From IMG/VR virus record IMGVR_UViG_3300007553_000105, positions 1-64,000 of that record: DNA of 64,000 nucleotides; one strand, given 5' to 3'. A model generated the notes under the pieces. It saw nothing but the letters and a program-made list of their open reading frames with translations. It did not search any database and was not told where the DNA came from. Source of the stretch: a virus (Duplodnaviria; Caudoviricetes). Of the stretch, positions 1-64,000 are shown in pieces; the first letter of the stretch is position 1; the number at the start of each line of letters is the position of its first letter. The position numbers were made by a program, and so were the translations under genes.

Positions 1-777
1 CTTTGTAGGATCTTTGCCACTAAAAGCACCTCCGCCATGAGGAGCATACCCGCCATAAGTATCCACGATAATTTTACGCCCAGTAACACCAGCATCCCCA
101 TCGGGACCACCAATAACAAAGTTACCAGTAGGGTTAAGATGCCATACAGTTTTATCATCAATAAGGTCTCCCAATACTTCCTTTGCAACATCTTTTGAAA
201 TTTTTCTTGCAGTGTCGCATTTACCTTCTACATGTTGTGTACTGATAACAACTTGATCAATACGCTTTACACGACCGCCTTCATATTCTACACTAACTTG
301 TGATTTAGCATCTGGCAGAAGTGTAACGCCGCGCTGTTGTTTAAGTTCTTTAAGTATTTCGTGGCTGTAGTAAATAGGTGCTGGCATGTATGCGTCATTA
401 TCATTACATGCATAACCAAACATAATACCCTGATCACCTGCGCCAAAGTCGTCTGTACCAAGTGCAATGTCAGCACTCTGGCTATGAATACGATTGACAA
501 TCTCTAGGTTCTTCCAATGGAACCCTTCTTGCTCATAGCCAATTTCACGAACCTTGTTGCGCACGATTTCTTTAACTTCTTCGTTTGACACGTTAAAGTT
601 TTTTACTTCGCCCGCCAATGTTACATAGTTGGTAGTTACAAGTGTTTCGATAGCAACGCGAGTAGTCTCGTCGCCATTCTTCAACCCAGCATCAACAAGT
701 GCATCACTGATCTGGTCTGCAACCTTATCAGGGTGTCCATCGCTAACACTTTCGCTAGTAAAAATATAATTGTTCAT
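1..777 (-). CDS. metK: S-adenosylmethionine synthetase (3' end runs off the window)
   Basis: Absent from the ORF track. Manual translation from ATG at 777 gives [25 protein letters not shown]...GAGDQG...[21 protein letters not shown]...[13 protein letters not shown], all MetK signature motifs. Confidence 0.97.
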
Positions 778-788
778 AAATGTTCCTT

Positions 789-1268
789 TTAAAGATTAAG
801 TTGCCAGTATGCATAGTTTAGCACACTAGCGAATGATACCCATGCCAAGTATGGCATGAACATAATACTCGCCCAACGGTTAACACGCCAGCTTACTAGA
901 ATGTAAGCAACAATCGTTACCCATAGTGCAGCAATGTAATAAAATGCTACTTCCAAATTCTGTGCGCCACTGAAGATTGGTGTCCAGATTGTGTTAAGTG
1001 CAAGTTGCAATCCCCACAGACTGATAGCAACATTCTGATAGCGCAATGCACCATCAGTCATAATTTTGTATGCACTTGTCGCCATCAGCAAATATAGTGC
1101 AGTCCATACTGGACCAAACAACCAATTTGGTGGTGCAAAACTAGGGTCAACTAGTGTAGCATACCAAGGGTTAGCATCGCCTAGTGGAAACACAAAGCCT
1201 GCACTACTTGCCACCACGGTACACAGATAAAAAATAATCCATGTAGTGATCTTGTTTCTTGTACTCAT
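789..1268 (-). CDS. tspO: TspO/MBR family tryptophan-rich sensory membrane protein
   Basis: [37 protein letters not shown] and [14 protein letters not shown] motifs; about 5 TM helices. Confidence 0.93.
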
Positions 1269-1439
1269 TTAATATTCTACCTTCTGTACGATGTCTTCCA
1301 GCTTCCAGGGTTCATCAACTCTGGAACGATGTAGACTATACCGCACATCCATTTTTTGTAGAATACTATCTAGTTTATTCAGTCTTGCAACTGTTTCTTT
1401 TAGTTCTTCTACAATTCGTTCTGTTCTTGCTTCTTTCAT
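1269..1439 (-). CDS. small hypothetical protein (56 aa)
   Basis: Manual translation MKEARTERIVEELKETVARLNKLDSILQKMDVRY...VQKVEY; its TAA directly abuts the tspO ATG. Confidence 0.6.
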   Translation of the reverse strand: MKEARTERIVEELKETVARLNKLDSILQKMDVRYSLHRSRVDEPWKLEDIVQKVEY

Positions 1440-1505
1440 CGCAGTTTCCTTATACGCTCCAGTTGTTCTTCACTCTGGATACCTTTAAAGTATTTGGTTC
1501 GTTTG

Positions 1506-2426
1506 TCAAGTTCCCCAGGCATTTCCGAATAGTGTAATGTGAAGTCTTGGTGTAAATCTCCAGCCTCGCTCCATTGCGAGCTCTGCCACTTGTCTAACGG
1601 TGAGATCATAGCCTTCGCTTCTTCCTCCCATTGGCATAAGGTAGACTGGGCAGTTGAGCCCTGCGCTCTGAAATGCCGCAACAGCTTCGCCAACTTCTTT
1701 GACGTCCACCGCATCAGCGACCACAAACTTAAGATAAATGTCCACACCAGATACACTAGCATAGTCAAGAGCAATTGAAGGCTTAATAGCATCCTGCCAA
1801 GATTCGCCCGATACGGAGAGTTTAGGACTGCAACTGAATGTCGTTTTAAATCTCGCCTTGTTAGCAAGATAGTCTTTGAACTCCGGATGGAGGCGTTGTG
1901 TAGTATTTGTTTCAAAAGTGACATTTTTTAAATCTCTCATTCTTGGATGCTCAAATAATTCAATATACAACCGTTGCCAAGCCAACAGTGGCTCACCGCC
2001 CGTCATAATTAAGTGAATGTCTTGACCATTGTCCTGTGTCCATTTACCCTCAGGTGTTAGGCTAAGCAAATGATCAACTACTTCGTCAACTGTTTTATCC
2101 ATAACTAGATGACGGAATTCGGGATAGATACTGGCATATGTATCACAACCTGTCGCAATAATTGGAAGGTCTTCAAACTTTGTTACACGATCCAGTATGC
2201 CATTATTTAGCAGTGCTTCTACTTCTGGATTGTAATGTGTCTTTTCACGCCCACGTGGCAGTCCAAAGTTCTGACAACGGAAGTTACAACCGAAGGTGCG
2301 CAAGAATACACTTGGCACTCCAACATACTTTCCTTCGCCCTGCAGGCTATAAAATGCTTCGCTATAGCGTAGCTTTGGTTTCTTAGCAACATTTACTGTT
2401 GCAGCTTCTGTCATAACTTCTGTCAT
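1506..2426 (-). CDS. queE: 7-carboxy-7-deazaguanine synthase (radical SAM)
   Basis: EAFYSLQGEGKYVGVPSVFLRTFGCNFRC...GCDT, TGGEPLL, ETN, SPKL and RFTPRLHITLFGN motifs. Confidence 0.92.
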   Translation of the reverse strand: MTEVMTEAATVNVAKKPKLRYSEAFYSLQGEGKYVGVPSVFLRTFGCNFRCQNFGLPRGREKTHYNPEVEALLNNGILDRVTKFEDLPIIATGCDTYASIYPEFRHLVMDKTVDEVVDHLLSLTPEGKWTQDNGQDIHLIMTGGEPLLAWQRLYIELFEHPRMRDLKNVTFETNTTQRLHPEFKDYLANKARFKTTFSCSPKLSVSGESWQDAIKPSIALDYASVSGVDIYLKFVVADAVDVKEVGEAVAAFQSAGLNCPVYLMPMGGRSEGYDLTVRQVAELAMERGWRFTPRLHITLFGNAWGT

Positions 2427-2788
2427 TTAATTAAATTGCTCCATACTTTGAGTTTATCTCGTTTAACTGCTACTCTAGCATTAATATCATCGGTTGTCAA
2501 TACCTTATGTTCAATCAAGAGCTCAAACATGCACATGACATCGCCCACTTCTTCAATCAGTAGATCTCTATATTTGTCGTTCGCAGCGTCAGATAGTTTG
2601 TCGTATTTGCGCATAATTTTCATGCATACTTGTGTTAGTTCGCCAGCTTCTTCTGCTGTAATAGCCATTAGCTGCTGAAACTCATTTAGTGGTGATTCTA
2701 ATTCTCGGTTGCTAACCATTTCTGATTCCCTTAGTTCTTTATTTTTTTCTAACATGTAATCATAATACGATAGATATGGATATGTCAT
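2423..2788 (-). CDS. MazG-like all-alpha NTP pyrophosphohydrolase
   Basis: EEAGEL...EEVGDV acidic motifs. Confidence 0.75.
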   Translation of the reverse strand: MTYPYLSYYDYMLEKNKELRESEMVSNRELESPLNEFQQLMAITAEEAGELTQVCMKIMRKYDKLSDAANDKYRDLLIEEVGDVMCMFELLIEHKVLTTDDINARVAVKRDKLKVWSNLIK

Positions 2789-2979
2789 TCTATGTAATAA
2801 TCCACTACTTTTACAAAGCGTTCGACGCCTTTCTTTGTCCAGCTTTTAGCATACTCTTCTGCTTCAGGCCGTGTATCAAATAGTACAGGTTTCAAATCCC
2901 AACATTTGCCACGTGTGCCTTCTGTGACGTAGATCCAGTCATCCACTGCTAACATAACTTTTACTGCAAATTTAATCAT
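2785..2979 (-). CDS. hypothetical phage protein
   Basis: Coupled ORF; likely start at the MIKFAVK ATG (2979). Confidence 0.6.
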   Translation of the reverse strand: MIKFAVKVMLAVDDWIYVTEGTRGKCWDLKPVLFDTRPEAEEYAKSWTKKGVERFVKVVDYYIE

Positions 2980-3151
2980 CCTTACTCCATTCATGTATTG
3001 TATCATAATCAGCCGCTAGCTTTTGTAGTAGTGCAACCACTGCGTATACTGGTTCCATGTCACCAACATATCCTAGTTCATTGCGAATTGCGTCTTCATC
3101 TTCGCTGTGGTAAGCCCAGCTAACTGCTTGTTTAAACTTATCTGTGTTCAT
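2972..3151 (-). CDS. hypothetical phage protein
   Basis: TAATG overlap with the protease stop codon. Confidence 0.55.
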   Translation of the reverse strand: MNTDKFKQAVSWAYHSEDEDAIRNELGYVGDMEPVYAVVALLQKLAADYDTIHEWSKDD

Positions 3152-5835
3152 TAAAATGTCCATCCAATGTTAACACCAACAGTAGCATTTTCTGCACCAG
3201 CAATGCTCTGGTAGTTATCGTTAAAGTTAGCAAATGTTCCTACAGTAAAGCCGTCAGCAATTGCAACATCGTAAGAGAACCCAATGTCTACCTGACGTGC
3301 AGTGTTTGCAAGGCTTGATGACATCTCAGTGTTTTCAATATCGCCTGCCAGGCTTACGGCAGTTGGCATATCAAATGTTGCGCTGCCTGAGGTAATTGCT
3401 ACTGGCAGTGATGCACTAACACTAAACTTACCTGCACCTACTTGTTGACTAAAGCCAACACGTGCCGCATTGCTAACCAGTGTGCTTGCTGATTTCATCA
3501 TTGCGTTGCTGTTTACATCTAGTGTAGTTACACCAACATTTACACCACCAAACCAAGTAGTTGCGCCCTGAGTGTTTTCAAAGTTAAAGCCAGCGTATAC
3601 AGTAGTTGCCCCGTCGACATCAACAATAGCGCCATCTGCATAGTTGCCCAGGAATGTTTGTGCTTCGCTAACAACACCAAACGCAACCCCGTCTACACGT
3701 GCTTCTACACCAAAGTCACCTGCATCGCTTACACTCAGCACTGCATTTTCAGCGGCAATGTTTACACCAGCAAGTGCAGCATAGCTATTTACCACTGGAG
3801 TACGTGACATGTTCATAGTGTTACCATCAACATAAAAGTCACGATCATATTCATCAACTACCATTAGGCTGCTAATTGCTGCAATGTTTGTACCAGCAAT
3901 GCTCATAGTGCCTGCGGTTGCGATACTGTTGTGGTAGCCGTCAATACGCCCGCCAATAGCAAGTCCAATATCACCCTGCGGACGAGTTGCTTCTGCAAGG
4001 TCCATAATACCCTGACCGTGAATGTTTACATTATAGTTGGGAATATCTTTGTTGGCAGTATCAAGCATCAAGCTAACAAGATTTTCACCAGTCATGTGTG
4101 GCCACATCTGGTGTACTAGTGCAACGCCGCCGCTGATAACAGGCGCAGCCATTGAAGTACCTGAGCTTACTCGATACTCGCCGTTGTTCCAGGTGCTTGC
4201 GCTCCATTGTCCAGGTGCCATCAGATAAAAGTCACTTACACGACGATCTGTATTACAAGTGTTTTGTGACTCATTGTAATCAAAGCAAACTGTTCCTGCG
4301 CGGTTACTGCTGGACGCAATGGCGCCTGTACGCAAATCATAGTTGCCAGCAATAATAACACGACCGTCCATCATCAGTGAACCATCAGCATTTTCAAGAA
4401 CTGCTAGGTGAGACGGGAACCCTGCTACTTTTGCAGCATTGTTGCCAGCAGCAATTACCAGTACTGAATCATTGTCTTGGAATGCATCAACCATGTTGTT
4501 CATTGAATTGTATGAATCAGTGCCAAGATAACGCAACATACTCATAAAGCCTTCAGTGGCGTAAGTGCCGCGAGTGTCTGTACTGCGGAAAACACCTGGC
4601 TCAATTTCAACTAGGCTATTTTTATAGGTTGGGTCCATGTTAACACTTGCACTCAAGTTGATAACGTCTGCACCATTTTCAACAGCCCAACGAATTGCAT
4701 CACCAGTAGCATTAAGATCAACAAAGCCTGCATCATATGCAACTTTACCAATCAGCAAATGTGCATCAGGAGCAACACCAGTTGTGCCAACACCATCAAG
4801 AGCAGCCGCAGCCAAACCTGCTACGTGTGTACCGTGACCATTAAGATCTTCAATGGTTTCATAACCCAGTTCACAGCGGCCAGTAAAGCATTCCATTGCA
4901 TCAATGCGACCCGCAAACTCTGTGTGATCAGTATCAATACCGCTGTCAAGGATAGCAATGACAGAACCTGCGCCAGTCCAACCGCGTGACCAGGCTTCAG
5001 GGGCGCCAACGGCTTCAAGTGTATGCCCGTAAGCAGTCATCTTAGTGTTGATATAATCAATGTTTACACTTGCGTTTGCAGTCCAAACAGCATCACGATA
5101 CGTGTCAGTGTTTGCATAATTTACATCTTCACGTGCTGTATATTCTTCAACAGTAAGTACGTTTGCAGTAGGTGTACCGTAATCGCTTCCAGTATCAGTG
5201 ACTTCAGCGACTGGAATTTCTTTAGCATAGCTACGAACAAATTCACGGGTTACATCAGTGCGTGTTTCAGTGCGATCTGTAGTGTTAAGCAACAGCGGAT
5301 TAACAAGCGGGACACGATCACCGTTGCTGTACAAGGTGTACGTAACTCGTCCACGATATTGACGGTCCGTCACTGGCGTTTCAAACACACGGGTAAGTTC
5401 ACTGTATACATTAACAATAGTATCAGTTGCTTCTTCAACTTCACGAACTGTTTCGCTAGCTAGCGTTTCTGCACCACGCTGACTAATCGTAAACTCACTG
5501 CTCCAGGCAACTTCAGTACCAACAACTGTTGGCGTGTCAGCTTGTGCGTTCAGGTAGTCTTGGTAACGTGCTGCTTCAGCTACATGCCAATTATACTGCT
5601 GAACAATACTTGCTGCCCAACTATAGTGTCCATACTTGTCAACTAGTGTTTTGTAAATAGTGATAGTACGAGTATAGTTGTTGATCATTGACTGCATAAA
5701 CTGTGTTTGCTGTGCAGTGTTTTTAATCGCAAGTGCATAATCATAGTAGCTGCGCGGTGCTGCTTCTGCAGGTGCGGCCGCCATTAACGCAATCGCGCTG
5801 GCAGCCGAAAGTAATGTATTTTTGAGAATGTTCAT
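3151..5835 (-). CDS. secreted S8 subtilisin-family serine protease with putative C-terminal outer-membrane beta-barrel (autotransporter-like)
   Basis: Signal peptide (..AAAPAEA); catalytic ILDSG, HGTHVAG and GTSMAAP motifs, plus AAGN; amphipathic beta-strands ending VGVNIGWTF. Confidence 0.88.
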   Translation of the reverse strand: MNILKNTLLSAASAIALMAAAPAEAAPRSYYDYALAIKNTAQQTQFMQSMINNYTRTITIYKTLVDKYGHYSWAASIVQQYNWHVAEAARYQDYLNAQADTPTVVGTEVAWSSEFTISQRGAETLASETVREVEEATDTIVNVYSELTRVFETPVTDRQYRGRVTYTLYSNGDRVPLVNPLLLNTTDRTETRTDVTREFVRSYAKEIPVAEVTDTGSDYGTPTANVLTVEEYTAREDVNYANTDTYRDAVWTANASVNIDYINTKMTAYGHTLEAVGAPEAWSRGWTGAGSVIAILDSGIDTDHTEFAGRIDAMECFTGRCELGYETIEDLNGHGTHVAGLAAAALDGVGTTGVAPDAHLLIGKVAYDAGFVDLNATGDAIRWAVENGADVINLSASVNMDPTYKNSLVEIEPGVFRSTDTRGTYATEGFMSMLRYLGTDSYNSMNNMVDAFQDNDSVLVIAAGNNAAKVAGFPSHLAVLENADGSLMMDGRVIIAGNYDLRTGAIASSSNRAGTVCFDYNESQNTCNTDRRVSDFYLMAPGQWSASTWNNGEYRVSSGTSMAAPVISGGVALVHQMWPHMTGENLVSLMLDTANKDIPNYNVNIHGQGIMDLAEATRPQGDIGLAIGGRIDGYHNSIATAGTMSIAGTNIAAISSLMVVDEYDRDFYVDGNTMNMSRTPVVNSYAALAGVNIAAENAVLSVSDAGDFGVEARVDGVAFGVVSEAQTFLGNYADGAIVDVDGATTVYAGFNFENTQGATTWFGGVNVGVTTLDVNSNAMMKSASTLVSNAARVGFSQQVGAGKFSVSASLPVAITSGSATFDMPTAVSLAGDIENTEMSSSLANTARQVDIGFSYDVAIADGFTVGTFANFNDNYQSIAGAENATVGVNIGWTF

Positions 5836-5862
5836 CGTGAACTCCGGTGTTGTTACCTTATT

Positions 5863-5891
5863 AATATAGTACTTAATTCAGGTTTTGTCAA
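5863..5891 (-). promoter_or_regulatory. sigma70-type promoter for the S8 protease
   Basis: TTGACA-17 nt-TATATT on the minus strand, followed by a GGAG RBS. Confidence 0.85.
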
Positions 5892-5894
5892 GAG

Positions 5895-6233
5895 TTATTG
5901 GTTAGAACTAAGCCTTTTTAGAAACTTTTTTTGCTCTACTCTGCGGTCAATGTCCATATCAACGTCAAAGTTTCGCCGTTCTACCATCTCAGTGATCATA
6001 TCAGTAAGTGCAGCAATTTGTAGTTGCTGCTCTTGTAATGTTTCCAATAAACTGGTTTCTGATCCTTCTGAACGAAATACAATATCAGTTTCAACATATA
6101 GATCTCCGCCACCCTGGGTGATAACACCATTAGTTACGCTAGAAGTGAACACTAGATCCGACGTGTCGATAAATATATCTCCCATGTCAAGTGTGCTAAT
6201 AGTAAGTGTATCAGTGCTATCAGAAGTTTCCAT
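5895..6233 (-). CDS. hypothetical phage protein
   Basis: Likely start at METSDS (6233), overlapping the PRTase stop; C-terminal coiled-coil-like segment. Confidence 0.6.
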   Translation of the reverse strand: METSDSTDTLTISTLDMGDIFIDTSDLVFTSSVTNGVITQGGGDLYVETDIVFRSEGSETSLLETLQEQQLQIAALTDMITEMVERRNFDVDMDIDRRVEQKKFLKRLSSNQ

Positions 6234-6789
6234 AATCTCGCTCACCTTCCCAAGGGAATACAATCCAGGTTGGAGTTTCAGCTTTGTTGATTTCCATAGC
6301 AGTGTAATCAATATCGTGAAAATTGCTGGCTTGGTTATCTAGCAAACATGCAAAGCGTACACTCTGCCCCCAGATAGTACTCCAATTTGCATTGTCAGGA
6401 AGACATCCGCCTTGCCAGTCTTCCTTGATCCAGTTCATTGTTCTGCCACTGTCATTGATGTCGTCAAAAATTAGGATGTTCTTTTTACGAGCAGGATCGC
6501 TCGTTACGCCTGGCTCAGTACGCTTTTCTGCTGGCACATAGCCATATGCTTCTTCAGCCATCCAGCAGTTTGTTTCAGGACCGTTCAAACCATCTGTGTC
6601 ACGGAATCGTACATCCAGCGTATGCATAGGGATACCAGTCATGTTGCTCATAATAACTGCTGGCACTAGCCCGCCGCGAGTAAGCCCAACAATATAGTCA
6701 GGGCGCCAATTGTCTGCATACATGAGATTATTGATTGCCATAATCATATGCTCGACGTCTTTCCAAGTGTAGTATACTTTTTTAACCAT
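6220..6789 (-). CDS. type I purine phosphoribosyltransferase (Gpt-like)
   Basis: IVGLTRGGLVPA, PRPP loop ILIFDDINDSGRT and WIVFPWE motifs. Confidence 0.9.
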   Translation of the reverse strand: MVKKVYYTWKDVEHMIMAINNLMYADNWRPDYIVGLTRGGLVPAVIMSNMTGIPMHTLDVRFRDTDGLNGPETNCWMAEEAYGYVPAEKRTEPGVTSDPARKKNILIFDDINDSGRTMNWIKEDWQGGCLPDNANWSTIWGQSVRFACLLDNQASNFHDIDYTAMEINKAETPTWIVFPWEGERDYGNF

Positions 6790-7012
6790 TTCTTTTCTCC
6801 AGGATCCAGGTTTTAGAACAATAATAGCAGGTTGCTACTGGGTTGTCAACTATTACTTTAATAGTAAAAATAGGGTGATCGGGGTTATCGCATATGCAAG
6901 TGATGGGTTCACTTACATATACTTTTTCTTTTTGTTTCATTAGATAGTCTTTGGCTACCCAATGTCGTGCTTGTTCTTCAGGTGTTAGATTATATCGTTT
7001 TCTACTGATCAT
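6782..7012 (-). CDS. zf-CHCC-type zinc-finger protein
   Basis: C...DHP...CYYC pattern. Confidence 0.7.
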   Translation of the reverse strand: MISRKRYNLTPEEQARHWVAKDYLMKQKEKVYVSEPITCICDNPDHPIFTIKVIVDNPVATCYYCSKTWILEKRNG

Positions 7013-7803
7013 TTCCAGTTCTCTCTACCAGCTACAATGTTATGTTCATATTTTTTTAATACGTTATCATAGTAGCTGTAATTCTTTGAATAGAATGCCA
7101 TATATGGAACCATGTAATCAATTCCAAGTTCAACCATATACTCTGACATATCAAAACAAATCATTCCTTGTTGGGCAAGTATATTACAGTATTCTAGTTT
7201 TTGTTCTGTTGGCATACTGTATACTGACTCAGTACCATTACCAAATGGTGTTTCACTAATAATAATGCCTGTATCAGTCAAATGTTCTTTCCATACTCGC
7301 ATGAGACCGTTAACTGACCCAATATTGGGGGCCGCATCGTCTACTATAACATCAAAATTTCCACAGAAATTTAATTCTTTTATTTTGTTGACAGATTCTT
7401 CCCCATATGCATCGTAGCCATATATAACTCTAGTGGATTTAGATTTAGTCTTAAACAGAAGTTCTGAATGGTGATATGATTTTATTCTTTTTTCTAAATT
7501 CGAAGTCATTATTTGATTGTTGGTATCAAAATATTCTTTCACTTTATCAGGATGAAAATATTCTATACCATAAATTCTTGCATTTGAAAACTTTTCCCAA
7601 TTTAAATGACTACCGCCGCCGCCAACTCCCAATTCTAAAATTGCCGGAATTATTTCTTTTAAAGTTCTATTGTTATTTAGACATCTGTCTACCGCATCAA
7701 TTATAAACGGTGCAAATCCACGAGATACTCTTCTTCTATTAGAAGACCCAGTGTATATTTCATGTCTATATGATTCTTTATCAAAGTGTACATTATTATT
7801 CAT
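7009..7803 (-). CDS. class I SAM-dependent methyltransferase-like protein
   Basis: ILELGVGGGGSH, IYGIE and FDVIVDDAA motifs. Confidence 0.65.
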   Translation of the reverse strand: MNNNVHFDKESYRHEIYTGSSNRRRVSRGFAPFIIDAVDRCLNNNRTLKEIIPAILELGVGGGGSHLNWEKFSNARIYGIEYFHPDKVKEYFDTNNQIMTSNLEKRIKSYHHSELLFKTKSKSTRVIYGYDAYGEESVNKIKELNFCGNFDVIVDDAAPNIGSVNGLMRVWKEHLTDTGIIISETPFGNGTESVYSMPTEQKLEYCNILAQQGMICFDMSEYMVELGIDYMVPYMAFYSKNYSYYDNVLKKYEHNIVAGRENWK

Positions 7804-8548
7804 GATATTTTATGTTGGCTACCCCCGATACAATTTGAGATCTGTATTTTTCAATGGTGTTCGTTGCCACATCCCAATTAGGCATCCATAGCCCAAAAAA
7901 ATGTGCATCATAATCTTTTTCATAACCTGGCGGAATTAATTTGTCACATTCCAAATCAAACACTACTAGCCCATCTTTTGCAAGTTCATCATAATTTGCA
8001 ATGTGTTCTTCTCGAGTCCTATTCCACCAAGATTCTACACCCATACCATCTGGGACTTCTGTAATAAACGCCCCATGGTCTGCTACGCTGTTTTTCCATA
8101 CGTCTAGACTGTGACGCATACGTGGCCAGTCAGTTGCAGCATCATCATTAATTAAATCATAATGTGTTTTATTTGATAGCTTGGAAAGTTTTTCTGGCGC
8201 AGTGTGATCATACGCACTCTCCCCAAATAATACTTCGATATTTGGAAATTCTTCCATTATCTTCACGGCATTATTGTAGCTTTCAATTTCTCTGCTGTAG
8301 GTAGCTATATCAGTCATGCTAGGATGAAAACGTTCAATGCCGTATATTGCCACATCAGTGCTTGCTTCTGCATATCTTTTGTGACTTCCAGCGCCTGCCA
8401 CTCCAAGTTCAACATAACTTGAAATTAGAGAGACACGCTGAATATCGTCAATCAATGAACAAATAAACGGCATAAACCCGCGAGCCGCGCTGCGTTGAAT
8501 TTTTACTTCGTTAATGTGCAAGTCGTAAAGTTTTTTAGTGTCTATCAT
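7796..8548 (-). CDS. class I SAM-dependent methyltransferase-like protein (paralog of 7009..7803)
   Basis: YVELGVAGAGSH, IYGIERFHP and YDLINDDAA motifs. Confidence 0.65.
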   Translation of the reverse strand: MIDTKKLYDLHINEVKIQRSAARGFMPFICSLIDDIQRVSLISSYVELGVAGAGSHKRYAEASTDVAIYGIERFHPSMTDIATYSREIESYNNAVKIMEEFPNIEVLFGESAYDHTAPEKLSKLSNKTHYDLINDDAATDWPRMRHSLDVWKNSVADHGAFITEVPDGMGVESWWNRTREEHIANYDELAKDGLVVFDLECDKLIPPGYEKDYDAHFFGLWMPNWDVATNTIEKYRSQIVSGVANIKYHE

Positions 8549-9246
8549 CGTGGAGCAAATGCCTGCTGTAGTTTAATGTTGTCCATAAACTCTTGCTTAA
8601 CGTGTGAATTGTCTTTGAAGCTACCGCGTAAAACTGTAGTTTGTGTTAGTGAACTGTGCGCCATAATGCCACGATTTTCACAACAGCCGTGCGTTGCTTG
8701 AATGTAAACACCCACATCATTAGATCCAGTTGCTTTCATAATTTCACGTGCAATGTCCATTGCAAGTTCTTCTTGCAGCGTACCGCGTCTTGCACACCAT
8801 TGTGCAATACGTGTATACTTAGATAGACCAATGAGTTTATCTGCTGCAATGATCCCAATATACGCAACACCTTTAACAGGTTGATGATGATGTGAGCATA
8901 CACTTGTTAGTTCACTGCGAACTACTAGCATACCCTCATATTTTTCGTTTGTAACGTTATCTGGTTCGTTTGGAAATGCCGTAGCTGGTGGTGCAGGATC
9001 ATATCGGCCTGCCATCAATTCGTTAATATACATTTTCGCCAAACGGCGTCCTGTATCCATGCTGTTGGGATCAGTGTGTCTATCAATCACAAGCCCATCA
9101 AGAACTGCTTCAAACTTTTCAGTAAGTTCATCAATAAGTTTTTCATGCTCTTCTGGCATAATAAAGTTAGCGATGTTGTCGCCTGCCCAATAACGGACAC
9201 CTGCATCTTCTAGACGCTTTTTAATAATTTCGGAAGTTTTTCTCAT
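8545..9246 (-). CDS. folE: GTP cyclohydrolase I
   Basis: SVCSHHHQP, IGLSKYTRI, LQEEL and ATHGCCENRG motifs. Confidence 0.95.
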   Translation of the reverse strand: MRKTSEIIKKRLEDAGVRYWAGDNIANFIMPEEHEKLIDELTEKFEAVLDGLVIDRHTDPNSMDTGRRLAKMYINELMAGRYDPAPPATAFPNEPDNVTNEKYEGMLVVRSELTSVCSHHHQPVKGVAYIGIIAADKLIGLSKYTRIAQWCARRGTLQEELAMDIAREIMKATGSNDVGVYIQATHGCCENRGIMAHSSLTQTTVLRGSFKDNSHVKQEFMDNIKLQQAFAPR

Positions 9247-10205
9247 GCACTAAGTTCCTTTTCTTTTTCATGATGCTTATACCAATTATATGCTGTTGCA
9301 ATAATACTGTCAAGTTTTAATTCTGGTTGCCAATCTAGTCTATTATTTGCTGCGTTAATATCAGCACATAGTATGGCAGGGTCTCCTGCACGTCTTGGTC
9401 CTATTTCATACAAAGTATTTAGGCCTGTGATTTTATTTACTTGATCTATGATCTCAAAAACGCTATTCCCTGTTCCTGACCCTAGATTAATAATTTCACA
9501 CACTGTATGGCTCTCTAGTCTACGAACACTTTTTACAATAGCACGTGCAATGTCTTTTACGTGTACGTAATCTCTAATACAAGTACCATCTGGTGTTTCG
9601 TAATCATCGCCGTAAACCTGTACCGGACGGTCTGCAATAGCACTTTCCATAATACGTGCAATAAGGTGAGTTGCTGCTTTTTCTTGTCCAAAATCGCCGT
9701 CAGGATCTGCGCCTGCTACATTAAAGAATCGAAGACTAATACTGCTTATACCGTATGCTTTGAAAACGTCTGCCAACATTAGTTCAGTAATACGTTTGCT
9801 TTGGCCGTATGGGTTACAAGGATGCACGTCATCCGTTTCTTTACAGATCCCTGATGCATTTCCATATGTTGCTGCACTACTAGCAAAGACAAATTTCTTT
9901 ACTCCGTGTGCTTTGCACATTTCCAATAGTTTAATGGTTGAGTTTACATTATTGGAATAATAAGGAAGTGGATCTACAACACTGGGCCCTACTAGACTCG
10001 TTGCTCCAATATGAACAACTGTGTCTACATCAGTCATAGCTGAATCCACTAGATCACTATCATAACTAGTGGTCAATTCAATATCAACATACGGGTGCTT
10101 TACTTTATTGCGATCAACCGCAACAACTGTATAACCGCTTTGCTTTAATTCTTTACAGGTTTGGGAGCCAATGTAACCACTGGCTCCTGTTACTAATACT
10201 TTCAA
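9243..10205 (-). CDS. galE: UDP-glucose 4-epimerase
   Basis: VTGASGYIGS, YGQSK, LRFFNVAGADP, DGTCIRDYVHV and RRAGDP motifs. Confidence 0.92.
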   Translation of the reverse strand: MKVLVTGASGYIGSQTCKELKQSGYTVVAVDRNKVKHPYVDIELTTSYDSDLVDSAMTDVDTVVHIGATSLVGPSVVDPLPYYSNNVNSTIKLLEMCKAHGVKKFVFASSAATYGNASGICKETDDVHPCNPYGQSKRITELMLADVFKAYGISSISLRFFNVAGADPDGDFGQEKAATHLIARIMESAIADRPVQVYGDDYETPDGTCIRDYVHVKDIARAIVKSVRRLESHTVCEIINLGSGTGNSVFEIIDQVNKITGLNTLYEIGPRRAGDPAILCADINAANNRLDWQPELKLDSIIATAYNWYKHHEKEKELSA

Positions 10206-11377
10206 TATTTCTTCTCCGATACATAGTCGCGATATCTATTACCGTCTCTACGCCACTGCTCGCCATTTCCTTGCATGATGTCAATATAACGATCAATTGT
10301 CGCACTGGTCCAATCTGAAATTTTACCAATATCAGCGTGTTGTTTTTCGAGTAGTGCAGATAATTTCTGCATTGCATCTGTTTTACTCCACGGGACGTAC
10401 ATACGAGTATAATCGTTATTGAAGATTTCTGGGAAGCTACGATAGGCAGGAAATAGTACATTGCATCCTAGAGCGTCAGCTTCACTCACAGTGTTACTTG
10501 TCCAGTCCTGCAAAGCACAATTAAACATTACTCTACTGTCATTGACAATGTCATAATATTCGTTTTTCTTGAGATTTTCGTAGATACGTAGTTGCCCGCG
10601 TTCTTCCATTTTACGAGCACGATCAATATACTTTTGATTGTTGCTGCGCAGTGGGCCGCCCTGTAGAATAGCAAACTCTACGTCAGGTGTACCAGGAGTA
10701 CCATACCATTCTTCAATCATATCCATGTAGAAGTCTGGCTGTTTTTCTTGGTCAAAACGAGCTGCAAATACAACACGATTGGCACGTTCATTGAAAGGCT
10801 TGATTGCTCCTGCACGTTCACGAACTTCGCCTTTATCAAAAGCAAGGCCGCTAATATTGTAAATTGGAGCTCGCCAGTTTGCAATCTTCATATGCGCAAC
10901 CATTTCTTCATTACTTGCTAGTACGCCAGTAACAAACTCGTTGCACATTTCTTCATACAAACTCATCCACTTGCTCATGCCCCAGACATGCACAAAGTCG
11001 TCTGGATCAATCGCTTGTGCAAGACAACGGATCCAAACTTGAGGACGCTGCTCTGCTGGAATCTGATCCATAATGTATGGAAGTGATTCAATACCGGGCT
11101 GAAACATATCTTCAAAGAAGACTGCATCTTCACTGGTAACTTCGCCGTTGCGCATCATTTGCACAAGGTTCATCATTTGTGACATTGCGAAATAAGAACG
11201 GCCATGTGCATCAAGCACTTGGCCTACACTAATCGCTTTTGTATTGTCAATTGTAATACCTGGAACATCTACCCAGTCGATATCTCGACGTGCAAAAGCA
11301 CGTCGAGACCACTCTGTTAATTGCAGTGTATACCGACCTTCATATGGTTCCAAGCCCATATAAAAGAGTTTACGCAT
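10202..11377 (-). CDS. GT-B fold glycosyltransferase (GT4/RfaG-like)
   Basis: VVFAARFDQEKQP and NTVSEADALGCNVLFP C-terminal donor-binding motifs. Confidence 0.75.
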   Translation of the reverse strand: MRKLFYMGLEPYEGRYTLQLTEWSRRAFARRDIDWVDVPGITIDNTKAISVGQVLDAHGRSYFAMSQMMNLVQMMRNGEVTSEDAVFFEDMFQPGIESLPYIMDQIPAEQRPQVWIRCLAQAIDPDDFVHVWGMSKWMSLYEEMCNEFVTGVLASNEEMVAHMKIANWRAPIYNISGLAFDKGEVRERAGAIKPFNERANRVVFAARFDQEKQPDFYMDMIEEWYGTPGTPDVEFAILQGGPLRSNNQKYIDRARKMEERGQLRIYENLKKNEYYDIVNDSRVMFNCALQDWTSNTVSEADALGCNVLFPAYRSFPEIFNNDYTRMYVPWSKTDAMQKLSALLEKQHADIGKISDWTSATIDRYIDIMQGNGEQWRRDGNRYRDYVSEKKY

Positions 11378-11382
11378 TATTT

Positions 11383-11724
11383 TTATTTCTGTGCTGATTG
11401 TAGGGCACCTACGTGAATTTTCAATTTCTTAGCTGAACGATCACGTTGGATTTTAACACTTACGTCAAATGTTACTGCATTATCTTTTACATTTGAAAAG
11501 ATACTGTACTCTTGCAACTTGTGGCAACGCTTGAGATCAAACAAATATGCTTCAAACAGTCCACGTACACGGGTAGTGTCTTTACCGTTGTACATATATC
11601 CATCAAATGGCTCAATGATTTTCAGGAGATCGTATTTGATATCCTGTAGTGAAAATGATCCGCCAATGTGGTAGGCCTCAGTTGCATTTGCAGTTTTTGC
11701 AGTTTTTGCAGTTTCAGTAGTCAT
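11383..11724 (-). CDS. hypothetical phage protein
   Basis: ORF within the operon, with an RBS-like AGGA. Confidence 0.6.
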   Translation of the reverse strand: MTTETAKTAKTANATEAYHIGGSFSLQDIKYDLLKIIEPFDGYMYNGKDTTRVRGLFEAYLFDLKRCHKLQEYSIFSNVKDNAVTFDVSVKIQRDRSAKKLKIHVGALQSAQK

Positions 11725-11756
11725 GTTTTATTTTCCTAATCTGTTAGGGGTTGATA

Positions 11757-12155
11757 TTAAAGTGTGTATTCGTGGTAAAAGGAAAGTTCAGCACCGTTTT
11801 CGTTATCTTCGGATACTGAGATTGTAAAGTTGCGACCTGGATAGCGTTGATCGATTTCTTTTGCTAGATCTTCTGCCATCATTTCGCAGCTTTTGTAGTC
11901 CAACTCCAAGGTACCCTCAGAGTATAGACGCTCCATCCAGCGTTTAAACTGAATGAACTCGATATCACGATCGTTATGAGTAACTTCAATAGCTACACGA
12001 AAGTGAAAAATATGTCGGTGGGGGACGCCTAGAAAACTAACGTCGTCCCAGCCACCTGTCGCCAAATTTGGGTCTGTAGCGGCTGCGGGGTAACAGTGGA
12101 TGCCTTCCTTAGCAAAGGTAACCCAAATTTGTCGCTTACTTACACGAACAGTCAT
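11757..12155 (-). CDS. divergent 6-pyruvoyl-tetrahydropterin synthase / QueD-like T-fold protein
   Basis: PHRHIFHFRV (HxH), DIEFIQFK, SCEMMA and VSEDNENGA resemble PTPS/QueD; located near folE and queE. Confidence 0.65.
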   Translation of the reverse strand: MTVRVSKRQIWVTFAKEGIHCYPAAATDPNLATGGWDDVSFLGVPHRHIFHFRVAIEVTHNDRDIEFIQFKRWMERLYSEGTLELDYKSCEMMAEDLAKEIDQRYPGRNFTISVSEDNENGAELSFYHEYTL

Positions 12156-12167
12156 GTTTTAACCTTT

Positions 12168-12344
12168 TTATTCGCCAGCAGCTTTGCGGGCAAGTTTAAG
12201 AATTTCCCATAGTTTCCAGTCAATTTTTTCTGCAAAGTCTAGCATTTTATCAATGTCTTCGCGAGTCAGTGCTGAACCAGCTGATGTATTGGTAGTTACA
12301 TCTTTTGCTTCTTCATCAATTAAACGGATTTTTTTAGTAGTCAT
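12168..12344 (-). CDS. small hypothetical protein (58 aa)
   Basis: Manual translation MTTKKIRLIDEE...KIDWKLWEILKLARKAAGE; AAGGAG RBS and promoter upstream. Confidence 0.7.
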   Translation of the reverse strand: MTTKKIRLIDEEAKDVTTNTSAGSALTREDIDKMLDFAEKIDWKLWEILKLARKAAGE

Positions 12345-12370
12345 TAAACATCTCCTTGTTTATGTGTATC

Positions 12371-12399
12371 AATATACTGCATCATTAATATGATGTCAA
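12371..12399 (-). promoter_or_regulatory. sigma70-type promoter
   Basis: TTGACA-17 nt-TATATT on the minus strand. Confidence 0.85.
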
Positions 12400-12402
12400 G
12401 CA

Positions 12403-12597
12403 TTATGTTAGTGTGTTAAGTTCTTTTTCAGTTTGCGTGATCTCTTCTTTAAGTTGAAGTTTTTCACGCTTGAGCGTGGCGATTTCAAAATCGTCCGCCA
12501 TGTTAGTTCTATAAAGTTCATTAATATGCATATCTAGGCTGCGGTGCTTACGCTCTAGCGCAGTTAGATGACGGTGTAGGCTTGCTTTTGTAGCCAT
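12403..12597 (-). CDS. DUF465/YdcH-family coiled-coil protein
   Basis: LERKHRSLDMHI...LKREKLQLKEEI; start MATKAS after an AAGGAG RBS. Confidence 0.75.
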   Translation of the reverse strand: MATKASLHRHLTALERKHRSLDMHINELYRTNMADDFEIATLKREKLQLKEEITQTEKELNTLT

Positions 12598-12613
12598 GTG
12601 TTTCTCCTTATAG

Positions 12614-14119
12614 CTATTCCATATTTTCAAAGAATTCTTCTGCTTCTTCAGCATCTTCTTCGTTGTAGTCACAGTCGTTGTCGTTTTGTACAACGTCAAA
12701 TAGCCCAGCAAAAGAACTAGATTTTACACTCTTTGTTCCATTGAAGTCTGATAGTAGTGATTGTACTGGTTCACTGTCAAGTAGTGACATTGGTGTTTCA
12801 CTCTTAAACAGTTCATCAATAAAGTTAACCATGTAAATGATCTTTGATGGGACCCATGGACTTAGTGAAAGATTTGCTTTCTTGTTTGCTTTAAAGTGGG
12901 CCCATTCTGATACGTCTGTTCCACTGTTTAGCATAACTGCCGCATCAGTCACTGTGTTAGCACGTTGTACACTCTCAATGTGCTGATACACGTTGTGTGC
13001 CATTAGTAGGAAATAAGTGAAGCTATCCCAACTAGTTTTGCCTTCTTTGCCAATCTTATTAAGCATTCCTGGTGCATAATGACACACATCACCCATGGCC
13101 ATACGCTCTCCAATAGGACTGCCCCATGGGAAGGGGATATCACTTCCTGCAAACATTTTGTTATCAATGGCGCTGTCCATGACATAACCAAAGCGATCAT
13201 GCCTATGCACGTGCTGTGTATAAAGTTGACCCTTTGCGGTTGCAATAAACGGACTTGCACAATCAAACATTACTTCAACATCTTCGTTGACATACTGTTT
13301 TAGATTACGCTTAATAGCAGTCAATGCAACAGCCCAATCAAGTTTGCTTGTTCCTAGGAAGTGCAGTAAATCACGCTCACCTTTTTCAAGTAGCTTTTGA
13401 TCACGCATTTGAATGATGTGTCTCAGTGTAATAAGCATGTTGTACTTGGTAGCACCGCCAAACGCCCAACCATCAAGTGGTAGATGCTTTACTGCATCAA
13501 ACCATGTCTGTGCTTCCTCAGGTGTTCTACCCTGAAGAACGTTCATATATTTTGTTTTCCCTAACCTATTACGTGCAAACCAATCCGCATTGAACAGTGT
13601 ATAATCAAGACATTGATTAAAGTCTTGAATACCTGTCTTTGCTTTGTATGGTTCACTAGCGGCCATGGTGGGAATATCTAGAATCATGCTGTAATCAGCA
13701 GTATGCTCTAGCCAGTTAAGGATTGTTTGGCGAAGACTATCATCCGTTTTAAAGTTGCCCCAGTCACATTTAATAACGCCTTTGATAATCTGGAAGCCGC
13801 CAGAGTCACCCAGGATAAATGTATTCTTCCTGTCTCTCTTTTGTACCATGTGATCATCAACGTCTGCTTTATTCAAATTCAACTGCGCATGGCCTGCAGA
13901 ATACAAGCCCCACTTATATGAATAATATGCGTTCTCTTTCTTAAGAAAGTCACACCCGTCTACGCCAAACTCGAATCCGTTTGGCACACGATCGTCTGCA
14001 ACAAAAGTATTGCCATCTGATCTATATTTTGAAAGTGCTCTACTATAGAATGTACTAATACTTGGTAAGAATACGCTATAGTCTTTGTTTGTTGCGGTTA
14101 GATCTTTAACTTGTGCCAT
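12614..14119 (-). CDS. tRNA-guanine transglycosylase-fold protein (TGT/DpdA-like base-exchange enzyme)
   Basis: GDSGGFQ, MILDIP, VLQG, HFLG, FDCASP and HN motifs in TGT order. Confidence 0.8.
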   Translation of the reverse strand: MAQVKDLTATNKDYSVFLPSISTFYSRALSKYRSDGNTFVADDRVPNGFEFGVDGCDFLKKENAYYSYKWGLYSAGHAQLNLNKADVDDHMVQKRDRKNTFILGDSGGFQIIKGVIKCDWGNFKTDDSLRQTILNWLEHTADYSMILDIPTMAASEPYKAKTGIQDFNQCLDYTLFNADWFARNRLGKTKYMNVLQGRTPEEAQTWFDAVKHLPLDGWAFGGATKYNMLITLRHIIQMRDQKLLEKGERDLLHFLGTSKLDWAVALTAIKRNLKQYVNEDVEVMFDCASPFIATAKGQLYTQHVHRHDRFGYVMDSAIDNKMFAGSDIPFPWGSPIGERMAMGDVCHYAPGMLNKIGKEGKTSWDSFTYFLLMAHNVYQHIESVQRANTVTDAAVMLNSGTDVSEWAHFKANKKANLSLSPWVPSKIIYMVNFIDELFKSETPMSLLDSEPVQSLLSDFNGTKSVKSSSFAGLFDVVQNDNDCDYNEEDAEEAEEFFENME

Positions 14120-14127
14120 TATTATCC

Positions 14128-14877
14128 TTACACTGTCATAGCTGGAAGAATGTAGTCATACTTTGCGATGCCGCTGTCTACGCTAATCTGTAGTGCGCCG
14201 CGCTTACTAATTTGCATGATACAAGATCCGCTCATACCAAGTTTTAGAATTGCAAGCACTTTAGCAAGTGGCCATGCATATCCTTCAGTTAGCTCACCAT
14301 CAACATTGGTTGCAAATGTACGCTTACCAGTAAAGCTACCATCAGCAGCACCAACAGTTACGATGAGATCACCGTTGTCTGTTTTTACTGTAAAGTTAGG
14401 CTCAATGCCACCGTAAATGCCAGCAACTTGGGTTAGTTCGCTAACTTTTTGCTTTGTGGGTTCAAATGTAATATCCCACTCTACGCCTTTAAACTTTACA
14501 GTTTGCAAGGCTTGATTAATGAGCTCTTTGCCCATGAAACGATATTGGTCAGTGTTACTTGCACCATCTTTAAACAGCAGATGGTCTGGCTCAGTAACGC
14601 CATTACGCTCTCTGGTAACAACTTCTACTGTTGCATCATCTCCCTGATAGTTGGGAAGACCAGTAATACCTGCCAAGAACCCTAGGTTACCCAAGCCAAA
14701 CTCACCAGTGAACTCTTGTACTGGGGCGTGTACTGCTGCTTTTAGGATAACTGTACGGTCTGCGTCCATGGCATCTAGAGTTGTTTCGTTCTCTGTGCCT
14801 GTTACTTTTACTGCTTGAATGAAGCCTAGTGCGGCTGTATGTTTTACAATATCTTGAACTACGTCACGTGTTGTCAT
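14128..14877 (-). CDS. putative DNA polymerase sliding clamp (gp45/PCNA-like)
   Basis: About 250 aa with a clamp-like pattern (AMDADRTVIL...KYDYILPA); recognised from jumbo-phage homologs by recollection only. Confidence 0.6.
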   Translation of the reverse strand: MTTRDVVQDIVKHTAALGFIQAVKVTGTENETTLDAMDADRTVILKAAVHAPVQEFTGEFGLGNLGFLAGITGLPNYQGDDATVEVVTRERNGVTEPDHLLFKDGASNTDQYRFMGKELINQALQTVKFKGVEWDITFEPTKQKVSELTQVAGIYGGIEPNFTVKTDNGDLIVTVGAADGSFTGKRTFATNVDGELTEGYAWPLAKVLAILKLGMSGSCIMQISKRGALQISVDSGIAKYDYILPAMTV

Positions 14878-14900
14878 TATAGACTCCTTATAATGATTTC

Positions 14901-14929
14901 AGTATACATGGTTTACTGTGTGTTGTCAA
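14901..14929 (-). promoter_or_regulatory. sigma70-type promoter
   Basis: TTGACA-17 nt-TATACT on the minus strand; AAGGAG RBS downstream. Confidence 0.85.
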
Positions 14930-15860
14930 TGAGTTTTTTATTAATTTCGATAACTTTTTGCAGTATTTCGCTGCCAGTATATTCCACGAACGCTTCTGTA
15001 TCCTTGGGGAAACAATGTCCACCGTAGCCCAGCTTACCCTCATCATTCATTGCCATGTGGCTGGGTCCAATGTTTGGAAATTTTGCAAGTATGCTGATAA
15101 GTTCGTCGTGTTGATAGCTGTCGCCAACTAGTTTATAGATCTCATGGAAGTATGCTACTTTCATAGCAAGCCAGGTATTGTGCATATACTTCACCATGCT
15201 GGCAGTTGTGCGATCTGTTCTGATGAATTCAACACCCTGCATAAAACTAAACACACGTTGCCAGTAAGCGCCGTCTGCTCCCCCAAGTATAAACACACGT
15301 TGATTAGCAAAGTCTTCAGCGGCAGTTTTAGCACGTAGGAATTCTGGATTATATGTTACATTAGCTGGCAACTTCTCAAGTTGATCTGGGGGAACAGTAC
15401 TTTTAAGTAGGATTTTGATGTCAGGATTAGCTGCAATCAGCTGTGTTACTACGTCTACTATGACGCTGTCATCACATACTCCGTTTACTGTTGGTGTTGG
15501 GACCGCAACAATCGCAGCTTGCGCATCTGCATGATCTGCAATTTGCTCATCACTGTGCGCTGGATCAATAATGATGTGCTGTTTTATGTGTGGCAAAATG
15601 TAGTCACCAGTGGCCTTGCCTACAAACCCATACCCAACTGAAAGTAACTTTAGTTCACTGCGTATTGCTGCACCTTCTTGCTGCCGTTCTTCGTCACGTA
15701 CTTCATCACGCAAACGTTTTAATTCACTCGCATAGTGATTTACTTGAAACTTGCTGCCAGAGTCGCCGCTCTTTACATATTGTTCCATTGCAAGGTCTAA
15801 ATTGTTTTCAATGTTACGAATAATACTACTATATTGTTGACGTTTGGTTAGAGTTGTCAT
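14913..15860 (-). CDS. UDP-glucose/GDP-mannose dehydrogenase-family protein with an N-terminal extension
   Basis: GYGFVG, VPTP, KSTVPP, NPEFLR, KYMHN and GYGGHCFPKD motifs; lacks the C-terminal domain. Confidence 0.85.
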   Translation of the reverse strand: MTTLTKRQQYSSIIRNIENNLDLAMEQYVKSGDSGSKFQVNHYASELKRLRDEVRDEERQQEGAAIRSELKLLSVGYGFVGKATGDYILPHIKQHIIIDPAHSDEQIADHADAQAAIVAVPTPTVNGVCDDSVIVDVVTQLIAANPDIKILLKSTVPPDQLEKLPANVTYNPEFLRAKTAAEDFANQRVFILGGADGAYWQRVFSFMQGVEFIRTDRTTASMVKYMHNTWLAMKVAYFHEIYKLVGDSYQHDELISILAKFPNIGPSHMAMNDEGKLGYGGHCFPKDTEAFVEYTGSEILQKVIEINKKLIDNTQ

Positions 15861-16819
15861 CTATGTTTCCGTGTTCTCATATCTGTTGCGTTCATGCAAC
15901 GTGGTTGTTGGCATATTAATGGTTCAGTAGGCCACTGTATATTGTCAATATCGTCCATGTGACCAAATGTCGTTCTTCCTTGTGGGCACCAGCTGCCTGC
16001 TTGAATGCCCTGCTCATTATTAATGTATATCTTGTCAATACCAATATAACAATGCATACCTGTTAAGTCATTCTGATAACGATTTATAAGTTTATTGCAG
16101 TTTAAGCTCTGACGTTCACCGGTATCCCAGACAACATCATGATCCACTTCTACTACTGCTGGCTTTGGCATAGCCTTGTGCCAGCTTTTATTGTAATTGT
16201 TGAATACACTATATGTGCTGAATACTTCCAATTGTTCAGGCGTATAGGGATAAACGTCTGCACCAAAATCTATTCGTAGTTGCTTTAGCGTTACACTATA
16301 TCCTGTGTTTATGCTGGCTAATCTACTGGCTAGTTCAATACATTCGTCCCAGCGGTCAGGCAGCATTGGCACAACTACGTTTAGTTCATTGATACCAGGC
16401 TCATAGAACTCACGGCATAATGCCACCAGGTGATCAGCGTCAGCATATTCAACATGTGCTGTTAGGTTAACAGTGTTAATAAGATGTTTGTATTGCCGCC
16501 ACCAGCGTATTGTGCGACTGCCATTAGTAATGATGTTTACAAGGTTGCGTGGATTTACTTGTTTGATGTGTTTTACGATTGTACTGAATCGTGGATGTAA
16601 AGTGGGCTCACCCCCGCTTATAACATACTGACACGGGCGCTGATAATGTTCTGTTAGTTTATCGATAAGTGCAACTGTTTTATCATAACTTGGGTAGGGG
16701 TGTCTTCCATCATGTAAATTTGGCGGGCAATAACTACATGCCTGATTGCAGGTTGATCCTAGTGTCCAGTCTACTACTATAGTATCCTGAAGTGGTATGA
16801 TCTCCTGCACACGCTTCAT
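15857..16819 (-). CDS. radical SAM protein with C-terminal Cys-rich (SPASM/twitch-like) domain
   Basis: CNQACSYC, GGEPTLHP and TNGSR motifs. Confidence 0.88.
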   Translation of the reverse strand: MKRVQEIIPLQDTIVVDWTLGSTCNQACSYCPPNLHDGRHPYPSYDKTVALIDKLTEHYQRPCQYVISGGEPTLHPRFSTIVKHIKQVNPRNLVNIITNGSRTIRWWRQYKHLINTVNLTAHVEYADADHLVALCREFYEPGINELNVVVPMLPDRWDECIELASRLASINTGYSVTLKQLRIDFGADVYPYTPEQLEVFSTYSVFNNYNKSWHKAMPKPAVVEVDHDVVWDTGERQSLNCNKLINRYQNDLTGMHCYIGIDKIYINNEQGIQAGSWCPQGRTTFGHMDDIDNIQWPTEPLICQQPRCMNATDMRTRKHR

Positions 16820-17904
16820 TTAAACTGTTCCGCAAACGGGTCAAATTCACTGCCGCATTTCATGCTGCATACCCCAAGTTTTCCATCTGCAATTGATGCT
16901 TTGTTCCAACTGCTTTCGATACTCTCCATGATGCCGCTTTCCATTGCTCCTTGCAATCCAAACAACTTTGCATTAATATTGTCTTTGCCGCCGGCGGCAT
17001 CTATAAAGTCCCAGATCTGTTCAATCTTAGGATCACTGTGCCACCATTTGTACATACGTCCTGCTGTCCAACAACACGGCATCACTACCCCTTCAGCAGT
17101 AACATAGATATTCTTTTCCTCTGCTACCTTACATTTGATGTATGCTTTATCATAATAGTCACGCATACTGCCGTACGTTTTTTCGATCTCTTTTTGCTTT
17201 AGTAAGGCAAGGTTTTGGTGCTCTGCTTTTTTCGGCTTAGCGAGCGTAGTAGTCTCTTTACCTTTACGGTTCTGTGCTTGGTGGGTATCTTTTGCTTTAC
17301 TTTCAGTGGTAATAAATCGCCCAGTTTTCTTACGGATAAATTTTTCAACACCCCATTCCTTCGCTAGTTCTTCTGCGCGGTCTACATCAACCTCGCTGTG
17401 TTCAAATATCAAGTAATCCCAGCGGGCTCTGCCGCCAGCATCAATAAACGCTCTCATATTGCGTTCAACAATATCCCAGTGTACACCCTGTCTGTATAAG
17501 TGGTTTGTATTCTCAAGTCCATCTACGCTAAAAATGACTGCGCCTTTACGCCCAATAACACCTGCAAGTTCACGCCACCAGTCAGCACTACGTGCGCCTG
17601 CGTTAGTGTTCATACTAAGCCACATATTGGGATTGTGTTCCCTGAAATAACGGAACACTTCCAACGTATCTAATGCGCTGATTGGATCTCCCAAGTTACC
17701 GCACATATACATTGTGTTAAGTTGTTTTATAAAATCTGTTTCGAATATTGTTTTACAATCTTCTAAACTAAGTTCTGCCAAGTTATTACGAATGTGTTGG
17801 TTAATCGCTCCGCCGTTTTCATTGCGGTCACACATTGGGCAACTAGCATTACATTTTTGTGTAATCTCTAAGTGTACTACACGTATGTCATTATATTTAT
17901 ACAC
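16816..17904 (-). CDS. radical SAM/SPASM-twitch protein
   Basis: CNASCPMC, GNLGDP, FSVDG, PCCW and CSMKC motifs. Confidence 0.88.
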   Translation of the reverse strand: MYKYNDIRVVHLEITQKCNASCPMCDRNENGGAINQHIRNNLAELSLEDCKTIFETDFIKQLNTMYMCGNLGDPISALDTLEVFRYFREHNPNMWLSMNTNAGARSADWWRELAGVIGRKGAVIFSVDGLENTNHLYRQGVHWDIVERNMRAFIDAGGRARWDYLIFEHSEVDVDRAEELAKEWGVEKFIRKKTGRFITTESKAKDTHQAQNRKGKETTTLAKPKKAEHQNLALLKQKEIEKTYGSMRDYYDKAYIKCKVAEEKNIYVTAEGVVMPCCWTAGRMYKWWHSDPKIEQIWDFIDAAGGKDNINAKLFGLQGAMESGIMESIESSWNKASIADGKLGVCSMKCGSEFDPFAEQFK

Positions 17905-18613
17905 TGTCTATACTCCAGTCGTCTGGCAATTGTAGATAATCAACAAGCAGGTTTTCGTTTTTTTGTTTATAATTGATAAACTTATTATACAATGTTTCCT
18001 CTGTGTTCTTATCACTAACTGACACACAAAATTCTATTATGTCTTTAATAGTTTTTTTATTAATATCTAAAAACAATTCTTTATATGTTACTGCCAAGAC
18101 TTGAATCCCGTGTCTCTTTAATTGTTTTAAAAAAAAGTTATAATGTCGATTTATTCTTCTGAAGTCTTTATACCACCATGCGTTTTTTGGTTGCGTATAC
18201 CTCATTCTCTTTTCAAATATCTCAAAGTTAGGAGAAATATTTACTTTTGCATCCATTAATAGTTTTGTTAACCAAATGTATTCTGCAGACAGTATCATTA
18301 TAAACTTCGTGTGTTTATATGTACGCAATATTTCTCGATATCTACTTAATGAAAATTTTTCTTCACCGAACTTATCACCTGTTTCTACTTTAAAAAATAG
18401 ATTCAAATGTCGTTCAACGACAAATTTGGGATTTCTATTGAAATACTCATTTCTATCATTGCCCGTTGTCTTTCCCTCATTAAGGTATTTTAGACCAAAA
18501 ACATGTTCTATTATCATTGTTGCCAAGAAATTGCCGCCAGCGCCGCCGTTAAACAAAACGATGGTATTGGCAGGTGGAAGAGGTTCCTTGTACTCTATCA
18601 TCCCCAAACCCAT
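17897..18613 (-). CDS. hypothetical protein, sulfotransferase/P-loop-like
   Basis: N-terminal GGAGGNFL and late YKELF motifs; AT-rich gene. Confidence 0.45.
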   Translation of the reverse strand: MGLGMIEYKEPLPPANTIVLFNGGAGGNFLATMIIEHVFGLKYLNEGKTTGNDRNEYFNRNPKFVVERHLNLFFKVETGDKFGEEKFSLSRYREILRTYKHTKFIMILSAEYIWLTKLLMDAKVNISPNFEIFEKRMRYTQPKNAWWYKDFRRINRHYNFFLKQLKRHGIQVLAVTYKELFLDINKKTIKDIIEFCVSVSDKNTEETLYNKFINYKQKNENLLVDYLQLPDDWSIDSV

Positions 18614-18954
18614 CCAATGATAAATTTGTCAACGATGAATGTCAACTCTGCGCCAATAAACACTGCCCAGTAATAATGCCCTAGCCAATTCCACAGTTGC
18701 TTGATAACAAACCATGCAGCAATAACACGCAATGTATACCAGAACTCTCCTACTAGGAAAGTATATAAATCTGGCAGGGCTTCGTCATGCCACATCCAGC
18801 CAAGTATAATGTTATCATAGTAATAGCTGATTTGCGCTGCTATAACCACGGCAACATAATATGTTACATAGCGATTAATAAATTTGATTAAGTTTGCAGT
18901 TATCGCTAAACGATATGCAACGTATGTTATGTTTTGTATTAGTAATTCAATCAA
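18598..18954 (-). CDS. small membrane protein
   Basis: Hydrophobic, aromatic-rich helices. Confidence 0.6.
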   Translation of the reverse strand: MIELLIQNITYVAYRLAITANLIKFINRYVTYYVAVVIAAQISYYYDNIILGWMWHDEALPDLYTFLVGEFWYTLRVIAAWFVIKQLWNWLGHYYWAVFIGAELTFIVDKFIIGWVWG

Positions 18955-19223
18955 TTATCAAGTACCAGTTTAACTTCGGCGCCTGGGCCAACTTCGCTAG
19001 GGAAGCCTCCCCATTCACTAATATAATGTGTAACAACCGCTTTGTACCAAAGTAAACTATTGTGACGAGCGACACTATTAAATTTGTAGATACTGTTGTT
19101 GTCAGCTTCCATTGTGGTCAATGCACGTGCTGCTTCTTTTTGTAGTTGGCGTGTATCCATGTCGTCTAGCATCTTCTCTAAGTCAGCTAGCGTCAGTTCC
19201 ACATATTCATCATCAGTAGTCAT
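18951..19223 (-). CDS. hypothetical phage protein
   Basis: Coupled ORF. Confidence 0.6.
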   Translation of the reverse strand: MTTDDEYVELTLADLEKMLDDMDTRQLQKEAARALTTMEADNNSIYKFNSVARHNSLLWYKAVVTHYISEWGGFPSEVGPGAEVKLVLDN

Positions 19224-19500
19224 CTACAGTTATTCCTTTTAATTTTGCAAACATTGCAGTACCTTCGTCTTTAAAAATATATTTCATATACCTGCTACCA
19301 TCTGGACGCATATAGCTACAATCAAACCAGTAGTCAATGCCATATTTTAATCCAGCGGCACACAAGTTATCCCCAATGTAATGACAACATATTACCAAGT
19401 TAAATTGGCCAATGTCTGATCCCATATTATATCTAGCGCCCTGTGCTAGTGCTATAATATCAGCCATCCTATAATCAATATAAACTCGTGTTGTCATCAT
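19213..19500 (-). CDS. hypothetical phage protein
   Basis: Coupled ORF. Confidence 0.55.
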   Translation of the reverse strand: MMTTRVYIDYRMADIIALAQGARYNMGSDIGQFNLVICCHYIGDNLCAAGLKYGIDYWFDCSYMRPDGSRYMKYIFKDEGTAMFAKLKGITVDDY

Positions 19501-20522
19501 TTAACTCCAATTAGCATAAACCTATTGTACATTTCAGTGTCAAGTTCTCCAGCATATAGCACTTTGGACATTTTATATCTATCAATTACTTGTTGCAAAT
19601 CCATAGCACAGTTAACGTGTTGCGGATTGTCAAAGTAGTCATTAGTATGTAGAACTACTACTGTGCCGTCAGGTATTTTATAGAACCAACTATTGTCCAT
19701 GTGTTCACAACTTGTGTTAATAACAATATCAACTGGGCCAACTTCTTTGTGACCAAAACTTAGTTTAACTTTTTCCATATCGATCTGATACTGCTTGACC
19801 TTCTCATAATTTTTTTCCATGTATGATTTGTAATCTGAATCATACTTGTCACGATCAATCATATACAATGTACCAGCGGCCGGCCAGAATAGTTTTGATA
19901 CATCTGCTGTAACGGATTTGAACTTACTGCCTGACAGATATTCCTTGTACATTCTGTCAGCAGGTTCTCGTACACTGCCATCAATATCAATTGAATACAT
20001 GCGCTCAATATCAAAGTTTTCAAAAAGCATATGTGCGAGGAAATTGTACCATGCTCCGTATACTGCTACGTTGCCTAGCTGTCTACCTGATACTACCTTT
20101 GATAATTCCTCAATCAACCACTTTTTGCTTTTAACTTGCCCACGACTAAAAAAGTCATTCATGTCAGGGGCTGCGGCCTCACTTTCAAAATAAGTCATCA
20201 AGTTGTATAGGCGTGCTGTATACTTGTCACCGATAAACATACTGATCAGACCAATAAGCAATCGTTCTTTTACATCATACTCTGGCATGTCTTTGTGTAT
20301 GATTGTGTTATAGAAGCTCTTTAGCGTTCTTTCACCGCTCCATAGTTCACCCGTTGGTACTTTTTCATGAATACGCAGTAACAAGTCACGACGACGATAT
20401 GCATTGTCGTGATACAGTGATTTATATAGCAACTCGTAGTCAGCCTCGTATTCAGTGCCTGCATAATATTCATGCAAGCCTTTCATCCAGGCGTGGCGAT
20501 GTACAAAATCAGACTGTAGCAT
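19497..20522 (-). CDS. class I methyltransferase-like protein
   Basis: VAVYGAWYN, SIDID and DIVINTSCEHM Rossmann methyltransferase pattern. Confidence 0.6.
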   Translation of the reverse strand: MLQSDFVHRHAWMKGLHEYYAGTEYEADYELLYKSLYHDNAYRRRDLLLRIHEKVPTGELWSGERTLKSFYNTIIHKDMPEYDVKERLLIGLISMFIGDKYTARLYNLMTYFESEAAAPDMNDFFSRGQVKSKKWLIEELSKVVSGRQLGNVAVYGAWYNFLAHMLFENFDIERMYSIDIDGSVREPADRMYKEYLSGSKFKSVTADVSKLFWPAAGTLYMIDRDKYDSDYKSYMEKNYEKVKQYQIDMEKVKLSFGHKEVGPVDIVINTSCEHMDNSWFYKIPDGTVVVLHTNDYFDNPQHVNCAMDLQQVIDRYKMSKVLYAGELDTEMYNRFMLIGVK

Positions 20523-21213
20523 CGTATTGTTCCTTTAACCAATCCCAATCGTTAATCTTACGCAGGGCATTTTTATTATCTTTATAGTGTTCACCAAATT
20601 CACGACCCTGTTGTGCGCCTAGTAGTGCATACTCGCCAAATCGTCTGTTCTCGCCACGTGTACACCAGACTTCCAAACGATATGCGTCATCCACCTGTTT
20701 ATTGTTATCAATAATATTGCTGGCTAGCTTTGTACACTCGCGGAAAGCACTGCGCCATGCATTAAATGGATCAGTGTTAAATTGTGTAATATTACTTATC
20801 TCAAACTTAGGCACAAACTTTGCACCAATACTAGTGGTCATGTCTACCTTAAATTCTTTACAGTCCAACAAGTTCTTTTTGGGGAACAACTTAACAGCGC
20901 CATATCCATATATAAGGTCATTAATAGGGTTATGGCTGCGGTATGTGAAAACACATTCCGTTTCTGGTACCCCTGGATAGGCTTCACGGCGGTCGTCTGG
21001 CTCAAACTTAAACGAAAAATTTTCACTGATAACTGCGTCAGCATCGCACACATAAAAGTAGCGAGTGCGACTAGCCTCCGCTGCCGCTTTGTGTGCTTCT
21101 AGCAGCCCTTTTACATTGTCAATGCGTTGGGCGTGTGGGGCTTTCTCAAGTAGAATAGCAAAGTTATCGTCAGCCTCTGGCTCGCCGTATGTCAGCATGA
21201 ATACGTCTAGCAT
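20509..21213 (-). CDS. GT-A-like glycosyltransferase
   Basis: AHKAAAE, DxD motif (CDAD), YGYGAVKL and AWRSAFRE; likely start MLDVF at 21213. Confidence 0.65.
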   Translation of the reverse strand: MLDVFMLTYGEPEADDNFAILLEKAPHAQRIDNVKGLLEAHKAAAEASRTRYFYVCDADAVISENFSFKFEPDDRREAYPGVPETECVFTYRSHNPINDLIYGYGAVKLFPKKNLLDCKEFKVDMTTSIGAKFVPKFEISNITQFNTDPFNAWRSAFRECTKLASNIIDNNKQVDDAYRLEVWCTRGENRRFGEYALLGAQQGREFGEHYKDNKNALRKINDWDWLKEQYDATV

Positions 21214-21237
21214 AAAAATCCTCTCAATTTTGGGAAA

Positions 21238-21294
21238 TAAATAATATATAATAATATTTATCGCTAGTATACAGGTACTTAATGAATTTGTCAA
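21238..21294. promoter_or_regulatory. divergent promoter region: + TAAATA (21238-43), - TAAATA (21255-60), - sigma70 promoter (21266-94)
   Basis: TTGACA-17 nt-TATACT on the minus strand plus two TAAATA boxes at a strand switch. Confidence 0.7.
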
Positions 21295-22253
21295 ACGTTT
21301 CAGATCGCAATCTCTATAATCTTGAAAGATTTTGGGATTGGATGAACACCACTAATAGAGCAGAGATAGTTTACTTTGAAATAGGCAGCAAACAATTATT
21401 GGGATTGTTTGATAAAGACTGTATTGATTATTACAACACAAGTGTAATGGGAGGGCTCAGTGAGATTATTGAGCATTATCGCAGTGTTGGTGAAGAAACT
21501 CGTAGATTTTTTATTGATCACAGTACTCAAAACGATTGGTATCAGTATGTCAGTGAAGATAATTATGTATGCTATCAATTGTTTAAAGTAGCATGGTTAA
21601 TGCAAGACATCCGCCGCAATGGTCAGCAGTCACCGGCGCAACTACATAAAACTATTGAAAGCTACCATTGTCATCCTGGTAGCGACAAAAAATATGCCAT
21701 GCTATTGCTTGATCCTATTGAAACAGTAAGGGTATTTTATGTATGGTATCCAGAAATAGATCCAGACCCCTGGCACAAGCATTATCCTCATCGTAGACTA
21801 GAAACGATGGAGGAGTTTGTGGACATTTTTCCAATGGCCGGTGATCCAAGTTTTGTATTTGAATATGGCGGTGTTGATTTTACTACAGAAGGATTTCGTT
21901 GCGACACTGACCACTTTGATGCGTTTGCAAGATTCTCGTCTGACTTACTACTAAAACAAGCACGTAGGGAACGCAGAAGTTTTGTTCCATTCAGCGTAAA
22001 GCATATAAGCTACCGCGACAGTATACATAGATTAAAAATGGAACACGAAAAGCATCTACTTGAAGAAATATATTTTGAGTCTGATGATGTGTTCTGGATG
22101 ATTGACAAACGATTTACTAGAAAAGTTATACAAAACAAAGTACTATGGATACCTGATTCATACAATAATTTTCCAAAGAGTTTAATAGACACTGATTGGA
22201 AATATGATACAAATTTTTCAATGACGTTTGCTCTTGAATACAAGGATATTTAA
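21282..22253 (+). CDS. hypothetical protein
   Basis: 323-aa ORF filling the gap; HCHPGSDK motif, possibly ParB/Srx-like (unverified). Confidence 0.7.
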   Translation: MNLSNVSDRNLYNLERFWDWMNTTNRAEIVYFEIGSKQLLGLFDKDCIDYYNTSVMGGLSEIIEHYRSVGEETRRFFIDHSTQNDWYQYVSEDNYVCYQLFKVAWLMQDIRRNGQQSPAQLHKTIESYHCHPGSDKKYAMLLLDPIETVRVFYVWYPEIDPDPWHKHYPHRRLETMEEFVDIFPMAGDPSFVFEYGGVDFTTEGFRCDTDHFDAFARFSSDLLLKQARRERRSFVPFSVKHISYRDSIHRLKMEHEKHLLEEIYFESDDVFWMIDKRFTRKVIQNKVLWIPDSYNNFPKSLIDTDWKYDTNFSMTFALEYKDI

Positions 22254-22254
22254 T

Positions 22255-22956
22255 ATGAAAATTTTTATAGGATGGGATAGTAAACAACAGATAGCGAGCA
22301 AGGTGTGCGAATATAGTTTACGTGCTAACAGTAGCGGTGAACTTGACATTACACATTTAAAGCGAGACGACCTCGTTCTGTCAGGCGATTACTTCAGACG
22401 TGACGGTGATCCCAGTAGTACCGAATTTACGTATTGTAGATTTTTGGCACCATACTTGTGTGACTACAAGGGATGGAGTATGTTTGTAGACAGTGATTTT
22501 CTGTTTACTGCTGATATACATGAATTATTTAACCTTGTCAAGTTTCAACGTGGATATAAGAAGCGGGCTGCTTACTGCGTAAAACATCTAGAATATACTC
22601 CTAAGAAAGATACAAAATTCTATGGTGAACCACAGCTTACATTTCCTAAAAAGAACTGGAGTAGTTTAATTATTTTTAATAACGAACACCCAAGCACACG
22701 GCAACTTACTCCAATGAATGTAAGCAACAGAAGTCCGCAATGGTTGCATAGGTTCGAATGGTTAAAAGAGGATGCTGGTGAGCTTGGCACACTACCTATG
22801 AGCTGGAATTGGTTGGTTGGAGAATACAATTACTTGGACACTCCTCCCAATGGTATACACTTTACTAACGGCGGACCTTTCAATGAAGTCTATGGTCAAG
22901 ATTATGAAGGATTATGGAACAGCTACATGAGAGACATGACGTCTAAAGTATGCTGA
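22255..22956 (+). CDS. GT-A (GT8-like) glycosyltransferase
   Basis: IFIGWDS, STEFTYCRF, FVDSDFL, KNWSS, WNWLVGEY and HFTNGGP motifs. Confidence 0.85.
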   Translation: MKIFIGWDSKQQIASKVCEYSLRANSSGELDITHLKRDDLVLSGDYFRRDGDPSSTEFTYCRFLAPYLCDYKGWSMFVDSDFLFTADIHELFNLVKFQRGYKKRAAYCVKHLEYTPKKDTKFYGEPQLTFPKKNWSSLIIFNNEHPSTRQLTPMNVSNRSPQWLHRFEWLKEDAGELGTLPMSWNWLVGEYNYLDTPPNGIHFTNGGPFNEVYGQDYEGLWNSYMRDMTSKVC

Positions 22957-24388
22957 TAACTTCTTTCATGTTCTGGTAATTGTAAAAAATTCCATTTGGT
23001 GAGTCACCAGATAAGTATACGTCCTTATTTGTTTTTAACAATTCATTAATCAAATTAATAAAAGATGCCTGCGCTTGATGATGCGGGGTATTTAAATAAT
23101 TTGTTTCATATTGCCATATGTTGCTTACTTGTAGGAATACTGTTTGATCTGTACCTATTTCACTAACCACCTTATCCCACTCCTTGACTAAGTCAACAAG
23201 TAAGAATTTATGATCAAGTGAACGTATCCAGTTCCAATGATCTAACCATTCTTCTTCACTATTATAATGGTTCACAAATTTCTCTGCTAACTCTCTATCA
23301 TAATTTGCAGCTTCAAACGCAACAAAGTTTTTCTTTAAATAGGGACTGTATTTTAAATAAAACTCATGGAAGTTTTTACCATCCCAGTTTTCTAATAAAT
23401 TCTTTGTCCACCACATTCCAGCCTCACTGAAGTCTGTCCATATAACACGCTTCAATGTTTTTCTAGAATTAGTCATGTGTTTAAACTGATGCAACCCACT
23501 ACACGGAGCAGTCATGACTTCAAAGTTGTGTTCTTCAAAATCAGGAATACTTTCAGTATTGGTTATAAACATAACGTATGCTCGCATAACCTTTAATCCA
23601 TATAATTCCATTTTATCTTCTGGGATAATATTAGTGGAATAATTAGAAAGTATTTCTTCGTCTTGTTTGTCCCAGTCAAGATCTAAAAGCCAGTTTTCAG
23701 TATCTTCTACATCATCATCAGGGTAACAGCAATATTTGTGTTCTCTTACACTATAGGGCAAGTTATGTATCATTAAATTTTTTGATAACGCAATGGGAAT
23801 AATCGTTTGAAGATCGCCATATTCTACGTTTAACTGTCCTCTAGCAAAGACGCCTGGCGCTGGTTTTAAAAACGTAGGAGTATAGTCATCGTGTATATGG
23901 TTGTCACTTTGTGTATACATGGGGAAATCATCGTCCCAATCCATTAACATATCAGGCTGCCCAGTAGCGTTCCACTCATGTAGGTTGATAACAATGCATT
24001 GTTGATGTAATCTAGGAGCGTCTTCTATTGGACGTCTTGTTAATATATGTCCCGCAGCTAGCCAGCCAGTTTTGCCCCACACTTCATCGTATACATTAAG
24101 TAGCTGTTCCTCAAACTCATCATTCAATGGCCATGATCCTTCAAACCAGATAACCGCCAGTTCAAAATTCATTTCATATGCATTACGCAATAGCAAATTT
24201 AATCTACTAATATGATCACCGGTGAAAATAAAATGATGACAACTGTTAGTTAAATTTATTGCTGATGCTTTGCGCAATTTTGCTACATAGTCTACTCTAT
24301 CTGATATGTCCCCAATCAAAGAACCATTGAAGATCATGTGTGCAATACGATTGTATTGCCCCATTTTAATATAGGAGTTTTTGTACAT
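22943..24388 (-). CDS. hypothetical protein (481 aa)
   Basis: Long ORF; no confident family. Confidence 0.75.
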   Translation of the reverse strand: MYKNSYIKMGQYNRIAHMIFNGSLIGDISDRVDYVAKLRKASAINLTNSCHHFIFTGDHISRLNLLLRNAYEMNFELAVIWFEGSWPLNDEFEEQLLNVYDEVWGKTGWLAAGHILTRRPIEDAPRLHQQCIVINLHEWNATGQPDMLMDWDDDFPMYTQSDNHIHDDYTPTFLKPAPGVFARGQLNVEYGDLQTIIPIALSKNLMIHNLPYSVREHKYCCYPDDDVEDTENWLLDLDWDKQDEEILSNYSTNIIPEDKMELYGLKVMRAYVMFITNTESIPDFEEHNFEVMTAPCSGLHQFKHMTNSRKTLKRVIWTDFSEAGMWWTKNLLENWDGKNFHEFYLKYSPYLKKNFVAFEAANYDRELAEKFVNHYNSEEEWLDHWNWIRSLDHKFLLVDLVKEWDKVVSEIGTDQTVFLQVSNIWQYETNYLNTPHHQAQASFINLINELLKTNKDVYLSGDSPNGIFYNYQNMKEVISIL

Positions 24389-24399
24389 TGTATTCCTGT

Positions 24400-25128
24400 T
24401 TAAAGTTTAAATATAGTATCACGTGATGCGTTAGCGATAATTTCACGTGTACGATCAGTTTTTAATCCTGTTATTTGGATAGTTGAACGTGGATGGTTGC
24501 TTGCGTTAGCAGTAGCATGTGGAACGTTTGCCCAATCAAAAATATGTGCTTCGCCAGCACGCCAGCCACTATAAACATAATTACCATACATGTAAAACTG
24601 CCCTGGTTGCCAGTCATCCAACATGATAGTAATACGTGCAACACGCTCTGGATCTTCGGGGCAACGATCCCATAATTTATCAATATGTAGATTAAACATT
24701 TGTCCAGTTAACTGAACGTGGGCACGTTTTTTAATACCCTCTCCTGTCAGGCCAAAGTAATCTGCCATAGCATATAAGGTAGGAAACTGTTCAAGATCAT
24801 CACTCATATTTGTTAGCATTAATGCTTTAGGGTCGCCGCCTCCTTGAGCAATATCATATTCTTCCTGTGCAAGCATTGGAGATTTATCATCCCTGTCACC
24901 ATAAAATTTTCTAGTCTCCCAATTTATAGGCATACACGCTTTTACTAGTGCATCACGTTCTGCACTCCAATTGCCTTCAAAACGCCCTAGAATATCAAAC
25001 CAGTCACCTAGTTCATCATTGACATTGTTGTCAAAATGATATTCACTGTGTGCGACTGTCCAATCCCAATTGCTTTTATAGTTTACAGGATCTTGCAATT
25101 CCTTTCCCCAATTTGTATTATGTTTCAT
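24400..25128 (-). CDS. 2OG/Fe(II)-oxygenase-like cupin protein
   Basis: HID...PHATANAS...R (HxD...H facial triad). Confidence 0.7.
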   Translation of the reverse strand: MKHNTNWGKELQDPVNYKSNWDWTVAHSEYHFDNNVNDELGDWFDILGRFEGNWSAERDALVKACMPINWETRKFYGDRDDKSPMLAQEEYDIAQGGGDPKALMLTNMSDDLEQFPTLYAMADYFGLTGEGIKKRAHVQLTGQMFNLHIDKLWDRCPEDPERVARITIMLDDWQPGQFYMYGNYVYSGWRAGEAHIFDWANVPHATANASNHPRSTIQITGLKTDRTREIIANASRDTIFKL

Positions 25129-25129
25129 T

Positions 25130-25885
25130 TTATAAATCCTCTAATTTTATTATTGTATCTTTATTCATTTGACTTAGTAGCAGTCTGGTTCGGTCAGTAG
25201 CTAACCCCGTTATTTGTAAATTTGGTCTCATTATATTGCTGGCATTTGCAGTAGCGTGTGGCACATTGGCCCAGTCAAAAATATGTACATCTCCAGCTTT
25301 CCAATTTTTATAAACATAATTACCATACATAAAAAATTGTCCTGGGTGCCAATTATCAAGCATGACGGTTATTCTCACAATTTTACTAGGATCCTCGGGA
25401 TATATTTCCCATAAATTATCAACATGTAAGTTATACATCTGACCATTGGTCTGCATTATAGTTCTATATCCTGCATTTGCCTCTTTTCCCTTAGGGATGA
25501 CTATATCAAAATATCGTGCAACTTTGTTTATTAACGGGAACATCTCATGGCCATAACCGTGAAACATTGCTAGTGATACATAACTTTTAGAATAGTCGTC
25601 TTTACTTCCTGATTTTTTAGTTAGATGAAGATCGACTATCTGTTCATATGTTTCTTTGTAATAGTCTGGGTCATCTTCATAAGATCCTATTGATGAGGAC
25701 AGTCTTTCTACTTCAGCAGAAAAATCAAGATCAAATCTACCAAGCAAATCAAACCATTCACCAGGTTGATCTTGTATATTTTCGTCAAAGTGGTACTCAC
25801 TATTAATAGCACCACAATACCAGTTGCCTGTTTTACATGTATTGTCTGGCAGTAATTCTTTTTTCCAATTGGTATTATGCTTCAT
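25130..25885 (-). CDS. 2OG/Fe(II)-oxygenase-like cupin protein (paralog)
   Basis: HVD...PHATANAS...RP motifs. Confidence 0.7.
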   Translation of the reverse strand: MKHNTNWKKELLPDNTCKTGNWYCGAINSEYHFDENIQDQPGEWFDLLGRFDLDFSAEVERLSSSIGSYEDDPDYYKETYEQIVDLHLTKKSGSKDDYSKSYVSLAMFHGYGHEMFPLINKVARYFDIVIPKGKEANAGYRTIMQTNGQMYNLHVDNLWEIYPEDPSKIVRITVMLDNWHPGQFFMYGNYVYKNWKAGDVHIFDWANVPHATANASNIMRPNLQITGLATDRTRLLLSQMNKDTIIKLEDL

Positions 25886-26582
25886 TTAATATACTCCGTG
25901 TTTTTTCTGTCATCAATCCAGTCAGTTGTAACATTGGGCGTGGCGCATTGCTGGCGTTAGCAGTAGCATGTGGAGTATCACCCCATCTAAACACATGGGC
26001 GTCACCCGCCTTCCAGTCTTGATAATTATAGTTTCCGTAAATTATAAACTGCCCAGGAACCCAATCTTCTAGCATAACATGTATTCTTACTAATCTACTG
26101 TGATCTATATCTAAATTATACAGCCCCTCGTCTATGTGCATTACATACATGTTACCTGGAATTTGATAGTGTATTTTAACTCCGTACTTTCCAGTCAGTC
26201 CTGGTATATTTTCAGGATTATCGAAAAACTCTAAACCAAAGCTATGGACTAATTCGTAAAGTTTCGGGAACATATCAGGGCGTTCATAAAAATTAACGCA
26301 TGTCAGAGTTTTTTCAGCGTCTGTACCTTTGTTAACGTGTCTTGTTGTCTGGTTAATAAAATCTATATGTTCAAATTCAGGAGTGATTTCTTTTGGCTTT
26401 AAGTTTGGATTTTTTGATGTTATATATTTAGAATGAAGATAATTTAATTCTATATCGTAATGATTGTAAAAATTGCCAATAGTTTTAAACCATGGCCCAT
26501 CCGCAGTATCTTTTATATTGTTATTAAAATGGTATGCACTGTGTTTATACGGTACCTGCCAAAAATTATTTTCTCCGTCCAT
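25875..26582 (-). CDS. 2OG/Fe(II)-oxygenase-like cupin protein (paralog)
   Basis: HID...PHATANAS...RP motifs. Confidence 0.7.
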   Translation of the reverse strand: MDGENNFWQVPYKHSAYHFNNNIKDTADGPWFKTIGNFYNHYDIELNYLHSKYITSKNPNLKPKEITPEFEHIDFINQTTRHVNKGTDAEKTLTCVNFYERPDMFPKLYELVHSFGLEFFDNPENIPGLTGKYGVKIHYQIPGNMYVMHIDEGLYNLDIDHSRLVRIHVMLEDWVPGQFIIYGNYNYQDWKAGDAHVFRWGDTPHATANASNAPRPMLQLTGLMTEKTRSILNEA

Positions 26583-26587
26583 GCAAT

Positions 26588-26593
26588 TATTTA
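26588..26593 (-). promoter_or_regulatory. TAAATA late-type promoter box
   Basis: TAAATA 5 nt upstream of ATG 26582, directly after a terminator. Confidence 0.55.
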
Positions 26594-26595
26594 TT

Positions 26596-26623
26596 AAATG
26601 AAAATGGCGGCTTGCGCCGCCAT
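26596..26623 (-). terminator. intrinsic terminator after tctA
   Basis: ATGGCGGC-GCAA-GCCGCCAT hairpin followed by TTTCATTT. Confidence 0.85.
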
Positions 26624-26627
26624 CTTG

Positions 26628-28148
26628 TTATGTAAAGTCTATACCACGGTCTTTTCGTCTAAAGCTATTGATAAACAACAACACTGATATTACAAGTGCG
26701 CCAATAAAAATTGGATGTTCAGTGATGCTAAACAGTCTACTCCATTCAAAGTTTTCCCAACGTTTAGCGAATGTTTCACCCCAAGGCTGGTAACGATAAA
26801 CACGCAATGTCTGGAATAAGTAATCGTCAAACTTATCTGCTACAACAAACGCAACAAGAACTGCTGGACGACTAATACTACCAAACTTTAGGAAAATACC
26901 TAGTATACTAAAGATAGCAAGTAATGTTAAATCTTCCCAACTGTTTGAGTATTGTAGGTTAGCATATATGATTACAAGTACAATAAACGATGCATAAATC
27001 CAGTAGGGTACTTCCAGAATTTTAATAATCCATTTGTATAGTACAATACTTAACAGTGCAACGCCAATTGTTCCAAAAATATAACCAAACGCCATACTCC
27101 AGACAAACTCACGATCGTTTAGTAGTTGTACAGTGCCAATCTCCATACCAAAATACATTGCAATAGCCATAACCATTGCTGCAAATGGTGCTGCTGGAAT
27201 ACCAAACAGCATAGCTGGAATCATACTACTTACTTTTTGTGCATTGTTTGCACCTTCACAGCCCAGCAATCCAATAGGGTTGCCTTCGCCAAATGGAACC
27301 TCTTGTGGCTCTTTGTGTGCTGCTTTAGTTGCGCCGTAAGCAAGGAAGTCTCCTACTGCACCACCTACGCCTGGAATAAGTCCTGTAATGAATCCAATAA
27401 ATCCACCACGTAACATATCCCGCCAATGTTTTCTTACATCACGGAAGCCCCATTTAAGTTGATTCCAATAATCATCACTGGCTTTAGGAGGAACAGCTTT
27501 CGATCCTGCTTTTAATCCCCACAGTAGTTCAGGGATACCAAATAGTCCTGACAATAGTGCAATCATAAAGTGTGAACTTTCGCCTACACCAGCCAAGTAT
27601 TCCCACCCAAAAGTAAATCTTGGGTTACCAACTTGGTCTTGCCCTATTAGACCAATGAACAAGCCAAGAGCAATAGCAAATAAGCTAGTCCAGGGATTTT
27701 TACTTGCGACAAATCCAACACTTGCAAGTGCTAGTGTCATGAAGCCCAGTAACTCTGGACGTCCAAACTGTGTAACAATAATGCCGTAATATGGCAATAG
27801 TGTAAATGCTAAAAATGCATATAGCACACCGTTAACTGTGCTGTCTGCAATAGCAATGCCCATGGCACGACCAGCTTGGCCTTTCTTTGCCATTGGATAA
27901 CCGTCAATAACACATGCAGCGGTTGTGCTTGCGCCAGGAATACCTGTAAGAATACTGGTATAACTGTCAGCACTGGCACAACTTGCAATGATAGCTGTTA
28001 AAAAGACCAACCCCAAATAGGGGTCGGCCAAGAAATATGTACCCATGCTAAAGACAGTTATCAGGGCAGTAGTAACACCCGCAATTGGAATGATACCAAC
28101 TAGCATACCATAAAGTGTGCCAAGTATTGCCCAGATAACGTATTCCAT
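26628..28148 (-). CDS. tctA: tripartite tricarboxylate transporter large membrane subunit (TctA family)
   Basis: ILTGIPGAS, DGYPMAKKGQAGRA, RFTFG, EGANNA and GIP motifs; many TM helices. Confidence 0.88.
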   Translation of the reverse strand: MEYVIWAILGTLYGMLVGIIPIAGVTTALITVFSMGTYFLADPYLGLVFLTAIIASCASADSYTSILTGIPGASTTAACVIDGYPMAKKGQAGRAMGIAIADSTVNGVLYAFLAFTLLPYYGIIVTQFGRPELLGFMTLALASVGFVASKNPWTSLFAIALGLFIGLIGQDQVGNPRFTFGWEYLAGVGESSHFMIALLSGLFGIPELLWGLKAGSKAVPPKASDDYWNQLKWGFRDVRKHWRDMLRGGFIGFITGLIPGVGGAVGDFLAYGATKAAHKEPQEVPFGEGNPIGLLGCEGANNAQKVSSMIPAMLFGIPAAPFAAMVMAIAMYFGMEIGTVQLLNDREFVWSMAFGYIFGTIGVALLSIVLYKWIIKILEVPYWIYASFIVLVIIYANLQYSNSWEDLTLLAIFSILGIFLKFGSISRPAVLVAFVVADKFDDYLFQTLRVYRYQPWGETFAKRWENFEWSRLFSITEHPIFIGALVISVLLFINSFRRKDRGIDFT

Positions 28149-28158
28149 TAGCTGGTCC

Positions 28159-29220
28159 TTATTCTACAAGTTGTGGCTTGTAAACACTTGGGAAGCCGTA
28201 TGCTTCTTGGTTCCAGCGAACCGCAGCTTTTAGTGCATCCTCTGTGATTAGACCTTTCAAGAACTCTAGCATTGCTGGGCCGTCTTCACCTACGATCCAA
28301 GGATAGTCACCTGCAAGTGCTTTGATCTCTGCCATTGACTCTTCGTCTGCGAGCATTGCTTTTAGTGCTTCACGTAGCTTTTCAGTGTTTGGATTATCAC
28401 CACGTACCCAGAGTGATTTCTGGATAACGTCACGCCAGTTGCGTGTTAGTTTGTAAGCATCATAAAGTTCACCGGTTGGGTATTCACCCCATAGCTCTTT
28501 GTACTTTTCTTCAAACTGTGTACCAGGATAGTTTGGATCTTCAACTTGTTTGCCAGTTTCTAGATCTAGGATACCGTGTGTTAGCCATAGAACGTTGCCT
28601 TCGATATCTTTGTAGAACTTGTTCCATGCTGCTGGTGATTCACGTGCAACATCAAATTCACGGTTCATGAAACCTAGACGCTTCTCGCCGCCTGATACGC
28701 CGCTGATCCATACAGCACGTTCACGCCAGCAAGCTAGGTATGCATCAACTGAACCGCCGTCTGCTTGTGGACCGCAAAGCATCATTGCCATCGCAGCACC
28801 ATCTGGCTCAAAGCCTGAGCCGCCAGCAATACGCCATACGCCTGACTTTTCATCTGCGCCTTCGTGCTTGCCTAGTACGATATCGTTGTTGTTTGAACCG
28901 ATTAGGTCGTATTCGAAGTAGTTGTAGTCTACATCATCAAGTAGGAATGATACGCCGTTGCCGCCGTGTGCAACCATGATCATCTTATCATCGTTTTGTA
29001 GTTCGTTATGAAACTTGTTGAAGCCAGGAATATCACGTGCGCCTGGTTCATGGCGAACAACTACCTGTTCGTCTGTAAATTTCGAAAGGTTACGAGCAAT
29101 AATTTCTGCCCATACACTTGTACCTTTACCTGGTTCCTGTGGAACCACTAGGGTATAATCTGCCATTGCTGCTGATGCAGAAAGGGATAGAGCTACTGCT
29201 CCCATTAGAATTTTCTTCAT
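28159..29220 (-). CDS. periplasmic substrate-binding protein, TctC/Bug-like
   Basis: Signal peptide; LVVPQEPGKGT and HEPGA motifs; adjacent to tctA. Confidence 0.78.
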   Translation of the reverse strand: MKKILMGAVALSLSASAAMADYTLVVPQEPGKGTSVWAEIIARNLSKFTDEQVVVRHEPGARDIPGFNKFHNELQNDDKMIMVAHGGNGVSFLLDDVDYNYFEYDLIGSNNNDIVLGKHEGADEKSGVWRIAGGSGFEPDGAAMAMMLCGPQADGGSVDAYLACWRERAVWISGVSGGEKRLGFMNREFDVARESPAAWNKFYKDIEGNVLWLTHGILDLETGKQVEDPNYPGTQFEEKYKELWGEYPTGELYDAYKLTRNWRDVIQKSLWVRGDNPNTEKLREALKAMLADEESMAEIKALAGDYPWIVGEDGPAMLEFLKGLITEDALKAAVRWNQEAYGFPSVYKPQLVE

Positions 29221-29237
29221 TTTTCATCTCCTGTGAT

Positions 29238-29900
29238 TTATGAATTTTTCAATCGATTGTTTCTATCTGGTTGGCAACCTGCCAAGACGATATCGTCTAA
29301 CCAGTAATCTTCAATATACTTAATATACTTGTGATTTGCGTCTTTGTCAATAAATTTTAGAATTTCTGGATCATCCCATGCTACTGGAAAGTCTAGTATT
29401 TTACCTATCCATTTTAGATAGTGCTGTTTGTGAAGGAAAAATGCTTCATGGTCCACAAAGTTTACATCTAAATCAGACGCTAACAAAGTATTATAGTAAT
29501 AGTCTTGTGCAATAGGAGTAGTGTGCGCTTTACGCACTCGCAACTGTTGCATTTGATTGATATTCTGGTCTCTAACCACAATAGCAATCGTCACGTCAAC
29601 CCCAAAACTTTTCACTCGCTCTGCGACTTCTAAAATTTTAGGAACGTATCTAACTCCATCATAAAAGAAAGGACAGCTCACATTTGCCATATGATACTGA
29701 TGTGTTTCAAATATCTCCGGAGTTAGTAGTTCTGGGCGGACCCAGTATTCAGCAAAGGGTTCCTGATCACTCGGTACCCAATATTTATCTAGCAATTCTT
29801 CCCAGCCTGCTACCTCGGGGTGTTTGCTGAAAAGTCTGCTAAAGAGATGGTTACCAGACCCCTGTGGCCCGGTAACTATCAATAGTTTTTTATTTTGCAT
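29238..29900 (-). CDS. P-loop sulfotransferase-like protein
   Basis: IVTGPQGSGNHLF (5'-PSB-like) and IVVRD (3'-PB-like) motifs. Confidence 0.55.
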   Translation of the reverse strand: MQNKKLLIVTGPQGSGNHLFSRLFSKHPEVAGWEELLDKYWVPSDQEPFAEYWVRPELLTPEIFETHQYHMANVSCPFFYDGVRYVPKILEVAERVKSFGVDVTIAIVVRDQNINQMQQLRVRKAHTTPIAQDYYYNTLLASDLDVNFVDHEAFFLHKQHYLKWIGKILDFPVAWDDPEILKFIDKDANHKYIKYIEDYWLDDIVLAGCQPDRNNRLKNS

Positions 29901-30555
29901 GTCGTTGTTGGCCTACATATGTTCTAATCTTTAACGGGTTGACCTCATCAGTTGGGCCAGTGCCGCTGTCTGGTGCAAATACAAAGAGTAGCACGTCTTC
30001 ATCGTCAGTAATAAAATTATGCAGTTCATTACGTCTCATAAAGAATACCTCGCCTTCATTAATTGGAAACATTTCTTCGTTATCCAATTCCACTCTTCCA
30101 TTGCCTTTTAAAATCAATCCTATACGATGACTTGGGTGTGTATGCAGCGTTTGATACATGCCAGCTGGAAAGTGAACATAGTTAATAACTGGATCTCCTA
30201 GACGCCCAGGATTAATAGCTGTGCTATTACTACCGCCGTCCATGTATGTCAAGTTACCAATATCCATTTCTTCTTGGATAAAAATTCTACTTTCCAAAAA
30301 CCTTAGCCCAGGATAGTTGACAACAACTGCTGAACTGTCACTGTCTTTGCATCTTACTGTAAACTCACCATTGGCTACCATTATGGCAGCATTTGCTCTT
30401 TTTACAAGTTTATTTTCGTCTTCAAATTCAGAATTTCTAATTAGAACATAGTTTGTTCCAGGCTGGTTAAAAGTACGTGATTCGCCACTTTCCAGCTTTG
30501 TTAAATTTAACACCCAACGATCATTTGATATATATTCTTTTTTTACATTAATCAT
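29890..30555 (-). CDS. cupin-domain protein
   Basis: QTLHTHPSHRIG...GEVFFM..NELHNF metal-binding cupin motif; start could be 30585. Confidence 0.8.
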   Translation of the reverse strand: MINVKKEYISNDRWVLNLTKLESGESRTFNQPGTNYVLIRNSEFEDENKLVKRANAAIMVANGEFTVRCKDSDSSAVVVNYPGLRFLESRIFIQEEMDIGNLTYMDGGSNSTAINPGRLGDPVINYVHFPAGMYQTLHTHPSHRIGLILKGNGRVELDNEEMFPINEGEVFFMRRNELHNFITDDEDVLLFVFAPDSGTGPTDEVNPLKIRTYVGQQRHAK

Positions 30556-30574
30556 ATCTATATACTCGATGTGT

Positions 30575-30598
30575 GGGTTGCCCATTAATGAGCAACCC
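30575..30598 (-). other. stable stem-loop downstream of the ferritin-like gene
   Basis: GGGTTGCTCAT-TA-ATGGGCAACCC with no U-tract; probably an mRNA stabiliser or partial terminator. Confidence 0.55.
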
Positions 30599-30606
30599 CA
30601 AGCTGA

Positions 30607-31311
30607 TTACCAGCCGTATGCTTCTGCTACTAGTTCTTTAGCTTCTGCTACTGCCGCTGTGTTTGAGCAAGAAATCTGGAATAGATCCTTGCGCATTTGA
30701 TCAACTAATTCTAGGATACGAGCTTGCTCTTCACCTGTAACTGCTATCTTTGCTAGGCGTAGACCACCGATGTTTGCGTGGAAGCCTTCGTCTGCTGCAA
30801 TTTTAGCATATGCTTTTGAGATGTATGCGTCTTCGATGCATTCTGCCATTTCGTTCCATACTGCTTCAGCGCGGCCTTCTGCTACTAGCTGGTATGCTGC
30901 TAGAGCTGCTTTGTCGTCTGTTGCTTCGTACTTTGCTAGTAGAGCTGCGCCCTTAGCTGTTGGCTTTGCTGCCTCTGCCGCGATTGCTGCTTCAACATCT
31001 AGTTCTGTACCAGTGATGTGTTCGATAACGTCTTTTACCATCTTGAAGTGAACTGCTTCGTCTAGTGCTTGCTTTGTTAGTAGCTCTAGTTCTTCAGCTG
31101 GTGTGTTTGCTGGCATTGCAGCAATTGCAGCTGAAATTTCTGACATGTTCATGCGCTCGTTGACCATACGGCCTGTGAAGTGCTCTACTAGTTGTTCTTG
31201 TGATGGATTTGAATTAAAGTATGCACGTGTGTTCATACGTGATGCGTCGAATAGTGCTTTGTTCTCTGCTGTGATTTTTGCAACGAACTCTTTACCTGTT
31301 AGTGTTGTCAT
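30607..31311 (-). CDS. ferritin-like diiron protein
   Basis: E...DEAVH and E...DEGFH diiron ligand pairs; start MTTLTG after a GGAGA RBS; strongly biased codons. Confidence 0.8.
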   Translation of the reverse strand: MTTLTGKEFVAKITAENKALFDASRMNTRAYFNSNPSQEQLVEHFTGRMVNERMNMSEISAAIAAMPANTPAEELELLTKQALDEAVHFKMVKDVIEHITGTELDVEAAIAAEAAKPTAKGAALLAKYEATDDKAALAAYQLVAEGRAEAVWNEMAECIEDAYISKAYAKIAADEGFHANIGGLRLAKIAVTGEEQARILELVDQMRKDLFQISCSNTAAVAEAKELVAEAYGW

Positions 31312-31332
31312 GATGTTTCTCCATTCTATCAT

Positions 31333-31486
31333 AAAAAAAATAGTTCTATAAAACTTTGTTTTATAGTTTAAAAACATCTATACTTCTGTGAATTATAGAT
31401 GGGTCACACATAGTAACTCAATTGCGACTCCGCTTATTGACTGTGTGGCTCATCATATGATGATCGTCAGTAGAACTCTCTACTGC
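31333..31486 (-). ncRNA. candidate structured 5' leader / cis-regulatory RNA
   Basis: Five consecutive inverted repeats, the last two followed by U-tracts, directly after a TAAATA box (31492-97). Confidence 0.5.
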
Positions 31487-31509
31487 ATTATTATTTATGC
31501 CTCAGAAAA

Positions 31510-32055
31510 TTACATCAAAAGGGTTTGAACTTCTTTTGGCAAATATGGGTTTTTCATACGTTCAGGATGCCAAACTACTGCGGCCATTTTTCCTTCTATC
31601 CAAGATTCACAATAACCTGCGTAGTCTGTTGTTAATACTATTGCATTTTCAGGCGCTTTGTTTATGCACATAGTATGATAAGAGTTGACAACGTGTTCTT
31701 CTCCATTCGTATAAACACGATGAGATACGCCGTGATGATCTTCTATAATGCCTACCGCACCGCCATTTAGAGTTGTTAATAGAAAAGCACCGTGGCATAT
31801 TCCGACCACTGGCTTATTTAATAATAACATTTCTGTAGCCATACGTGTTTCAGTAATACGCCTAATATTAGGATCATTGCCACCAGTTAACACCAAAGCA
31901 TCTATCTTGTTTGCAAGTTGTTTGAAGTCCTGATCTATTCTATTAGGAATAGGTATTATTTCTTGGTCTTTAAAATAATGATACCAGGCTTGATCTGTTG
32001 AATCGTAAGCCTGGCCATTGTGATATATTACTCGTTGCGATAGTCCAACAATCAT
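31510..32055 (-). CDS. class I glutamine amidotransferase / peptidase C26 family
   Basis: LTGGND, GICHG, VNSYH and WHPE motifs. Confidence 0.85.
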   Translation of the reverse strand: MIVGLSQRVIYHNGQAYDSTDQAWYHYFKDQEIIPIPNRIDQDFKQLANKIDALVLTGGNDPNIRRITETRMATEMLLLNKPVVGICHGAFLLTTLNGGAVGIIEDHHGVSHRVYTNGEEHVVNSYHTMCINKAPENAIVLTTDYAGYCESWIEGKMAAVVWHPERMKNPYLPKEVQTLLM

Positions 32056-32735
32056 TTAGCTTTACGCCACACAAAATATATGCGGTTTAAATCTTTGCGA
32101 ATTGCAAGTAGTTCACAGTTTAATTGTTTAGCCATGTTACTAATAAAAACAGGGTCCCAATCATAAAAATTAATCCATTGACTTTCAGGAGCAGTATGCT
32201 GTTGCCCAGGGTTTACACGGAAATAAAGCACGCCGCCATCTTTTACAAGGTTTACTGCGGCAGTAAGTTCTTTAATAATTTTGTCACTGCTACCGAAGTT
32301 AATGCTACCCAAACAAATTGCTACATCATATTTGATATCTGTTACTTGGTATTCTAATACAGTAGCTTTTACGTCTGCACGATGATTATAAGGATCAATG
32401 CCAATTAAATTTTGTATCTTGCCTTTAAACTCATTGTATCCACATCCAATATCAATTACTGCCGTCGGATCCATTGCGTTAACTTCGTCAATAATAGCGA
32501 GTCCGCTATACTTGTATTTTTTTGTTTCAGGTTGCCATACTTTACTGAAGTATTTTGTTAAAACTTCATTGTCAATAATATCTGCTAGTTCTGATATACT
32601 AACCACTGGTGAGATATTATCTAATTCAATATCAAATACGCCGTTTACTACCTGGCATAGTGATAGCCTATCAGATTCAAGGCTAGGATTTCGTTTTAGA
32701 ATACGATCTAATTCGTTTAAAATTTTTAGGTTCAT
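32052..32735 (-). CDS. class I SAM-dependent methyltransferase
   Basis: VIDIGCG, GIDP and YDVAICLGSINF motifs. Confidence 0.8.
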   Translation of the reverse strand: MNLKILNELDRILKRNPSLESDRLSLCQVVNGVFDIELDNISPVVSISELADIIDNEVLTKYFSKVWQPETKKYKYSGLAIIDEVNAMDPTAVIDIGCGYNEFKGKIQNLIGIDPYNHRADVKATVLEYQVTDIKYDVAICLGSINFGSSDKIIKELTAAVNLVKDGGVLYFRVNPGQQHTAPESQWINFYDWDPVFISNMAKQLNCELLAIRKDLNRIYFVWRKAK

Positions 32736-32736
32736 G

Positions 32737-32934
32737 TTATGTCCATGTTAGTTTGAATAATAAAACAGCTTCGTCAGAAGGTAGTTGCAATACCATGCCT
32801 TCCAATATACTGCCGGGAAAATTAGTTGTCCATTCGTGAAGTTCTGTATAATGTTCTGCCCAGTAATGATAGTCACTCAGTATAACACACCGTGCTTTAC
32901 CATACTGAGTGACTACATACCGTTCTTTAATCAT
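32737..32934 (-). CDS. hypothetical phage protein
   Basis: Short ORF ending LLFKLTW. Confidence 0.6.
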   Translation of the reverse strand: MIKERYVVTQYGKARCVILSDYHYWAEHYTELHEWTTNFPGSILEGMVLQLPSDEAVLLFKLTWT

Positions 32935-33028
32935 AGATAAATGGGTCTTGGTCTTTTAGTTTTTTTAGTTTTTCAGCTAACCGCTTCTTATACTTGTAAT
33001 TGGCGATCCATTGCTTAATTAGTTTCAC
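32927..33028 (-). CDS. 33-aa basic peptide (MKLIKQWIANYKYKKRLAEKLKKLKDQDPFIYD)
   Basis: GTG start; exactly fills the gap after the carbamoyltransferase. Confidence 0.55.
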   Translation of the reverse strand: MKLIKQWIANYKYKKRLAEKLKKLKDQDPFIYD

Positions 33029-33032
33029 TGGA

Positions 33033-34568
33033 TTAAGTGTCATCTCGTGTTAATACCTTTACGTTATATTTCCGCGTCCAACGTTCAGCGTCATCCTCAT
33101 CATCCACCATAGGTTCGCCTTTAATGTTTAACGAAGTATTTAGTAACATTGGACATCCTGTTTGCGCATACCAGCGTTCCAGCAATTCGTATAATCCAGG
33201 ATGCTGTTCGCGTGTTACAGTTTGCACACGGCTTGTACCGTCCAAGTGCGTAATTGCAGGATATAAGTCAGGACGTTTACATGTCCCAATAAACTGCATG
33301 TATGGGCTATGGTTGCAACCCGCTGGCATGTCAAAATAGTCATGCACGTGTTCAGCCATAATTACTGGAGCAAAAGGTCTAAACTCTTGTCTACGCTTCA
33401 CAGTGTTAACAAGGTCTTTCATTTCCTGTCCTCTTGGGTCCGCTAACAAACTCCTATTACCCAGCGCACGTGGGCCGTACTCAGCTCTTCCATTTGCTAC
33501 CCCAACCATTCCTACTGTACTTAGTTCTTGCAGTGTTGCGTTTACAGGATAAGATCCTTTAATTTCATATCCCAAATATGGAGTAGTAAATGGAACGAAT
33601 TCTCTATTCCAATCCAACACACACCCTACTGCGCTACCAGCATCGCCAGGATTAGGCATGATCCATACATTATCAAAATACTTATATGCAAGACCATTGG
33701 CAACGCAATTTAGCGCACATCCGCCCATGATTACAATATTTTCGTCACCTACAATCTCTTTGGTTTTCATTACTAGGTAGTCAAATACCATTTCATAAAC
33801 AGCTTGTGTACTTGCCGCAATGTCTGCATAATCTTGTATTGTGTTTAGTTCTGGTGCCCACCATAAACAGCCGCGATGCAAGTTTTGCTTAAAGCGAATG
33901 TTTGGTGTCCCGTCAAATGGTTCAAAGAAATCGTCAAATATTTTTTGTTTATATTTCTCAGGATCACCCACCGCGGCCCATCCCATAAGAATATATTCTT
34001 CTTCATTGGGCTTTAAGCCAATGCGCTGTGTCATTGCGCTGTACCATAACCCAACACTGTGCGGATAGCTCTGACTAAACAGCTTGCGCATTTTTTTATC
34101 TTTACCGTGCCAGATAGTAAGCGTTTCAAACTCACCTATACTATCAATTACAAGTATGGCGGCATCGCGGAAAGGACTTGTATAAAACCCCGCGGCGGCA
34201 TGGCTGGCGTGGTGGCGGTGATTATGAAACATTGTTTGATTTTCACGATAATCGTCCATTAATAGCATACTATCACAAGCATCAATACCAAATTCGCTCA
34301 TTGTGGTCACTGGACTGGGTTTTGTCAATGCCAGCTTATATTGTCCACTTGTTAACTGACGCAACCGTTTTAACCACTGTGTTTCATACCAGTGTACTGT
34401 ATCAGGAAATCCAAATTCCAGTGCTTGATTAATTAGCTTCTGATTCAGGTGTTTGTCGTTCTTAACCCCACTACTACGTTCACTGTGTGCAGCAAATTTA
34501 ATTTCTTTATCTACGAATACTGCTATCGCAGCATCATGACTATTGGCTGTAATTCCCCATTGTATCAT
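33033..34568 (-). CDS. NodU/CmcH/TobZ-family O-carbamoyltransferase
   Basis: HDAA, HHASHAA, GGCALN, GDAG, GPRALGNRS, RPFAP and LNTSLN motifs. Confidence 0.93.
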   Translation of the reverse strand: MIQWGITANSHDAAIAVFVDKEIKFAAHSERSSGVKNDKHLNQKLINQALEFGFPDTVHWYETQWLKRLRQLTSGQYKLALTKPSPVTTMSEFGIDACDSMLLMDDYRENQTMFHNHRHHASHAAAGFYTSPFRDAAILVIDSIGEFETLTIWHGKDKKMRKLFSQSYPHSVGLWYSAMTQRIGLKPNEEEYILMGWAAVGDPEKYKQKIFDDFFEPFDGTPNIRFKQNLHRGCLWWAPELNTIQDYADIAASTQAVYEMVFDYLVMKTKEIVGDENIVIMGGCALNCVANGLAYKYFDNVWIMPNPGDAGSAVGCVLDWNREFVPFTTPYLGYEIKGSYPVNATLQELSTVGMVGVANGRAEYGPRALGNRSLLADPRGQEMKDLVNTVKRRQEFRPFAPVIMAEHVHDYFDMPAGCNHSPYMQFIGTCKRPDLYPAITHLDGTSRVQTVTREQHPGLYELLERWYAQTGCPMLLNTSLNIKGEPMVDDEDDAERWTRKYNVKVLTRDDT

Positions 34569-35026
34569 TGTTTTTTTATCCAAGTTAAGTTATTGTTATT
34601 AGCGTTGTCACCGCACACCCCAAATATTTCACCGCTGGGAATAGCGGGCGTAGGATGTCCTAATAAGTCCAACCATATAGCCCTATGATGCACTGGATGT
34701 ACTCCAGGGTAACACCACATAAATCCCATGTTGGTTAATGTCATCTTATCGTTTTCGTGCCAGAAACAATGGACACCGCCGTTGAGTAGCACTTGCATTG
34801 TTTCAATTGTTTTAGCATGGCAGAAGACATAAGGGCGTCCTATAAATTCCCAGTCAACTTGTTCTTGTGGTTCATCATGTCCAAAGTATAACGCACCATT
34901 ATACATTTGTAAATCACATTCCACGCCATAGCCTCCATTATAGGCTTCCTTTAGGTAATCTAGCCTATTCTCATAATCACGTTCAACTCCATAGTAGTTG
35001 CCGCGATGGGCGATAAAGATTGCCAT
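34565..35026 (-). CDS. glycerophosphodiester phosphodiesterase-like (PLC-like) protein
   Basis: IAHRGN, VECDL, GHD and HAK motifs. Confidence 0.7.
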   Translation of the reverse strand: MAIFIAHRGNYYGVERDYENRLDYLKEAYNGGYGVECDLQMYNGALYFGHDEPQEQVDWEFIGRPYVFCHAKTIETMQVLLNGGVHCFWHENDKMTLTNMGFMWCYPGVHPVHHRAIWLDLLGHPTPAIPSGEIFGVCGDNANNNNLTWIKKQ

Positions 35027-35052
35027 TTAACACCTTTAATTATATACGCATA

Positions 35053-35067
35053 TATTTATTATAAATA
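35053..35067. promoter_or_regulatory. back-to-back TAAATA late-type promoters
   Basis: TATTTAT-TATAAATA between divergent genes; the + box matches the T4 late consensus TATAAATA. Confidence 0.65.
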
Positions 35068-35085
35068 TAACACAGGATATTCTAT

Positions 35086-36120
35086 ATGCCAACATTTAAA
35101 TTTTACACCAATCCATCTGATAAAGCAAACAAATATGAAATAACAGCGAATTTAATTGGTCGCGATTGGGATTTTTCAGACGGAGAACAGAGTAAGGAAT
35201 TCAGCACACTGTATCGTAAATATTTATTAGGGCTTATATCTTCTCCAGAAGAAAAGTACTACAAATTTTTAAAGTCCACAATAGATAATTTTGAACTACT
35301 AAAAACATTTACTGCTGATACATCACCCCACCCATCTATTGCTAATAGAAACTGCGATACTTTTTTTGATAATACCGTTGGGATAGTTAATAGAGGTAAA
35401 AAGAAAACAATTATTGCACTAGGTGGCGGTAGTTGGTACAAGACATTATATAACTATGACGGATTAGATCACGTTGCTAGTTGGCTGTTTGATGAACGCG
35501 ATTCCGTTAACTATAACGTGATTAGTTTTAGAGAGCAAATAGAACGCTGTTATTACAATCCAGTATTATATGATAGCTGTTATTATAACGGTTGCCATGA
35601 ACAATTGACAACCCCACAGGCCATGGCTGCTTTTATTAAGCAACTGTTTCCAGACAATGAATATTATATATTTGGAGACTGTAAATTGGGGCACGCCACT
35701 GCATTACTTGCATATTATCTAGGAGCGAGTAAAATTTTTGTCAGTAGTGGCATCACTACAATGGAAATTGCTACACTGGACACATTCTTAAACAAAAACA
35801 ATGACGGGGACTATCATTTAAACGATTATCAGAGTCTAGGCGCATTCGAAGTATTATTGCGGGCAACTTATTTCTCAGACAATATCCCCTCACATTTAAT
35901 GACCACACAGAATATTATAAATCTAATGCCCAATAGTAAATTTATGTTTTACAATCATGAGCATGATATTCCAGAATTCAATGAACAATCAAAAATGGTC
36001 TCTTTGGCTTCAAACGTCAATATACATTATACTGACAATCAAAAATATTCTATTAATAATCATCACATCGTAAATTATTTACGAAAGCATAATATTGTTT
36101 TTGATTTCTTTAACGAATAG
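35086..36120 (+). CDS. hypothetical protein (possible alpha/beta-hydrolase-like fold)
   Basis: 344-aa ORF; GDCKLG could be a nucleophile-elbow variant. Confidence 0.65.
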   Translation: MPTFKFYTNPSDKANKYEITANLIGRDWDFSDGEQSKEFSTLYRKYLLGLISSPEEKYYKFLKSTIDNFELLKTFTADTSPHPSIANRNCDTFFDNTVGIVNRGKKKTIIALGGGSWYKTLYNYDGLDHVASWLFDERDSVNYNVISFREQIERCYYNPVLYDSCYYNGCHEQLTTPQAMAAFIKQLFPDNEYYIFGDCKLGHATALLAYYLGASKIFVSSGITTMEIATLDTFLNKNNDGDYHLNDYQSLGAFEVLLRATYFSDNIPSHLMTTQNIINLMPNSKFMFYNHEHDIPEFNEQSKMVSLASNVNIHYTDNQKYSINNHHIVNYLRKHNIVFDFFNE

Positions 36121-36814
36121 AATCTAGATAGGACAAGTAATCTACAGGAGTTCCTATTGCAGTATACTTGTTAACCATAGACAATTTAACAGGGTGGTCA
36201 TTCTGGATGGCATGGTTATATAATGGCGCCAAATAAAATTCACCATTGGTTAGTAGATTATTGTTAGCATAAAAATTATAAGCGTCCATAAATAAATCTC
36301 CAGATTTCCAATGATACAACCCTGTGTTTCTATATTTGCTTATTGGCTGCTTCTCAGCAATGCCATATACTTTAAAGTCTTTGTCGACACTGCTATAGCT
36401 ACTTTTTAAATCCCATTGCCGTTCTTCAGCTAGTACTACGCTTGCGTGTCGGGTGCTTGCTAGAAAATAGTCTTTGTTGTAGTCCAAAATAAAGTCACAG
36501 TCAATAGTCATCCATTCTTCACTGCGATATTCACTGTTGGCAATCACATACGCTGCACTTGTTGCTGCACCATTAGTATAATAATCTATGCTGTGTATTG
36601 TACCATCAACATACTGTGCTGGGTTGTATTGTTCAATGTGACTCTGCTGAAAGAGGAAATGATAACGTATCTTATCATTTTTATCAAAGTTTAAACTATC
36701 AAGTGCAGCAACAAACATTGGCTTACCAGCCACATCCAAAAAGGGTTTGGGAATATCTGAAAATTCTTTAAAACGACTTCCTTGTCCAGCGCATAACTGC
36801 AACACATTAATCAT
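36110..36814 (-). CDS. sugar-phosphate nucleotidyltransferase family protein
   Basis: AGQGSRF...PKPF, DCD, EKQPIS, NGEFY and GTP motifs. Confidence 0.85.
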   Translation of the reverse strand: MINVLQLCAGQGSRFKEFSDIPKPFLDVAGKPMFVAALDSLNFDKNDKIRYHFLFQQSHIEQYNPAQYVDGTIHSIDYYTNGAATSAAYVIANSEYRSEEWMTIDCDFILDYNKDYFLASTRHASVVLAEERQWDLKSSYSSVDKDFKVYGIAEKQPISKYRNTGLYHWKSGDLFMDAYNFYANNNLLTNGEFYLAPLYNHAIQNDHPVKLSMVNKYTAIGTPVDYLSYLDSIR

Positions 36815-37152
36815 TCTATATCTCTCCATTCACCTACCATTATTTTGTCATTTGGCAAGCTAGGCGTTTTAACGCACATTACATATGCTTCTTCAAGAAC
36901 CTCTGCATCCACTACTTCATACGCATCAAATACAAATATGTCTCCAGCCACCATAATGTTACCATTGATTCGCATTTTTCCACTTACCATAACATTGTAC
37001 TCTATAGCAGTTAATTGAAAATGTGGTGCTATATATTCGCCTGGCAGGTGATGCATTAGTGCAACTTCAAATTGATCTGTTTTGAAAAGTGCTGGTTCAA
37101 AATCACCAATGATCCAACCGCGTTTGTAATTTTTTATATGATCTATTTTCAT
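36811..37152 (-). CDS. small cupin protein
   Basis: GWIIGDFEP, EYN and KTPS..NDK motifs. Confidence 0.7.
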   Translation of the reverse strand: MKIDHIKNYKRGWIIGDFEPALFKTDQFEVALMHHLPGEYIAPHFQLTAIEYNVMVSGKMRINGNIMVAGDIFVFDAYEVVDAEVLEEAYVMCVKTPSLPNDKIMVGEWRDIE

Positions 37153-37733
37153 AATTTGTATATCTTTTTAATAGTATCTTCTACATCAAAAACTTCTATT
37201 ACACTTGCCCCTGTTGCACGAGCACATTGAATTCCCACCGGGCTGTCTTCAAATATAGCAGTAGTAGCTGGCGCACTGCCTGTATGTCGCATACAATCAA
37301 CAAATGTAGTTGTATCTGGTTTTGCTGGATAATCTGTGGCAGTGTTTACTTTGGTAAAAAATTTAGCAATTTGCATAATCTCTAAACTACGTTCAATAAA
37401 TGCGCTTGTGGCATTTGTGGCCAAACAGATTTTATAACCCTTTTTATACAGATACTCTATTGCATCGTACAAATCTTTTCTAAACGAAATATATTCAGGA
37501 ATATGTTGTTGAGTATGGGCTTGTTTAGCTTCATTTACTTTGTCAGGATTTAAATTAGCACCGTGAGCATTAAGTATTCGTATCTTTTCACGAGTAGGTC
37601 TGCCTTCAATATCTTCATCATCAAAATTTAGATCTGGAGCATATTTTTTAACCGCTGCACGGAAACCGTCCTGATGTAATTTCTTACAATCTGCTAGAGT
37701 TCCATCAAAATCGAATATTACAGTTTTTATCAT
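37149..37733 (-). CDS. HAD-family phosphatase
   Basis: FDFDGTL, ATN, KPD and FEDSPVG motifs. Confidence 0.9.
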   Translation of the reverse strand: MIKTVIFDFDGTLADCKKLHQDGFRAAVKKYAPDLNFDDEDIEGRPTREKIRILNAHGANLNPDKVNEAKQAHTQQHIPEYISFRKDLYDAIEYLYKKGYKICLATNATSAFIERSLEIMQIAKFFTKVNTATDYPAKPDTTTFVDCMRHTGSAPATTAIFEDSPVGIQCARATGASVIEVFDVEDTIKKIYKL

Positions 37734-37738
37734 ATCAG

Positions 37739-37754
37739 TATTTATTAATAAATA
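37739..37754. promoter_or_regulatory. palindromic double TAAATA promoter
   Basis: Perfect palindrome TATTTATTAATAAATA between divergent genes. Confidence 0.65.
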
Positions 37755-37772
37755 TTATATAGGAGATCATGC

Positions 37773-38999
37773 ATGAAAGTAGCAGTTGTATTACGTGGGC
37801 AGCCTAGGAATTCAAAAATCGTAGCTGATCTATTTGACAAATTTGTAAGGCAAAATTGTCCTGATATTGAATTCACCACATTTATACATACTTCCAGACG
37901 TATAAGCATATTACAAGATGAATCAAAAAAAACTGTAATGCTAAACAAGCGATTCAATGGCGAAGATTTACCTCTTGATGAAGTTATAGAATCCATACTA
38001 CCATGGCGGTCTGTTAGATACCATATAGATGAGGAACAAAAATTTTTTCATGACTGTAAACTTATATTAAATGAGTTAGGTAATGACTATCTCATTCATA
38101 ATTGGTGGGAGTGGATTAATACTAAAAACGGATTGGATATTGACGACTACAAATTGTTTACTTCCTCAGACTTGATTATTCCTCGCCTTAGTGATTTTAG
38201 AGGTACATATCATTGGAAAAATTACTTCAACAGTGCAGTTGAAGACAAATATGAATATAAAGGAAACAACTATAATATTTCTGATATACCTGCAATGCAG
38301 AGAATAATAAGTTTTCATTATATAATGAGACAGTATTATAGTTTTTTACAGTCATACAATGTATTAAAGGATGAGATGAATAATAATCCGTCTTATAAAC
38401 CTGATTTAATATGGTTTACTAGATTGGATACAGTGCATACTTCATTTCTTGGATCGTTGTCAGAAGCATTAGAACTTATACGCAATAATTTACGATTTTG
38501 CATGAATAATGAGAAATTTAGACAAATTGGACCTGAAACTTGTGGAATAATAACAACTAATAGGATAGTAATAGACCGCGGCAGGCCATGGATTGAGGAC
38601 GTAAATTTATTTTCAGATGTAGAATCAATGGAGATATTAATGGGTAACCGTACTCCAGAAGATATTATTATTTCTGCTTTTAAACATAATAAATTTCAGC
38701 TGCTGAATTGCATAGGCTCCGGTCCTGGAATACAACATACATTATGGTCACCTATTTTAAATAAATCTATTTTTATACAAAATCCATCCCATAGTCCTGG
38801 TATAAGAACTAGTGTTTTTAGAGAAACATACCATCTAAAAATGGAAGGACTAAATGAACTAGATAATAGCAGAGAATCTATGGATAAGTTTTTTGATTAT
38901 GATAATGGCTGGGTATACCCTAGTGATTTATATGAGCGTGGACCCACTATAGATGAAATTATTTCAGAATATCGAAGACTTAATGGCGATGATAATTAA
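37773..38999 (+). CDS. putative glycosyltransferase-like protein
   Basis: KVAVVLRGQPR, FIHT, QYYS and DLIWFTRLD pattern seen in capsule/viral GT-like proteins; AGGAG RBS. Confidence 0.55.
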   Translation: MKVAVVLRGQPRNSKIVADLFDKFVRQNCPDIEFTTFIHTSRRISILQDESKKTVMLNKRFNGEDLPLDEVIESILPWRSVRYHIDEEQKFFHDCKLILNELGNDYLIHNWWEWINTKNGLDIDDYKLFTSSDLIIPRLSDFRGTYHWKNYFNSAVEDKYEYKGNNYNISDIPAMQRIISFHYIMRQYYSFLQSYNVLKDEMNNNPSYKPDLIWFTRLDTVHTSFLGSLSEALELIRNNLRFCMNNEKFRQIGPETCGIITTNRIVIDRGRPWIEDVNLFSDVESMEILMGNRTPEDIIISAFKHNKFQLLNCIGSGPGIQHTLWSPILNKSIFIQNPSHSPGIRTSVFRETYHLKMEGLNELDNSRESMDKFFDYDNGWVYPSDLYERGPTIDEIISEYRRLNGDDN

Positions 39000-39001
39000 C
39001 T

Positions 39002-39766
39002 TTACTTTCTGCTTGTCCACATAATTATAGCCTGTTTGCTGTTAACGCTGTGATTAAAAAAGTTATCGCTACAGTGATACTTGTATCTGTCAGCCGCAAA
39101 GCAACTGCCCTTTTTCCATTTAAATGTTGAATCAACAGTCAAATAATGAAATGGTTCTTCGCTTGTAATAGGAGCGAAGTCACGTTCATATATTTCTCTA
39201 CTGACACACATGTCTTCGTTTCTAGGAATGTTGTTTTGTGTAGCCCACTGAACCGGATCTTTAACGCCACTACGCTCTTTAAAAACATATGTTGTACTGT
39301 CATAATCATCCAGTGGAACAATAAGTGTCCAGGCTGGGTGTGGGGCAATTTTCATATTGGACTGTTCTGCATCATTGTGCAGCCCATACGGAAAGTGGCT
39401 ATCTAACAAATGTATATGACTAGCATAAATTCCGTTACCAAATGTTTTTTCTAATTTTGGTTGTATAATATCTACTAAATGGGACCATTTAGGATCATCA
39501 TAAAAATTACTAAAAATCATATAATTAGCAGTTAGGTGCTCTTCAGGATCCTGATCATAATGAAATTTTGCAAGAGGTGCCATTGCTGTATCTCGCACTT
39601 TGAAAGAATCTTCACTATACCCGGCGTCTTTAAATATTTTTAGTTCATCATCGTTCAACCAGTTGTCAATTGTTAAACTATCAAATTGTGTGTCTTTATA
39701 ATAATCAGATTCAATATATGTACTCTTATATTCGTCTTCAGACATACGTTCATCAATTCCGCTCAT
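39002..39766 (-). CDS. 2OG/Fe(II)-oxygenase-like protein
   Basis: LHND, LIVPL and HCSD...K motifs. Confidence 0.6.
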   Translation of the reverse strand: MSGIDERMSEDEYKSTYIESDYYKDTQFDSLTIDNWLNDDELKIFKDAGYSEDSFKVRDTAMAPLAKFHYDQDPEEHLTANYMIFSNFYDDPKWSHLVDIIQPKLEKTFGNGIYASHIHLLDSHFPYGLHNDAEQSNMKIAPHPAWTLIVPLDDYDSTTYVFKERSGVKDPVQWATQNNIPRNEDMCVSREIYERDFAPITSEEPFHYLTVDSTFKWKKGSCFAADRYKYHCSDNFFNHSVNSKQAIIMWTSRK

Positions 39767-41825
39767 TCACTTCTCCAAAAAAACTTATATCGCAATTTAT
39801 GTTATATTCTTCCCAATCAAAGCTCATGTCTTCTCTAACAATTTCATGATACTTCACCGCCGGATCTTCACGTGCTGTTTTGTGTTCGAATTTATGCTTT
39901 AAATATAATTCCATTTTTCCATGTTCATCAACACTGCATTCGAATTTACTGTAATAATGACTACCAATAAATCCACCAAACTCAGCCAAGTCTTGTTCTG
40001 GATCAGTGGTCATTGAAAATTTAAATGGTCCATATACCTGGTACATTATCCACGGAATAACCAGATATTCATTTGCTAACCCTGACTTAAGAAATTCAAT
40101 ATTATTGTTCTCTGCTGGTTTAAAATAATCTAGGTTTTTATTTTGCTGCTGGGCAACATAGTTTGTTGCTGGGGCATCAGACAATTTTTCAAACGTATAA
40201 AAGTCTGTTATGTTTTTTCTGTTTTGTCCGTTAAATAAAGTAGCGCCAGCATAATCCTGGCTTAAACGCAACCATATATTCATAAATTTTAATCTTATAA
40301 ATCTGTGTATGATTGTATTTTTATAATCTTTTGTAAACCAATTACTCATAAAAGTATTGTCCCAGGGTTTTTCTTTCCACTGCATATCATACTTTTGCCA
40401 GTTTAAATTTAAATCACTAAACGCTGCATCTCCACATGTCATACCAGGACTAATAGCATAGATCCATTTACGAGTATTGTGTAGTACGTGTAAACTATGC
40501 ATCCATTCCTGTGGGCCTTCTGTAGGGAAGCCAACTACCCAGTTGACATGACTGCTTACGCCTGCTACGTGTGCATCACGCAAATTGTCTTCAATTTCCC
40601 ATACCTTGATATTTTTCTTCATGTCAGTCAGCACTTTTTCACTACCGCTCTCAACACCAAAGCTAAGACTTATGCACCCACTGTCTGCAATGCTTTTAAA
40701 CAGGCTAGCATCCATTCGACCGTCACAACGAGCATAGCTGTTCCATCGAATATCAAGCTCGCTTTCAACTAATTCTTCTACTAAATTTTTAAACTCTTTA
40801 AAGTTGCCGTTAGCTAAACTGTCAACAAACCAAAATCTATTAATACCATATTTGTTGACTTGGTATTTCATTTCGTCAAGTACGCGATTACTTTCTCTCC
40901 ATCTGTATCTCCAGAAGTGTGTTTCTGCACAAAACGTACATTTAGCAACACAGCCCCTAGATGTTTCGATACTTACGCCGTCACTGTGTTGATAAAGATT
41001 TAGATCAAAATCATCATAATCAGGAAATGGCAGCTGGTTTAAATCTAAACTACTTTTTAGTCCACCCAAATATGTTACGTCATCGGACTTTGGCATTACG
41101 TTGTAATTTTCTAAAAGGGTGAGCAACTCTTGCTCGCCTTCACCACGTATTACGTAATCAATCAAGCCACGTGGTAGTCCGTGCGTATTGTGTACCAGAT
41201 CATCAAACCAAGTATTAAACGCTTCAGGCCCACCAACAATGATAACCTTTTCAGGAGACAGTTGTTTTATTCTTTCTATCATATAAAGTGTTGGCAACAA
41301 GTTAGTCAGGTAAAGACTGAAACCGATAAAGTTAGTTTCGTCAGCTAGAATCTTTTGAATGTAGTCATCCAACATGGGCTTTAAGATAGGATGCACTTCT
41401 TCACGATATACTGGCTGTTCCCATTTAAAGTAATTCTGACTATCCCAATAATCCACATCGTAAGTATCTTTAAGATAGTGATATGCTGCTACATTGATGT
41501 CATGATTGTGTACTGTGTACCCGTAGTGTTTTAGAAGACCAGTCAATCTAGCCAAGTTATAGGGCGGAAAAATAACGCCCCATGCTGGTGCCATAACAAA
41601 ACTTACACTTTCATTTGAAAGTAAACTTCTCTTAAATTCACTCCAATACTCGTAGCCGCGAGTGTTGCGAGATTCTTTTTGCTCACTCCAATAGCTGACT
41701 GTTTTAGGACGTACTGATAAATCTCCAAGATGACTGTTGGCGTGGTTAAGACGTTTGCGGTCCTGCTCGATAATGTGCAGTATTACCTGATCACGATCTT
41801 CGCTCTTTAGTTCATTTTCTTCCAT
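39753..41825 (-). CDS. cobalamin-binding radical SAM enzyme (class B type)
   Basis: B12 domain (IGFS, VGGP, GEGE), SRGCVAKCTFC, GVESGS and VGFPTE motifs. Confidence 0.9.
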   Translation of the reverse strand: MEENELKSEDRDQVILHIIEQDRKRLNHANSHLGDLSVRPKTVSYWSEQKESRNTRGYEYWSEFKRSLLSNESVSFVMAPAWGVIFPPYNLARLTGLLKHYGYTVHNHDINVAAYHYLKDTYDVDYWDSQNYFKWEQPVYREEVHPILKPMLDDYIQKILADETNFIGFSLYLTNLLPTLYMIERIKQLSPEKVIIVGGPEAFNTWFDDLVHNTHGLPRGLIDYVIRGEGEQELLTLLENYNVMPKSDDVTYLGGLKSSLDLNQLPFPDYDDFDLNLYQHSDGVSIETSRGCVAKCTFCAETHFWRYRWRESNRVLDEMKYQVNKYGINRFWFVDSLANGNFKEFKNLVEELVESELDIRWNSYARCDGRMDASLFKSIADSGCISLSFGVESGSEKVLTDMKKNIKVWEIEDNLRDAHVAGVSSHVNWVVGFPTEGPQEWMHSLHVLHNTRKWIYAISPGMTCGDAAFSDLNLNWQKYDMQWKEKPWDNTFMSNWFTKDYKNTIIHRFIRLKFMNIWLRLSQDYAGATLFNGQNRKNITDFYTFEKLSDAPATNYVAQQQNKNLDYFKPAENNNIEFLKSGLANEYLVIPWIMYQVYGPFKFSMTTDPEQDLAEFGGFIGSHYYSKFECSVDEHGKMELYLKHKFEHKTAREDPAVKYHEIVREDMSFDWEEYNINCDISFFGEVNERN

Positions 41826-43036
41826 TCGTCTACCAGTTCTTTTAATCTAGTATGCACTAGTGTTATACTTTGCTTTCTGAGCACGTCATATGCCTCTGTT
41901 CTCTTCGCGAATTTTTTACGTTTTGTAAAGTTATCATTGCCTTCATGTTGCCCAAGTCGTTGTATTACGGCATTAATACGGAACGTTTCTCGTTTATCAT
42001 GTTCTATATCAGCTGATACCGCCATCAATTCTTCCATTATGGAAATTCTATCAGCATATGGAAGTATATCAATTGTCATGTCACTTGGAGAGTCCACGAA
42101 GTTAAATATTAAGTTGTTGTGTGATCCGTTATCTTTCCAATACTGTACAATATTCGGAATATCATATGCGTTGTAGGCTTGCACTGTTGCTAGTAGATGA
42201 GTTCTGATACCCATGTCTAGATATTGCTGGTAAGCCGCATCGATTTTATCCCATTCTGCACCATATCTGATATAGTCATTGGTGTATCCTACTCCGTCAA
42301 TACTAAATTGAATATCTACGTCTCTAAAACTTTTAAGCCACTTCAATACTTTGCCTTGCATACGTGAGCCATTAGTAGTTATGTCCAAATGCAAGTGTGT
42401 TTGATTATTTTCAACACACCAACGCAATAGCTTTATAACACCTGGCATAAAAAATGGTTCACCTCCAGCAATTTTTAATATTTTTAAGTGTGGAACCCAT
42501 TCAATGATATCATTGAATGTCTTATCATCTTCAATCCAATCAGTAACATCAAACCATGACTCACCAGTAACTTCTGAAAGATACGGATTGTCGCGATGTT
42601 CATCAGCTATAGTACTACTTACACCAACAAAGCACATACGACATCCAAAGTTACAAAAACGGCCCGGCCTCCAATCAACCCACGTTGGAGTACCGTAGTT
42701 GTTTCCATTTTCTACATCTATATCCCAGTCTTCAGGAGGATTGAACCATCTGTTATGTGCAGTTCTGTCACTACCGCCGCCGTGTTCTTCAATATGATAA
42801 CACGCTTTGCATTGCTCTACTTTTTTACCAGCTAACATGTCTTTACGTATTTGTTGATATGATTCACTTTTCCATAAATCTCGCATACTTACAGAAGTAA
42901 TATCATCACTTAGTGGCGTTTTCCAGTCAGCTACACAGCATAGTTTAGCGTGTCCGTCTGTACCCACATGCATGTGGTTAAATGGCATAATGCAAAAAGC
43001 ATCATTTTCTTTTACCTGTGTTTTCCAATTTGACAT
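41807..43036 (-). CDS. radical SAM protein with N-terminal SPASM/twitch domain
   Basis: FCIMPF...LCC...CKAC followed by CNFGCRMC, GGEPF and SIDG. Confidence 0.88.
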   Translation of the reverse strand: MSNWKTQVKENDAFCIMPFNHMHVGTDGHAKLCCVADWKTPLSDDITSVSMRDLWKSESYQQIRKDMLAGKKVEQCKACYHIEEHGGGSDRTAHNRWFNPPEDWDIDVENGNNYGTPTWVDWRPGRFCNFGCRMCFVGVSSTIADEHRDNPYLSEVTGESWFDVTDWIEDDKTFNDIIEWVPHLKILKIAGGEPFFMPGVIKLLRWCVENNQTHLHLDITTNGSRMQGKVLKWLKSFRDVDIQFSIDGVGYTNDYIRYGAEWDKIDAAYQQYLDMGIRTHLLATVQAYNAYDIPNIVQYWKDNGSHNNLIFNFVDSPSDMTIDILPYADRISIMEELMAVSADIEHDKRETFRINAVIQRLGQHEGNDNFTKRKKFAKRTEAYDVLRKQSITLVHTRLKELVDEWKKMN

Positions 43037-44663
43037 TTTTTGCTCGCTTTTTTAAATCTGTATAGTATGTAAGTATGTCTGCAATTCCTTTAAGACTTGT
43101 TCTCCAATCCTCTTTTCTTATTTTGTCAAGAGCATCTTGACGTTTAAAGAAATTTTGAAATTCAGCTTCATCTGGTTCTTTTTCATTCATATGTACTATG
43201 ATACTTTCTAGAGTTTTTTCTGTATGTCTGCACCATTCTATATCTTTAGACCAACGCTTATACATATCATCAATGAAAGTTTTATATAGATTTTCTACAA
43301 TCACTTTGACTTCGTTTGGAAGATTTTGTATATTATAAAATTTAGGCCAGTAAAGATTATGCACAACTACATTAGTGTTAATTCTAGCATACTTTTGTTC
43401 TTTTAGCCACCAGATAAGATCCAACACATGTATTACATTCATTATACTAAGTGTCATAGTAAACGATGTAGTGGTATTTGCAAGCCTAGGGTCTTTGTCC
43501 ATCTTATTAAGATTGCGTTCTACTGTTTTCCATTTACCTGGAAATCTGATATGCTCAAAGTGTTCATAGATGCCGTCGATACTCATACCAATATGCACCT
43601 CTTTAAACTGACTCCATTTTTTAAATACATCGTCAGGAATTCCTGCCATATTAGTATTGTATTCTAGAATAATTTTATCAGCTACGCCCTGGTCAATCAT
43701 ATATTCCAGCAATTCTCTATGCTTTAGATTAACAGTGGGTTCTCCGCCAGTAAAATAAAATCTCTCAATAGTATCGATATTGTTTTTGATCTGATCCCAT
43801 AGCTTGCTGTTTTCAACCCAGTCAAAAACATCCTTGACTATTAATTTTTTATTTTCTTGCTCAATAACAGCAACAGTGCCATCTTTTATTTTAAATGTAT
43901 CACCTAACCCTAGATCAATATGGTCACTGTACCACTGATCACTGTCAGTGGGTCCACATGATCTGCATTTAATATTACATTTGTTTCCAAAGCGAAGATC
44001 CCAGTATTTTATAGGAAAGTCTGAATTTTTAATTGTGCCATCTGGTTTTGTTTTTTTAACAATGTCTGATATATCAGAATTAAAAATAGCGTTATGTTGC
44101 TTACGCTTACTTTCAATACCATTATGCTCCTCGTCCCAGCATAATTTACAAACGTCAGGACGGTTTCCAGCCAGCATCTCGGAACGCAAATATTTCCAAT
44201 TGGCAGCATTTCTATTTTTAGAAATGTCATCGTTAAAATTAAGCGGAGCGCCGTTGCTTTTTTTAATTTCACCATATGGCATGGTGTCATCATTATAGAT
44301 CATCTGACAACATGCTCTAATACTTCCGTTAGCATTAGTGGCAGCATGTACCCACGGTAGAACACAAAAGCTATCTTTGAATTTAGGATTTGATTTTATT
44401 CTCCAAGAATCTCTAGCTGTTTGAATATCATCCATGGTTATATCAAGTCTACGCATAACGATATCATATACATCTTGATCTGCATTTTCAGAAAAAGCAC
44501 ATGCTTCTACCACTGGCTCATCAGTATCATGCTCTGCGACTATTATCAAGTTTTCCTTAGGACACTCTGGATGTGACACCATTTCAATTCTTTCCTGCAT
44601 AGTTCTAAAAATTGCAGGATCAAGCGCGAAAAAACTTTCACTGCTTTCTATTTTTTTATCCAT
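43002..44663 (-). CDS. radical SAM protein with N-terminal SPASM/twitch domain
   Basis: FCVLPW...ACC...CKLC followed by CNIKCRSC, GGEP and SIDG. Confidence 0.88.
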   Translation of the reverse strand: MDKKIESSESFFALDPAIFRTMQERIEMVSHPECPKENLIIVAEHDTDEPVVEACAFSENADQDVYDIVMRRLDITMDDIQTARDSWRIKSNPKFKDSFCVLPWVHAATNANGSIRACCQMIYNDDTMPYGEIKKSNGAPLNFNDDISKNRNAANWKYLRSEMLAGNRPDVCKLCWDEEHNGIESKRKQHNAIFNSDISDIVKKTKPDGTIKNSDFPIKYWDLRFGNKCNIKCRSCGPTDSDQWYSDHIDLGLGDTFKIKDGTVAVIEQENKKLIVKDVFDWVENSKLWDQIKNNIDTIERFYFTGGEPTVNLKHRELLEYMIDQGVADKIILEYNTNMAGIPDDVFKKWSQFKEVHIGMSIDGIYEHFEHIRFPGKWKTVERNLNKMDKDPRLANTTTSFTMTLSIMNVIHVLDLIWWLKEQKYARINTNVVVHNLYWPKFYNIQNLPNEVKVIVENLYKTFIDDMYKRWSKDIEWCRHTEKTLESIIVHMNEKEPDEAEFQNFFKRQDALDKIRKEDWRTSLKGIADILTYYTDLKKRAKNVKLENTGKRK

Positions 44664-45489
44664 TTAAATTACCGTTCATAATCAGTAGATTGTTATTTGC
44701 AATCCATTCATTTATTTGCTCACTAGCACTAGCTGTGTCAAACAAAGGTAGTATCTCTTTTATATTATTACAGAAATTTTCTGCCCTGTCAATAAGAGAA
44801 TCGATATTCACGGTGATATAATCGTCAAATATTTGCGAAAGATACGTGGGAAGAACATTACTTTGATATGATATCGATTCGGCTTGAATTATTTCGTATG
44901 TTTTAATATCATCGCAGTGTTCATAGTTATTTATATTGCCATTTTCTGATAAAAATGTATTTGCGGTCAGTAGCTCATGTAACCAAACCCATTCATACTG
45001 ATGTGCCCAATTTATTAAAATATCAGCGTTAGTCTTTGAACACTTATTATTAACCTTTGTCATTATGAATTCATAATCAACTGAAGATGATTGTATTTTG
45101 TGTGCAAGTTTTTTAAATGTTAGCCTTGCGAAATAATCAAACTCTTTTTTAACTGTTAGATGTATAACCTTCATATTAGGAAAGTATTTCCAATAGTATT
45201 TGGCAAAGAATAGACTTGGATGATCTCTGAAAATATATCTGCCATCTCCGCATAGTTCTGAATTTTTAATCCAGGTATCCGGATCTTCTACGTTACCCCA
45301 ATTGGCTGAGTAATCCAATAGTGTTTCATAATGTGTTTGATTTCGTTCTGTATTTAAAAAGGACCTGCCTTTTACCATGTCGCTAGTATTATATGCGATG
45401 GTCTTGGTTAAAAATTCACCGCCGGTGCCACTACTGTAAAGAATTAATACAGGAAACGATTCATTGATTTTTAAAGTATTCAATTTCAT
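44656..45489 (-). CDS. hypothetical protein, sulfotransferase/P-loop-like
   Basis: SSGTGGEFL motif resembles that of 17897..18613; AT-rich. Confidence 0.45.
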   Translation of the reverse strand: MKLNTLKINESFPVLILYSSGTGGEFLTKTIAYNTSDMVKGRSFLNTERNQTHYETLLDYSANWGNVEDPDTWIKNSELCGDGRYIFRDHPSLFFAKYYWKYFPNMKVIHLTVKKEFDYFARLTFKKLAHKIQSSSVDYEFIMTKVNNKCSKTNADILINWAHQYEWVWLHELLTANTFLSENGNINNYEHCDDIKTYEIIQAESISYQSNVLPTYLSQIFDDYITVNIDSLIDRAENFCNNIKEILPLFDTASASEQINEWIANNNLLIMNGNLNG

Positions 45490-46843
45490 TTTCGGTATAT
45501 CCCACTAATTTAGAACTATCAGAGATGTCTCTAATAGGAACCAAACTCATCATGCCTTTCATTCTTCCATTTGCACCTGGCAAATGTAACATGTCCAAAT
45601 CTAAAATTCGTTGTTTTAATTTTAACGCACGATCTAAGAATCCAGGTGGCACCATTAATTTTATTTCAAGCCAGTGATCGTCATCATGTTCATTATAATG
45701 ATCCATTATAATTTTGCAATTTTCAATAAATCTATCTTCATTGCCGCGGTATAGATCCATGCTGGCAAAGTGTGCGCTCATATTAATACTGTTTACATAC
45801 TGTGCAGCTTCCTGCCAAAACTTATTACTGCGGCTTCCATTTGTGGTCACCAATACCCATTGATTGCGCTTCTTAAGATGTTTAAGTATTTCTATAAAGT
45901 CAGGATGCATAGTGGGTTCGCCACCACCGAAATTCCATCTGATAGAATTTCCATATGACCAGTGATCAATAATCATATCAATAGACGTAATTATAGATTC
46001 TTTTGTAGGGAATTTTTCTGTGTTACTGTGTACTGCTGGCCAACAGTAATCACAGTTGTAGTTACATCTTCTTCCCAGATCCCATAGGACCTGATATGGA
46101 ATAGGGAAATTCATTTCCACGCCAACTATGTCATTGGACTCAATTGTGTCACGATAGTTTTCTGTACGCACAGTACCATCACTACCATGTAGCGTAACAT
46201 CTAATAAAGACATATACTTTGTTTCAGACACTTTACTTAAAATTACATCAGCACCGCAGCCACAACTATTAAACGGGCATATCAAGTAATCGTCAGGTAT
46301 ATCAAACCCCTCACGTATATTTCCCATCAGACCCCAAGTCTTGGCTGTATCTGCCAATGTACTTTCCCATTTCCATGCACTGGAATTAATATCCAACCCT
46401 TCGGGTTTAGTCATATTTTTACCAAGGTTAGAAAAGAATCTCTCTTCAGCTTGTTTAAGGGCGGCCTGTAGTTTTATATGCTGTTCACATGTTTCCCAGC
46501 CTTGCTTTGGCAATGGCCAACTACCCTCTGTATTTTCGTTGTACCAGTTAATGTGGGGATATGGGCCAAAGATTCTTTCTCTTTCTATTCTCCATTCCTC
46601 TACAACTTTATCATAGTGAGCAGTACTATTTCTATTGGCACTAGCACAGTTTGCCGCCCATATATTTCCATCATAATCAATGTAAAGCCCACGCACACCT
46701 GCGCTGCATTTCCAACCCTTCCATTGATTATATCCGCGGGCGATTGACTCGTCAACACTTACTCGTGTATAGACACCATCACTATTGTAAATGCGCAACT
46801 GCTTATTGTCTAGTGGAACATTTGGATTGCTAATTATTGCCAT
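45461..46843 (-). CDS. radical SAM protein with swapped domain order
   Basis: N-terminal WKGWKCSAG...CPFNSCGCGAD; C-terminal CNYNCDYC, GGEPT and TNGSR. Confidence 0.88.
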   Translation of the reverse strand: MAIISNPNVPLDNKQLRIYNSDGVYTRVSVDESIARGYNQWKGWKCSAGVRGLYIDYDGNIWAANCASANRNSTAHYDKVVEEWRIERERIFGPYPHINWYNENTEGSWPLPKQGWETCEQHIKLQAALKQAEERFFSNLGKNMTKPEGLDINSSAWKWESTLADTAKTWGLMGNIREGFDIPDDYLICPFNSCGCGADVILSKVSETKYMSLLDVTLHGSDGTVRTENYRDTIESNDIVGVEMNFPIPYQVLWDLGRRCNYNCDYCWPAVHSNTEKFPTKESIITSIDMIIDHWSYGNSIRWNFGGGEPTMHPDFIEILKHLKKRNQWVLVTTNGSRSNKFWQEAAQYVNSINMSAHFASMDLYRGNEDRFIENCKIIMDHYNEHDDDHWLEIKLMVPPGFLDRALKLKQRILDLDMLHLPGANGRMKGMMSLVPIRDISDSSKLVGYTENEIEYFKNQ

Positions 46844-47774
46844 GGGTATTCTTTTCTAAATGTGATATTATGATGTCAGCAAGTATACGGTGTTCTTCTG
46901 GTCCCAAGTGTCCTAAACGATTACCAGGCCATAAATGCGGGTCACCATATAATCCTTGGCATATCCACTTTTTAAAAGAAGTTGGTTGTTTGGTATTTGT
47001 GGTGTCGAACAGTTCAATTCTTTCAAATTTAATTATATCATGATTATTAACATAATCATCAAATAATTTTAAATTATTTCCTAGATTGACTTGTAATGTA
47101 TATTCAGGGGTATTAAAATCACCATAAAAGTCAGGTTTAAATAGTTTTTCAGTTGGCCATTCGAGGTATTTGTTGATGAGATGTAATACTTCTTCATCAC
47201 AATCGAAATGGAAATTTACAGGTATTGCCCCTTTACTTTTTATTATTGCATTGGCAGAGTGGAATATCTGTAAAAAATCTATTGCACGATATACTCTTTT
47301 TCCGTAGTATCTCTCATATGAATCAGATATGCTAATTACGGTTTCGTCAGTATGATTATCGATAAACTGATGCGAACTATTTTGTTTTTCTACTTTAGCA
47401 AAAAAATGATTATATATTTCAGTAAATTTTGAATGCGTCTCTTGCATTGCAAGAACTTTTAACGCATGATATGAATTAAACACATCTGAATGTATGGTGT
47501 CTGAATCTGATATTGCAATATAATTGTCGCGATCAAAATATGTCCAAGACAATAAACATAAATCACCAGGTTGTACATGTTCAATCACATTCAACAACAT
47601 TTGCTTGTTGCTTCCTCCTGATCGGGCTGACATAGATACTGTCTTACCATAATGGGCAGCCACCAAATTTCCAAACGACAGTTCTATACTTTTCTTGGTC
47701 CAACCAATAGACGGGCCTTCTATCTCTGCCCCTGTTGCATGACTGCATCCAAAACTTACAATTCTGTTAAACAT
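46830..47774 (-). CDS. SGNH hydrolase/acyltransferase-like protein
   Basis: FGCSHATG, SGGSN and HLGPEEH motifs. Confidence 0.65.
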   Translation of the reverse strand: MFNRIVSFGCSHATGAEIEGPSIGWTKKSIELSFGNLVAAHYGKTVSMSARSGGSNKQMLLNVIEHVQPGDLCLLSWTYFDRDNYIAISDSDTIHSDVFNSYHALKVLAMQETHSKFTEIYNHFFAKVEKQNSSHQFIDNHTDETVISISDSYERYYGKRVYRAIDFLQIFHSANAIIKSKGAIPVNFHFDCDEEVLHLINKYLEWPTEKLFKPDFYGDFNTPEYTLQVNLGNNLKLFDDYVNNHDIIKFERIELFDTTNTKQPTSFKKWICQGLYGDPHLWPGNRLGHLGPEEHRILADIIISHLEKNTHGNN

Positions 47775-48393
47775 CTCTACTTATAATCATCCTTATTACA
47801 CCAAAGTAAGGGTCACGATTTACGGTGGCGTTAAAAACATGCTCTACATCTTCTGCTAGATTTCGGTTTTTAAACATATATCCTCGTTCATATTTAAGAT
47901 ATCTTTCTATTTCTTCTCTAGTAGATTCCTTTTGCCCATGCCAAAAATATTTGACATCTCCAACGTCTTTCCAATCTTCAGCAGTGCGTAGTCCGTCCAG
48001 AGATTGATTTTCATTTAATGTCACGTACAATGTCTTGCATTTTTTAAGCGCGATTCTAATATTGTTTTTGATATCATTCCAGTGCATACTGTTAATTGCA
48101 ACACCATATTCAAATTCTGGAATACCTTCCCATACACTACATGGCCAGTCCTCAAACACTGCGCCGCGATAGTCAGCTTCAAAACTGTTGTCATATCCGT
48201 ATATTTCTTTATGTGGAAATACAACTTTTAAATTATTGTCTCCGCATCCGATATCAAGTATAGGAGTATTAATTGATTCTATGTAATCATATAAGGTGTC
48301 AATCATACAGTATGGAGTAAAATCTATACGCCTTGCTGTCAAGTTTGTTATTCTAACATAAAACTTCCAGGTATCAGAGTACGTTTGAATCAT
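47767..48393 (-). CDS. class I SAM-dependent methyltransferase
   Basis: ILDIGCG, YGYD and INSMHW motifs. Confidence 0.7.
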   Translation of the reverse strand: MIQTYSDTWKFYVRITNLTARRIDFTPYCMIDTLYDYIESINTPILDIGCGDNNLKVVFPHKEIYGYDNSFEADYRGAVFEDWPCSVWEGIPEFEYGVAINSMHWNDIKNNIRIALKKCKTLYVTLNENQSLDGLRTAEDWKDVGDVKYFWHGQKESTREEIERYLKYERGYMFKNRNLAEDVEHVFNATVNRDPYFGVIRMIISRDV

Positions 48394-49435
48394 GCACCAC
48401 CCCGTTAGTTACACATACTTCGTTTTCATTGTCTTCATCATCAATGATTTCATATCTGTTTTCAGGTAACACTTTTTTACACATGATATCAAAGTTACAG
48501 TGACAAAAACTTTTGTTACAACGTATGGGGGCAACAGGAAATTTTACTTGTTCTGGATATTGAATATAACCAACATGCCCACCTACACGGCACCAACCTC
48601 TCCACACTGAGCCATCGAAATCAACAATAATCTGTTCTACTCCTGCCCAACAATCCCAGCCCTTCCAGTTGTTCATGTTGTTAGAAATAAACCTGTGTGC
48701 GCTGCTATTTTGCTTTAGATTGTTCACTGTGTCATGCATGTCCATACTGCCACGATATAAAACAAACTGCTTATCGTGTTCAATTTTAGAACCAAACATG
48801 TTGAATTGTTCGTCGAATATACGATTCTGTTCCGCAGTATATTCATATTTTACTTCACCGAAATCCACTACTAGTGGCTGAAATGCTAGGCTGATGTTTT
48901 TGACCTTAGTCAGTCTTTCCGCCAGTTCAACTCCTTTATCAAACAATTCAATATCAGTATGTCCCATGATGTTCACATGTGTTCTACATTCCGCAACCAT
49001 TATTTCAACAATTTTAATAAAGTGTTCAACTTCAGCATGTTCTGGATGAAAACTCAAACATACATGATCGAAATTATGCTTATTTGATTCCCACCAGCGC
49101 ACACTACGACTTCCGTTACTGATGAAGCCAATGTCATGCCCTTTACTTTTGATGTATGCAGCGCATTTAACAAAGTCTTTCCAAAGTGTAACTTCGCCAC
49201 CAGTAAATTCATAATATACTTTGCGTGGAGCATAATGATCTGATACAGCGTCAATGAATCCTTTGACGATTTCAAAATCATTCCATCCATAGCTGCCATC
49301 ATTCAAAATACTTGGGCAATAACTGCAACTATAGTTACACATATTGCCTAGATTCCAATTTACCACCACCCAATCTTTTGCTGATTCATGATGATGATCT
49401 AATATATTATAAAAATTTTGTGGGCCTAGTGGCAT
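48374..49435 (-). CDS. radical SAM protein with C-terminal Cys-rich domain
   Basis: CNYSCSYC, GGEVT, SNGSR and WKGWDCWAG...CNKSFCHC motifs. Confidence 0.88.
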   Translation of the reverse strand: MPLGPQNFYNILDHHHESAKDWVVVNWNLGNMCNYSCSYCPSILNDGSYGWNDFEIVKGFIDAVSDHYAPRKVYYEFTGGEVTLWKDFVKCAAYIKSKGHDIGFISNGSRSVRWWESNKHNFDHVCLSFHPEHAEVEHFIKIVEIMVAECRTHVNIMGHTDIELFDKGVELAERLTKVKNISLAFQPLVVDFGEVKYEYTAEQNRIFDEQFNMFGSKIEHDKQFVLYRGSMDMHDTVNNLKQNSSAHRFISNNMNNWKGWDCWAGVEQIIVDFDGSVWRGWCRVGGHVGYIQYPEQVKFPVAPIRCNKSFCHCNFDIMCKKVLPENRYEIIDDEDNENEVCVTNGVVHDSNVL

Positions 49436-49447
49436 AAGTTAATCCTT

Positions 49448-50335
49448 TTACACCGCCATTGGTGCTTTAATACTGTCCATCGGGGTATACCCAATTAACT
49501 TGTAATCGCTAGTACGTGTATTTAATAGTTCTTCCAGGCTGCTGAAAGCTGGCATTAGCAAAAATGGTCGTTCATGTGGTTCACGTTGCAACTGTTGTTC
49601 AACTGCATCCCAGTGGTTATTATAGATATGCGCATCGCCAATTGTGTGTACAAACTCACCAACTTGCAATCCTGATAAGTGTGCTAGCATATGTGTTAAT
49701 AGTGCATAGCTAGCGATATTAAATGGTACTCCCAAGAACAGGTCTGCACTACGCTGATATAGTTGACAAGATAGCTTGCCATTTATAACTCTAAACTGTG
49801 CCATAGTATGACATGGTGGAAGTGTCATAAGACCAATCTGGTTAGGCTCCCATGCGCTAAGAATGAGGCGCCTACTGTCTGGATTGGTCTTAATTTCATT
49901 AATAAGCCAACTGATCTGATCTGTGCCACCACTGTCTGCATCTCTGGCCCAATTGCTGCTACCAAAATGACGCCACTGCCAGCCATAAACTGGGCCAAGT
50001 TCTTTTACAGTGTCAGTGTTGGTATATCCTAGTGCAGCCCCTTGTGCATCAGCATTTGCAGTCCAGATAGTCTGTTTGCCAATTAGTTCGCTGCGATCTT
50101 TTTCAAATGTAATTTCAGCAAGCCTGCGTTCATCTGTGGAACCTTCCAAAAACCACAACAGTTCTCCCACTACTGCACGCCATGCCAGGCGTTTAGTAGT
50201 AACTGCTGGAAATCCTTTTTCCAAATTGAATCTCATCTGATAACCAAACACACTGCGTGTACCTACACCAGTGCGATCAGTGACATCCTCACCAAAGTCT
50301 CTAATATAGCGCAATGCGCCCAAGTATTGTAGCAT
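49448..50335 (-). CDS. thyA: thymidylate synthase
   Basis: DRTGVGT, ELLWFL, GPVYG, PPCH and YQRSADLFLGVPFNIASY motifs. Confidence 0.96.
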   Translation of the reverse strand: MLQYLGALRYIRDFGEDVTDRTGVGTRSVFGYQMRFNLEKGFPAVTTKRLAWRAVVGELLWFLEGSTDERRLAEITFEKDRSELIGKQTIWTANADAQGAALGYTNTDTVKELGPVYGWQWRHFGSSNWARDADSGGTDQISWLINEIKTNPDSRRLILSAWEPNQIGLMTLPPCHTMAQFRVINGKLSCQLYQRSADLFLGVPFNIASYALLTHMLAHLSGLQVGEFVHTIGDAHIYNNHWDAVEQQLQREPHERPFLLMPAFSSLEELLNTRTSDYKLIGYTPMDSIKAPMAV

Positions 50336-50811
50336 TAAACTCTAATCCATCTTTCAATATTGACACCGTCTTCAGTATATGACTCAGCTTTTTTGTATGC
50401 TAGTTCAAAAACAGCGGCGGGCAAGTATGTATCACAATCATACACACCATCAATGCGACTAATTAAAAACTCATCAATAACATCAAAGCATTCATTGACC
50501 AGTTTTGCTCCGCCAATGATATAACGATCTTTATAAGGTTTTAACTCTGGCAGTGCAGCTTTGAATTCATCTAACGTAAACACACGATCAGGTTGATTGC
50601 CTTCAATTGATCTGTTAGTGATTACTACGTTCATACGATTTCCCAATGGACGCATTGGCAAACTTTCCCATGTATTACGTCCCATGATAATCATTTGTCG
50701 TTCTGTTAAACGTTTGAACCAACACAAGTCTGCACTGTTATGCGGCCATGGTAGCCCGCCGTCTTTACCAATTCCCCAATTGTCATCACATGCTAGTATT
50801 GCTTTAATCAT
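50335..50811 (-). CDS. folA: dihydrofolate reductase
   Basis: IGKDGGLPW, MGRNTWESL, IIGGA and CDT motifs. Confidence 0.93.
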   Translation of the reverse strand: MIKAILACDDNWGIGKDGGLPWPHNSADLCWFKRLTERQMIIMGRNTWESLPMRPLGNRMNVVITNRSIEGNQPDRVFTLDEFKAALPELKPYKDRYIIGGAKLVNECFDVIDEFLISRIDGVYDCDTYLPAAVFELAYKKAESYTEDGVNIERWIRV

Positions 50812-50992
50812 TAATGATCTTTCTCATTACATCGGTTGCAGTAGTTCTAAAAAATCTTGGAGCAATACTGTGAATAATCAATACTGGTACCAATAATTGT
50901 ATTTTTAATGCGATTTTAAGAGCGTACATCATATGTTGCGTACCAGTCATATCTACTTCATCTAAATGCTCTTTACATTTTTTACTAAACAT
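50804..50992 (-). CDS. small DUF6356-like protein
   Basis: HL..V.M...QH...A...IIH...P.FF..TA pattern. Confidence 0.6.
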   Translation of the reverse strand: MFSKKCKEHLDEVDMTGTQHMMYALKIALKIQLLVPVLIIHSIAPRFFRTTATDVMRKIIND

Positions 50993-50997
50993 GATAG

Positions 50998-51984
50998 TTA
51001 GGCTTCCAAATGCATTTCTACTTGGTCCTCGCGAACCGTTGGAGCCATGCGGCTAGGATTTACATATACTGCTTTAAAGAACTCACTACCCTCACGGCCT
51101 AGATCAGCTAGTGGCATTTTAAGATCACGGCGGATATCTACTCCTAGATCAATGGTTGAGTCTAATAGGTCCTGATAATTCCACCGCATACCTGTACGCT
51201 GACATAGTTGATCACCACCCTCGAACATTGGGAATACTTTTGTATTAAAGAATTCATTAAGCCATTTAAAGTCACGGACGTTCTTCCAATCCCATTCTTC
51301 GCGTCTCACGTTTGTCATATGGCAACCAAGTCTAGCACCATAAACTGCCCATAGTCCATTGGTTACATCTTCACCAACACTCATCCATGTTAGCAGTCGC
51401 TTCAAGTTCTTACCGTGTACGTTCTTCATAAGGTTATTGGGGTCAACAACATCGCCATCAACCAATCCCATCTTAACACCCTCACGAAAGCCAGCACGCC
51501 ATGCTTGTAGTGGGCTACCATTGTTCATTACATTTGAGTAAACGTTGTTCATTTGAACATAGTTGATGTTCCAGCAAAAGTCGACTTGCGCTCGTGGGTC
51601 AGTAGTTGGTGCATTTTCATGTGTACGCATATTCATAACAACACTCTTGGGCCAGCATTTAATGCCGCCGTTGCCGTATACTAAGTTATTGATATGGTTT
51701 TTACCTGCCCAACTAATAACGTCAATACCACTGATCTTACTCATATCAATTTCTACGTTAAAGAAGTCAGCATGAACAATGTTGTCAGCATCTACTGTAA
51801 TAAAGCGATCAGTTTCAGCTAACTCTGCCGCTGCTTTGTGTGCTGCATCACTGCCATATACGCCATGGCTGCGTTTGGCCCAGGGGCATTTCTCTAGTAG
51901 ATCTGCGTAGTTCTCATCAGCGTTGGGCTCATCGTAGCTGATGAATACAATATCAAATTCATTGATGCTTGTCATGTTAGCCAT
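50998..51984 (-). CDS. GT-A-like glycosyltransferase (paralog of 20509..21213)
   Basis: FISYDEPNADEN, AHKAAAE, VDADN, YGNGGIK and AWRAGFRE motifs. Confidence 0.7.
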   Translation of the reverse strand: MANMTSINEFDIVFISYDEPNADENYADLLEKCPWAKRSHGVYGSDAAHKAAAELAETDRFITVDADNIVHADFFNVEIDMSKISGIDVISWAGKNHINNLVYGNGGIKCWPKSVVMNMRTHENAPTTDPRAQVDFCWNINYVQMNNVYSNVMNNGSPLQAWRAGFREGVKMGLVDGDVVDPNNLMKNVHGKNLKRLLTWMSVGEDVTNGLWAVYGARLGCHMTNVRREEWDWKNVRDFKWLNEFFNTKVFPMFEGGDQLCQRTGMRWNYQDLLDSTIDLGVDIRRDLKMPLADLGREGSEFFKAVYVNPSRMAPTVREDQVEMHLEA

Positions 51985-52966
51985 TGTTGTCTCCTAAGTA
52001 ATTGACTGACAAATATTTGTTCTTATATAATATTAGTGGATCACGTGGCATACGAAATGGTATGTCTACGGTCAATGTGTTGTTTATTTTGAACTCATCG
52101 ATGTTTACTGCGAACCCACCTACTAGCTCATCTATATTACTATTGAATACTAAAAATTGCAATGTTTTTTTAGATTCAAAAATATAATCCTGATCTTCCA
52201 ATACCTCACTGACAATTTTTATACTTTTGCCATATGGCAACATATATAGATGTGCAGGAGACTTGTTTGTTTTTTCCACTGTTTGAAAAATATTACTTTT
52301 ACCCAGTGTGTATGCAGTGGTAACTCTTGTGTCACTGATTTCCAGGCTATATTTTCTAAAAATGGGTCTCGTAAAGATACTTATGTTATTCCAATCAGCG
52401 TATCTCGCAACTTCATCTAGGTGTATTAAAACGCTGCGTTTCTTAAATAACAACATTGGATCTATTTCAGCAATTGCAATAAGATAGTCAGGGTCGTTTA
52501 AGCGAGTAAAATATAGATTAAGTACTGCATCTTCTGTACGTGATACAGTTTCAATGTCCATTAAGTTCATAGTTTGCTTAATATTACTTAAATTTACTTT
52601 TACTTCAAGGATATTGGTATCTTTATAAATGTTTAAACTAATATCGCTTTTAATTGGATCAGTACCACGAATTTGAAATAGTTGACTGCTCAGATTACGC
52701 AATACTAGATTACTTGTTCGCTTTTCGATTGACCATTCTTCATTTTCAATATCCCAGATCATGCCACAATTTTTTAGCGAGAGTTTTCCGCCCAAAACTT
52801 CGCTACACAATTCATTCTCTGTTGATATTACTTTAATTACTGCGTCATGACTATCAGCCAACTCACGTGGAGTTATTCTAATAATTCGACCAGTTTCAGA
52901 ATTAAACTTTATCCACCAATTTGGCTTTAAGTCCGAGTTCTCTAAAATAGTTTCGGTGTCCGTCAT
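51977..52966 (-). CDS. hypothetical phage protein
   Basis: Likely start MTDTET (52966). Confidence 0.7.
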   Translation of the reverse strand: MTDTETILENSDLKPNWWIKFNSETGRIIRITPRELADSHDAVIKVISTENELCSEVLGGKLSLKNCGMIWDIENEEWSIEKRTSNLVLRNLSSQLFQIRGTDPIKSDISLNIYKDTNILEVKVNLSNIKQTMNLMDIETVSRTEDAVLNLYFTRLNDPDYLIAIAEIDPMLLFKKRSVLIHLDEVARYADWNNISIFTRPIFRKYSLEISDTRVTTAYTLGKSNIFQTVEKTNKSPAHLYMLPYGKSIKIVSEVLEDQDYIFESKKTLQFLVFNSNIDELVGGFAVNIDEFKINNTLTVDIPFRMPRDPLILYKNKYLSVNYLGDNNG

Positions 52967-53783
52967 ATATTTCTGCTGTGTTAAATCCTGGGTCTGCATA
53001 ATGCAGAATGCCATCAATTGCAAAGTTTTGAATTTTTAACTTCGCACCATTACTTATCCATGTGTTTAGATGCTCTGTCCAACCACGCTCAACTTTTGTA
53101 GCATTGCGATATCGTGTTGTCATCTCACGCATATCAATATTTTTAAATACATTATGATATGTTACAACATCAAGTTGTATTCCTAAATGCCACACAATAA
53201 CACTGTGCATTAGGTCAGTGTCGTATCGTTCTGGAATAAAACGTGCTTCTATTGCTTTACTAAAGGCATCTCGCCAATTACGTGCATAAGGATCCATTAG
53301 TTTAAAATATGCTAAACTGAATTCTGATTTGTTAAAAAAGAAAATGTTTGAATATACATGCTTAAAATCGTGTGTCACGTATACGCTCGTTGGGTCAGTG
53401 TATCTACCGATAATCTCATCACGGAATGTCATACTGCGCTGTGGAATAGCAAAGTCATGGTGCGCAATTAGGTATTCCCAAAGACTGCTCTGATCCTCTT
53501 TAATAATAGAATAGCAATCCACTGCTATTGTATTTTCATAAGGTGTTGCCCAATATAGTTGCCAGTCATTTGCACGTAGATTTTCCTCCGTTGCGAAAGG
53601 AAGTTCAACAATCATGTCAAACGGTTCTTCGTAATCACTGATCACACTGATCAGGCTAGGCGTAACCATAGTTACACTTGCATCTTTGTTTTTAATTTTG
53701 ATACTGTAGGCACATAGTGACGCTGCACGTTGTTGTTCTTCTGTGCTAGCAAGTATCACATAACCAGTATTAGATTCCATCAT
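52902..53783 (-). CDS. GT-A-like (GT8-like) glycosyltransferase homolog
   Basis: LCAYSIK, TPYENTIAVDC and ILHY motifs; DxD degenerate. Confidence 0.55.
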   Translation of the reverse strand: MMESNTGYVILASTEEQQRAASLCAYSIKIKNKDASVTMVTPSLISVISDYEEPFDMIVELPFATEENLRANDWQLYWATPYENTIAVDCYSIIKEDQSSLWEYLIAHHDFAIPQRSMTFRDEIIGRYTDPTSVYVTHDFKHVYSNIFFFNKSEFSLAYFKLMDPYARNWRDAFSKAIEARFIPERYDTDLMHSVIVWHLGIQLDVVTYHNVFKNIDMREMTTRYRNATKVERGWTEHLNTWISNGAKLKIQNFAIDGILHYADPGFNTAEIYDGHRNYFRELGLKAKLVDKV

Positions 53784-54660
53784 TTAGCTCTTTAATTTTT
53801 GGGATCATACGATCCAGCGCACGTTTGTTCATAACGTGTACATCATATTTGTCGTGTCTTACTAGTATATTTTTCCAGTTCTCACGTGTATCATGTGCTA
53901 AACATGCCCAGTCAGTTACGCTATTAATTCCTACAATGTCGTCTTTTTGTCCAAGGTTCTGCATAACTGCATTACCAAAATTACTAACAGTATCACCAGC
54001 GTTCATGCCATCAAGAATATGTGCAGCAATACTCACACAGTAGTCTGTACGGAATAACCCTAGTGGGAAATTATAGAGGAATTGATAATAGTTGTAGTTG
54101 TCTGCCACATGTGCCCAGGTATCAAAAAACAGTTTGCTTTCTGGACTCTTATCAAAATAGATAACAGTGCTCCACCACATTTTAACGCCACCGTCAAACA
54201 GCCAGCGTTCGTTGTTATGTGGTAAATCGTTACGTATACTAACTGCACGATCAAACATAGCAACGCCAGTGTAAGCATCGTATGCATGATTGAGGAAATC
54301 TGTTTTTACAATATAGTCAATGTCTAACAACAATGTCTTGTCGTATGGACTGTATTCAAAAACTTTGTGCTTGTTGCTGTTACTAAACTGTGCGCGAAAC
54401 TCTGTCCATGGACTATCATTATGCACCCGTATGTTGCGTTTCATTTCATCGTCAGTGATTACTACATCATCAATGACACGCTTAATGTATGCCATATCAT
54501 TGGATTGTTGAATCCAACTCCAGGTACTTTCATCAGTAATCAAGCATACTTGTTTATTTAGAAACTTTTTTGTATACGCAGCCGCGATAACTGCAAATTT
54601 ACCATAGTCAATTTGATCATTGTTATATGCAAAAAAGCAAATGCCTTCAGTCATTCCCAA
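53770..54660 (-). CDS. GT-A-like glycosyltransferase homolog
   Basis: VCLITD, SPYDKTLLLDIDY, FRTDY and HVMNK motifs. Confidence 0.65.
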   Translation of the reverse strand: MGMTEGICFFAYNNDQIDYGKFAVIAAAYTKKFLNKQVCLITDESTWSWIQQSNDMAYIKRVIDDVVITDDEMKRNIRVHNDSPWTEFRAQFSNSNKHKVFEYSPYDKTLLLDIDYIVKTDFLNHAYDAYTGVAMFDRAVSIRNDLPHNNERWLFDGGVKMWWSTVIYFDKSPESKLFFDTWAHVADNYNYYQFLYNFPLGLFRTDYCVSIAAHILDGMNAGDTVSNFGNAVMQNLGQKDDIVGINSVTDWACLAHDTRENWKNILVRHDKYDVHVMNKRALDRMIPKIKELNDGI

Positions 54661-55001
54661 TCCATGATCTTCTTAATATTACGTGCTTTTTTCAGCTTCT
54701 CGTATTCAGCTTCAAATTCAGTAGTAGCACTAGTGTATGCTGATAGCAGTATATCTAGAAACTCTTCTAAATTTCCCACACGTACTGGGGCTTCTTTTGT
54801 ATCGATTAGTATGGCTGATTTTTGTCCTAGATCAATGAGTGCTTTGACAAATGAGATAGTTATTGCATCTGCTGCAAATACCCCGCCATTCTTATGTACT
54901 AATTGTAGCTGATATACGCGGTTTTTGATATTTCGTTTTTGGTTATTGATTGTAAGTGAATAGTTAGAAAACTCAAGTGCTTTCTGTAGACGATCGTCCA
55001 T
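54651..55001 (-). CDS. conserved jumbo-phage hypothetical protein
   Basis: MDDRLQKALEFSNY...GGVF; AGGAG RBS. Confidence 0.7.
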   Translation of the reverse strand: MDDRLQKALEFSNYSLTINNQKRNIKNRVYQLQLVHKNGGVFAADAITISFVKALIDLGQKSAILIDTKEAPVRVGNLEEFLDILLSAYTSATTEFEAEYEKLKKARNIKKIMDWE

Positions 55002-55032
55002 AAATATCTCCTATATAGATATATGTGATTTT

Positions 55033-55061
55033 ATTTTACTATTATGACCAGTATTTGTCAA
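55033..55061 (-). promoter_or_regulatory. sigma70-type promoter
   Basis: TTGACA-17 nt-TAAAAT on the minus strand, overlapping the end of the upstream gene. Confidence 0.75.
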
Positions 55062-56133
55062 TACTTAAATTTGGTGTTTCTCGTTCTCTGAACTGATATG
55101 AGTACAACTCAGTTTTAAATTTTGCTCCCAATGACGAATCAAGTATAGAGTCGGGAGGTGTATCAATGGGCAGTAAATATCCTGCACTCATAGTTATATC
55201 CATATTAATAGGAATGCCATCTGGATCTGTTAGTGTTACATTAAAGTATACTTCAAACTCACCGCTTGGTAGTTCGTCTGCTTCGACACTAATATACACC
55301 CGTCTTGAACTATATGCACCACCGTAAGCGCCACCGTAAACACCGCCATATTCTCCGCCGTAATCGCCACCATGATCACTAAAGATATACACTGTTTCAG
55401 GGTCACCTAATGTACCCGTGATGTATACCCCTCCCATCCATATACCAGTCCAACCGCCTGCTGCCGTAACATTCATTGCTCCTACCATGGTAGTTCCCAT
55501 GTTGTTAAAAACACGTGTCCAGTTATCATTTCCTAAACAGTTTAGATCAAATACGATTCTACCACCGCTGTTGAAAAAGTATCTTGCCTGTTGATATGAA
55601 CTAAATGTTGCTTTTACTGTCGCGCTTGTCTGCGTTGTCCATTCTACATTTTCTGTGTAGGGTAACCCAACTCCGTCATCTAATACAAGTTCACTACCGT
55701 ATACTGAATCAACATACAGGCTAAGTGAATTTAGATAATTAATAGCAACCTCAATTTTTTCTTTATATGTTTCATAAAGAACAATGCTACCAGCAGCATA
55801 TTTTGTTAAGCTAGTAAGATTAAAATTAGTGCTGTCTACGTGAAACAGGCCAGCATTTATTTGATTAATTAATCTATTGGTATGTGAAACTTCTATTTTA
55901 TTCGCAGCAGGATGCCCCCATGCTTCCACGCCTCGAACTATTGGCTCTACTGGGTGTTGTCCCCAGCCAGTGGCGTGTAAGTTTATATTATCTGCACTCT
56001 GGTCTGCAATTAATTCATCAAATGTTAAACCTGGATTATCGTCCGCCCAATGGGTATGATAGAGTGCGACCAGTTCATTGAACTGTTCTGCTTCTATTTC
56101 ATTACCTCTTGCAATCGGAAACTTGGGCGCCAT
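55042..56133 (-). CDS. putative tail/baseplate-associated structural protein
   Basis: GWGQ and ARYFFNSGG motifs typical of jumbo-phage tail proteins; position in the structural module. Confidence 0.65.
   Translation of the reverse strand: MAPKFPIARGNEIEAEQFNELVALYHTHWADDNPGLTFDELIADQSADNINLHATGWGQHPVEPIVRGVEAWGHPAANKIEVSHTNRLINQINAGLFHVDSTNFNLTSLTKYAAGSIVLYETYKEKIEVAINYLNSLSLYVDSVYGSELVLDDGVGLPYTENVEWTTQTSATVKATFSSYQQARYFFNSGGRIVFDLNCLGNDNWTRVFNNMGTTMVGAMNVTAAGGWTGIWMGGVYITGTLGDPETVYIFSDHGGDYGGEYGGVYGGAYGGAYSSRRVYISVEADELPSGEFEVYFNVTLTDPDGIPINMDITMSAGYLLPIDTPPDSILDSSLGAKFKTELYSYQFRERETPNLSIDKYWS
55312..55371 (-). repeat. degenerate 12-bp coding repeat, (GG-x-Y)5
   Basis: Encodes GGDYGGEYGGVYGGAYGGAY. 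Confidence 0.85.
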
Positions 56134-56136
56134 TGG

Positions 56137-57078
56137 TTACTTTACCCCAACTGCTACTTCTACCAAACCGATACCTTCTGTTGTCTTGTCTTCTAGAGCA
56201 CGGCCAACAATGCGATACCAATCCATATACTCTTGCATTTCGTAATCTGTTGGAGCTCTGGCCACACCAGGCTCTTCGCTTGACAATAAACGTTGACCTT
56301 TCTTTACCTGTCCTATAACTTTTACAGGAACGCGGCCTTCTAGTGCAACTGCTACACGAGTGCCGCCTAAATTACTATTCATTAAATACGCAGGATCTGT
56401 TGATACTACACCAAATACATCTGGGCAAAATGCAGTTGTTGTCTGTGTTACTTCTGCTTCGCCACCAATTTTTAATACTGTGCCAGGCTCATACTCTGTA
56501 TCACTGCTATAATATTCTGCAAGGTCAGCGTACTGTGCGCTTGTTGCAGTACCGTGAAATTTGCAACCGTCCGCAACTGTAATACCTGCACCAATATTGT
56601 TAAATTGTGGGTGTACTGTGTCATCTGCGTGAACTTCAAATTCTTCTGAACTAACAACTGCGATGATATTTCCTTCATCAAATACAAGCGTTACAGTATG
56701 ATTTACATTTCCAATATCTTTAACAACTGCTGGCGCAACTGTTTCTAATCGTAGACCTCTCCATTTGCCGCGAGGATAGTTAATTGGGTCTGATACTGTA
56801 TCCCCGTCGAAATAATAGAATTCACCGTCGTTGATAATGCCATCGCCATCTTTATCAACTTTTTTAAACCATAGCTGCCCCGGTACTGCTTTTGACTCAG
56901 CTGGCGGCACTTCACTGGCGAAGTTTTCCAGCAGGTGCAATAGATTCTCTGCCATTGCTTCACCATACCCGTACCAGTTTTTACCTACTAGCGTAATATG
57001 TGTATCTTTGTTAAGCGTACCGTCATGAACTAAAATGCTTGGTTTTGAGGAATCAAAATAATCTACTCTGTATGCCAT
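56137..57078 (-). CDS. tail fibre/baseplate protein
   Basis: LVGKNWYGYGE..ENLLHLLENFA, GQLW and AQYADLAEYY...GVVSTDPAYLMN..GRVPVKV motifs. Confidence 0.75.
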   Translation of the reverse strand: MAYRVDYFDSSKPSILVHDGTLNKDTHITLVGKNWYGYGEAMAENLLHLLENFASEVPPAESKAVPGQLWFKKVDKDGDGIINDGEFYYFDGDTVSDPINYPRGKWRGLRLETVAPAVVKDIGNVNHTVTLVFDEGNIIAVVSSEEFEVHADDTVHPQFNNIGAGITVADGCKFHGTATSAQYADLAEYYSSDTEYEPGTVLKIGGEAEVTQTTTAFCPDVFGVVSTDPAYLMNSNLGGTRVAVALEGRVPVKVIGQVKKGQRLLSSEEPGVARAPTDYEMQEYMDWYRIVGRALEDKTTEGIGLVEVAVGVK

Positions 57079-57079
57079 A

Positions 57080-57667
57080 TTATGAGCCCACCTTAATTCT
57101 TAACGTATAAACTACTTGTAGTTTTCTATTTGCAGATTTTTGAATTGGGTGGAAAATAATATGTGTTAGCGTTGATCCCAATTCATTAATTAATCCAATT
57201 TCGTCAAAAACAAAGTCAGTTTTAGTTGTTGCGGTATCTATATCATCTTGTCCTTCTGGCTCTCCATAGGAAAGTGTTGAAGTAACAACTATGTCAGTAT
57301 AATTTTGTAACGCTGAATGGTATATAGACATAGAGTTATTAACATCAGTGGTTGATGTAATAGATTTTACATATGTTTGATTATATAAGGTACCTGCTGC
57401 ATCTGTGACATTGGGCGTTTTATACGTTATTAGCCCCACAGAATCAATAGTTGTGCCGCCATTACCATATGCCATTTCAGTAATAAAATGAGACAACCCA
57501 GTTATAGGGTCTGTCTGATTTGTTAACAAATGTGCAATGGCGAGTGACATGTTTTCGTAGTTAATAGCGTTGTGTTTATCCAAAAGGATTTCACCACTGT
57601 CCACGTCTTTGATTAACACGTGTCCATCTACGTTAATAAATGATTTATCATTAAAATTGTTTTTCAT
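57080..57667 (-). CDS. virion structural (baseplate/tail) protein
   Basis: GHVLI..NAI..FDEIGL..THIIFHPIQKSANR...YTLRI pattern. Confidence 0.7.
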   Translation of the reverse strand: MKNNFNDKSFINVDGHVLIKDVDSGEILLDKHNAINYENMSLAIAHLLTNQTDPITGLSHFITEMAYGNGGTTIDSVGLITYKTPNVTDAAGTLYNQTYVKSITSTTDVNNSMSIYHSALQNYTDIVVTSTLSYGEPEGQDDIDTATTKTDFVFDEIGLINELGSTLTHIIFHPIQKSANRKLQVVYTLRIKVGS

Positions 57668-57689
57668 TTTCCAAAAATCTCCGCTAATG

Positions 57690-57695
57690 TATTTA
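57690..57695 (-). promoter_or_regulatory. TAAATA late-type promoter box
   Basis: TAAATA upstream of the structural gene starting at 57667. Confidence 0.5.
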
Positions 57696-57739
57696 GCTAA
57701 AAATAATACGCTATGTTAATCCTGCTATGGGAGTTCGCC

Positions 57740-60700
57740 TTATAAAAGCACACCCTGGCCTGTCTGCTGTAATCTCTTTGATTCAGTGTCATCACCGTCT
57801 AATATACTTTCTCCTGAAAGCAAATCGTATCCATAATATGAATTATATGCAGCATCTTTGTAGAACGTGTCCTTGCTAAACGGCGTAGAATCAGTAATAC
57901 TCAAATCTGTTACATCAATAATCTGTGTTCCTGCAGGGTGCTTCTTTGGCAATGTGTTGCCAACACCCCTTGTTACTCCATACAGAACGCCATTAGAATT
58001 TTGACTGTACTGTATTAATTCGCCATTTACGTATGCAAAGCCACCCAATGCTTTAAACGGGGCAGCGTCATCAACGATGATATTTTCATCACTGCTGGAT
58101 ATGTCAGCAGCAATAATTGCCTTGTTAGTATCCACTAGAGAATATGCCGCCACATTTCCTAGATTGTTAAGCATATAAACGTATGTTTTAGATGTTGCAC
58201 CATATCCCCCAGCGTCGGTTGTTATTACTTTCAATGACAACTGTTCAATAATATCTACACCAATAGTCGTGTTTCTATATTCTCCAACTGTTTCATTCCA
58301 ATTCTGAGGCTCGTTAAACCCTTGTCCAATAAACACATCATCTACTGTTGCGGTGAAGTCCCCACCGAATACTTCGTCTACATCAGGCCCATCTGAAAAT
58401 GCAGAAGTATATGTGTCGCCATTGATAGTTATATTGTCATCAATAGTGCTAAAATCTATTATAACAGACTTTTGAACATTGTCAATCTCTTCAAAAGTAA
58501 TTGGTAGAATTTCCTGAGCTAGATTTCTATCAAAAATAGTTCTAACTTTTGTATGGAATGGCTTTACAGTATTAATGTAATCCGCTACTTCGTCAATGTG
58601 TGACGATTTGTACTTTTGAATCATCGTGTTATTATTGTGTATTAAGGCAGTGTCAATGTCTAATTTAATATATGTTGTTTTATAGAACCAATCAACTTGA
58701 TTGTGTGTACTTGCAACATAACGAACCATACCAAAGAATAACTTGTTAAAGTTATTAATAAAGTTATTAATAAACAAGTCTTCTCTACATGCTTTAATTA
58801 TGTAACCCATATATATGCCAGGATCAAAGTCCCAAATGCCTTCCCATCTTGAATTATCCCAACCGTAAATACTATTTTTAAGATATACTAGGTCATTGAA
58901 TTGAATCGTAGCATTTTCTTTTTCTACTAATTCCCATTCAGAAGTATTAGCATTCCATTGATAAATCTCATCTTGTGAAAGTCCGTTTGGTGCGTATGGC
59001 TTGTTTAAGCGAACAAGCGTATGTACAGACGTATCAACTAAATTTAGTTCACCTGTAGAGCCTACTATCTTACTAGGAACAGCATCAGGAATTCTGTTTG
59101 GCGAAACATATGTAGCCCATTCCCATGTATTATTCATATTGAATCCAGGGTGCAATGACCAAACAACGTCTGAAGGATCTACACTATTATCTACACTGGT
59201 ACATACATACATTTTGCCTGTGTTGTTATCAACAAATGTATCACCAACGTGTGGGTCAGCTATATTATCCTCAGGATTACCTGAACCAAAAACTGTAGCA
59301 GGAGTAGTTATATAGAATGTTTGTGAAAGTATTCTATCCCATCTACCTCTAAAATCCTGCACTAGGTTTTGGTTTATCAATAGTCTATTGATGATACTAA
59401 TTGCCTCGCGGCGGGCGTCCCACACATCTTTAAACCAAGCCTGTGCAAAAATAATATTTTCTGTAGTTATTCTTCTATTATCTCCGTAACGATTGTACTC
59501 ATGAATATCAAAATCTGGGATAGGATATCCTGTAGTACGCTGTGTACCTATTAAGTTATCTTCTAGGCCAATGTACCAGTAGTCAGGTATCAGATCAGTT
59601 TCTTCAGAAATAGCTAGCCAGCTAGAATGTGATGTTTTTTCAGGTCGCATAGTTATTTGCAATACACTTGCGGTATCATTGACAAACAGTGATGCATTAG
59701 CCATAATCAAAACTGTTGCACTAATTGGGGCAAACCATACTAACCCGTTTGCAGCTGGATCAGCAATAATACTAGCAATGTCAGATACAGTTAAGCGTCT
59801 ATTTTCAGAATTTATTGTGGTTTTATTCTTTACCCAGAAATAGTATACTGATTCATATGCTGATATGTTGTCGTTCCATTCATCTTCTTGTGTATAGTAG
59901 TATAGATATTCATCAGTCGTTGATACGTAAACTCTATACACTTCACCAGATGCAGTTACGCCAAATTGGTCTGCACTGCGTTTAACCTCAGATTCCCATT
60001 CATCTGGAGGAACACTACTCTTGGTCCATTCGTAAATATCTATAGAAGACCCGGGGAATTGTTTGCCCCAGACATTCATACGATATTCGTAATTACCTTG
60101 ATCATAGTCATAATATTTGACTTTGCTAATATCCCACCAAACTTTTCCTACTTGATCTTCGCCCCATGCGCCGCGCTGGTTAGTTGTATAATTATCATCA
60201 TTTGACATATTATAAATTGCCAAGTCAACAACTGAGCGATGATTAATTTCTCTATCAGCAACTCCAGGAATTACACCTCTAATAGGATCAAATAACTCAA
60301 ATTCTCCCATAGTATATGATCTATCTGCGTCATATATAAGGACACTTTCAACTTGATTATCTTTAATTCTTTCAAAGTTACTGTATACTAAATCAAACGT
60401 TGTTGATGTGCTATTCTTCCAGACTAGATTACACTCTGCACCAAATTCATCGTGTGTTATCCAGGCGTAAGTACCTGGCTTCCAGTCATAATATGGAACC
60501 ATATAACTACTTGATATTAAGTCTTCGTAATTATTAAATCTTGATGAACGTAATATCATAATACTTTCGCATTTGCCTGATTTTTCTATAAATCTATCTA
60601 TATAGAATGATGATGGATCAGTTGGGTTTGCATTTGTTACCATATGAATACCATCAATGTTTGGCCGTGTAGTTGAATTCAATATCATTACATAATCACC

Positions 60701-63700
60701 AATTGCCATTGGATATGCTCTAGTATCACCAGTGTTGCTTTTTAGCGAAATTTTTGCATCATTACCGTCATCAGTTTCATTGCCTGCTTCAATTTCACCC
60801 CACATACGGAATGAATGTGTCTGCAACACGTTCCAACCAAAATATTTTGACGTAATAGTATTAGTTCTAGATTTTATCAATCCACTATCATTAGCTAACC
60901 AAATGTTGAACAACGCATCATCTTCTGTGTTAATAAGAGTCCAATCGCTTTCGTCAAATACGTTATCTGTTAGTCCAAAGTCAGCGTAATAAACTCCCGT
61001 TGGAATCGTTGCTTGATCATTGAATTCTCTGTCTCCTAGATTGATTTCTGCGTTTGCGGATGAAATAGTTATTCTGCCAGATATTAGTGATGCTACAACT
61101 CCTGGTATATCCTTAGCATTTATAAAGGCAACTGCTTCAGCTGCTGAACAAGACACATTAACAATGCCCGGTGTTCCAACAATTGTTGATCCTGGTAGTC
61201 CAAGTTGTGTTCTTGCTGTACCTGCAATTTCCAATGTTTCTAATGATGCCCAGCTGGTCTTTGCAAACTTCGTAATTTCAATTTCATTACTTGTAGTTTT
61301 AGTAAACAGATACCCACTTGTATTATAAAGAGCAATTTGTGAAAGAACATAGTCTATATCCATATCAACATCTACTAATATAATAGAAGTAGTTGGCAAA
61401 TATACACTAGCCGTTATACCAAATTCACTGTTTCCGCTTGCATCGTTAACGGTAAAGGTATCATTGACTGTTTCTGCGCTCATAACAATATGCACTCGTG
61501 TACCAGCATCAATCGCCGTTACGCCTGCCACACTGCTATTGATAGCAAACTTTAACTGAGCTGAATCCATGGAATAAGTTGGAACAGTTCCTGCAAAGTT
61601 AACAGTTATTTCCTCGCCGCCAACAAATACTGGATCAAGGAATATTATGTTTTGCCCAACAACCATCCAGTCAGCAGGAGTGGTGTAAACAGTTGAGTCT
61701 ACTGTTACTGAAGTTATATTGTTTGTTGACAAACTAGTTGTCAGTGTGTATGTTTGCTGTGCAGCGACCCCTGTTAAATTCTCAGATGATGTGCCTGTAA
61801 CAGGAGTAGCAAATGTTTGTAGATCAACTATTGTTGTTGTTGAAGTCCCACTTACAAAAGTAGTAAAGCTAAGTGTCTTTCCAGTCACATCACTACTTGA
61901 TGGGTTTACTTCAGTAACAGCATATGGATTGCCGTCATTTACTGCGTCTGGATCTATAATAGTCTGTTCTACTTTTCTTTCCAGGTTTATTTCTATTTCG
62001 TCAACAATCAAGTTAGCAGGAGACAGTACTACTGGGTTAGCTGAACCAGTAACTACGATATCTGGATATGAATATGATTGTTTATCAAACCATATCTTTA
62101 CGCCGTCAATTTCAGCTGACGGAGTATCTGGATCGTCAATTTCGTTACGATGCTTAAACAGTACATCAGTAACGATTTCACTACTAGTAAATTCTAGAGG
62201 AAGAATTTCACTTAAAAATGTAATATTTTTATTTGCACGCCACAGATCGCCTTGGCGTCTTACTACGTCTCCTAGACGATACGGGCGTCTTGAATTCCAT
62301 GTATCATAGTTTGCATAAACCGCGTTTGAATCAAAAACATTTTCAAGTTCATCAACAGTTAATGCTGCATAACGAGTGTCGCCTTCCTGTAGATTTCCTG
62401 CAACTGGCAATGAAAGCACGACTTCGTCCATTGGCTTCATTTGAAATTGTATATCTGTTTCTTTGTTTACGTAAACAATGTTATTACTTGACAGATCAAT
62501 CAGTGATGGATCTTGCTTGACCATTGAACTATTAATTTCAAGTTCAGTGGCATGTTCTCTGATCGTGTCACCGTAGTGGCTGTGTTTAAACATCCATTCC
62601 TCATAAACGTCTACTGTACTACGCCCGTCGTTGACAAGATTTGTTCTGCCAATTTTTTCAACAATAGCATTTGTGCCTTTGTTTCTAATTACACCTTGAT
62701 AGAATTTTGATACTACATTGGCAGGTAGGCCAAGTTTAAGTACCCAGTCACGTGTAATATTGCCTAAAGTCAGGTTTTCTGCAATAGTGTGATCTTTATT
62801 GAACTTAACAACATTGAAGTCATAGAAATCCATGACATCAGAAATTGCAGTGTCGTAGTTTTGAATAATGGTGTTGTTACTAACAAGATAGCCTGGTACT
62901 GTCTTAGTTCCGTCCCAATCTCTTGTTCTCTCCCCTGTTATTCTAAGTCTACCATGTCTTTGATTTTTTACGTCATCAAAAATTACATCACCAAATTGTG
63001 TGGCATTATTAAACAAAATACCATGTTCAAACGATACCACTGCTGATGCAACACATACAATATTTCTAGCTATAGGGGTTGTTACTGCCCCTTGCTCTTG
63101 ATATTCCTTATACTGTGTTGAAGTGGATGATTGGTAGTTGTATGTGATATAACTTTCGCTATCTTCTTGAACAGAGATAGGGTAAAGTCTAGGATGTATT
63201 TGTATTTCAGTTGATGATCTAGTAATACATAGATCGCTGTGATCAATTGTAACTACGTTACCAACTTCATCATATGCAAGAATTTCGTTAACACCGCCGG
63301 GCATACTTCCGTATTCCAGTACTACGCCAAATTCTGGATTGAAAATTACGCTTGTACCAATTTCTACAGTATACTCCGTATCTATGTCAGCAAGAACTGC
63401 CCAGTTAGCAAAATCAAGTGCTTTGGCATCTTTTGTAGTTGCAAAGGTATATCCTGCTGTTTCCAAGTACTGGTAGTATCCAATTATAAAATTATATACA
63501 TCCTGTGTTCTTGCAAGTATTGATCCAAACTGTAATTTTGAAATATTATCAGTGAATGTATTATATTTTTTAATTGTCTGGCCGTTTACTAGCGTAATAG
63601 TACTGAATGATTTTGTAGTGTCAACCGTGTAATATTTAAATTCCTGTTTTGATGGACTCACTCCTGAAATAAGGTATCCGCTGTCTTTCTTAGTAATGTA

Positions 63701-64000
63701 AATTTCAGATGCTACAATTAGATCAGACGGCGCACTCTTATTAAGAATTAAACTTCTGTCTATTTCTGTTATGGTAAACTTGCCAGATAGTCCACTTTCT
63801 GTTTCAGCTGAAATCAGGTTTGCTTTAGTGAATCCGCCAATTGGTTGATATAGTGATGTGCTTATATTTTTATAAGTGACTGGTATATCAACGCTGAACC
63901 CATTTCTTTTCGCATAGTTTTCTTGAAGCTGATTTATGCCACCAACCCAAAAATTATCAGGGCCCATACTTATTTTTAGTTCTACTGTGGGATACGAGTC
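57740..64000 (-). CDS. very large baseplate wedge-like structural protein (5' end outside the window)
   Basis: Frame is open to the window edge. Motifs include FYQGVIRNKGT, YEEW, VGKVWWD, YYFWVK and YINTVKPFHTKVR, plus a terminal NGELI.Y...RGV..T...H..G. Confidence 0.8.
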   Translation of the reverse strand, partial: DSYPTVELKISMGPDNFWVGGINQLQENYAKRNGFSVDIPVTYKNISTSLYQPIGGFTKANLISAETESGLSGKFTITEIDRSLILNKSAPSDLIVASEIYITKKDSGYLISGVSPSKQEFKYYTVDTTKSFSTITLVNGQTIKKYNTFTDNISKLQFGSILARTQDVYNFIIGYYQYLETAGYTFATTKDAKALDFANWAVLADIDTEYTVEIGTSVIFNPEFGVVLEYGSMPGGVNEILAYDEVGNVVTIDHSDLCITRSSTEIQIHPRLYPISVQEDSESYITYNYQSSTSTQYKEYQEQGAVTTPIARNIVCVASAVVSFEHGILFNNATQFGDVIFDDVKNQRHGRLRITGERTRDWDGTKTVPGYLVSNNTIIQNYDTAISDVMDFYDFNVVKFNKDHTIAENLTLGNITRDWVLKLGLPANVVSKFYQGVIRNKGTNAIVEKIGRTNLVNDGRSTVDVYEEWMFKHSHYGDTIREHATELEINSSMVKQDPSLIDLSSNNIVYVNKETDIQFQMKPMDEVVLSLPVAGNLQEGDTRYAALTVDELENVFDSNAVYANYDTWNSRRPYRLGDVVRRQGDLWRANKNITFLSEILPLEFTSSEIVTDVLFKHRNEIDDPDTPSAEIDGVKIWFDKQSYSYPDIVVTGSANPVVLSPANLIVDEIEINLERKVEQTIIDPDAVNDGNPYAVTEVNPSSSDVTGKTLSFTTFVSGTSTTTIVDLQTFATPVTGTSSENLTGVAAQQTYTLTTSLSTNNITSVTVDSTVYTTPADWMVVGQNIIFLDPVFVGGEEITVNFAGTVPTYSMDSAQLKFAINSSVAGVTAIDAGTRVHIVMSAETVNDTFTVNDASGNSEFGITASVYLPTTSIILVDVDMDIDYVLSQIALYNTSGYLFTKTTSNEIEITKFAKTSWASLETLEIAGTARTQLGLPGSTIVGTPGIVNVSCSAAEAVAFINAKDIPGVVASLISGRITISSANAEINLGDREFNDQATIPTGVYYADFGLTDNVFDESDWTLINTEDDALFNIWLANDSGLIKSRTNTITSKYFGWNVLQTHSFRMWGEIEAGNETDDGNDAKISLKSNTGDTRAYPMAIGDYVMILNSTTRPNIDGIHMVTNANPTDPSSFYIDRFIEKSGKCESIMILRSSRFNNYEDLISSSYMVPYYDWKPGTYAWITHDEFGAECNLVWKNSTSTTFDLVYSNFERIKDNQVESVLIYDADRSYTMGEFELFDPIRGVIPGVADREINHRSVVDLAIYNMSNDDNYTTNQRGAWGEDQVGKVWWDISKVKYYDYDQGNYEYRMNVWGKQFPGSSIDIYEWTKSSVPPDEWESEVKRSADQFGVTASGEVYRVYVSTTDEYLYYYTQEDEWNDNISAYESVYYFWVKNKTTINSENRRLTVSDIASIIADPAANGLVWFAPISATVLIMANASLFVNDTASVLQITMRPEKTSHSSWLAISEETDLIPDYWYIGLEDNLIGTQRTTGYPIPDFDIHEYNRYGDNRRITTENIIFAQAWFKDVWDARREAISIINRLLINQNLVQDFRGRWDRILSQTFYITTPATVFGSGNPEDNIADPHVGDTFVDNNTGKMYVCTSVDNSVDPSDVVWSLHPGFNMNNTWEWATYVSPNRIPDAVPSKIVGSTGELNLVDTSVHTLVRLNKPYAPNGLSQDEIYQWNANTSEWELVEKENATIQFNDLVYLKNSIYGWDNSRWEGIWDFDPGIYMGYIIKACREDLFINNFINNFNKLFFGMVRYVASTHNQVDWFYKTTYIKLDIDTALIHNNNTMIQKYKSSHIDEVADYINTVKPFHTKVRTIFDRNLAQEILPITFEEIDNVQKSVIIDFSTIDDNITINGDTYTSAFSDGPDVDEVFGGDFTATVDDVFIGQGFNEPQNWNETVGEYRNTTIGVDIIEQLSLKVITTDAGGYGATSKTYVYMLNNLGNVAAYSLVDTNKAIIAADISSSDENIIVDDAAPFKALGGFAYVNGELIQYSQNSNGVLYGVTRGVGNTLPKKHPAGTQIIDVTDLSITDSTPFSKDTFYKDAAYNSYYGYDLLSGESILDGDDTESKRLQQTGQGVLL

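Follow-up and report, generated by a model that had tools for sequence, protein, structure and literature searches.

A modular jumbo-phage cassette combining TctA and a TctC-like protein with candidate tailoring enzymes

We found that a giant uncultured water phage, a jumbo myovirus of ~350 kb, carries a cassette in which genes for a TctC-like binding protein and a TctA permease lie among genes for several candidate tailoring enzymes. The cassette spans 24400-32735 of the window (the whole 64,000-nt stretch analysed) and is a mosaic of several separable modules, not one fixed operon. Its genes recur, reshuffled, in hundreds of other uncultured aquatic large phages. We tentatively favor a reading in which a small anionic solute is imported and then oxidised, sulfated and methylated by the products of the cassette. 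No publication describing such a cassette was found, in agreement with the first-pass annotation, which knew of no described system of this layout.

The contig represents ~27% of the phage genome. Its assignment to a phage is supported by PHROG matches on the same contig to portal, baseplate-wedge and SbcCD proteins and by a portal identity of 50-54% to phages Phosso, PA5oct and Atu_ph07. The first-pass annotation placed a structured leader, diiron enzyme, cupin, sulfotransferase-like protein, TctC, TctA and terminator at 26596-31497 on the minus strand. All are present and the gene identities hold, that of the sulfotransferase at the level of fold and that of TctC by remote homology. The flanking genes it named, a GATase/C26 and a methyltransferase upstream and three oxygenase paralogues downstream, were all found as well and are the most faithful co-occurring partners. 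For comparison we used 107 related loci together with 10 large viral records, of which 4 reach 90% completeness or more. The features are as follows.

24400..26582, minus: three tandem 2OG/Fe(II)-dioxygenase paralogues (OX), from fold and motifs
24400-25128, minus: ox3, orthologue of the post-TctA oxygenase of relatives
25130-25885, minus: ox2, 2OG/Fe(II)-dioxygenase paralogue
25875-26582, minus: ox1, 2OG/Fe(II)-dioxygenase paralogue
26596..26623, minus: intrinsic terminator between TctA and ox1
26628..28148, minus: TctA, large permease subunit of a tripartite tricarboxylate transporter (PF01970, E 2e-87)
28159..29220, minus: TctC-like periplasmic solute-binding protein, 353 aa, from remote homology
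29238..29900, minus: ST, sulfotransferase-fold P-loop protein, 220 aa, from fold comparison of an AF2 model
29890..30585, minus: cupin with HxH...H metal motifs (Cupin_2, E 1e-9)
30607..31311, minus: FER, ferritin-like diiron-carboxylate protein, from its ligand set and weak ferritin-clan matches
31312..31491, minus: structured 5' leader of FER, five hairpins
31492..31498, minus: ATAAATA box, putative T4-late-promoter-like element upstream of FER
31510..32055, minus: GAT, stand-alone class I glutamine amidotransferase / peptidase C26-type gamma-glutamyl hydrolase, from Pfam
32052..32735, minus: MT, class I SAM-dependent methyltransferase, from motifs and weak profile matches

Modular composition and distribution

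The proposal of a self-contained operon concerns the five genes flanked by the TAAATA box and the terminator, but they are not co-inherited. Across the 107 loci and the large records, the partners co-occur, but the five genes are not a fixed set. One module consists of FER and the C26 GATase, which are jointly present or jointly absent across whole genomes. A second is FER-cupin-ST, and a third combines TctC, with or without TctA, with a 2OG oxygenase, ST and methyltransferase, often together with APS-kinase-like and cytidylyltransferase-like genes. The second module is also found as a low-GC island, with MT nearby, among unrelated housekeeping genes in the chromosomes of Massilia atriviolacea and Janthinobacterium sp., and the trio can therefore function in a cell alone.

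The FER-seeded loci (n = 80) hold GAT, adjoining FER, in 76 cases, MT in 66, OX in 53 and ST in 50, with the cupin in 17 and TctA or TctC in only 8. FER, cupin and GATase are absent from the 27 TctA-seeded loci, 24-27 of which have TctC-TctA-OX-ST with MT nearby, an arrangement also present in a more distant locus, with a TctA of only 36% identity. A bona fide PF03401 TctC without TctA lies inside the same cassette in 27 loci, making a binding protein a recurrent element of the enzyme set. The transporter module is present, and FER and GATase are missing, in a complete 343-kb relative (G003); a 98%-complete one (G006) has FER without TctA. Because the modules are separable in this way, they perhaps belong to different pathways and have only a hypervariable region in common.

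Solute import and the oxygenases

TctA matches PF01970 over positions 2-422 of 423, and at 506 aa it is of normal length without a fused TctB (Salmonella TctA has 504 aa); 27 relatives, ~70% identical, are present in IMG/VR. The TctC-like protein has a signal peptide ending at AMA/DYT and no match in Pfam. The top 4 PDB matches of its family profile are all Bug/TctC proteins (BugD, E 0.012; BugE; 4x9t; Bug27). By hhalign the probability is 54% against Salmonella TctC and 97.2% (E 4e-11) against a PF03401-positive phage TctC family, in the N-terminal lobe only, a restriction that counts against import and tailoring. The gene adjoins TctA in every case, and its homologues form 979 clusters, none carrying a name. 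BugD and BugE, the nearest solved relatives of the profile, bind aspartate and glutamate, which gives a hint to the substrate. The first-pass suggestion that a precursor is imported is plausible. We propose that an abundant periplasmic TctC-like receptor would catch a small anionic solute, probably carboxylate or amino-acid-like, which TctA would carry over the inner membrane.

As in the TTT systems (TC 2.A.80), a binding protein gene is followed by a permease gene. The phage TctA is a full-length PF01970 permease like that of Salmonella enterica TctCBA, and the neighboring signal-peptide protein is homologous in its N-terminal lobe to Salmonella TctC and to Bordetella BugD, BugE and Bug27. 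Unlike those systems, the phage pair is tied to tailoring enzymes and not to a TctDE regulator, and its binding-protein family is almost virus-only and missed by PF03401. TctB was not found in the locus, the contig or the complete relatives; TctA may therefore work as a two-part system or borrow a host subunit. An earlier study of SUP05 viral contigs (Roux et al. 2014, PMC4164917) named tctA among putative auxiliary metabolic genes, a listing repeated in PMC6359870. The SUP05 study notes the TctA domain, on contigs of uncultured marine phages, alongside 2OG-Fe(II) oxygenase genes and states the role as unknown; it gives the domain match only, without binding protein, cassette or distribution.

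The AF2 model of ox3 (pLDDT 91) has L-proline cis-4-hydroxylase 4p7w (E 4e-6), proline 3-hydroxylase 1e5r, AspH and P4H as its top Foldseek matches, and the nearest OX structures are hydroxylases of free proline and pipecolate, another hint to the substrate. The HxD...H triad and an Arg are conserved in 14 homologues. In 21 relatives' loci the TctA-adjacent oxygenase is 58-73% identical to ox3, compared with 34-43% to ox1 or ox2. These proline-hydroxylase-like dioxygenases could hydroxylate or oxidise the imported solute in the cytoplasm.

Uptake could instead serve nutrient scavenging, with import of an abundant dissolved organic acid boosted and the 2OG oxygenase and diiron oxygenase, followed by the C26 hydrolase, yielding N, S or P for virions. 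PhnY*/PhnZ-type oxidative cleavage is a precedent: oxidative C-P cleavage works by pairing a 2OG oxygenase and a diiron oxygenase. The high-expression signals on the binding protein would also fit, and solitary TctC genes without permease resemble phage PstS, which docks onto host transporters. However, FER has a ferritin-like fold whereas PhnZ has an HD-domain fold, and catabolism leaves unexplained the ST, the APS-kinase-like kinase and the methyltransferases, though these are among the most constant members. We consider scavenging quite unlikely.

Candidate tailoring enzymes

Searches of Pfam, NCBIfam and PDB with the ST sequence gave no match, and the family, at least 3031 clusters of which none carries a name, has no sequence-level tie to any sulfotransferase family. 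For the AF2 model (pLDDT 88), the top 10 VIA-align matches are all sulfotransferases (Z 9.7-11.6; OLS/CurM-type ST, TPST1/2, NDST, 3-OST and Stf), with P-loop kinases at Z of 9.7 or lower, while Foldseek gave TPST mixed with adenylate kinase. The P-loop is atypical (GPQGSGNH, without Lys or Arg), and the Lys/Arg that sulfotransferases conserve in their 5'-phosphosulfate loop is missing from the family; this lack, like that of a sequence-level sulfotransferase link, counts against the tailoring reading. The best structural match is to the activating ST domains of CurM and olefin synthase (PDB 4gbm, 4gox; Z 11.6, 173 aligned residues), a likeness at fold level only, with 8% sequence identity. 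Those are PKS domains in which a new hydroxyl is sulfated to become a leaving group, a logic that would suit an oxygenase beside the ST, whereas the phage protein is free-standing. We propose that ST would move sulfate, or a group like it, to the solute, with a 3'-phospho-nucleotide as donor. In many loci ST is followed by APS-kinase-like and cytidylyltransferase-like genes, fused in some, consistent with a self-supplied PAPS-type donor; no APS-kinase-like gene is present on the 95.8 kb covered here for this phage.

The gene with the widest co-occurrence is MT (87 of 108 loci), which may add a methyl group to the solute. Its motif I (VLDVGCG) and the acidic residue of motif II do not vary across 16 homologues, its weak PDB profile matches are SAM methyltransferases in 6 of 6 cases, and Pfam Methyltransf_23 matches weakly (E 3e-3). 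Tailoring gene sets that include both sulfotransferase and APS kinase are known for cylindrospermopsin (CyrI/CyrJ/CyrN), saxitoxin (SxtN/SxtO/SxtI) and Nod factors (NodH/NodPQ/NodS/NodU). The phage cassette shares with them a hydroxylase, a methyltransferase, a PAPS-type transferase and its own APS-kinase-like gene, and this window has a carbamoyltransferase nearby as well. It differs in being phage-borne and coupled to an importer, in lacking a scaffold-building enzyme and in its atypical ST P-loop, and there is zero sequence-level relation.

The start of FER was taken as the ATG at 31311 because 60 relatives measure 229-233 aa. The diiron ligands E/ExxH/E/ExxH (E52, E85, H88, E145, E175, H178) are invariant over 20 homologues, whose mean column identity is 76%. 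Pfam matches are weak and exclusively to the ferritin clan (R2 in 16 of 20, Ferritin_2 in 11, AurF in 7, DUF455 in 6, PaaA in 5). FER thus shares the ligand set, helical build and ~230-aa length with AurF/CmlI N-oxygenases, R2-like, PaaA and DUF455 proteins, but falls below every family's threshold. IMG/VR holds 291 relatives and the GenBank phage records none. FER, with the cupin, may also oxidise the solute. The cupin is 62% identical to that of the Janthinobacterium island and occurs in 17-19 phage loci, with ST as neighbor every time.

Diiron N-oxygenase, cupin and methyltransferase together are the logic of N-nitroso/diazeniumdiolate biosynthesis (SznE/SznF, the fragin ham genes). The resemblance of the phage set, along with the weak AurF matches, would suit the first-pass suggestion that a diffusible signal or metallophore is made and then re-imported via TctC and TctA. 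We regard this as very unlikely, as an exporter and a scaffold-forming enzyme (NRPS, PKS, siderophore synthetase) are absent from all 107 loci, a lytic infection offers little time for a secrete-and-recapture cycle, and FER lies outside AurF at Pfam thresholds.

Unlike the described ferritin-like diiron oxygenases, FER is invariably paired with a C26 GATase, and we know of no described diiron enzyme with this pairing. GAT matches GATase (E 2e-11) and Peptidase_C26 (E 3e-11) in Pfam, and its Cys-His-Glu triad (GxCHG, WHPER) is invariant. As FER's obligate partner it might remove a gamma-glutamyl group or supply ammonia. NCBIfam ranks gamma-glutamyl-CDP-amidate hydrolase first for it (NF045546, E 1e-16, 61 bits), the next family scoring 32 bits. 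This brings to mind an O-methyl-phosphoramidate (MeOPN)-like pathway in which GAT, the APS-kinase-like protein and a nucleotidyltransferase would play the parts of Cj1417, Cj1415 and Cj1416, respectively, and jointly make a PAPS-like 3'-phospho-CDP-amidate donor, from which ST would transfer phosphoramidate for MT to methylate. The APS-kinase-like and cytidylyltransferase-like genes of relatives and the missing sulfate-contacting Lys/Arg of ST would suit it too. But 61 bits is far under the 250-bit cut-off of NF045546, a glutamine-kinase (Cj1418-like) gene is seen in no locus, this phage lacks the APS-kinase-like gene on the 95.8 kb covered, and the occurrence of GAT goes with that of FER, which has no role in that pathway. 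Moreover, complete and near-complete genomes without GAT still hold ST, APS-kinase-like and cytidylyltransferase-like genes, so the donor is independent of GAT, and we find such a pathway highly improbable.

The same enzymes (OX, ST, MT, FER, cupin and GAT) could decorate a glycan, virion protein, envelope polymer or the phage DNA, as NodH, NodS and NodU tailor Nod factors, with TctC/TctA an unrelated uptake pair in the same hypervariable region or only a precursor feed. Sugar-nucleotide, glycosyltransferase, carbamoyltransferase and radical SAM genes abound in the window, a context that would fit such decoration equally well; a NodU/CmcH-type carbamoyltransferase, sugar-1-phosphate nucleotidyltransferase, HAD, epimerase, UDP-glucose dehydrogenase-like gene and glycosyltransferase surround the cassette. 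The ST matches include tyrosylprotein and heparan sulfotransferases, which act on macromolecules, the OX matches include the protein hydroxylases AspH and P4H, a late-type box at FER would fit virion or DNA modification, and transporter and enzyme modules come apart. Yet a binding protein (TctC-like or PF03401 TctC) lies within the enzyme run in ~60 of 107 loci, relatives' TctA abuts an oxygenase gene, most relatives' cassettes neighbor PhoH and replication genes and not glycan genes, and the Massilia and Janthinobacterium islands lie outside any glycan or phage context. Decoration of a macromolecule is unlikely in our judgment. The analysis establishes what the genes are, to the level of fold or superfamily, along with their modular co-occurrence, the expression signals and the lack of TctB. 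Under import and tailoring, we infer that the modules act on a single imported compound, as we do the step order, the donor and the purpose of the product.

Expression signals

Both edges of the unit in the first-pass annotation, a TAAATA box and a strong terminator, were located (31492-31498 and 26596-26623). The ATAAATA box lies 11 nt after the GATase stop, and is invariant in loci L033 and L034. Among 62 distinct sequences upstream of FER homologues, 40 have it 25-140 nt before the start codon; many of the remaining ones have GTAAATA or CTAAATA in the same place. FER would be transcribed from its own late-type promoter, behind the structured leader.

The strong codon bias reported for FER and the TctC-like gene is confirmed by ENC among 82 ORFs (median 46.5; portal gene 39.5), FER being lowest at 29.4, the strongest bias of the contig, and the TctC-like gene third lowest at 34.9. 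Overlaps of MT with GAT (4 nt, shared by the MT stop and the GAT start), cupin with ST (11 nt) and ox1 with ox2 (11 nt) suggest translational coupling.

The terminator hairpin (26604-26623) has 8 bp, 6 of them G-C pairs, and a GCAA loop, directly followed by a T-run (TTTTCATT) at 26596-26603. Its position between TctA and the oxygenases in this window counts against import and tailoring; it is specific to this lineage, since relatives leave zero gap between TctA and the oxygenase gene, which abut or overlap.

The FER leader has no match in Rfam. The predicted fold of 31312-31490 has an energy of -43.9 kcal/mol (z = -4.4), a stability reached by 0 of 200 shuffles, and compensatory changes fall at 8 of 33 predicted pairs among only 3 sequences, including two relatives. 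One leader hairpin is followed by a U-run and has an attenuator-like look.

The cassette and its expression signals

The window covers the opening 64 kb of a linear viral record of 95.8 kb, whose completeness CheckV estimates at 27%. Beyond the window, genes for a T4-type baseplate wedge, a baseplate hub, SbcCD-like nuclease subunits and a portal lie on the same contig. The portal shares 50–54% identity with its counterparts in the jumbo myoviruses Phosso, PA5oct and Atu_ph07, and related records that are complete or nearly so measure 323–354 kb. The structural genes, the portal kinship and the sizes of these relatives therefore mark the contig as part of a jumbo phage genome of about 350 kb; the phage origin given in the first-pass annotation stands. 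A single ORF of 3503 aa, which runs from window 57740 to 64000 and continues to locus L001:741–11252, lies beside the baseplate genes.

The cassette extends from a methyltransferase gene to the last of three oxygenase genes (24400–32735).

Features of the cassette
32052–32735, class I methyltransferase (MT)
31510–32055, C26-type glutamine amidotransferase, GATase (GAT)
31492–31498, ATAAATA box
30607–31311, minus strand, putative ferritin-like diiron protein (FER)
29890–30585, minus strand, cupin
29238–29900, minus strand, predicted sulfotransferase-fold protein (ST)
28159–29220, minus strand, signal-peptide binding protein, putatively TctC-type (TctC-like)
26628–28148, minus strand, TctA permease
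24400–26582, three predicted 2OG oxygenases (OX; ox1–ox3, with ox3 at 24400–25128)

The five genes from FER to TctA all lie on the minus strand, as first described, and the expression signals proposed for them are present. The ATAAATA box lies 11 nt past the stop of the upstream GATase gene, and a late-type ATAAATA box is kept ahead of FER in most relatives, so that FER would have its own late-type promoter as judged from sequence. Across the window, the exact T4 late box TATAAATA shows no enrichment (3 found vs 8.4 expected). The 179-nt leader is indeed structured (z = −4.4; 0 of 200 shuffles equally stable), and its hairpin pairing is kept by compensatory changes at 8 of 33 pairs when the window and two relatives are compared (three sequences). 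A search of 24000–33500 against Rfam returned no family, the sole match being SorX at a chance-level E of 0.52. Within the leader, a 9-bp AU-rich hairpin followed by UUUUU (31375–31401, minus strand) is conserved, with compensatory changes, in L033 and L034, the closest two relatives, and resembles an attenuator of FER transcription. A second, 7-bp hairpin (30575–30598, minus strand) directly follows the FER stop and has no T-run; it holds the cupin start codon in its loop and the preceding G-rich stretch in its stem, and could reduce cupin translation relative to FER or stabilize the FER message. After TctA, an 8-bp GC-rich hairpin with a GCAA loop is followed by a T-run, confirming the terminator.

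The codon bias noted earlier is strong in both genes concerned. FER has an effective number of codons (ENC) of 29.4, the lowest of the 82 ORFs of the contig (median 46.5), and the TctC-like gene has the third lowest at 34.9. Expression of both proteins is apparently among the highest on the contig. Homologues measure about 232 aa, so we placed the FER start at the ATG at 31311 and rejected the alternative at 31377.

Separable modules in phages and bacteria

The first-pass annotation had treated the five genes as a self-contained operon and had proposed gene-neighbourhood conservation as a check, which we ran from both ends of the unit. Seeding with TctA gave 27 IMG/VR contigs at ~70% identity plus one relative at 36%. 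These loci carry TctC-TctA-OX-ST with a nearby methyltransferase in almost all cases, TctA abutting an oxygenase gene; FER, cupin and GATase lie within 10 kb in none of them. Seeding with FER gave 291 viral contigs at 60–80% identity, and in the 80 loci examined the GATase gene adjoins FER in 76, MT is present in 66 (mostly divergent), OX in 53, ST in 50 (often in two copies) and the cupin in 17. The TctA/TctC type of the window occurs in only 8 of the 80. Beside the transporter module, FER and GAT form a second, tightly conserved and apparently highly expressed pair.

Whole-record searches settle that the FER/GAT and transporter modules are separable. Two genomes, a complete one of 342.6 kb with terminal repeats and one that is 90% complete, contain the transporter module and lack FER and GATase; as a positive control, the same search recovered FER in five of five FER-bearing records. 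Conversely, a 98%-complete 354-kb genome has FER-GAT-TctC-OX-ST and no TctA. The nearest relative (TctC 88% identical) has the identical order GAT-FER-cupin-ST-TctC-TctA. Given the whole-genome and seeded-locus patterns, the five genes represent modules brought side by side in this particular lineage: the members of each module recur together, the five-gene set is not inherited whole, and the notion of a self-contained operon does not hold, since the modules occur without each other.

Clustering of all ORFs from 107 loci revealed recurrent cassette members that the window lacks. An unnamed 209-aa family always lies ahead of OX, and 27 loci have a solitary PF03401 TctC. A kinase resembling APS kinase occurs in 33 loci, and a cytidylyltransferase-like protein, in some cases fused to this kinase, recurs as well. 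The last two follow ST in many relatives (for example L003:13074–13499, L023:7440–7835 and L039:10558–11412), are fused in about 10 and are absent from the 95.8-kb contig; together they look like a minimal synthase of a PAPS-type donor. With hhalign, none of the ORF clusters c2, c6, c7, c24, c41, c21, c33 and c18 exceeded 50% probability against the named cassette families, and Pfam and NCBIfam gave no match for c2, c6, c7, c24, c41, c39, c21, c87, c82, c89 and c33. Among the GenBank phage records of INPHARED, we found no DNA match to window 26000–32000 and no protein match for FER, ox3 or ST; TctA has matches there, at ~25% identity, in records that look bacterial.

Part of the cassette also occurs in bacteria. 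A scan of one genome per prokaryote species recovered FER homologues, 65–68% identical, from Massilia atriviolacea SOD (complete chromosome NZ_CP051166.1, at about 6.09–6.11 Mb) and from Janthinobacterium sp. UMAB-56. In both, FER, cupin (60–62%) and ST (59–60%) are contiguous and in the gene order of the window.

FER-bearing loci in prokaryotic assemblies
L115:8001–10209, FER-cupin-ST island, Massilia atriviolacea SOD
L116:8001–10223, FER-cupin-ST island, Janthinobacterium sp. UMAB-56
L114, CALCPD010000071.1, 'Nitrosopumilaceae archaeon' MAG, 33% GC, cupin-ST-FER-GAT
L117, FZLS01000101.1, 'Rhodobacteraceae bacterium' bin, 38% GC, FER-GAT-cupin

The two islands have 52–59% GC within flanks of 63–68% GC. 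Unrelated housekeeping genes, not the same ones in Massilia and Janthinobacterium, make up the flanks. An MT homologue lies 3.5–6.5 kb upstream of the island on the other strand in both genomes, and neither genome has the OX of the cassette or an orthologous GATase. From this occurrence, FER-cupin-ST is thus a portable unit, which presumably works alone in a cell. The islands point to gene exchange between phages and bacteria and may offer an experimental system. L114 and L117 have the cassette in its phage-type form and are probably phage contigs mis-binned into MAGs.

Families of the transporter and the enzymes

The identity of TctA, as read from its sequence, is unambiguous: PF01970 matches positions 2–422 of 423 with E 2e-87 (293.8 bits vs a 28.9-bit cut-off). 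At 506 aa it equals Salmonella TctA (504 aa) in length, which rules out a TctA–TctB fusion. The 353-aa TctC-like protein has a classical signal peptide and no Pfam match at E ≤ 0.01, and searching the PDB with its single sequence gave nothing meaningful. Its family spans at least 979 metagenome clusters, none of them named, and the Atlas assigns 99% to viruses. The top four matches of the family profile in the PDB are all Bug/TctC proteins (E 0.012 to 1.1), hhalign links it to a PF03401-positive phage family (97.2% probability, E 4e-11, over 118 N-terminal columns only), and its gene always adjoins TctA; these three lines together suggest a divergent TctC-type receptor. The weak PF07331 model for the small 4-TM subunit TctB found no match in the 95.8-kb contig, which is ~27% of the genome, or in the complete or near-complete relatives G003, G001 and G002, and no small membrane ORF lies beside or between the TctC and TctA genes, which are 10 nt apart. 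The solitary TctC of L048:9252–10226 and 26 other loci, inside the cassette, is a bona fide PF03401 protein (E 1e-16). One such cassette belongs to the 98%-complete genome G006, which has no TctA anywhere, and the solitary phage TctC presumably docks on a host permease.

FER, a putative diiron protein, has an E, ExxH, E, ExxH set with all six ligands invariant in 20 homologues, as expected of a diiron-carboxylate site in a four-helix bundle. Its weak Pfam matches are confined to the ferritin clan: AurF (best E 1.7e-3, 7 of 20 homologues) and R2 (best E 1.1e-3, 16 of 20) all fall below the gathering scores, and against the PDB a single-sequence search gave nothing meaningful and a profile search chance-level matches only. 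In GAT the Cys-His-Glu triad (C87, H163 and E165, in GxCxG and HPE motifs) is invariant, and the Pfam GATase and Peptidase_C26 matches exceed their cut-offs. A class I SAM motif is present in MT. For the three paralogues downstream of TctA, the evidence predicts 2OG/Fe(II) dioxygenases with a double-stranded beta-helix fold: the ox3 model (pLDDT 91) has 249 Foldseek matches at E ≤ 1e-3, the best being free-proline hydroxylases, and the HxD...H iron triad and the arginine expected to bind 2OG are conserved, with H148 and D150 invariant and H204 and R214 at least 90% conserved. OX has no Pfam match, and its profile search against the PDB reached chance level only.

The 220-aa ST is likewise assigned by its predicted model (pLDDT 88). 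When the model was compared with 48,161 representative chains by VIA-align, the top 10 were all sulfotransferases (Z 9.7–11.6), with P-loop kinases at Z ≤ 9.7, and Foldseek matched it to TPST at E 7e-5. The model thus predicts a sulfotransferase fold, and the earlier label "sulfotransferase-like" is right at the level of fold, with no sequence-level tie to sulfotransferase families: ST has no match in Pfam (Sulfotransfer_1 to _5) or NCBIfam, none of its top 120 homologues has a Pfam domain, and in the PDB the single-sequence search gave nothing meaningful and the profile matches were chance-level. Aligned by eye, the invariant loop GPQGSGNH has Gly where TPST has Arg, and the usual Lys/Arg is absent. 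An invariant RD...QQxRxR follows the loop where, as judged from sequence, the 3'-phosphate motif (RxxxxxxS) would be expected.

A possible uptake-and-tailoring pathway and its surroundings

The constant company of a periplasmic TctC-type receptor, with or without TctA, and oxygenases, ST and methyltransferases suggests a scheme of uptake followed by tailoring, which we favour tentatively. A small anionic solute would be taken up and then hydroxylated by the oxygenases; a sulfate or related group would be moved onto it from a 3'-phospho-nucleotide donor, and methyltransferases would act last. The frequent APS-kinase-like and nucleotidyltransferase-like genes are consistent with this scheme. BugD and BugE bind amino acids, and the likeness of the receptor to them, together with that of OX to free-amino-acid hydroxylases, gives weak hints by analogy of an amino-acid-like substrate. 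FER might act as an N-oxygenase on an amine that GAT delivers or unmasks. It is a long shot that FER, its obligate partner GAT, the cupin, ST and MT form an undescribed phage-borne route that, during infection, turns an imported amino-acid-like acid into a small molecule that is reactive and N-oxygenated, sulfated or both, for instance a toxin, a signal or a metallophore. If true, hundreds of aquatic jumbo phages would be spreading a natural-product pathway that Oxalobacteraceae share.

Other pathways were also considered. The MeOPN route (Cj1415–Cj1420) employs a glutamine kinase, a cytidylyltransferase, the Cj1417 hydrolase and the Cj1415 kinase acting together. A MeOPN-like pathway is disfavoured on co-occurrence, as ST, kinase and nucleotidyltransferase are present in complete genomes without the GATase. 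The best NCBIfam match of GAT, the Cj1417 family, scores 61 bits vs a 250-bit cut-off, and we saw no glutamine-kinase-like gene in the clustered loci. Glycan-type genes flank the cassette in the window, which would fit decoration of a macromolecule by the cassette enzymes, a reading we consider unlikely. Nutrient scavenging seems to us quite improbable as the role of the cassette.

Phage auxiliary genes are usually single enzymes or pieces of known pathways. Here, an uptake system and five enzyme families, none confidently recognized by Pfam, recur together on hundreds to thousands of contigs from uncultured aquatic phages. Phage auxiliary metabolic cassettes and TTT uptake systems are both known kinds of system; the present analysis adds whole-genome evidence for separable FER/GAT and transporter modules, the tie of the virus-specific TctC-like family to PF03401, the argument against the MeOPN route and the FER-cupin-ST islands in named Oxalobacteraceae genomes. 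In the searchable literature, the only match to the cassette was tctA, named at the level of a domain among putative auxiliary genes of SUP05 viral contigs and with a role called unknown (PMC4164917; repeated in PMC6359870). The main comparative review of jumbo phages (PMC7824862) has no mention of sulfotransferase, TctA, tricarboxylate, carbamoyltransferase, ferritin or phosphoramidate. Knowing the solute would reveal what dissolved compound these abundant large phages cause their hosts to import and convert, would give function to unnamed families (binding protein, at least 979 clusters; ST, at least 3031; FER, 291 viral contigs) and would also test whether a TTT permease works without TctB.

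Several further genes surround the cassette.

Genes upstream of and near the cassette
33033–34583, NodU/CmcH-type carbamoyltransferase
36110–36829, sugar-1-phosphate nucleotidyltransferase-like gene
37149–37733, HAD phosphatase
39753–41825, radical SAM, B12-binding
41807–43036, radical SAM, SPASM-type

The first three (33033–37733) also lie upstream of the cassette in L033 and L034. The two radical SAM genes belong to five scanned at 39753–44663 and 15857–17904, and radical SAM homologues are found near FER in occasional relatives. The stretches 3151–5835 and 8545–11377 encode an 894-aa subtilase (S8) and, near it, a run of GTP cyclohydrolase I, an NAD-dependent epimerase and a weak GT1-type glycosyltransferase, all three part of a 7-deazaguanine/sugar block.

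Follow-up and report, generated by a model that had tools for sequence, protein, structure and literature searches.

Background

Stem-loops at the very 5' end of a message can stabilise it, as in the leader of E. coli ompA and with the stable hairpins found in T4 intercistronic regions. The leader described here resembles these elements in having a hairpin at, or a few nucleotides from, its predicted 5' end and an unpaired ribosome-binding site (RBS), but its five extra conserved helices and two invariant GAGY loops (GAGU or GAGC) exceed what protection of an end would need. With lambda nut boxB and HK022 put it shares two promoter-near hairpins with a conserved loop and covarying stems, set before terminator-like structures and a long operon. 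The boxB loops, however, are GNRA-like pentaloops while those here are GAGY tetraloops; neither sequence nor loop similarity nor an N-like gene was found, the terminator further down is weak, and the phage is T4-like rather than lambdoid.

Late promoters of the T4 type have the consensus TATAAATA in T4 and KVP40 and NATAAATA in T4-like cyanophages (PMC2984593). The present locus matches that type in its -10-like ATAAATA box, in having no conserved -35 element, in a gp55-like sigma factor encoded by the same genome, and in the recurrence of the box, sometimes as divergent pairs. It differs in that a constant spacing links the box to a conserved 5'-terminal hairpin and a structured leader of 175 nt, whereas the other boxes in this phage lie only 12-59 nt from called gene starts. 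A second T4 comparison is the RegB endonuclease, which targets GGAG/U in intergenic regions, needs an unpaired GGA, and usually cuts in the RBS itself (PMC3014915). Short G/A-rich motifs exposed in the intergenic RNA of a T4-like phage are common to both cases, but GGA is missing from most leader loops, which read A|GAGU|U or C|GAGC|G, and the base in front of the loop, usually A, U or C, is paired. The GAGY loops thus do not present the unpaired GGA(G/U) of a RegB site, and that identity was rejected. The sole Rfam model touching the region, IS605-orfB-II (RF02998), does so at 16.1 bits against a gathering score of 88 (E = 3), a chance-level match, and was likewise discarded.

Results and discussion

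Gene context

The window (the whole stretch of DNA analysed, 64,000 nucleotides) belongs to a 95.8-kb IMG/VR record rated 27% complete, whose genes are densely packed, with overlapping ends and strong AAGGAG-type RBSs. T4-type portal, baseplate wedge and baseplate hub proteins are encoded in the record outside the window; their genes, and a tape-measure-like gene, lie near the gp55-like sigma factor gene. A related 354-kb record (98% complete) carries the same gene island together with the T4 Gp23 major capsid protein (E = 7e-99), and GenBank phage isolates gave no DNA or protein match to the region or to the first gene of its operon. Judged by its T4-type proteins, the Gp23-bearing relative and the lack of a GenBank isolate match, the genome is that of an uncultured T4-like jumbo phage. 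The T4 gp19 family (PF06841) gave no match anywhere, controls included, and is uninformative.

The non-coding gap spans 31312-31509 (198 nt) on the minus strand. On its 5' side lies a class-I glutamine-amidotransferase-like gene (31510-32055; Pfam GATase, E = 2e-11), and on its 3' side a 234-aa gene (30607-31311, minus strand) whose ATG at 31311 is preceded by a GGAGA RBS. The initial annotation called this the longest clearly non-coding gap it found in the window; long as it is, it is not clearly the longest there or in the record, since gaps of 220-384 nt also appear in a crude list derived from ORFs. The start at 31311 is backed by the RBS and by homologues of 231-234 aa aligned at the N-terminus. 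A 256-aa ORF from an ATG at 31377 is an open-frame artefact, as the homologues align from 31311, and the public gene call of 241 aa is also too long; both are corrected here to 234 aa. The gene heads an operon:

26628-31311, minus strand: operon headed by the leader, comprising the 234-aa gene, a cupin (231 aa), a 220-aa protein, a TctC-like protein (353 aa) and TctA (506 aa)

The 353-aa protein keeps the name TctC-like from the initial annotation, and gave no family match here. Around the leader, the same gene families (a methyltransferase-like 227-aa protein, the 234-aa protein, GATase, cupin, the 220-aa protein, tctC, tctA and three paralogues of ~240 aa) recur in reshuffled order between phages (loci L003-L082), usually with the 234-aa gene first. 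In one relative (L060), clusters of 12 tRNA genes flank the leader locus on both sides, within ~2-4 kb of it (700-1620 and 7830-8090). The stop codon of the 234-aa gene is directly followed by a stable hairpin, GGGUUGC..GCAACCC (30586-30606, minus strand, ~-17 kcal/mol), that has no U-run; rather than a terminator, it is probably an internal element that stabilises the mRNA or directs its processing.

The 234-aa protein, a ferritin-like or heme-oxygenase-like diiron candidate, bears the public name "rubrerythrin". Pfam returns only a sub-threshold Ferritin_2 match (E 0.003) and no family assignment. The AlphaFold model (pLDDT 90.7) is unlike rubrerythrin, and its best Foldseek likenesses are the heme-oxygenase-like diiron enzymes Chlamydia CADD/CT610, PqqC and UndA (TM ~0.62-0.66, with E only ~5e-3). 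The protein may be considered a candidate heme-oxygenase-like diiron oxidase, which is a lead and not an assignment. Its invariant residues are E85/H88, E145/E149 and D174/E175/H178. Relatives of the gene occur in 291 viral-contig stretches, and more than 2264 protein relatives were found in metagenomes; at most of these loci the upstream neighbour is divergent and the spacer is ~92 nt.

A six-helix RNA leader

Every hairpin noticed in the initial annotation was found where it had been placed, on the minus strand. From the 5' end of the message, the features of the gap are:

31492-31498, minus strand: ATAAATA box (containing TAAATA), matching the -10-like element of a T4-type late promoter
31468-31485, minus strand: P1, the 5'-terminal hairpin CAGTAGA-GAGT-TCTACTG, a 7-bp stem with a GAGU tetraloop (31478-31475)
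31450-31463, minus strand: P2, the palindrome TCATCATATGATGA (UCAUCA-UA-UGAUGA), a short hairpin with conserved CAUC/GAUG arms
31405-31447, minus strand: P3, a long interrupted hairpin with basal (CACACA/TGTGTG, 31447-42/31410-05), middle (TCAAT/ATTGA, 31440-36/31422-18) and apical (GCG-GAGT-CGC, 31433-24) helices and the second GAGU tetraloop (31430-31427)
31370-31401, minus strand: P4, the AU-rich hairpin CATCTATA..TATAGATG (arms CAUCUAUA..UAUAGAUG, 31401-31375) followed by U5; terminator-like but weak
31333-31366, minus strand: P5, the hairpin CTATAAAAC-AAA-GTTTTATAG (that is, CUAUAAAAC-AAA-GUUUUAUAG, 31366-31346), with U8 5 nt further on (31340-31333)
31309-31322, minus strand: unstructured ribosome-binding region, with GGAGA (31322-31318) and the ATG (31311-31309)

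The distance from box to ATG is 187 nt, and the leader, of ~175 nt, has six helices. The whole gap folds at a minimum free energy of -47.3 kcal/mol, compared with -34.5 +/- 4.0 for 200 dinucleotide shuffles, none of which folds as well (z = -3.2). P1 (-7.8 to -10.3 kcal/mol) and P3 (-7.7 to -14 kcal/mol) account for the more stable hairpins; P2 (0 to -3.4 kcal/mol) and P4 (-0.8 to -7.4 kcal/mol across versions) are thermodynamically marginal, though conserved in sequence. RNA contigs and L148, a metagenome contig that is nearly identical, show natural variants that shorten U8 to U7 (31333) and delete one nucleotide from the P2 loop (31457), both at unpaired sites.

Conservation and covariation

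Relatives of the leader were gathered by two pattern scans, of viral and metagenome contigs, followed by a covariance model, and comprise 25 distinct versions. Among the loci of the 234-aa gene, a subset can be aligned with the leader along its full length. The leader occurs once per record in every case, always directly 5' of the first gene of the operon; that gene is mostly the 234-aa gene, and in one lineage (L098, L181, L207 and L217) is tctA, followed by tctC. A repeat or mobile element is ruled out, since a second copy is absent from both the 95.8-kb record and four related ones; other GAGY hairpins of the record, such as those at 54772-54753 and 33459-33444, fall within coding regions. 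A quick protein tree, the one source for the leader's phylogeny, divides the leader loci between a deep clade of 12 (support 100) and a pair made up of the window phage and L003 (support 98), so that the element is either old or exchanged between lineages.

Standard pairs fill 95.0% of 988 cells in the alignment of the 25 sequences, which is fitted to the structure model and represents only ~8-10 lineages. On that same alignment, compensatory double changes affect 21 of 40 pairs and are present in all six helices. The covariation score is 0.317, a value reached by none of 500 shuffles (0.161 +/- 0.009), and falls to at most 0.097 when the pairing partners are slid by 1-3 columns. Helix by helix, pairing holds in 98.5% of cells for P1 (3 of 8 pairs compensatory), 93.5% for P2 (2 of 5), 95.7% for the basal helix of P3 (3 of 6), 97.1% for its apical helix (5 of 7) and 93.7% for P4. 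P5 is conserved in position family-wide (90.9% of cells, 6 of 7 pairs compensatory), but that of the window phage lies in an insertion relative to the covariance model; the P5 hairpins of relatives differ, are GC-richer and have no U-run, so that the P5+U8 combination is peculiar to the window phage. The gap holds a genuine, conserved six-helix RNA leader, which represents a new structured RNA family, and the structured non-coding RNA seen in the initial annotation at the head of the diiron/Tct operon is real, as the 25 versions and their covariation attest.

Inverted repeats of this kind could in principle act in the DNA, as an operator or a replication or packaging signal, or be chance palindromes in an AT-rich spacer; each hairpin is also an inverted repeat in the duplex, and the region is AT-rich. 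Paired positions, however, hold 31 G.U against 2 A.C combinations, which assigns the structure to RNA of the gene-sense strand and not to DNA or antisense RNA. The stems covary while an asymmetric loop sequence stays fixed, the region is transcribed, and the fold is significantly better than those of the shuffles. A DNA-level or chance origin is largely refuted and scarcely credible.

What is held constant in the leader is limited. The GAGY tetraloop caps P1 in every version and a second caps P3, which extends across the family the GAGU loop that had been recognised as common to two hairpins of the window phage. The stems beneath vary freely (CAGUAGA, UAGCACA or UAGUGCA in P1; GCG, UAUAACU or GCC in P3). 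Conserved sequence is also found in the P2 arms (CAUC/GAUG), on the 5' side of P4 (CUCAUUUAU, which is CAUCUAUA in the window phage) and in the RBS stretch AAAUGGAGAAU, nearly invariant across the family and unpaired; outside the RBS, no unpaired bases other than those of the two GAGY tetraloops are invariant. The leader resembles a tandem duplication of one unit, in which a hairpin with a GAGY loop precedes one whose 5' arm starts (GCU/GCA)ACUCAU (P1-P2 versus P3-P4). An example is L063, with GCUACUCAUC after P1 and GCAACUCAUU after P3; in the window phage the shared word is CAUC.

Two further ideas about the leader were tried and dropped. A pseudoknot between the GAGU loops and an ACUC 3' of P1 or P3 fails because ACUC is absent from the leader of the window phage and does not covary with the GAGC variants. 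A leader peptide could start at an AUG in the 3' arm of P4, which in some relatives opens frames of 3-14 codons (MFYSW...), but these have no Shine-Dalgarno sequence and vary in length and stop.

A long, structured and conserved leader before metabolic and transport genes invites the interpretation, among the candidates of the initial annotation, of a small-molecule riboswitch controlling the diiron/Tct operon. The statement in that annotation that no known riboswitch class was recognisable agrees with the Rfam check: Rfam 15 has no gathering-score match in the window, and the leaders of six relatives gave no hit up to E = 1. A riboswitch is nevertheless very unlikely. The architecture is one of six simple hairpins in series with no multi-helix junction, conserved unpaired nucleotides amount essentially to the two tetraloops, with almost none outside them, the expression platform is weak, and most relatives drive the same operon from a one-hairpin leader.

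A T4-type late-promoter box at the leader head

Just 5' of P1, the sequence ATAAATA-N5-G is invariant in all 25 leader versions. The initial annotation mentioned TAAATA and gave it no role; the box fits a T4-type late promoter, being TATAAATA-like with no conserved -35 element. From the established geometry of T4 promoters, we infer that transcription starts at G31486, the sixth base after the box and the base before P1. The gp55-like late sigma factor gene of the record (77622-78461, plus strand) matches phrog_12791 at E 1.3e-91 and phrog_234 at E 2.5e-22 and adjoins a gp47/SbcD-like gene, as in T4.

Across the record, 9 of 21 copies of ATAAATA fall in intergenic DNA, which makes up ~5% of the total, and eight of those nine precede a gene on the same strand, at 12-59 nt from the called start. 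Most control heptamers of equal composition show weaker enrichment. TATTTAT, the reverse complement, reaches a similar level (10 of 21), as expected from back-to-back boxes, and three ATAAATA pairs are indeed arranged as back-to-back divergent boxes. These palindromes, TATTTAT-N-ATAAATA, sit in divergent intergenic regions 12-59 nt ahead of called gene starts on both strands (in the window at 35059/35061 and 37745/37748, and in the record at 85123/85159) and look like bidirectional late promoters. In the complete relative, no ATAAATA box directly precedes the major capsid protein gene, which is uninformative about its promoter because that gene sits within a long operon.

Among homologues of the 234-aa gene, 64 of 67 distinct upstream regions have an [AG]TAAATA box, and a hairpin of at least 7 bp starts 3-8 nt after the box in 62% of them, compared with 17% of control positions. 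Most relatives have the same operon behind a one-hairpin leader of ~40-90 nt. As far as these upstream regions can tell, the design shared by the clade places a 5'-terminal hairpin between the late box and the RBS, with an expansion to six helices in the lineage of the window phage.

Initiation by host polymerase is another possible origin for the message. A sigma70-like promoter, TTGATG-17-AATAAT, matches at 9 of 12 positions and overlaps the late box. In a tctA-type relative (L098, 1690-1760) a perfect sigma70 promoter, TTGACA-17-TATAAT, lies just 5' of the late box, and several marine versions have TATAAT 20-27 nt upstream of theirs. In these relatives the sigma70 motifs suggest an early promoter paired with the late one, an arrangement reported for T4-like cyanophages.

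Terminator-like hairpins inside the leader

The initial annotation had inferred that conditional termination in the leader controls the operon. P4 is the obvious candidate, and its U-run varies: UUUUAUU in most relatives, UUUAUU, UAUU or AUUUUUU in others, U5 in the window phage, and none in the tctA-type version. A strong terminator of the same phage provides the comparison:

26575-26635, minus strand: GC-rich, strong terminator after tctA, GAUGGCGGC-GCAA-GCCGCCAU plus U-run

The tctA terminator segment folds at about -17 to -19 kcal/mol (-19.3), far below the values for P4. Directly after it, an ATAAATA box at 26594 serves the next gene, so that terminator and late promoter form one module. 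P4 lacks the stable GC-rich stem with an immediate U-run that marks an intrinsic terminator, and the U8 of P5 lies 5 nt from its stem. P3 does not overlap P4, and inspection of the leader alignments found no conserved antiterminator pairing that competes with P4; the 3' arm of P2 can be matched to the 5' arm of P4, but this candidate was rejected as it reaches only 4-5 bp and is uncompensated in L003. P4 with its U-run is a leaky terminator at most. With P4 weak and AU-rich, its U-run degenerate, P5+U8 specific to this phage, no antiterminator found, and RNA contigs running continuously into the operon (see below), the conditional termination proposal is not borne out.

A factor-dependent version of attenuation, or processive antitermination, would have transcripts stop at P4 in the absence of a factor; the GAGY hairpins would load a protein on polymerase, or act on polymerase themselves, so that it reads past P4 with its U-run and later hairpins. 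The layout is suggestive: two promoter-near hairpins with an invariant loop and free stems are followed by a conserved hairpin with a U-rich tail, the unit of a GAGY hairpin and then a hairpin starting CUCAU or CAUC is present twice, and the operon is long and was assembled as one 6.1-kb RNA contig. Yet P4 is weak beside the GC-rich terminators of this phage, its U-run has decayed to UAUU in one lineage and is absent from the tctA-type, P3 does not overlap P4, inspection revealed no conserved alternative pairing, and no N-like or other antiterminator gene was identified. T4-type late transcription is not known to use antitermination systems. We regard factor-dependent antitermination as unlikely, though it ranks first among the alternatives.

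Transcription in metatranscriptomes

Part of the region is contained in 11 metatranscriptome runs, four of which were examined as Logan contigs. In all four, the contig over the 234-aa gene extends into the leader, ending at 31474 (X1), 31476 (X4), 31456 (X2) and 31455 (X3). These ends lie 10-31 nt downstream of the predicted +1, with the proviso that contigs give no exact transcript ends, and no contig in the four runs reaches the box or the upstream GATase gene. The X1 contig, of 6131 nt, runs from 31474 through the operon and beyond the stretch used for mapping. The stretch that the RNA runs leave uncovered, 31475-31546, is no evidence by itself; contig depth cannot rank leader against coding region, and RNA libraries may contain DNA. 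All four contig ends lie midway through P1 or P2, where library or assembly effects at hairpins, or RNA processing, may be responsible. As a weak hint, the contigs agree with a boundary of transcription at the leader's head and with polymerase reading on through P4 and P5.

These same contigs bear on whether the leader is an independent small RNA of ~110-150 nt, made from the late promoter, ending at P4 or P5 and acting in trans. Release of an sRNA of ~150 nt was part of the initial annotation, and nothing was found that supports it. The leader does have its own promoter box, a compact conserved fold and a terminator-like P4 with U-run, followed in the window phage by P5 and U8. But in each of the four runs leader and coding region are linked within RNA contigs (a minor short species would be invisible to contigs), the element always abuts a conserved RBS and the first gene of one operon type and is never free-standing, its terminators are weak or unconserved, and no conserved single-stranded seed is evident beyond the 4-nt loops. 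An sRNA is thus distinctly improbable.

A probably stabilised late message with two putative recognition loops

The reading we prefer, with a probability of roughly 0.55, is that the gap is the ~175-nt 5' leader of a late operon mRNA, in which the end hairpin stabilises the message, the GAGY hairpins bind a factor and the RBS is kept open. The gp55-type late sigma would direct RNA polymerase to the ATAAATA box, and transcription would start ~6 nt past it, at the base of P1, so that the mRNA is born with a 5'-terminal stem-loop. That hairpin most likely guards the message against decay that depends on the 5' end. The GAGY loops of P1 and P3 are probably twin recognition sites for a putative trans-acting factor, which could be a protein or the transcribing polymerase itself, and the RBS, left unpaired, would allow efficient translation. 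A pure stabiliser would be an incomplete account, because it leaves the conservation of P2 and P4 unexplained. No candidate loop-binding protein was identified.

A more speculative extension, which we hold to be possible but doubtful, is that the twin GAGY hairpins supply the RNA component of a phage regulatory system not yet described, in which a phage or host protein, or the late polymerase, reads the two loops on the nascent leader. If so, loop recognition would switch the diiron/Tct operon through read-through of P4 or through controlled mRNA decay, and would amount to a nut/put-like device acting on T4-type late transcription. We know of no nut/put-like RNA element in T4-type late transcription.

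Conclusions

The leader is a new covariation-supported RNA family, transcribed in nature, and a false riboswitch lead has been removed from its annotation. The phages that carry it, uncultured and T4-like with genomes of ~350 kb, make up a widespread clade sampled from estuarine, marine and freshwater environments, and the leader reveals how late mRNAs appear to be built in that clade, with the late-promoter box fused to a 5'-terminal hairpin. The two invariant GAGY loops provide an RNA handle for finding the factor that may control this large auxiliary-metabolism operon of a putative oxidase, a cupin and a Tct transporter.
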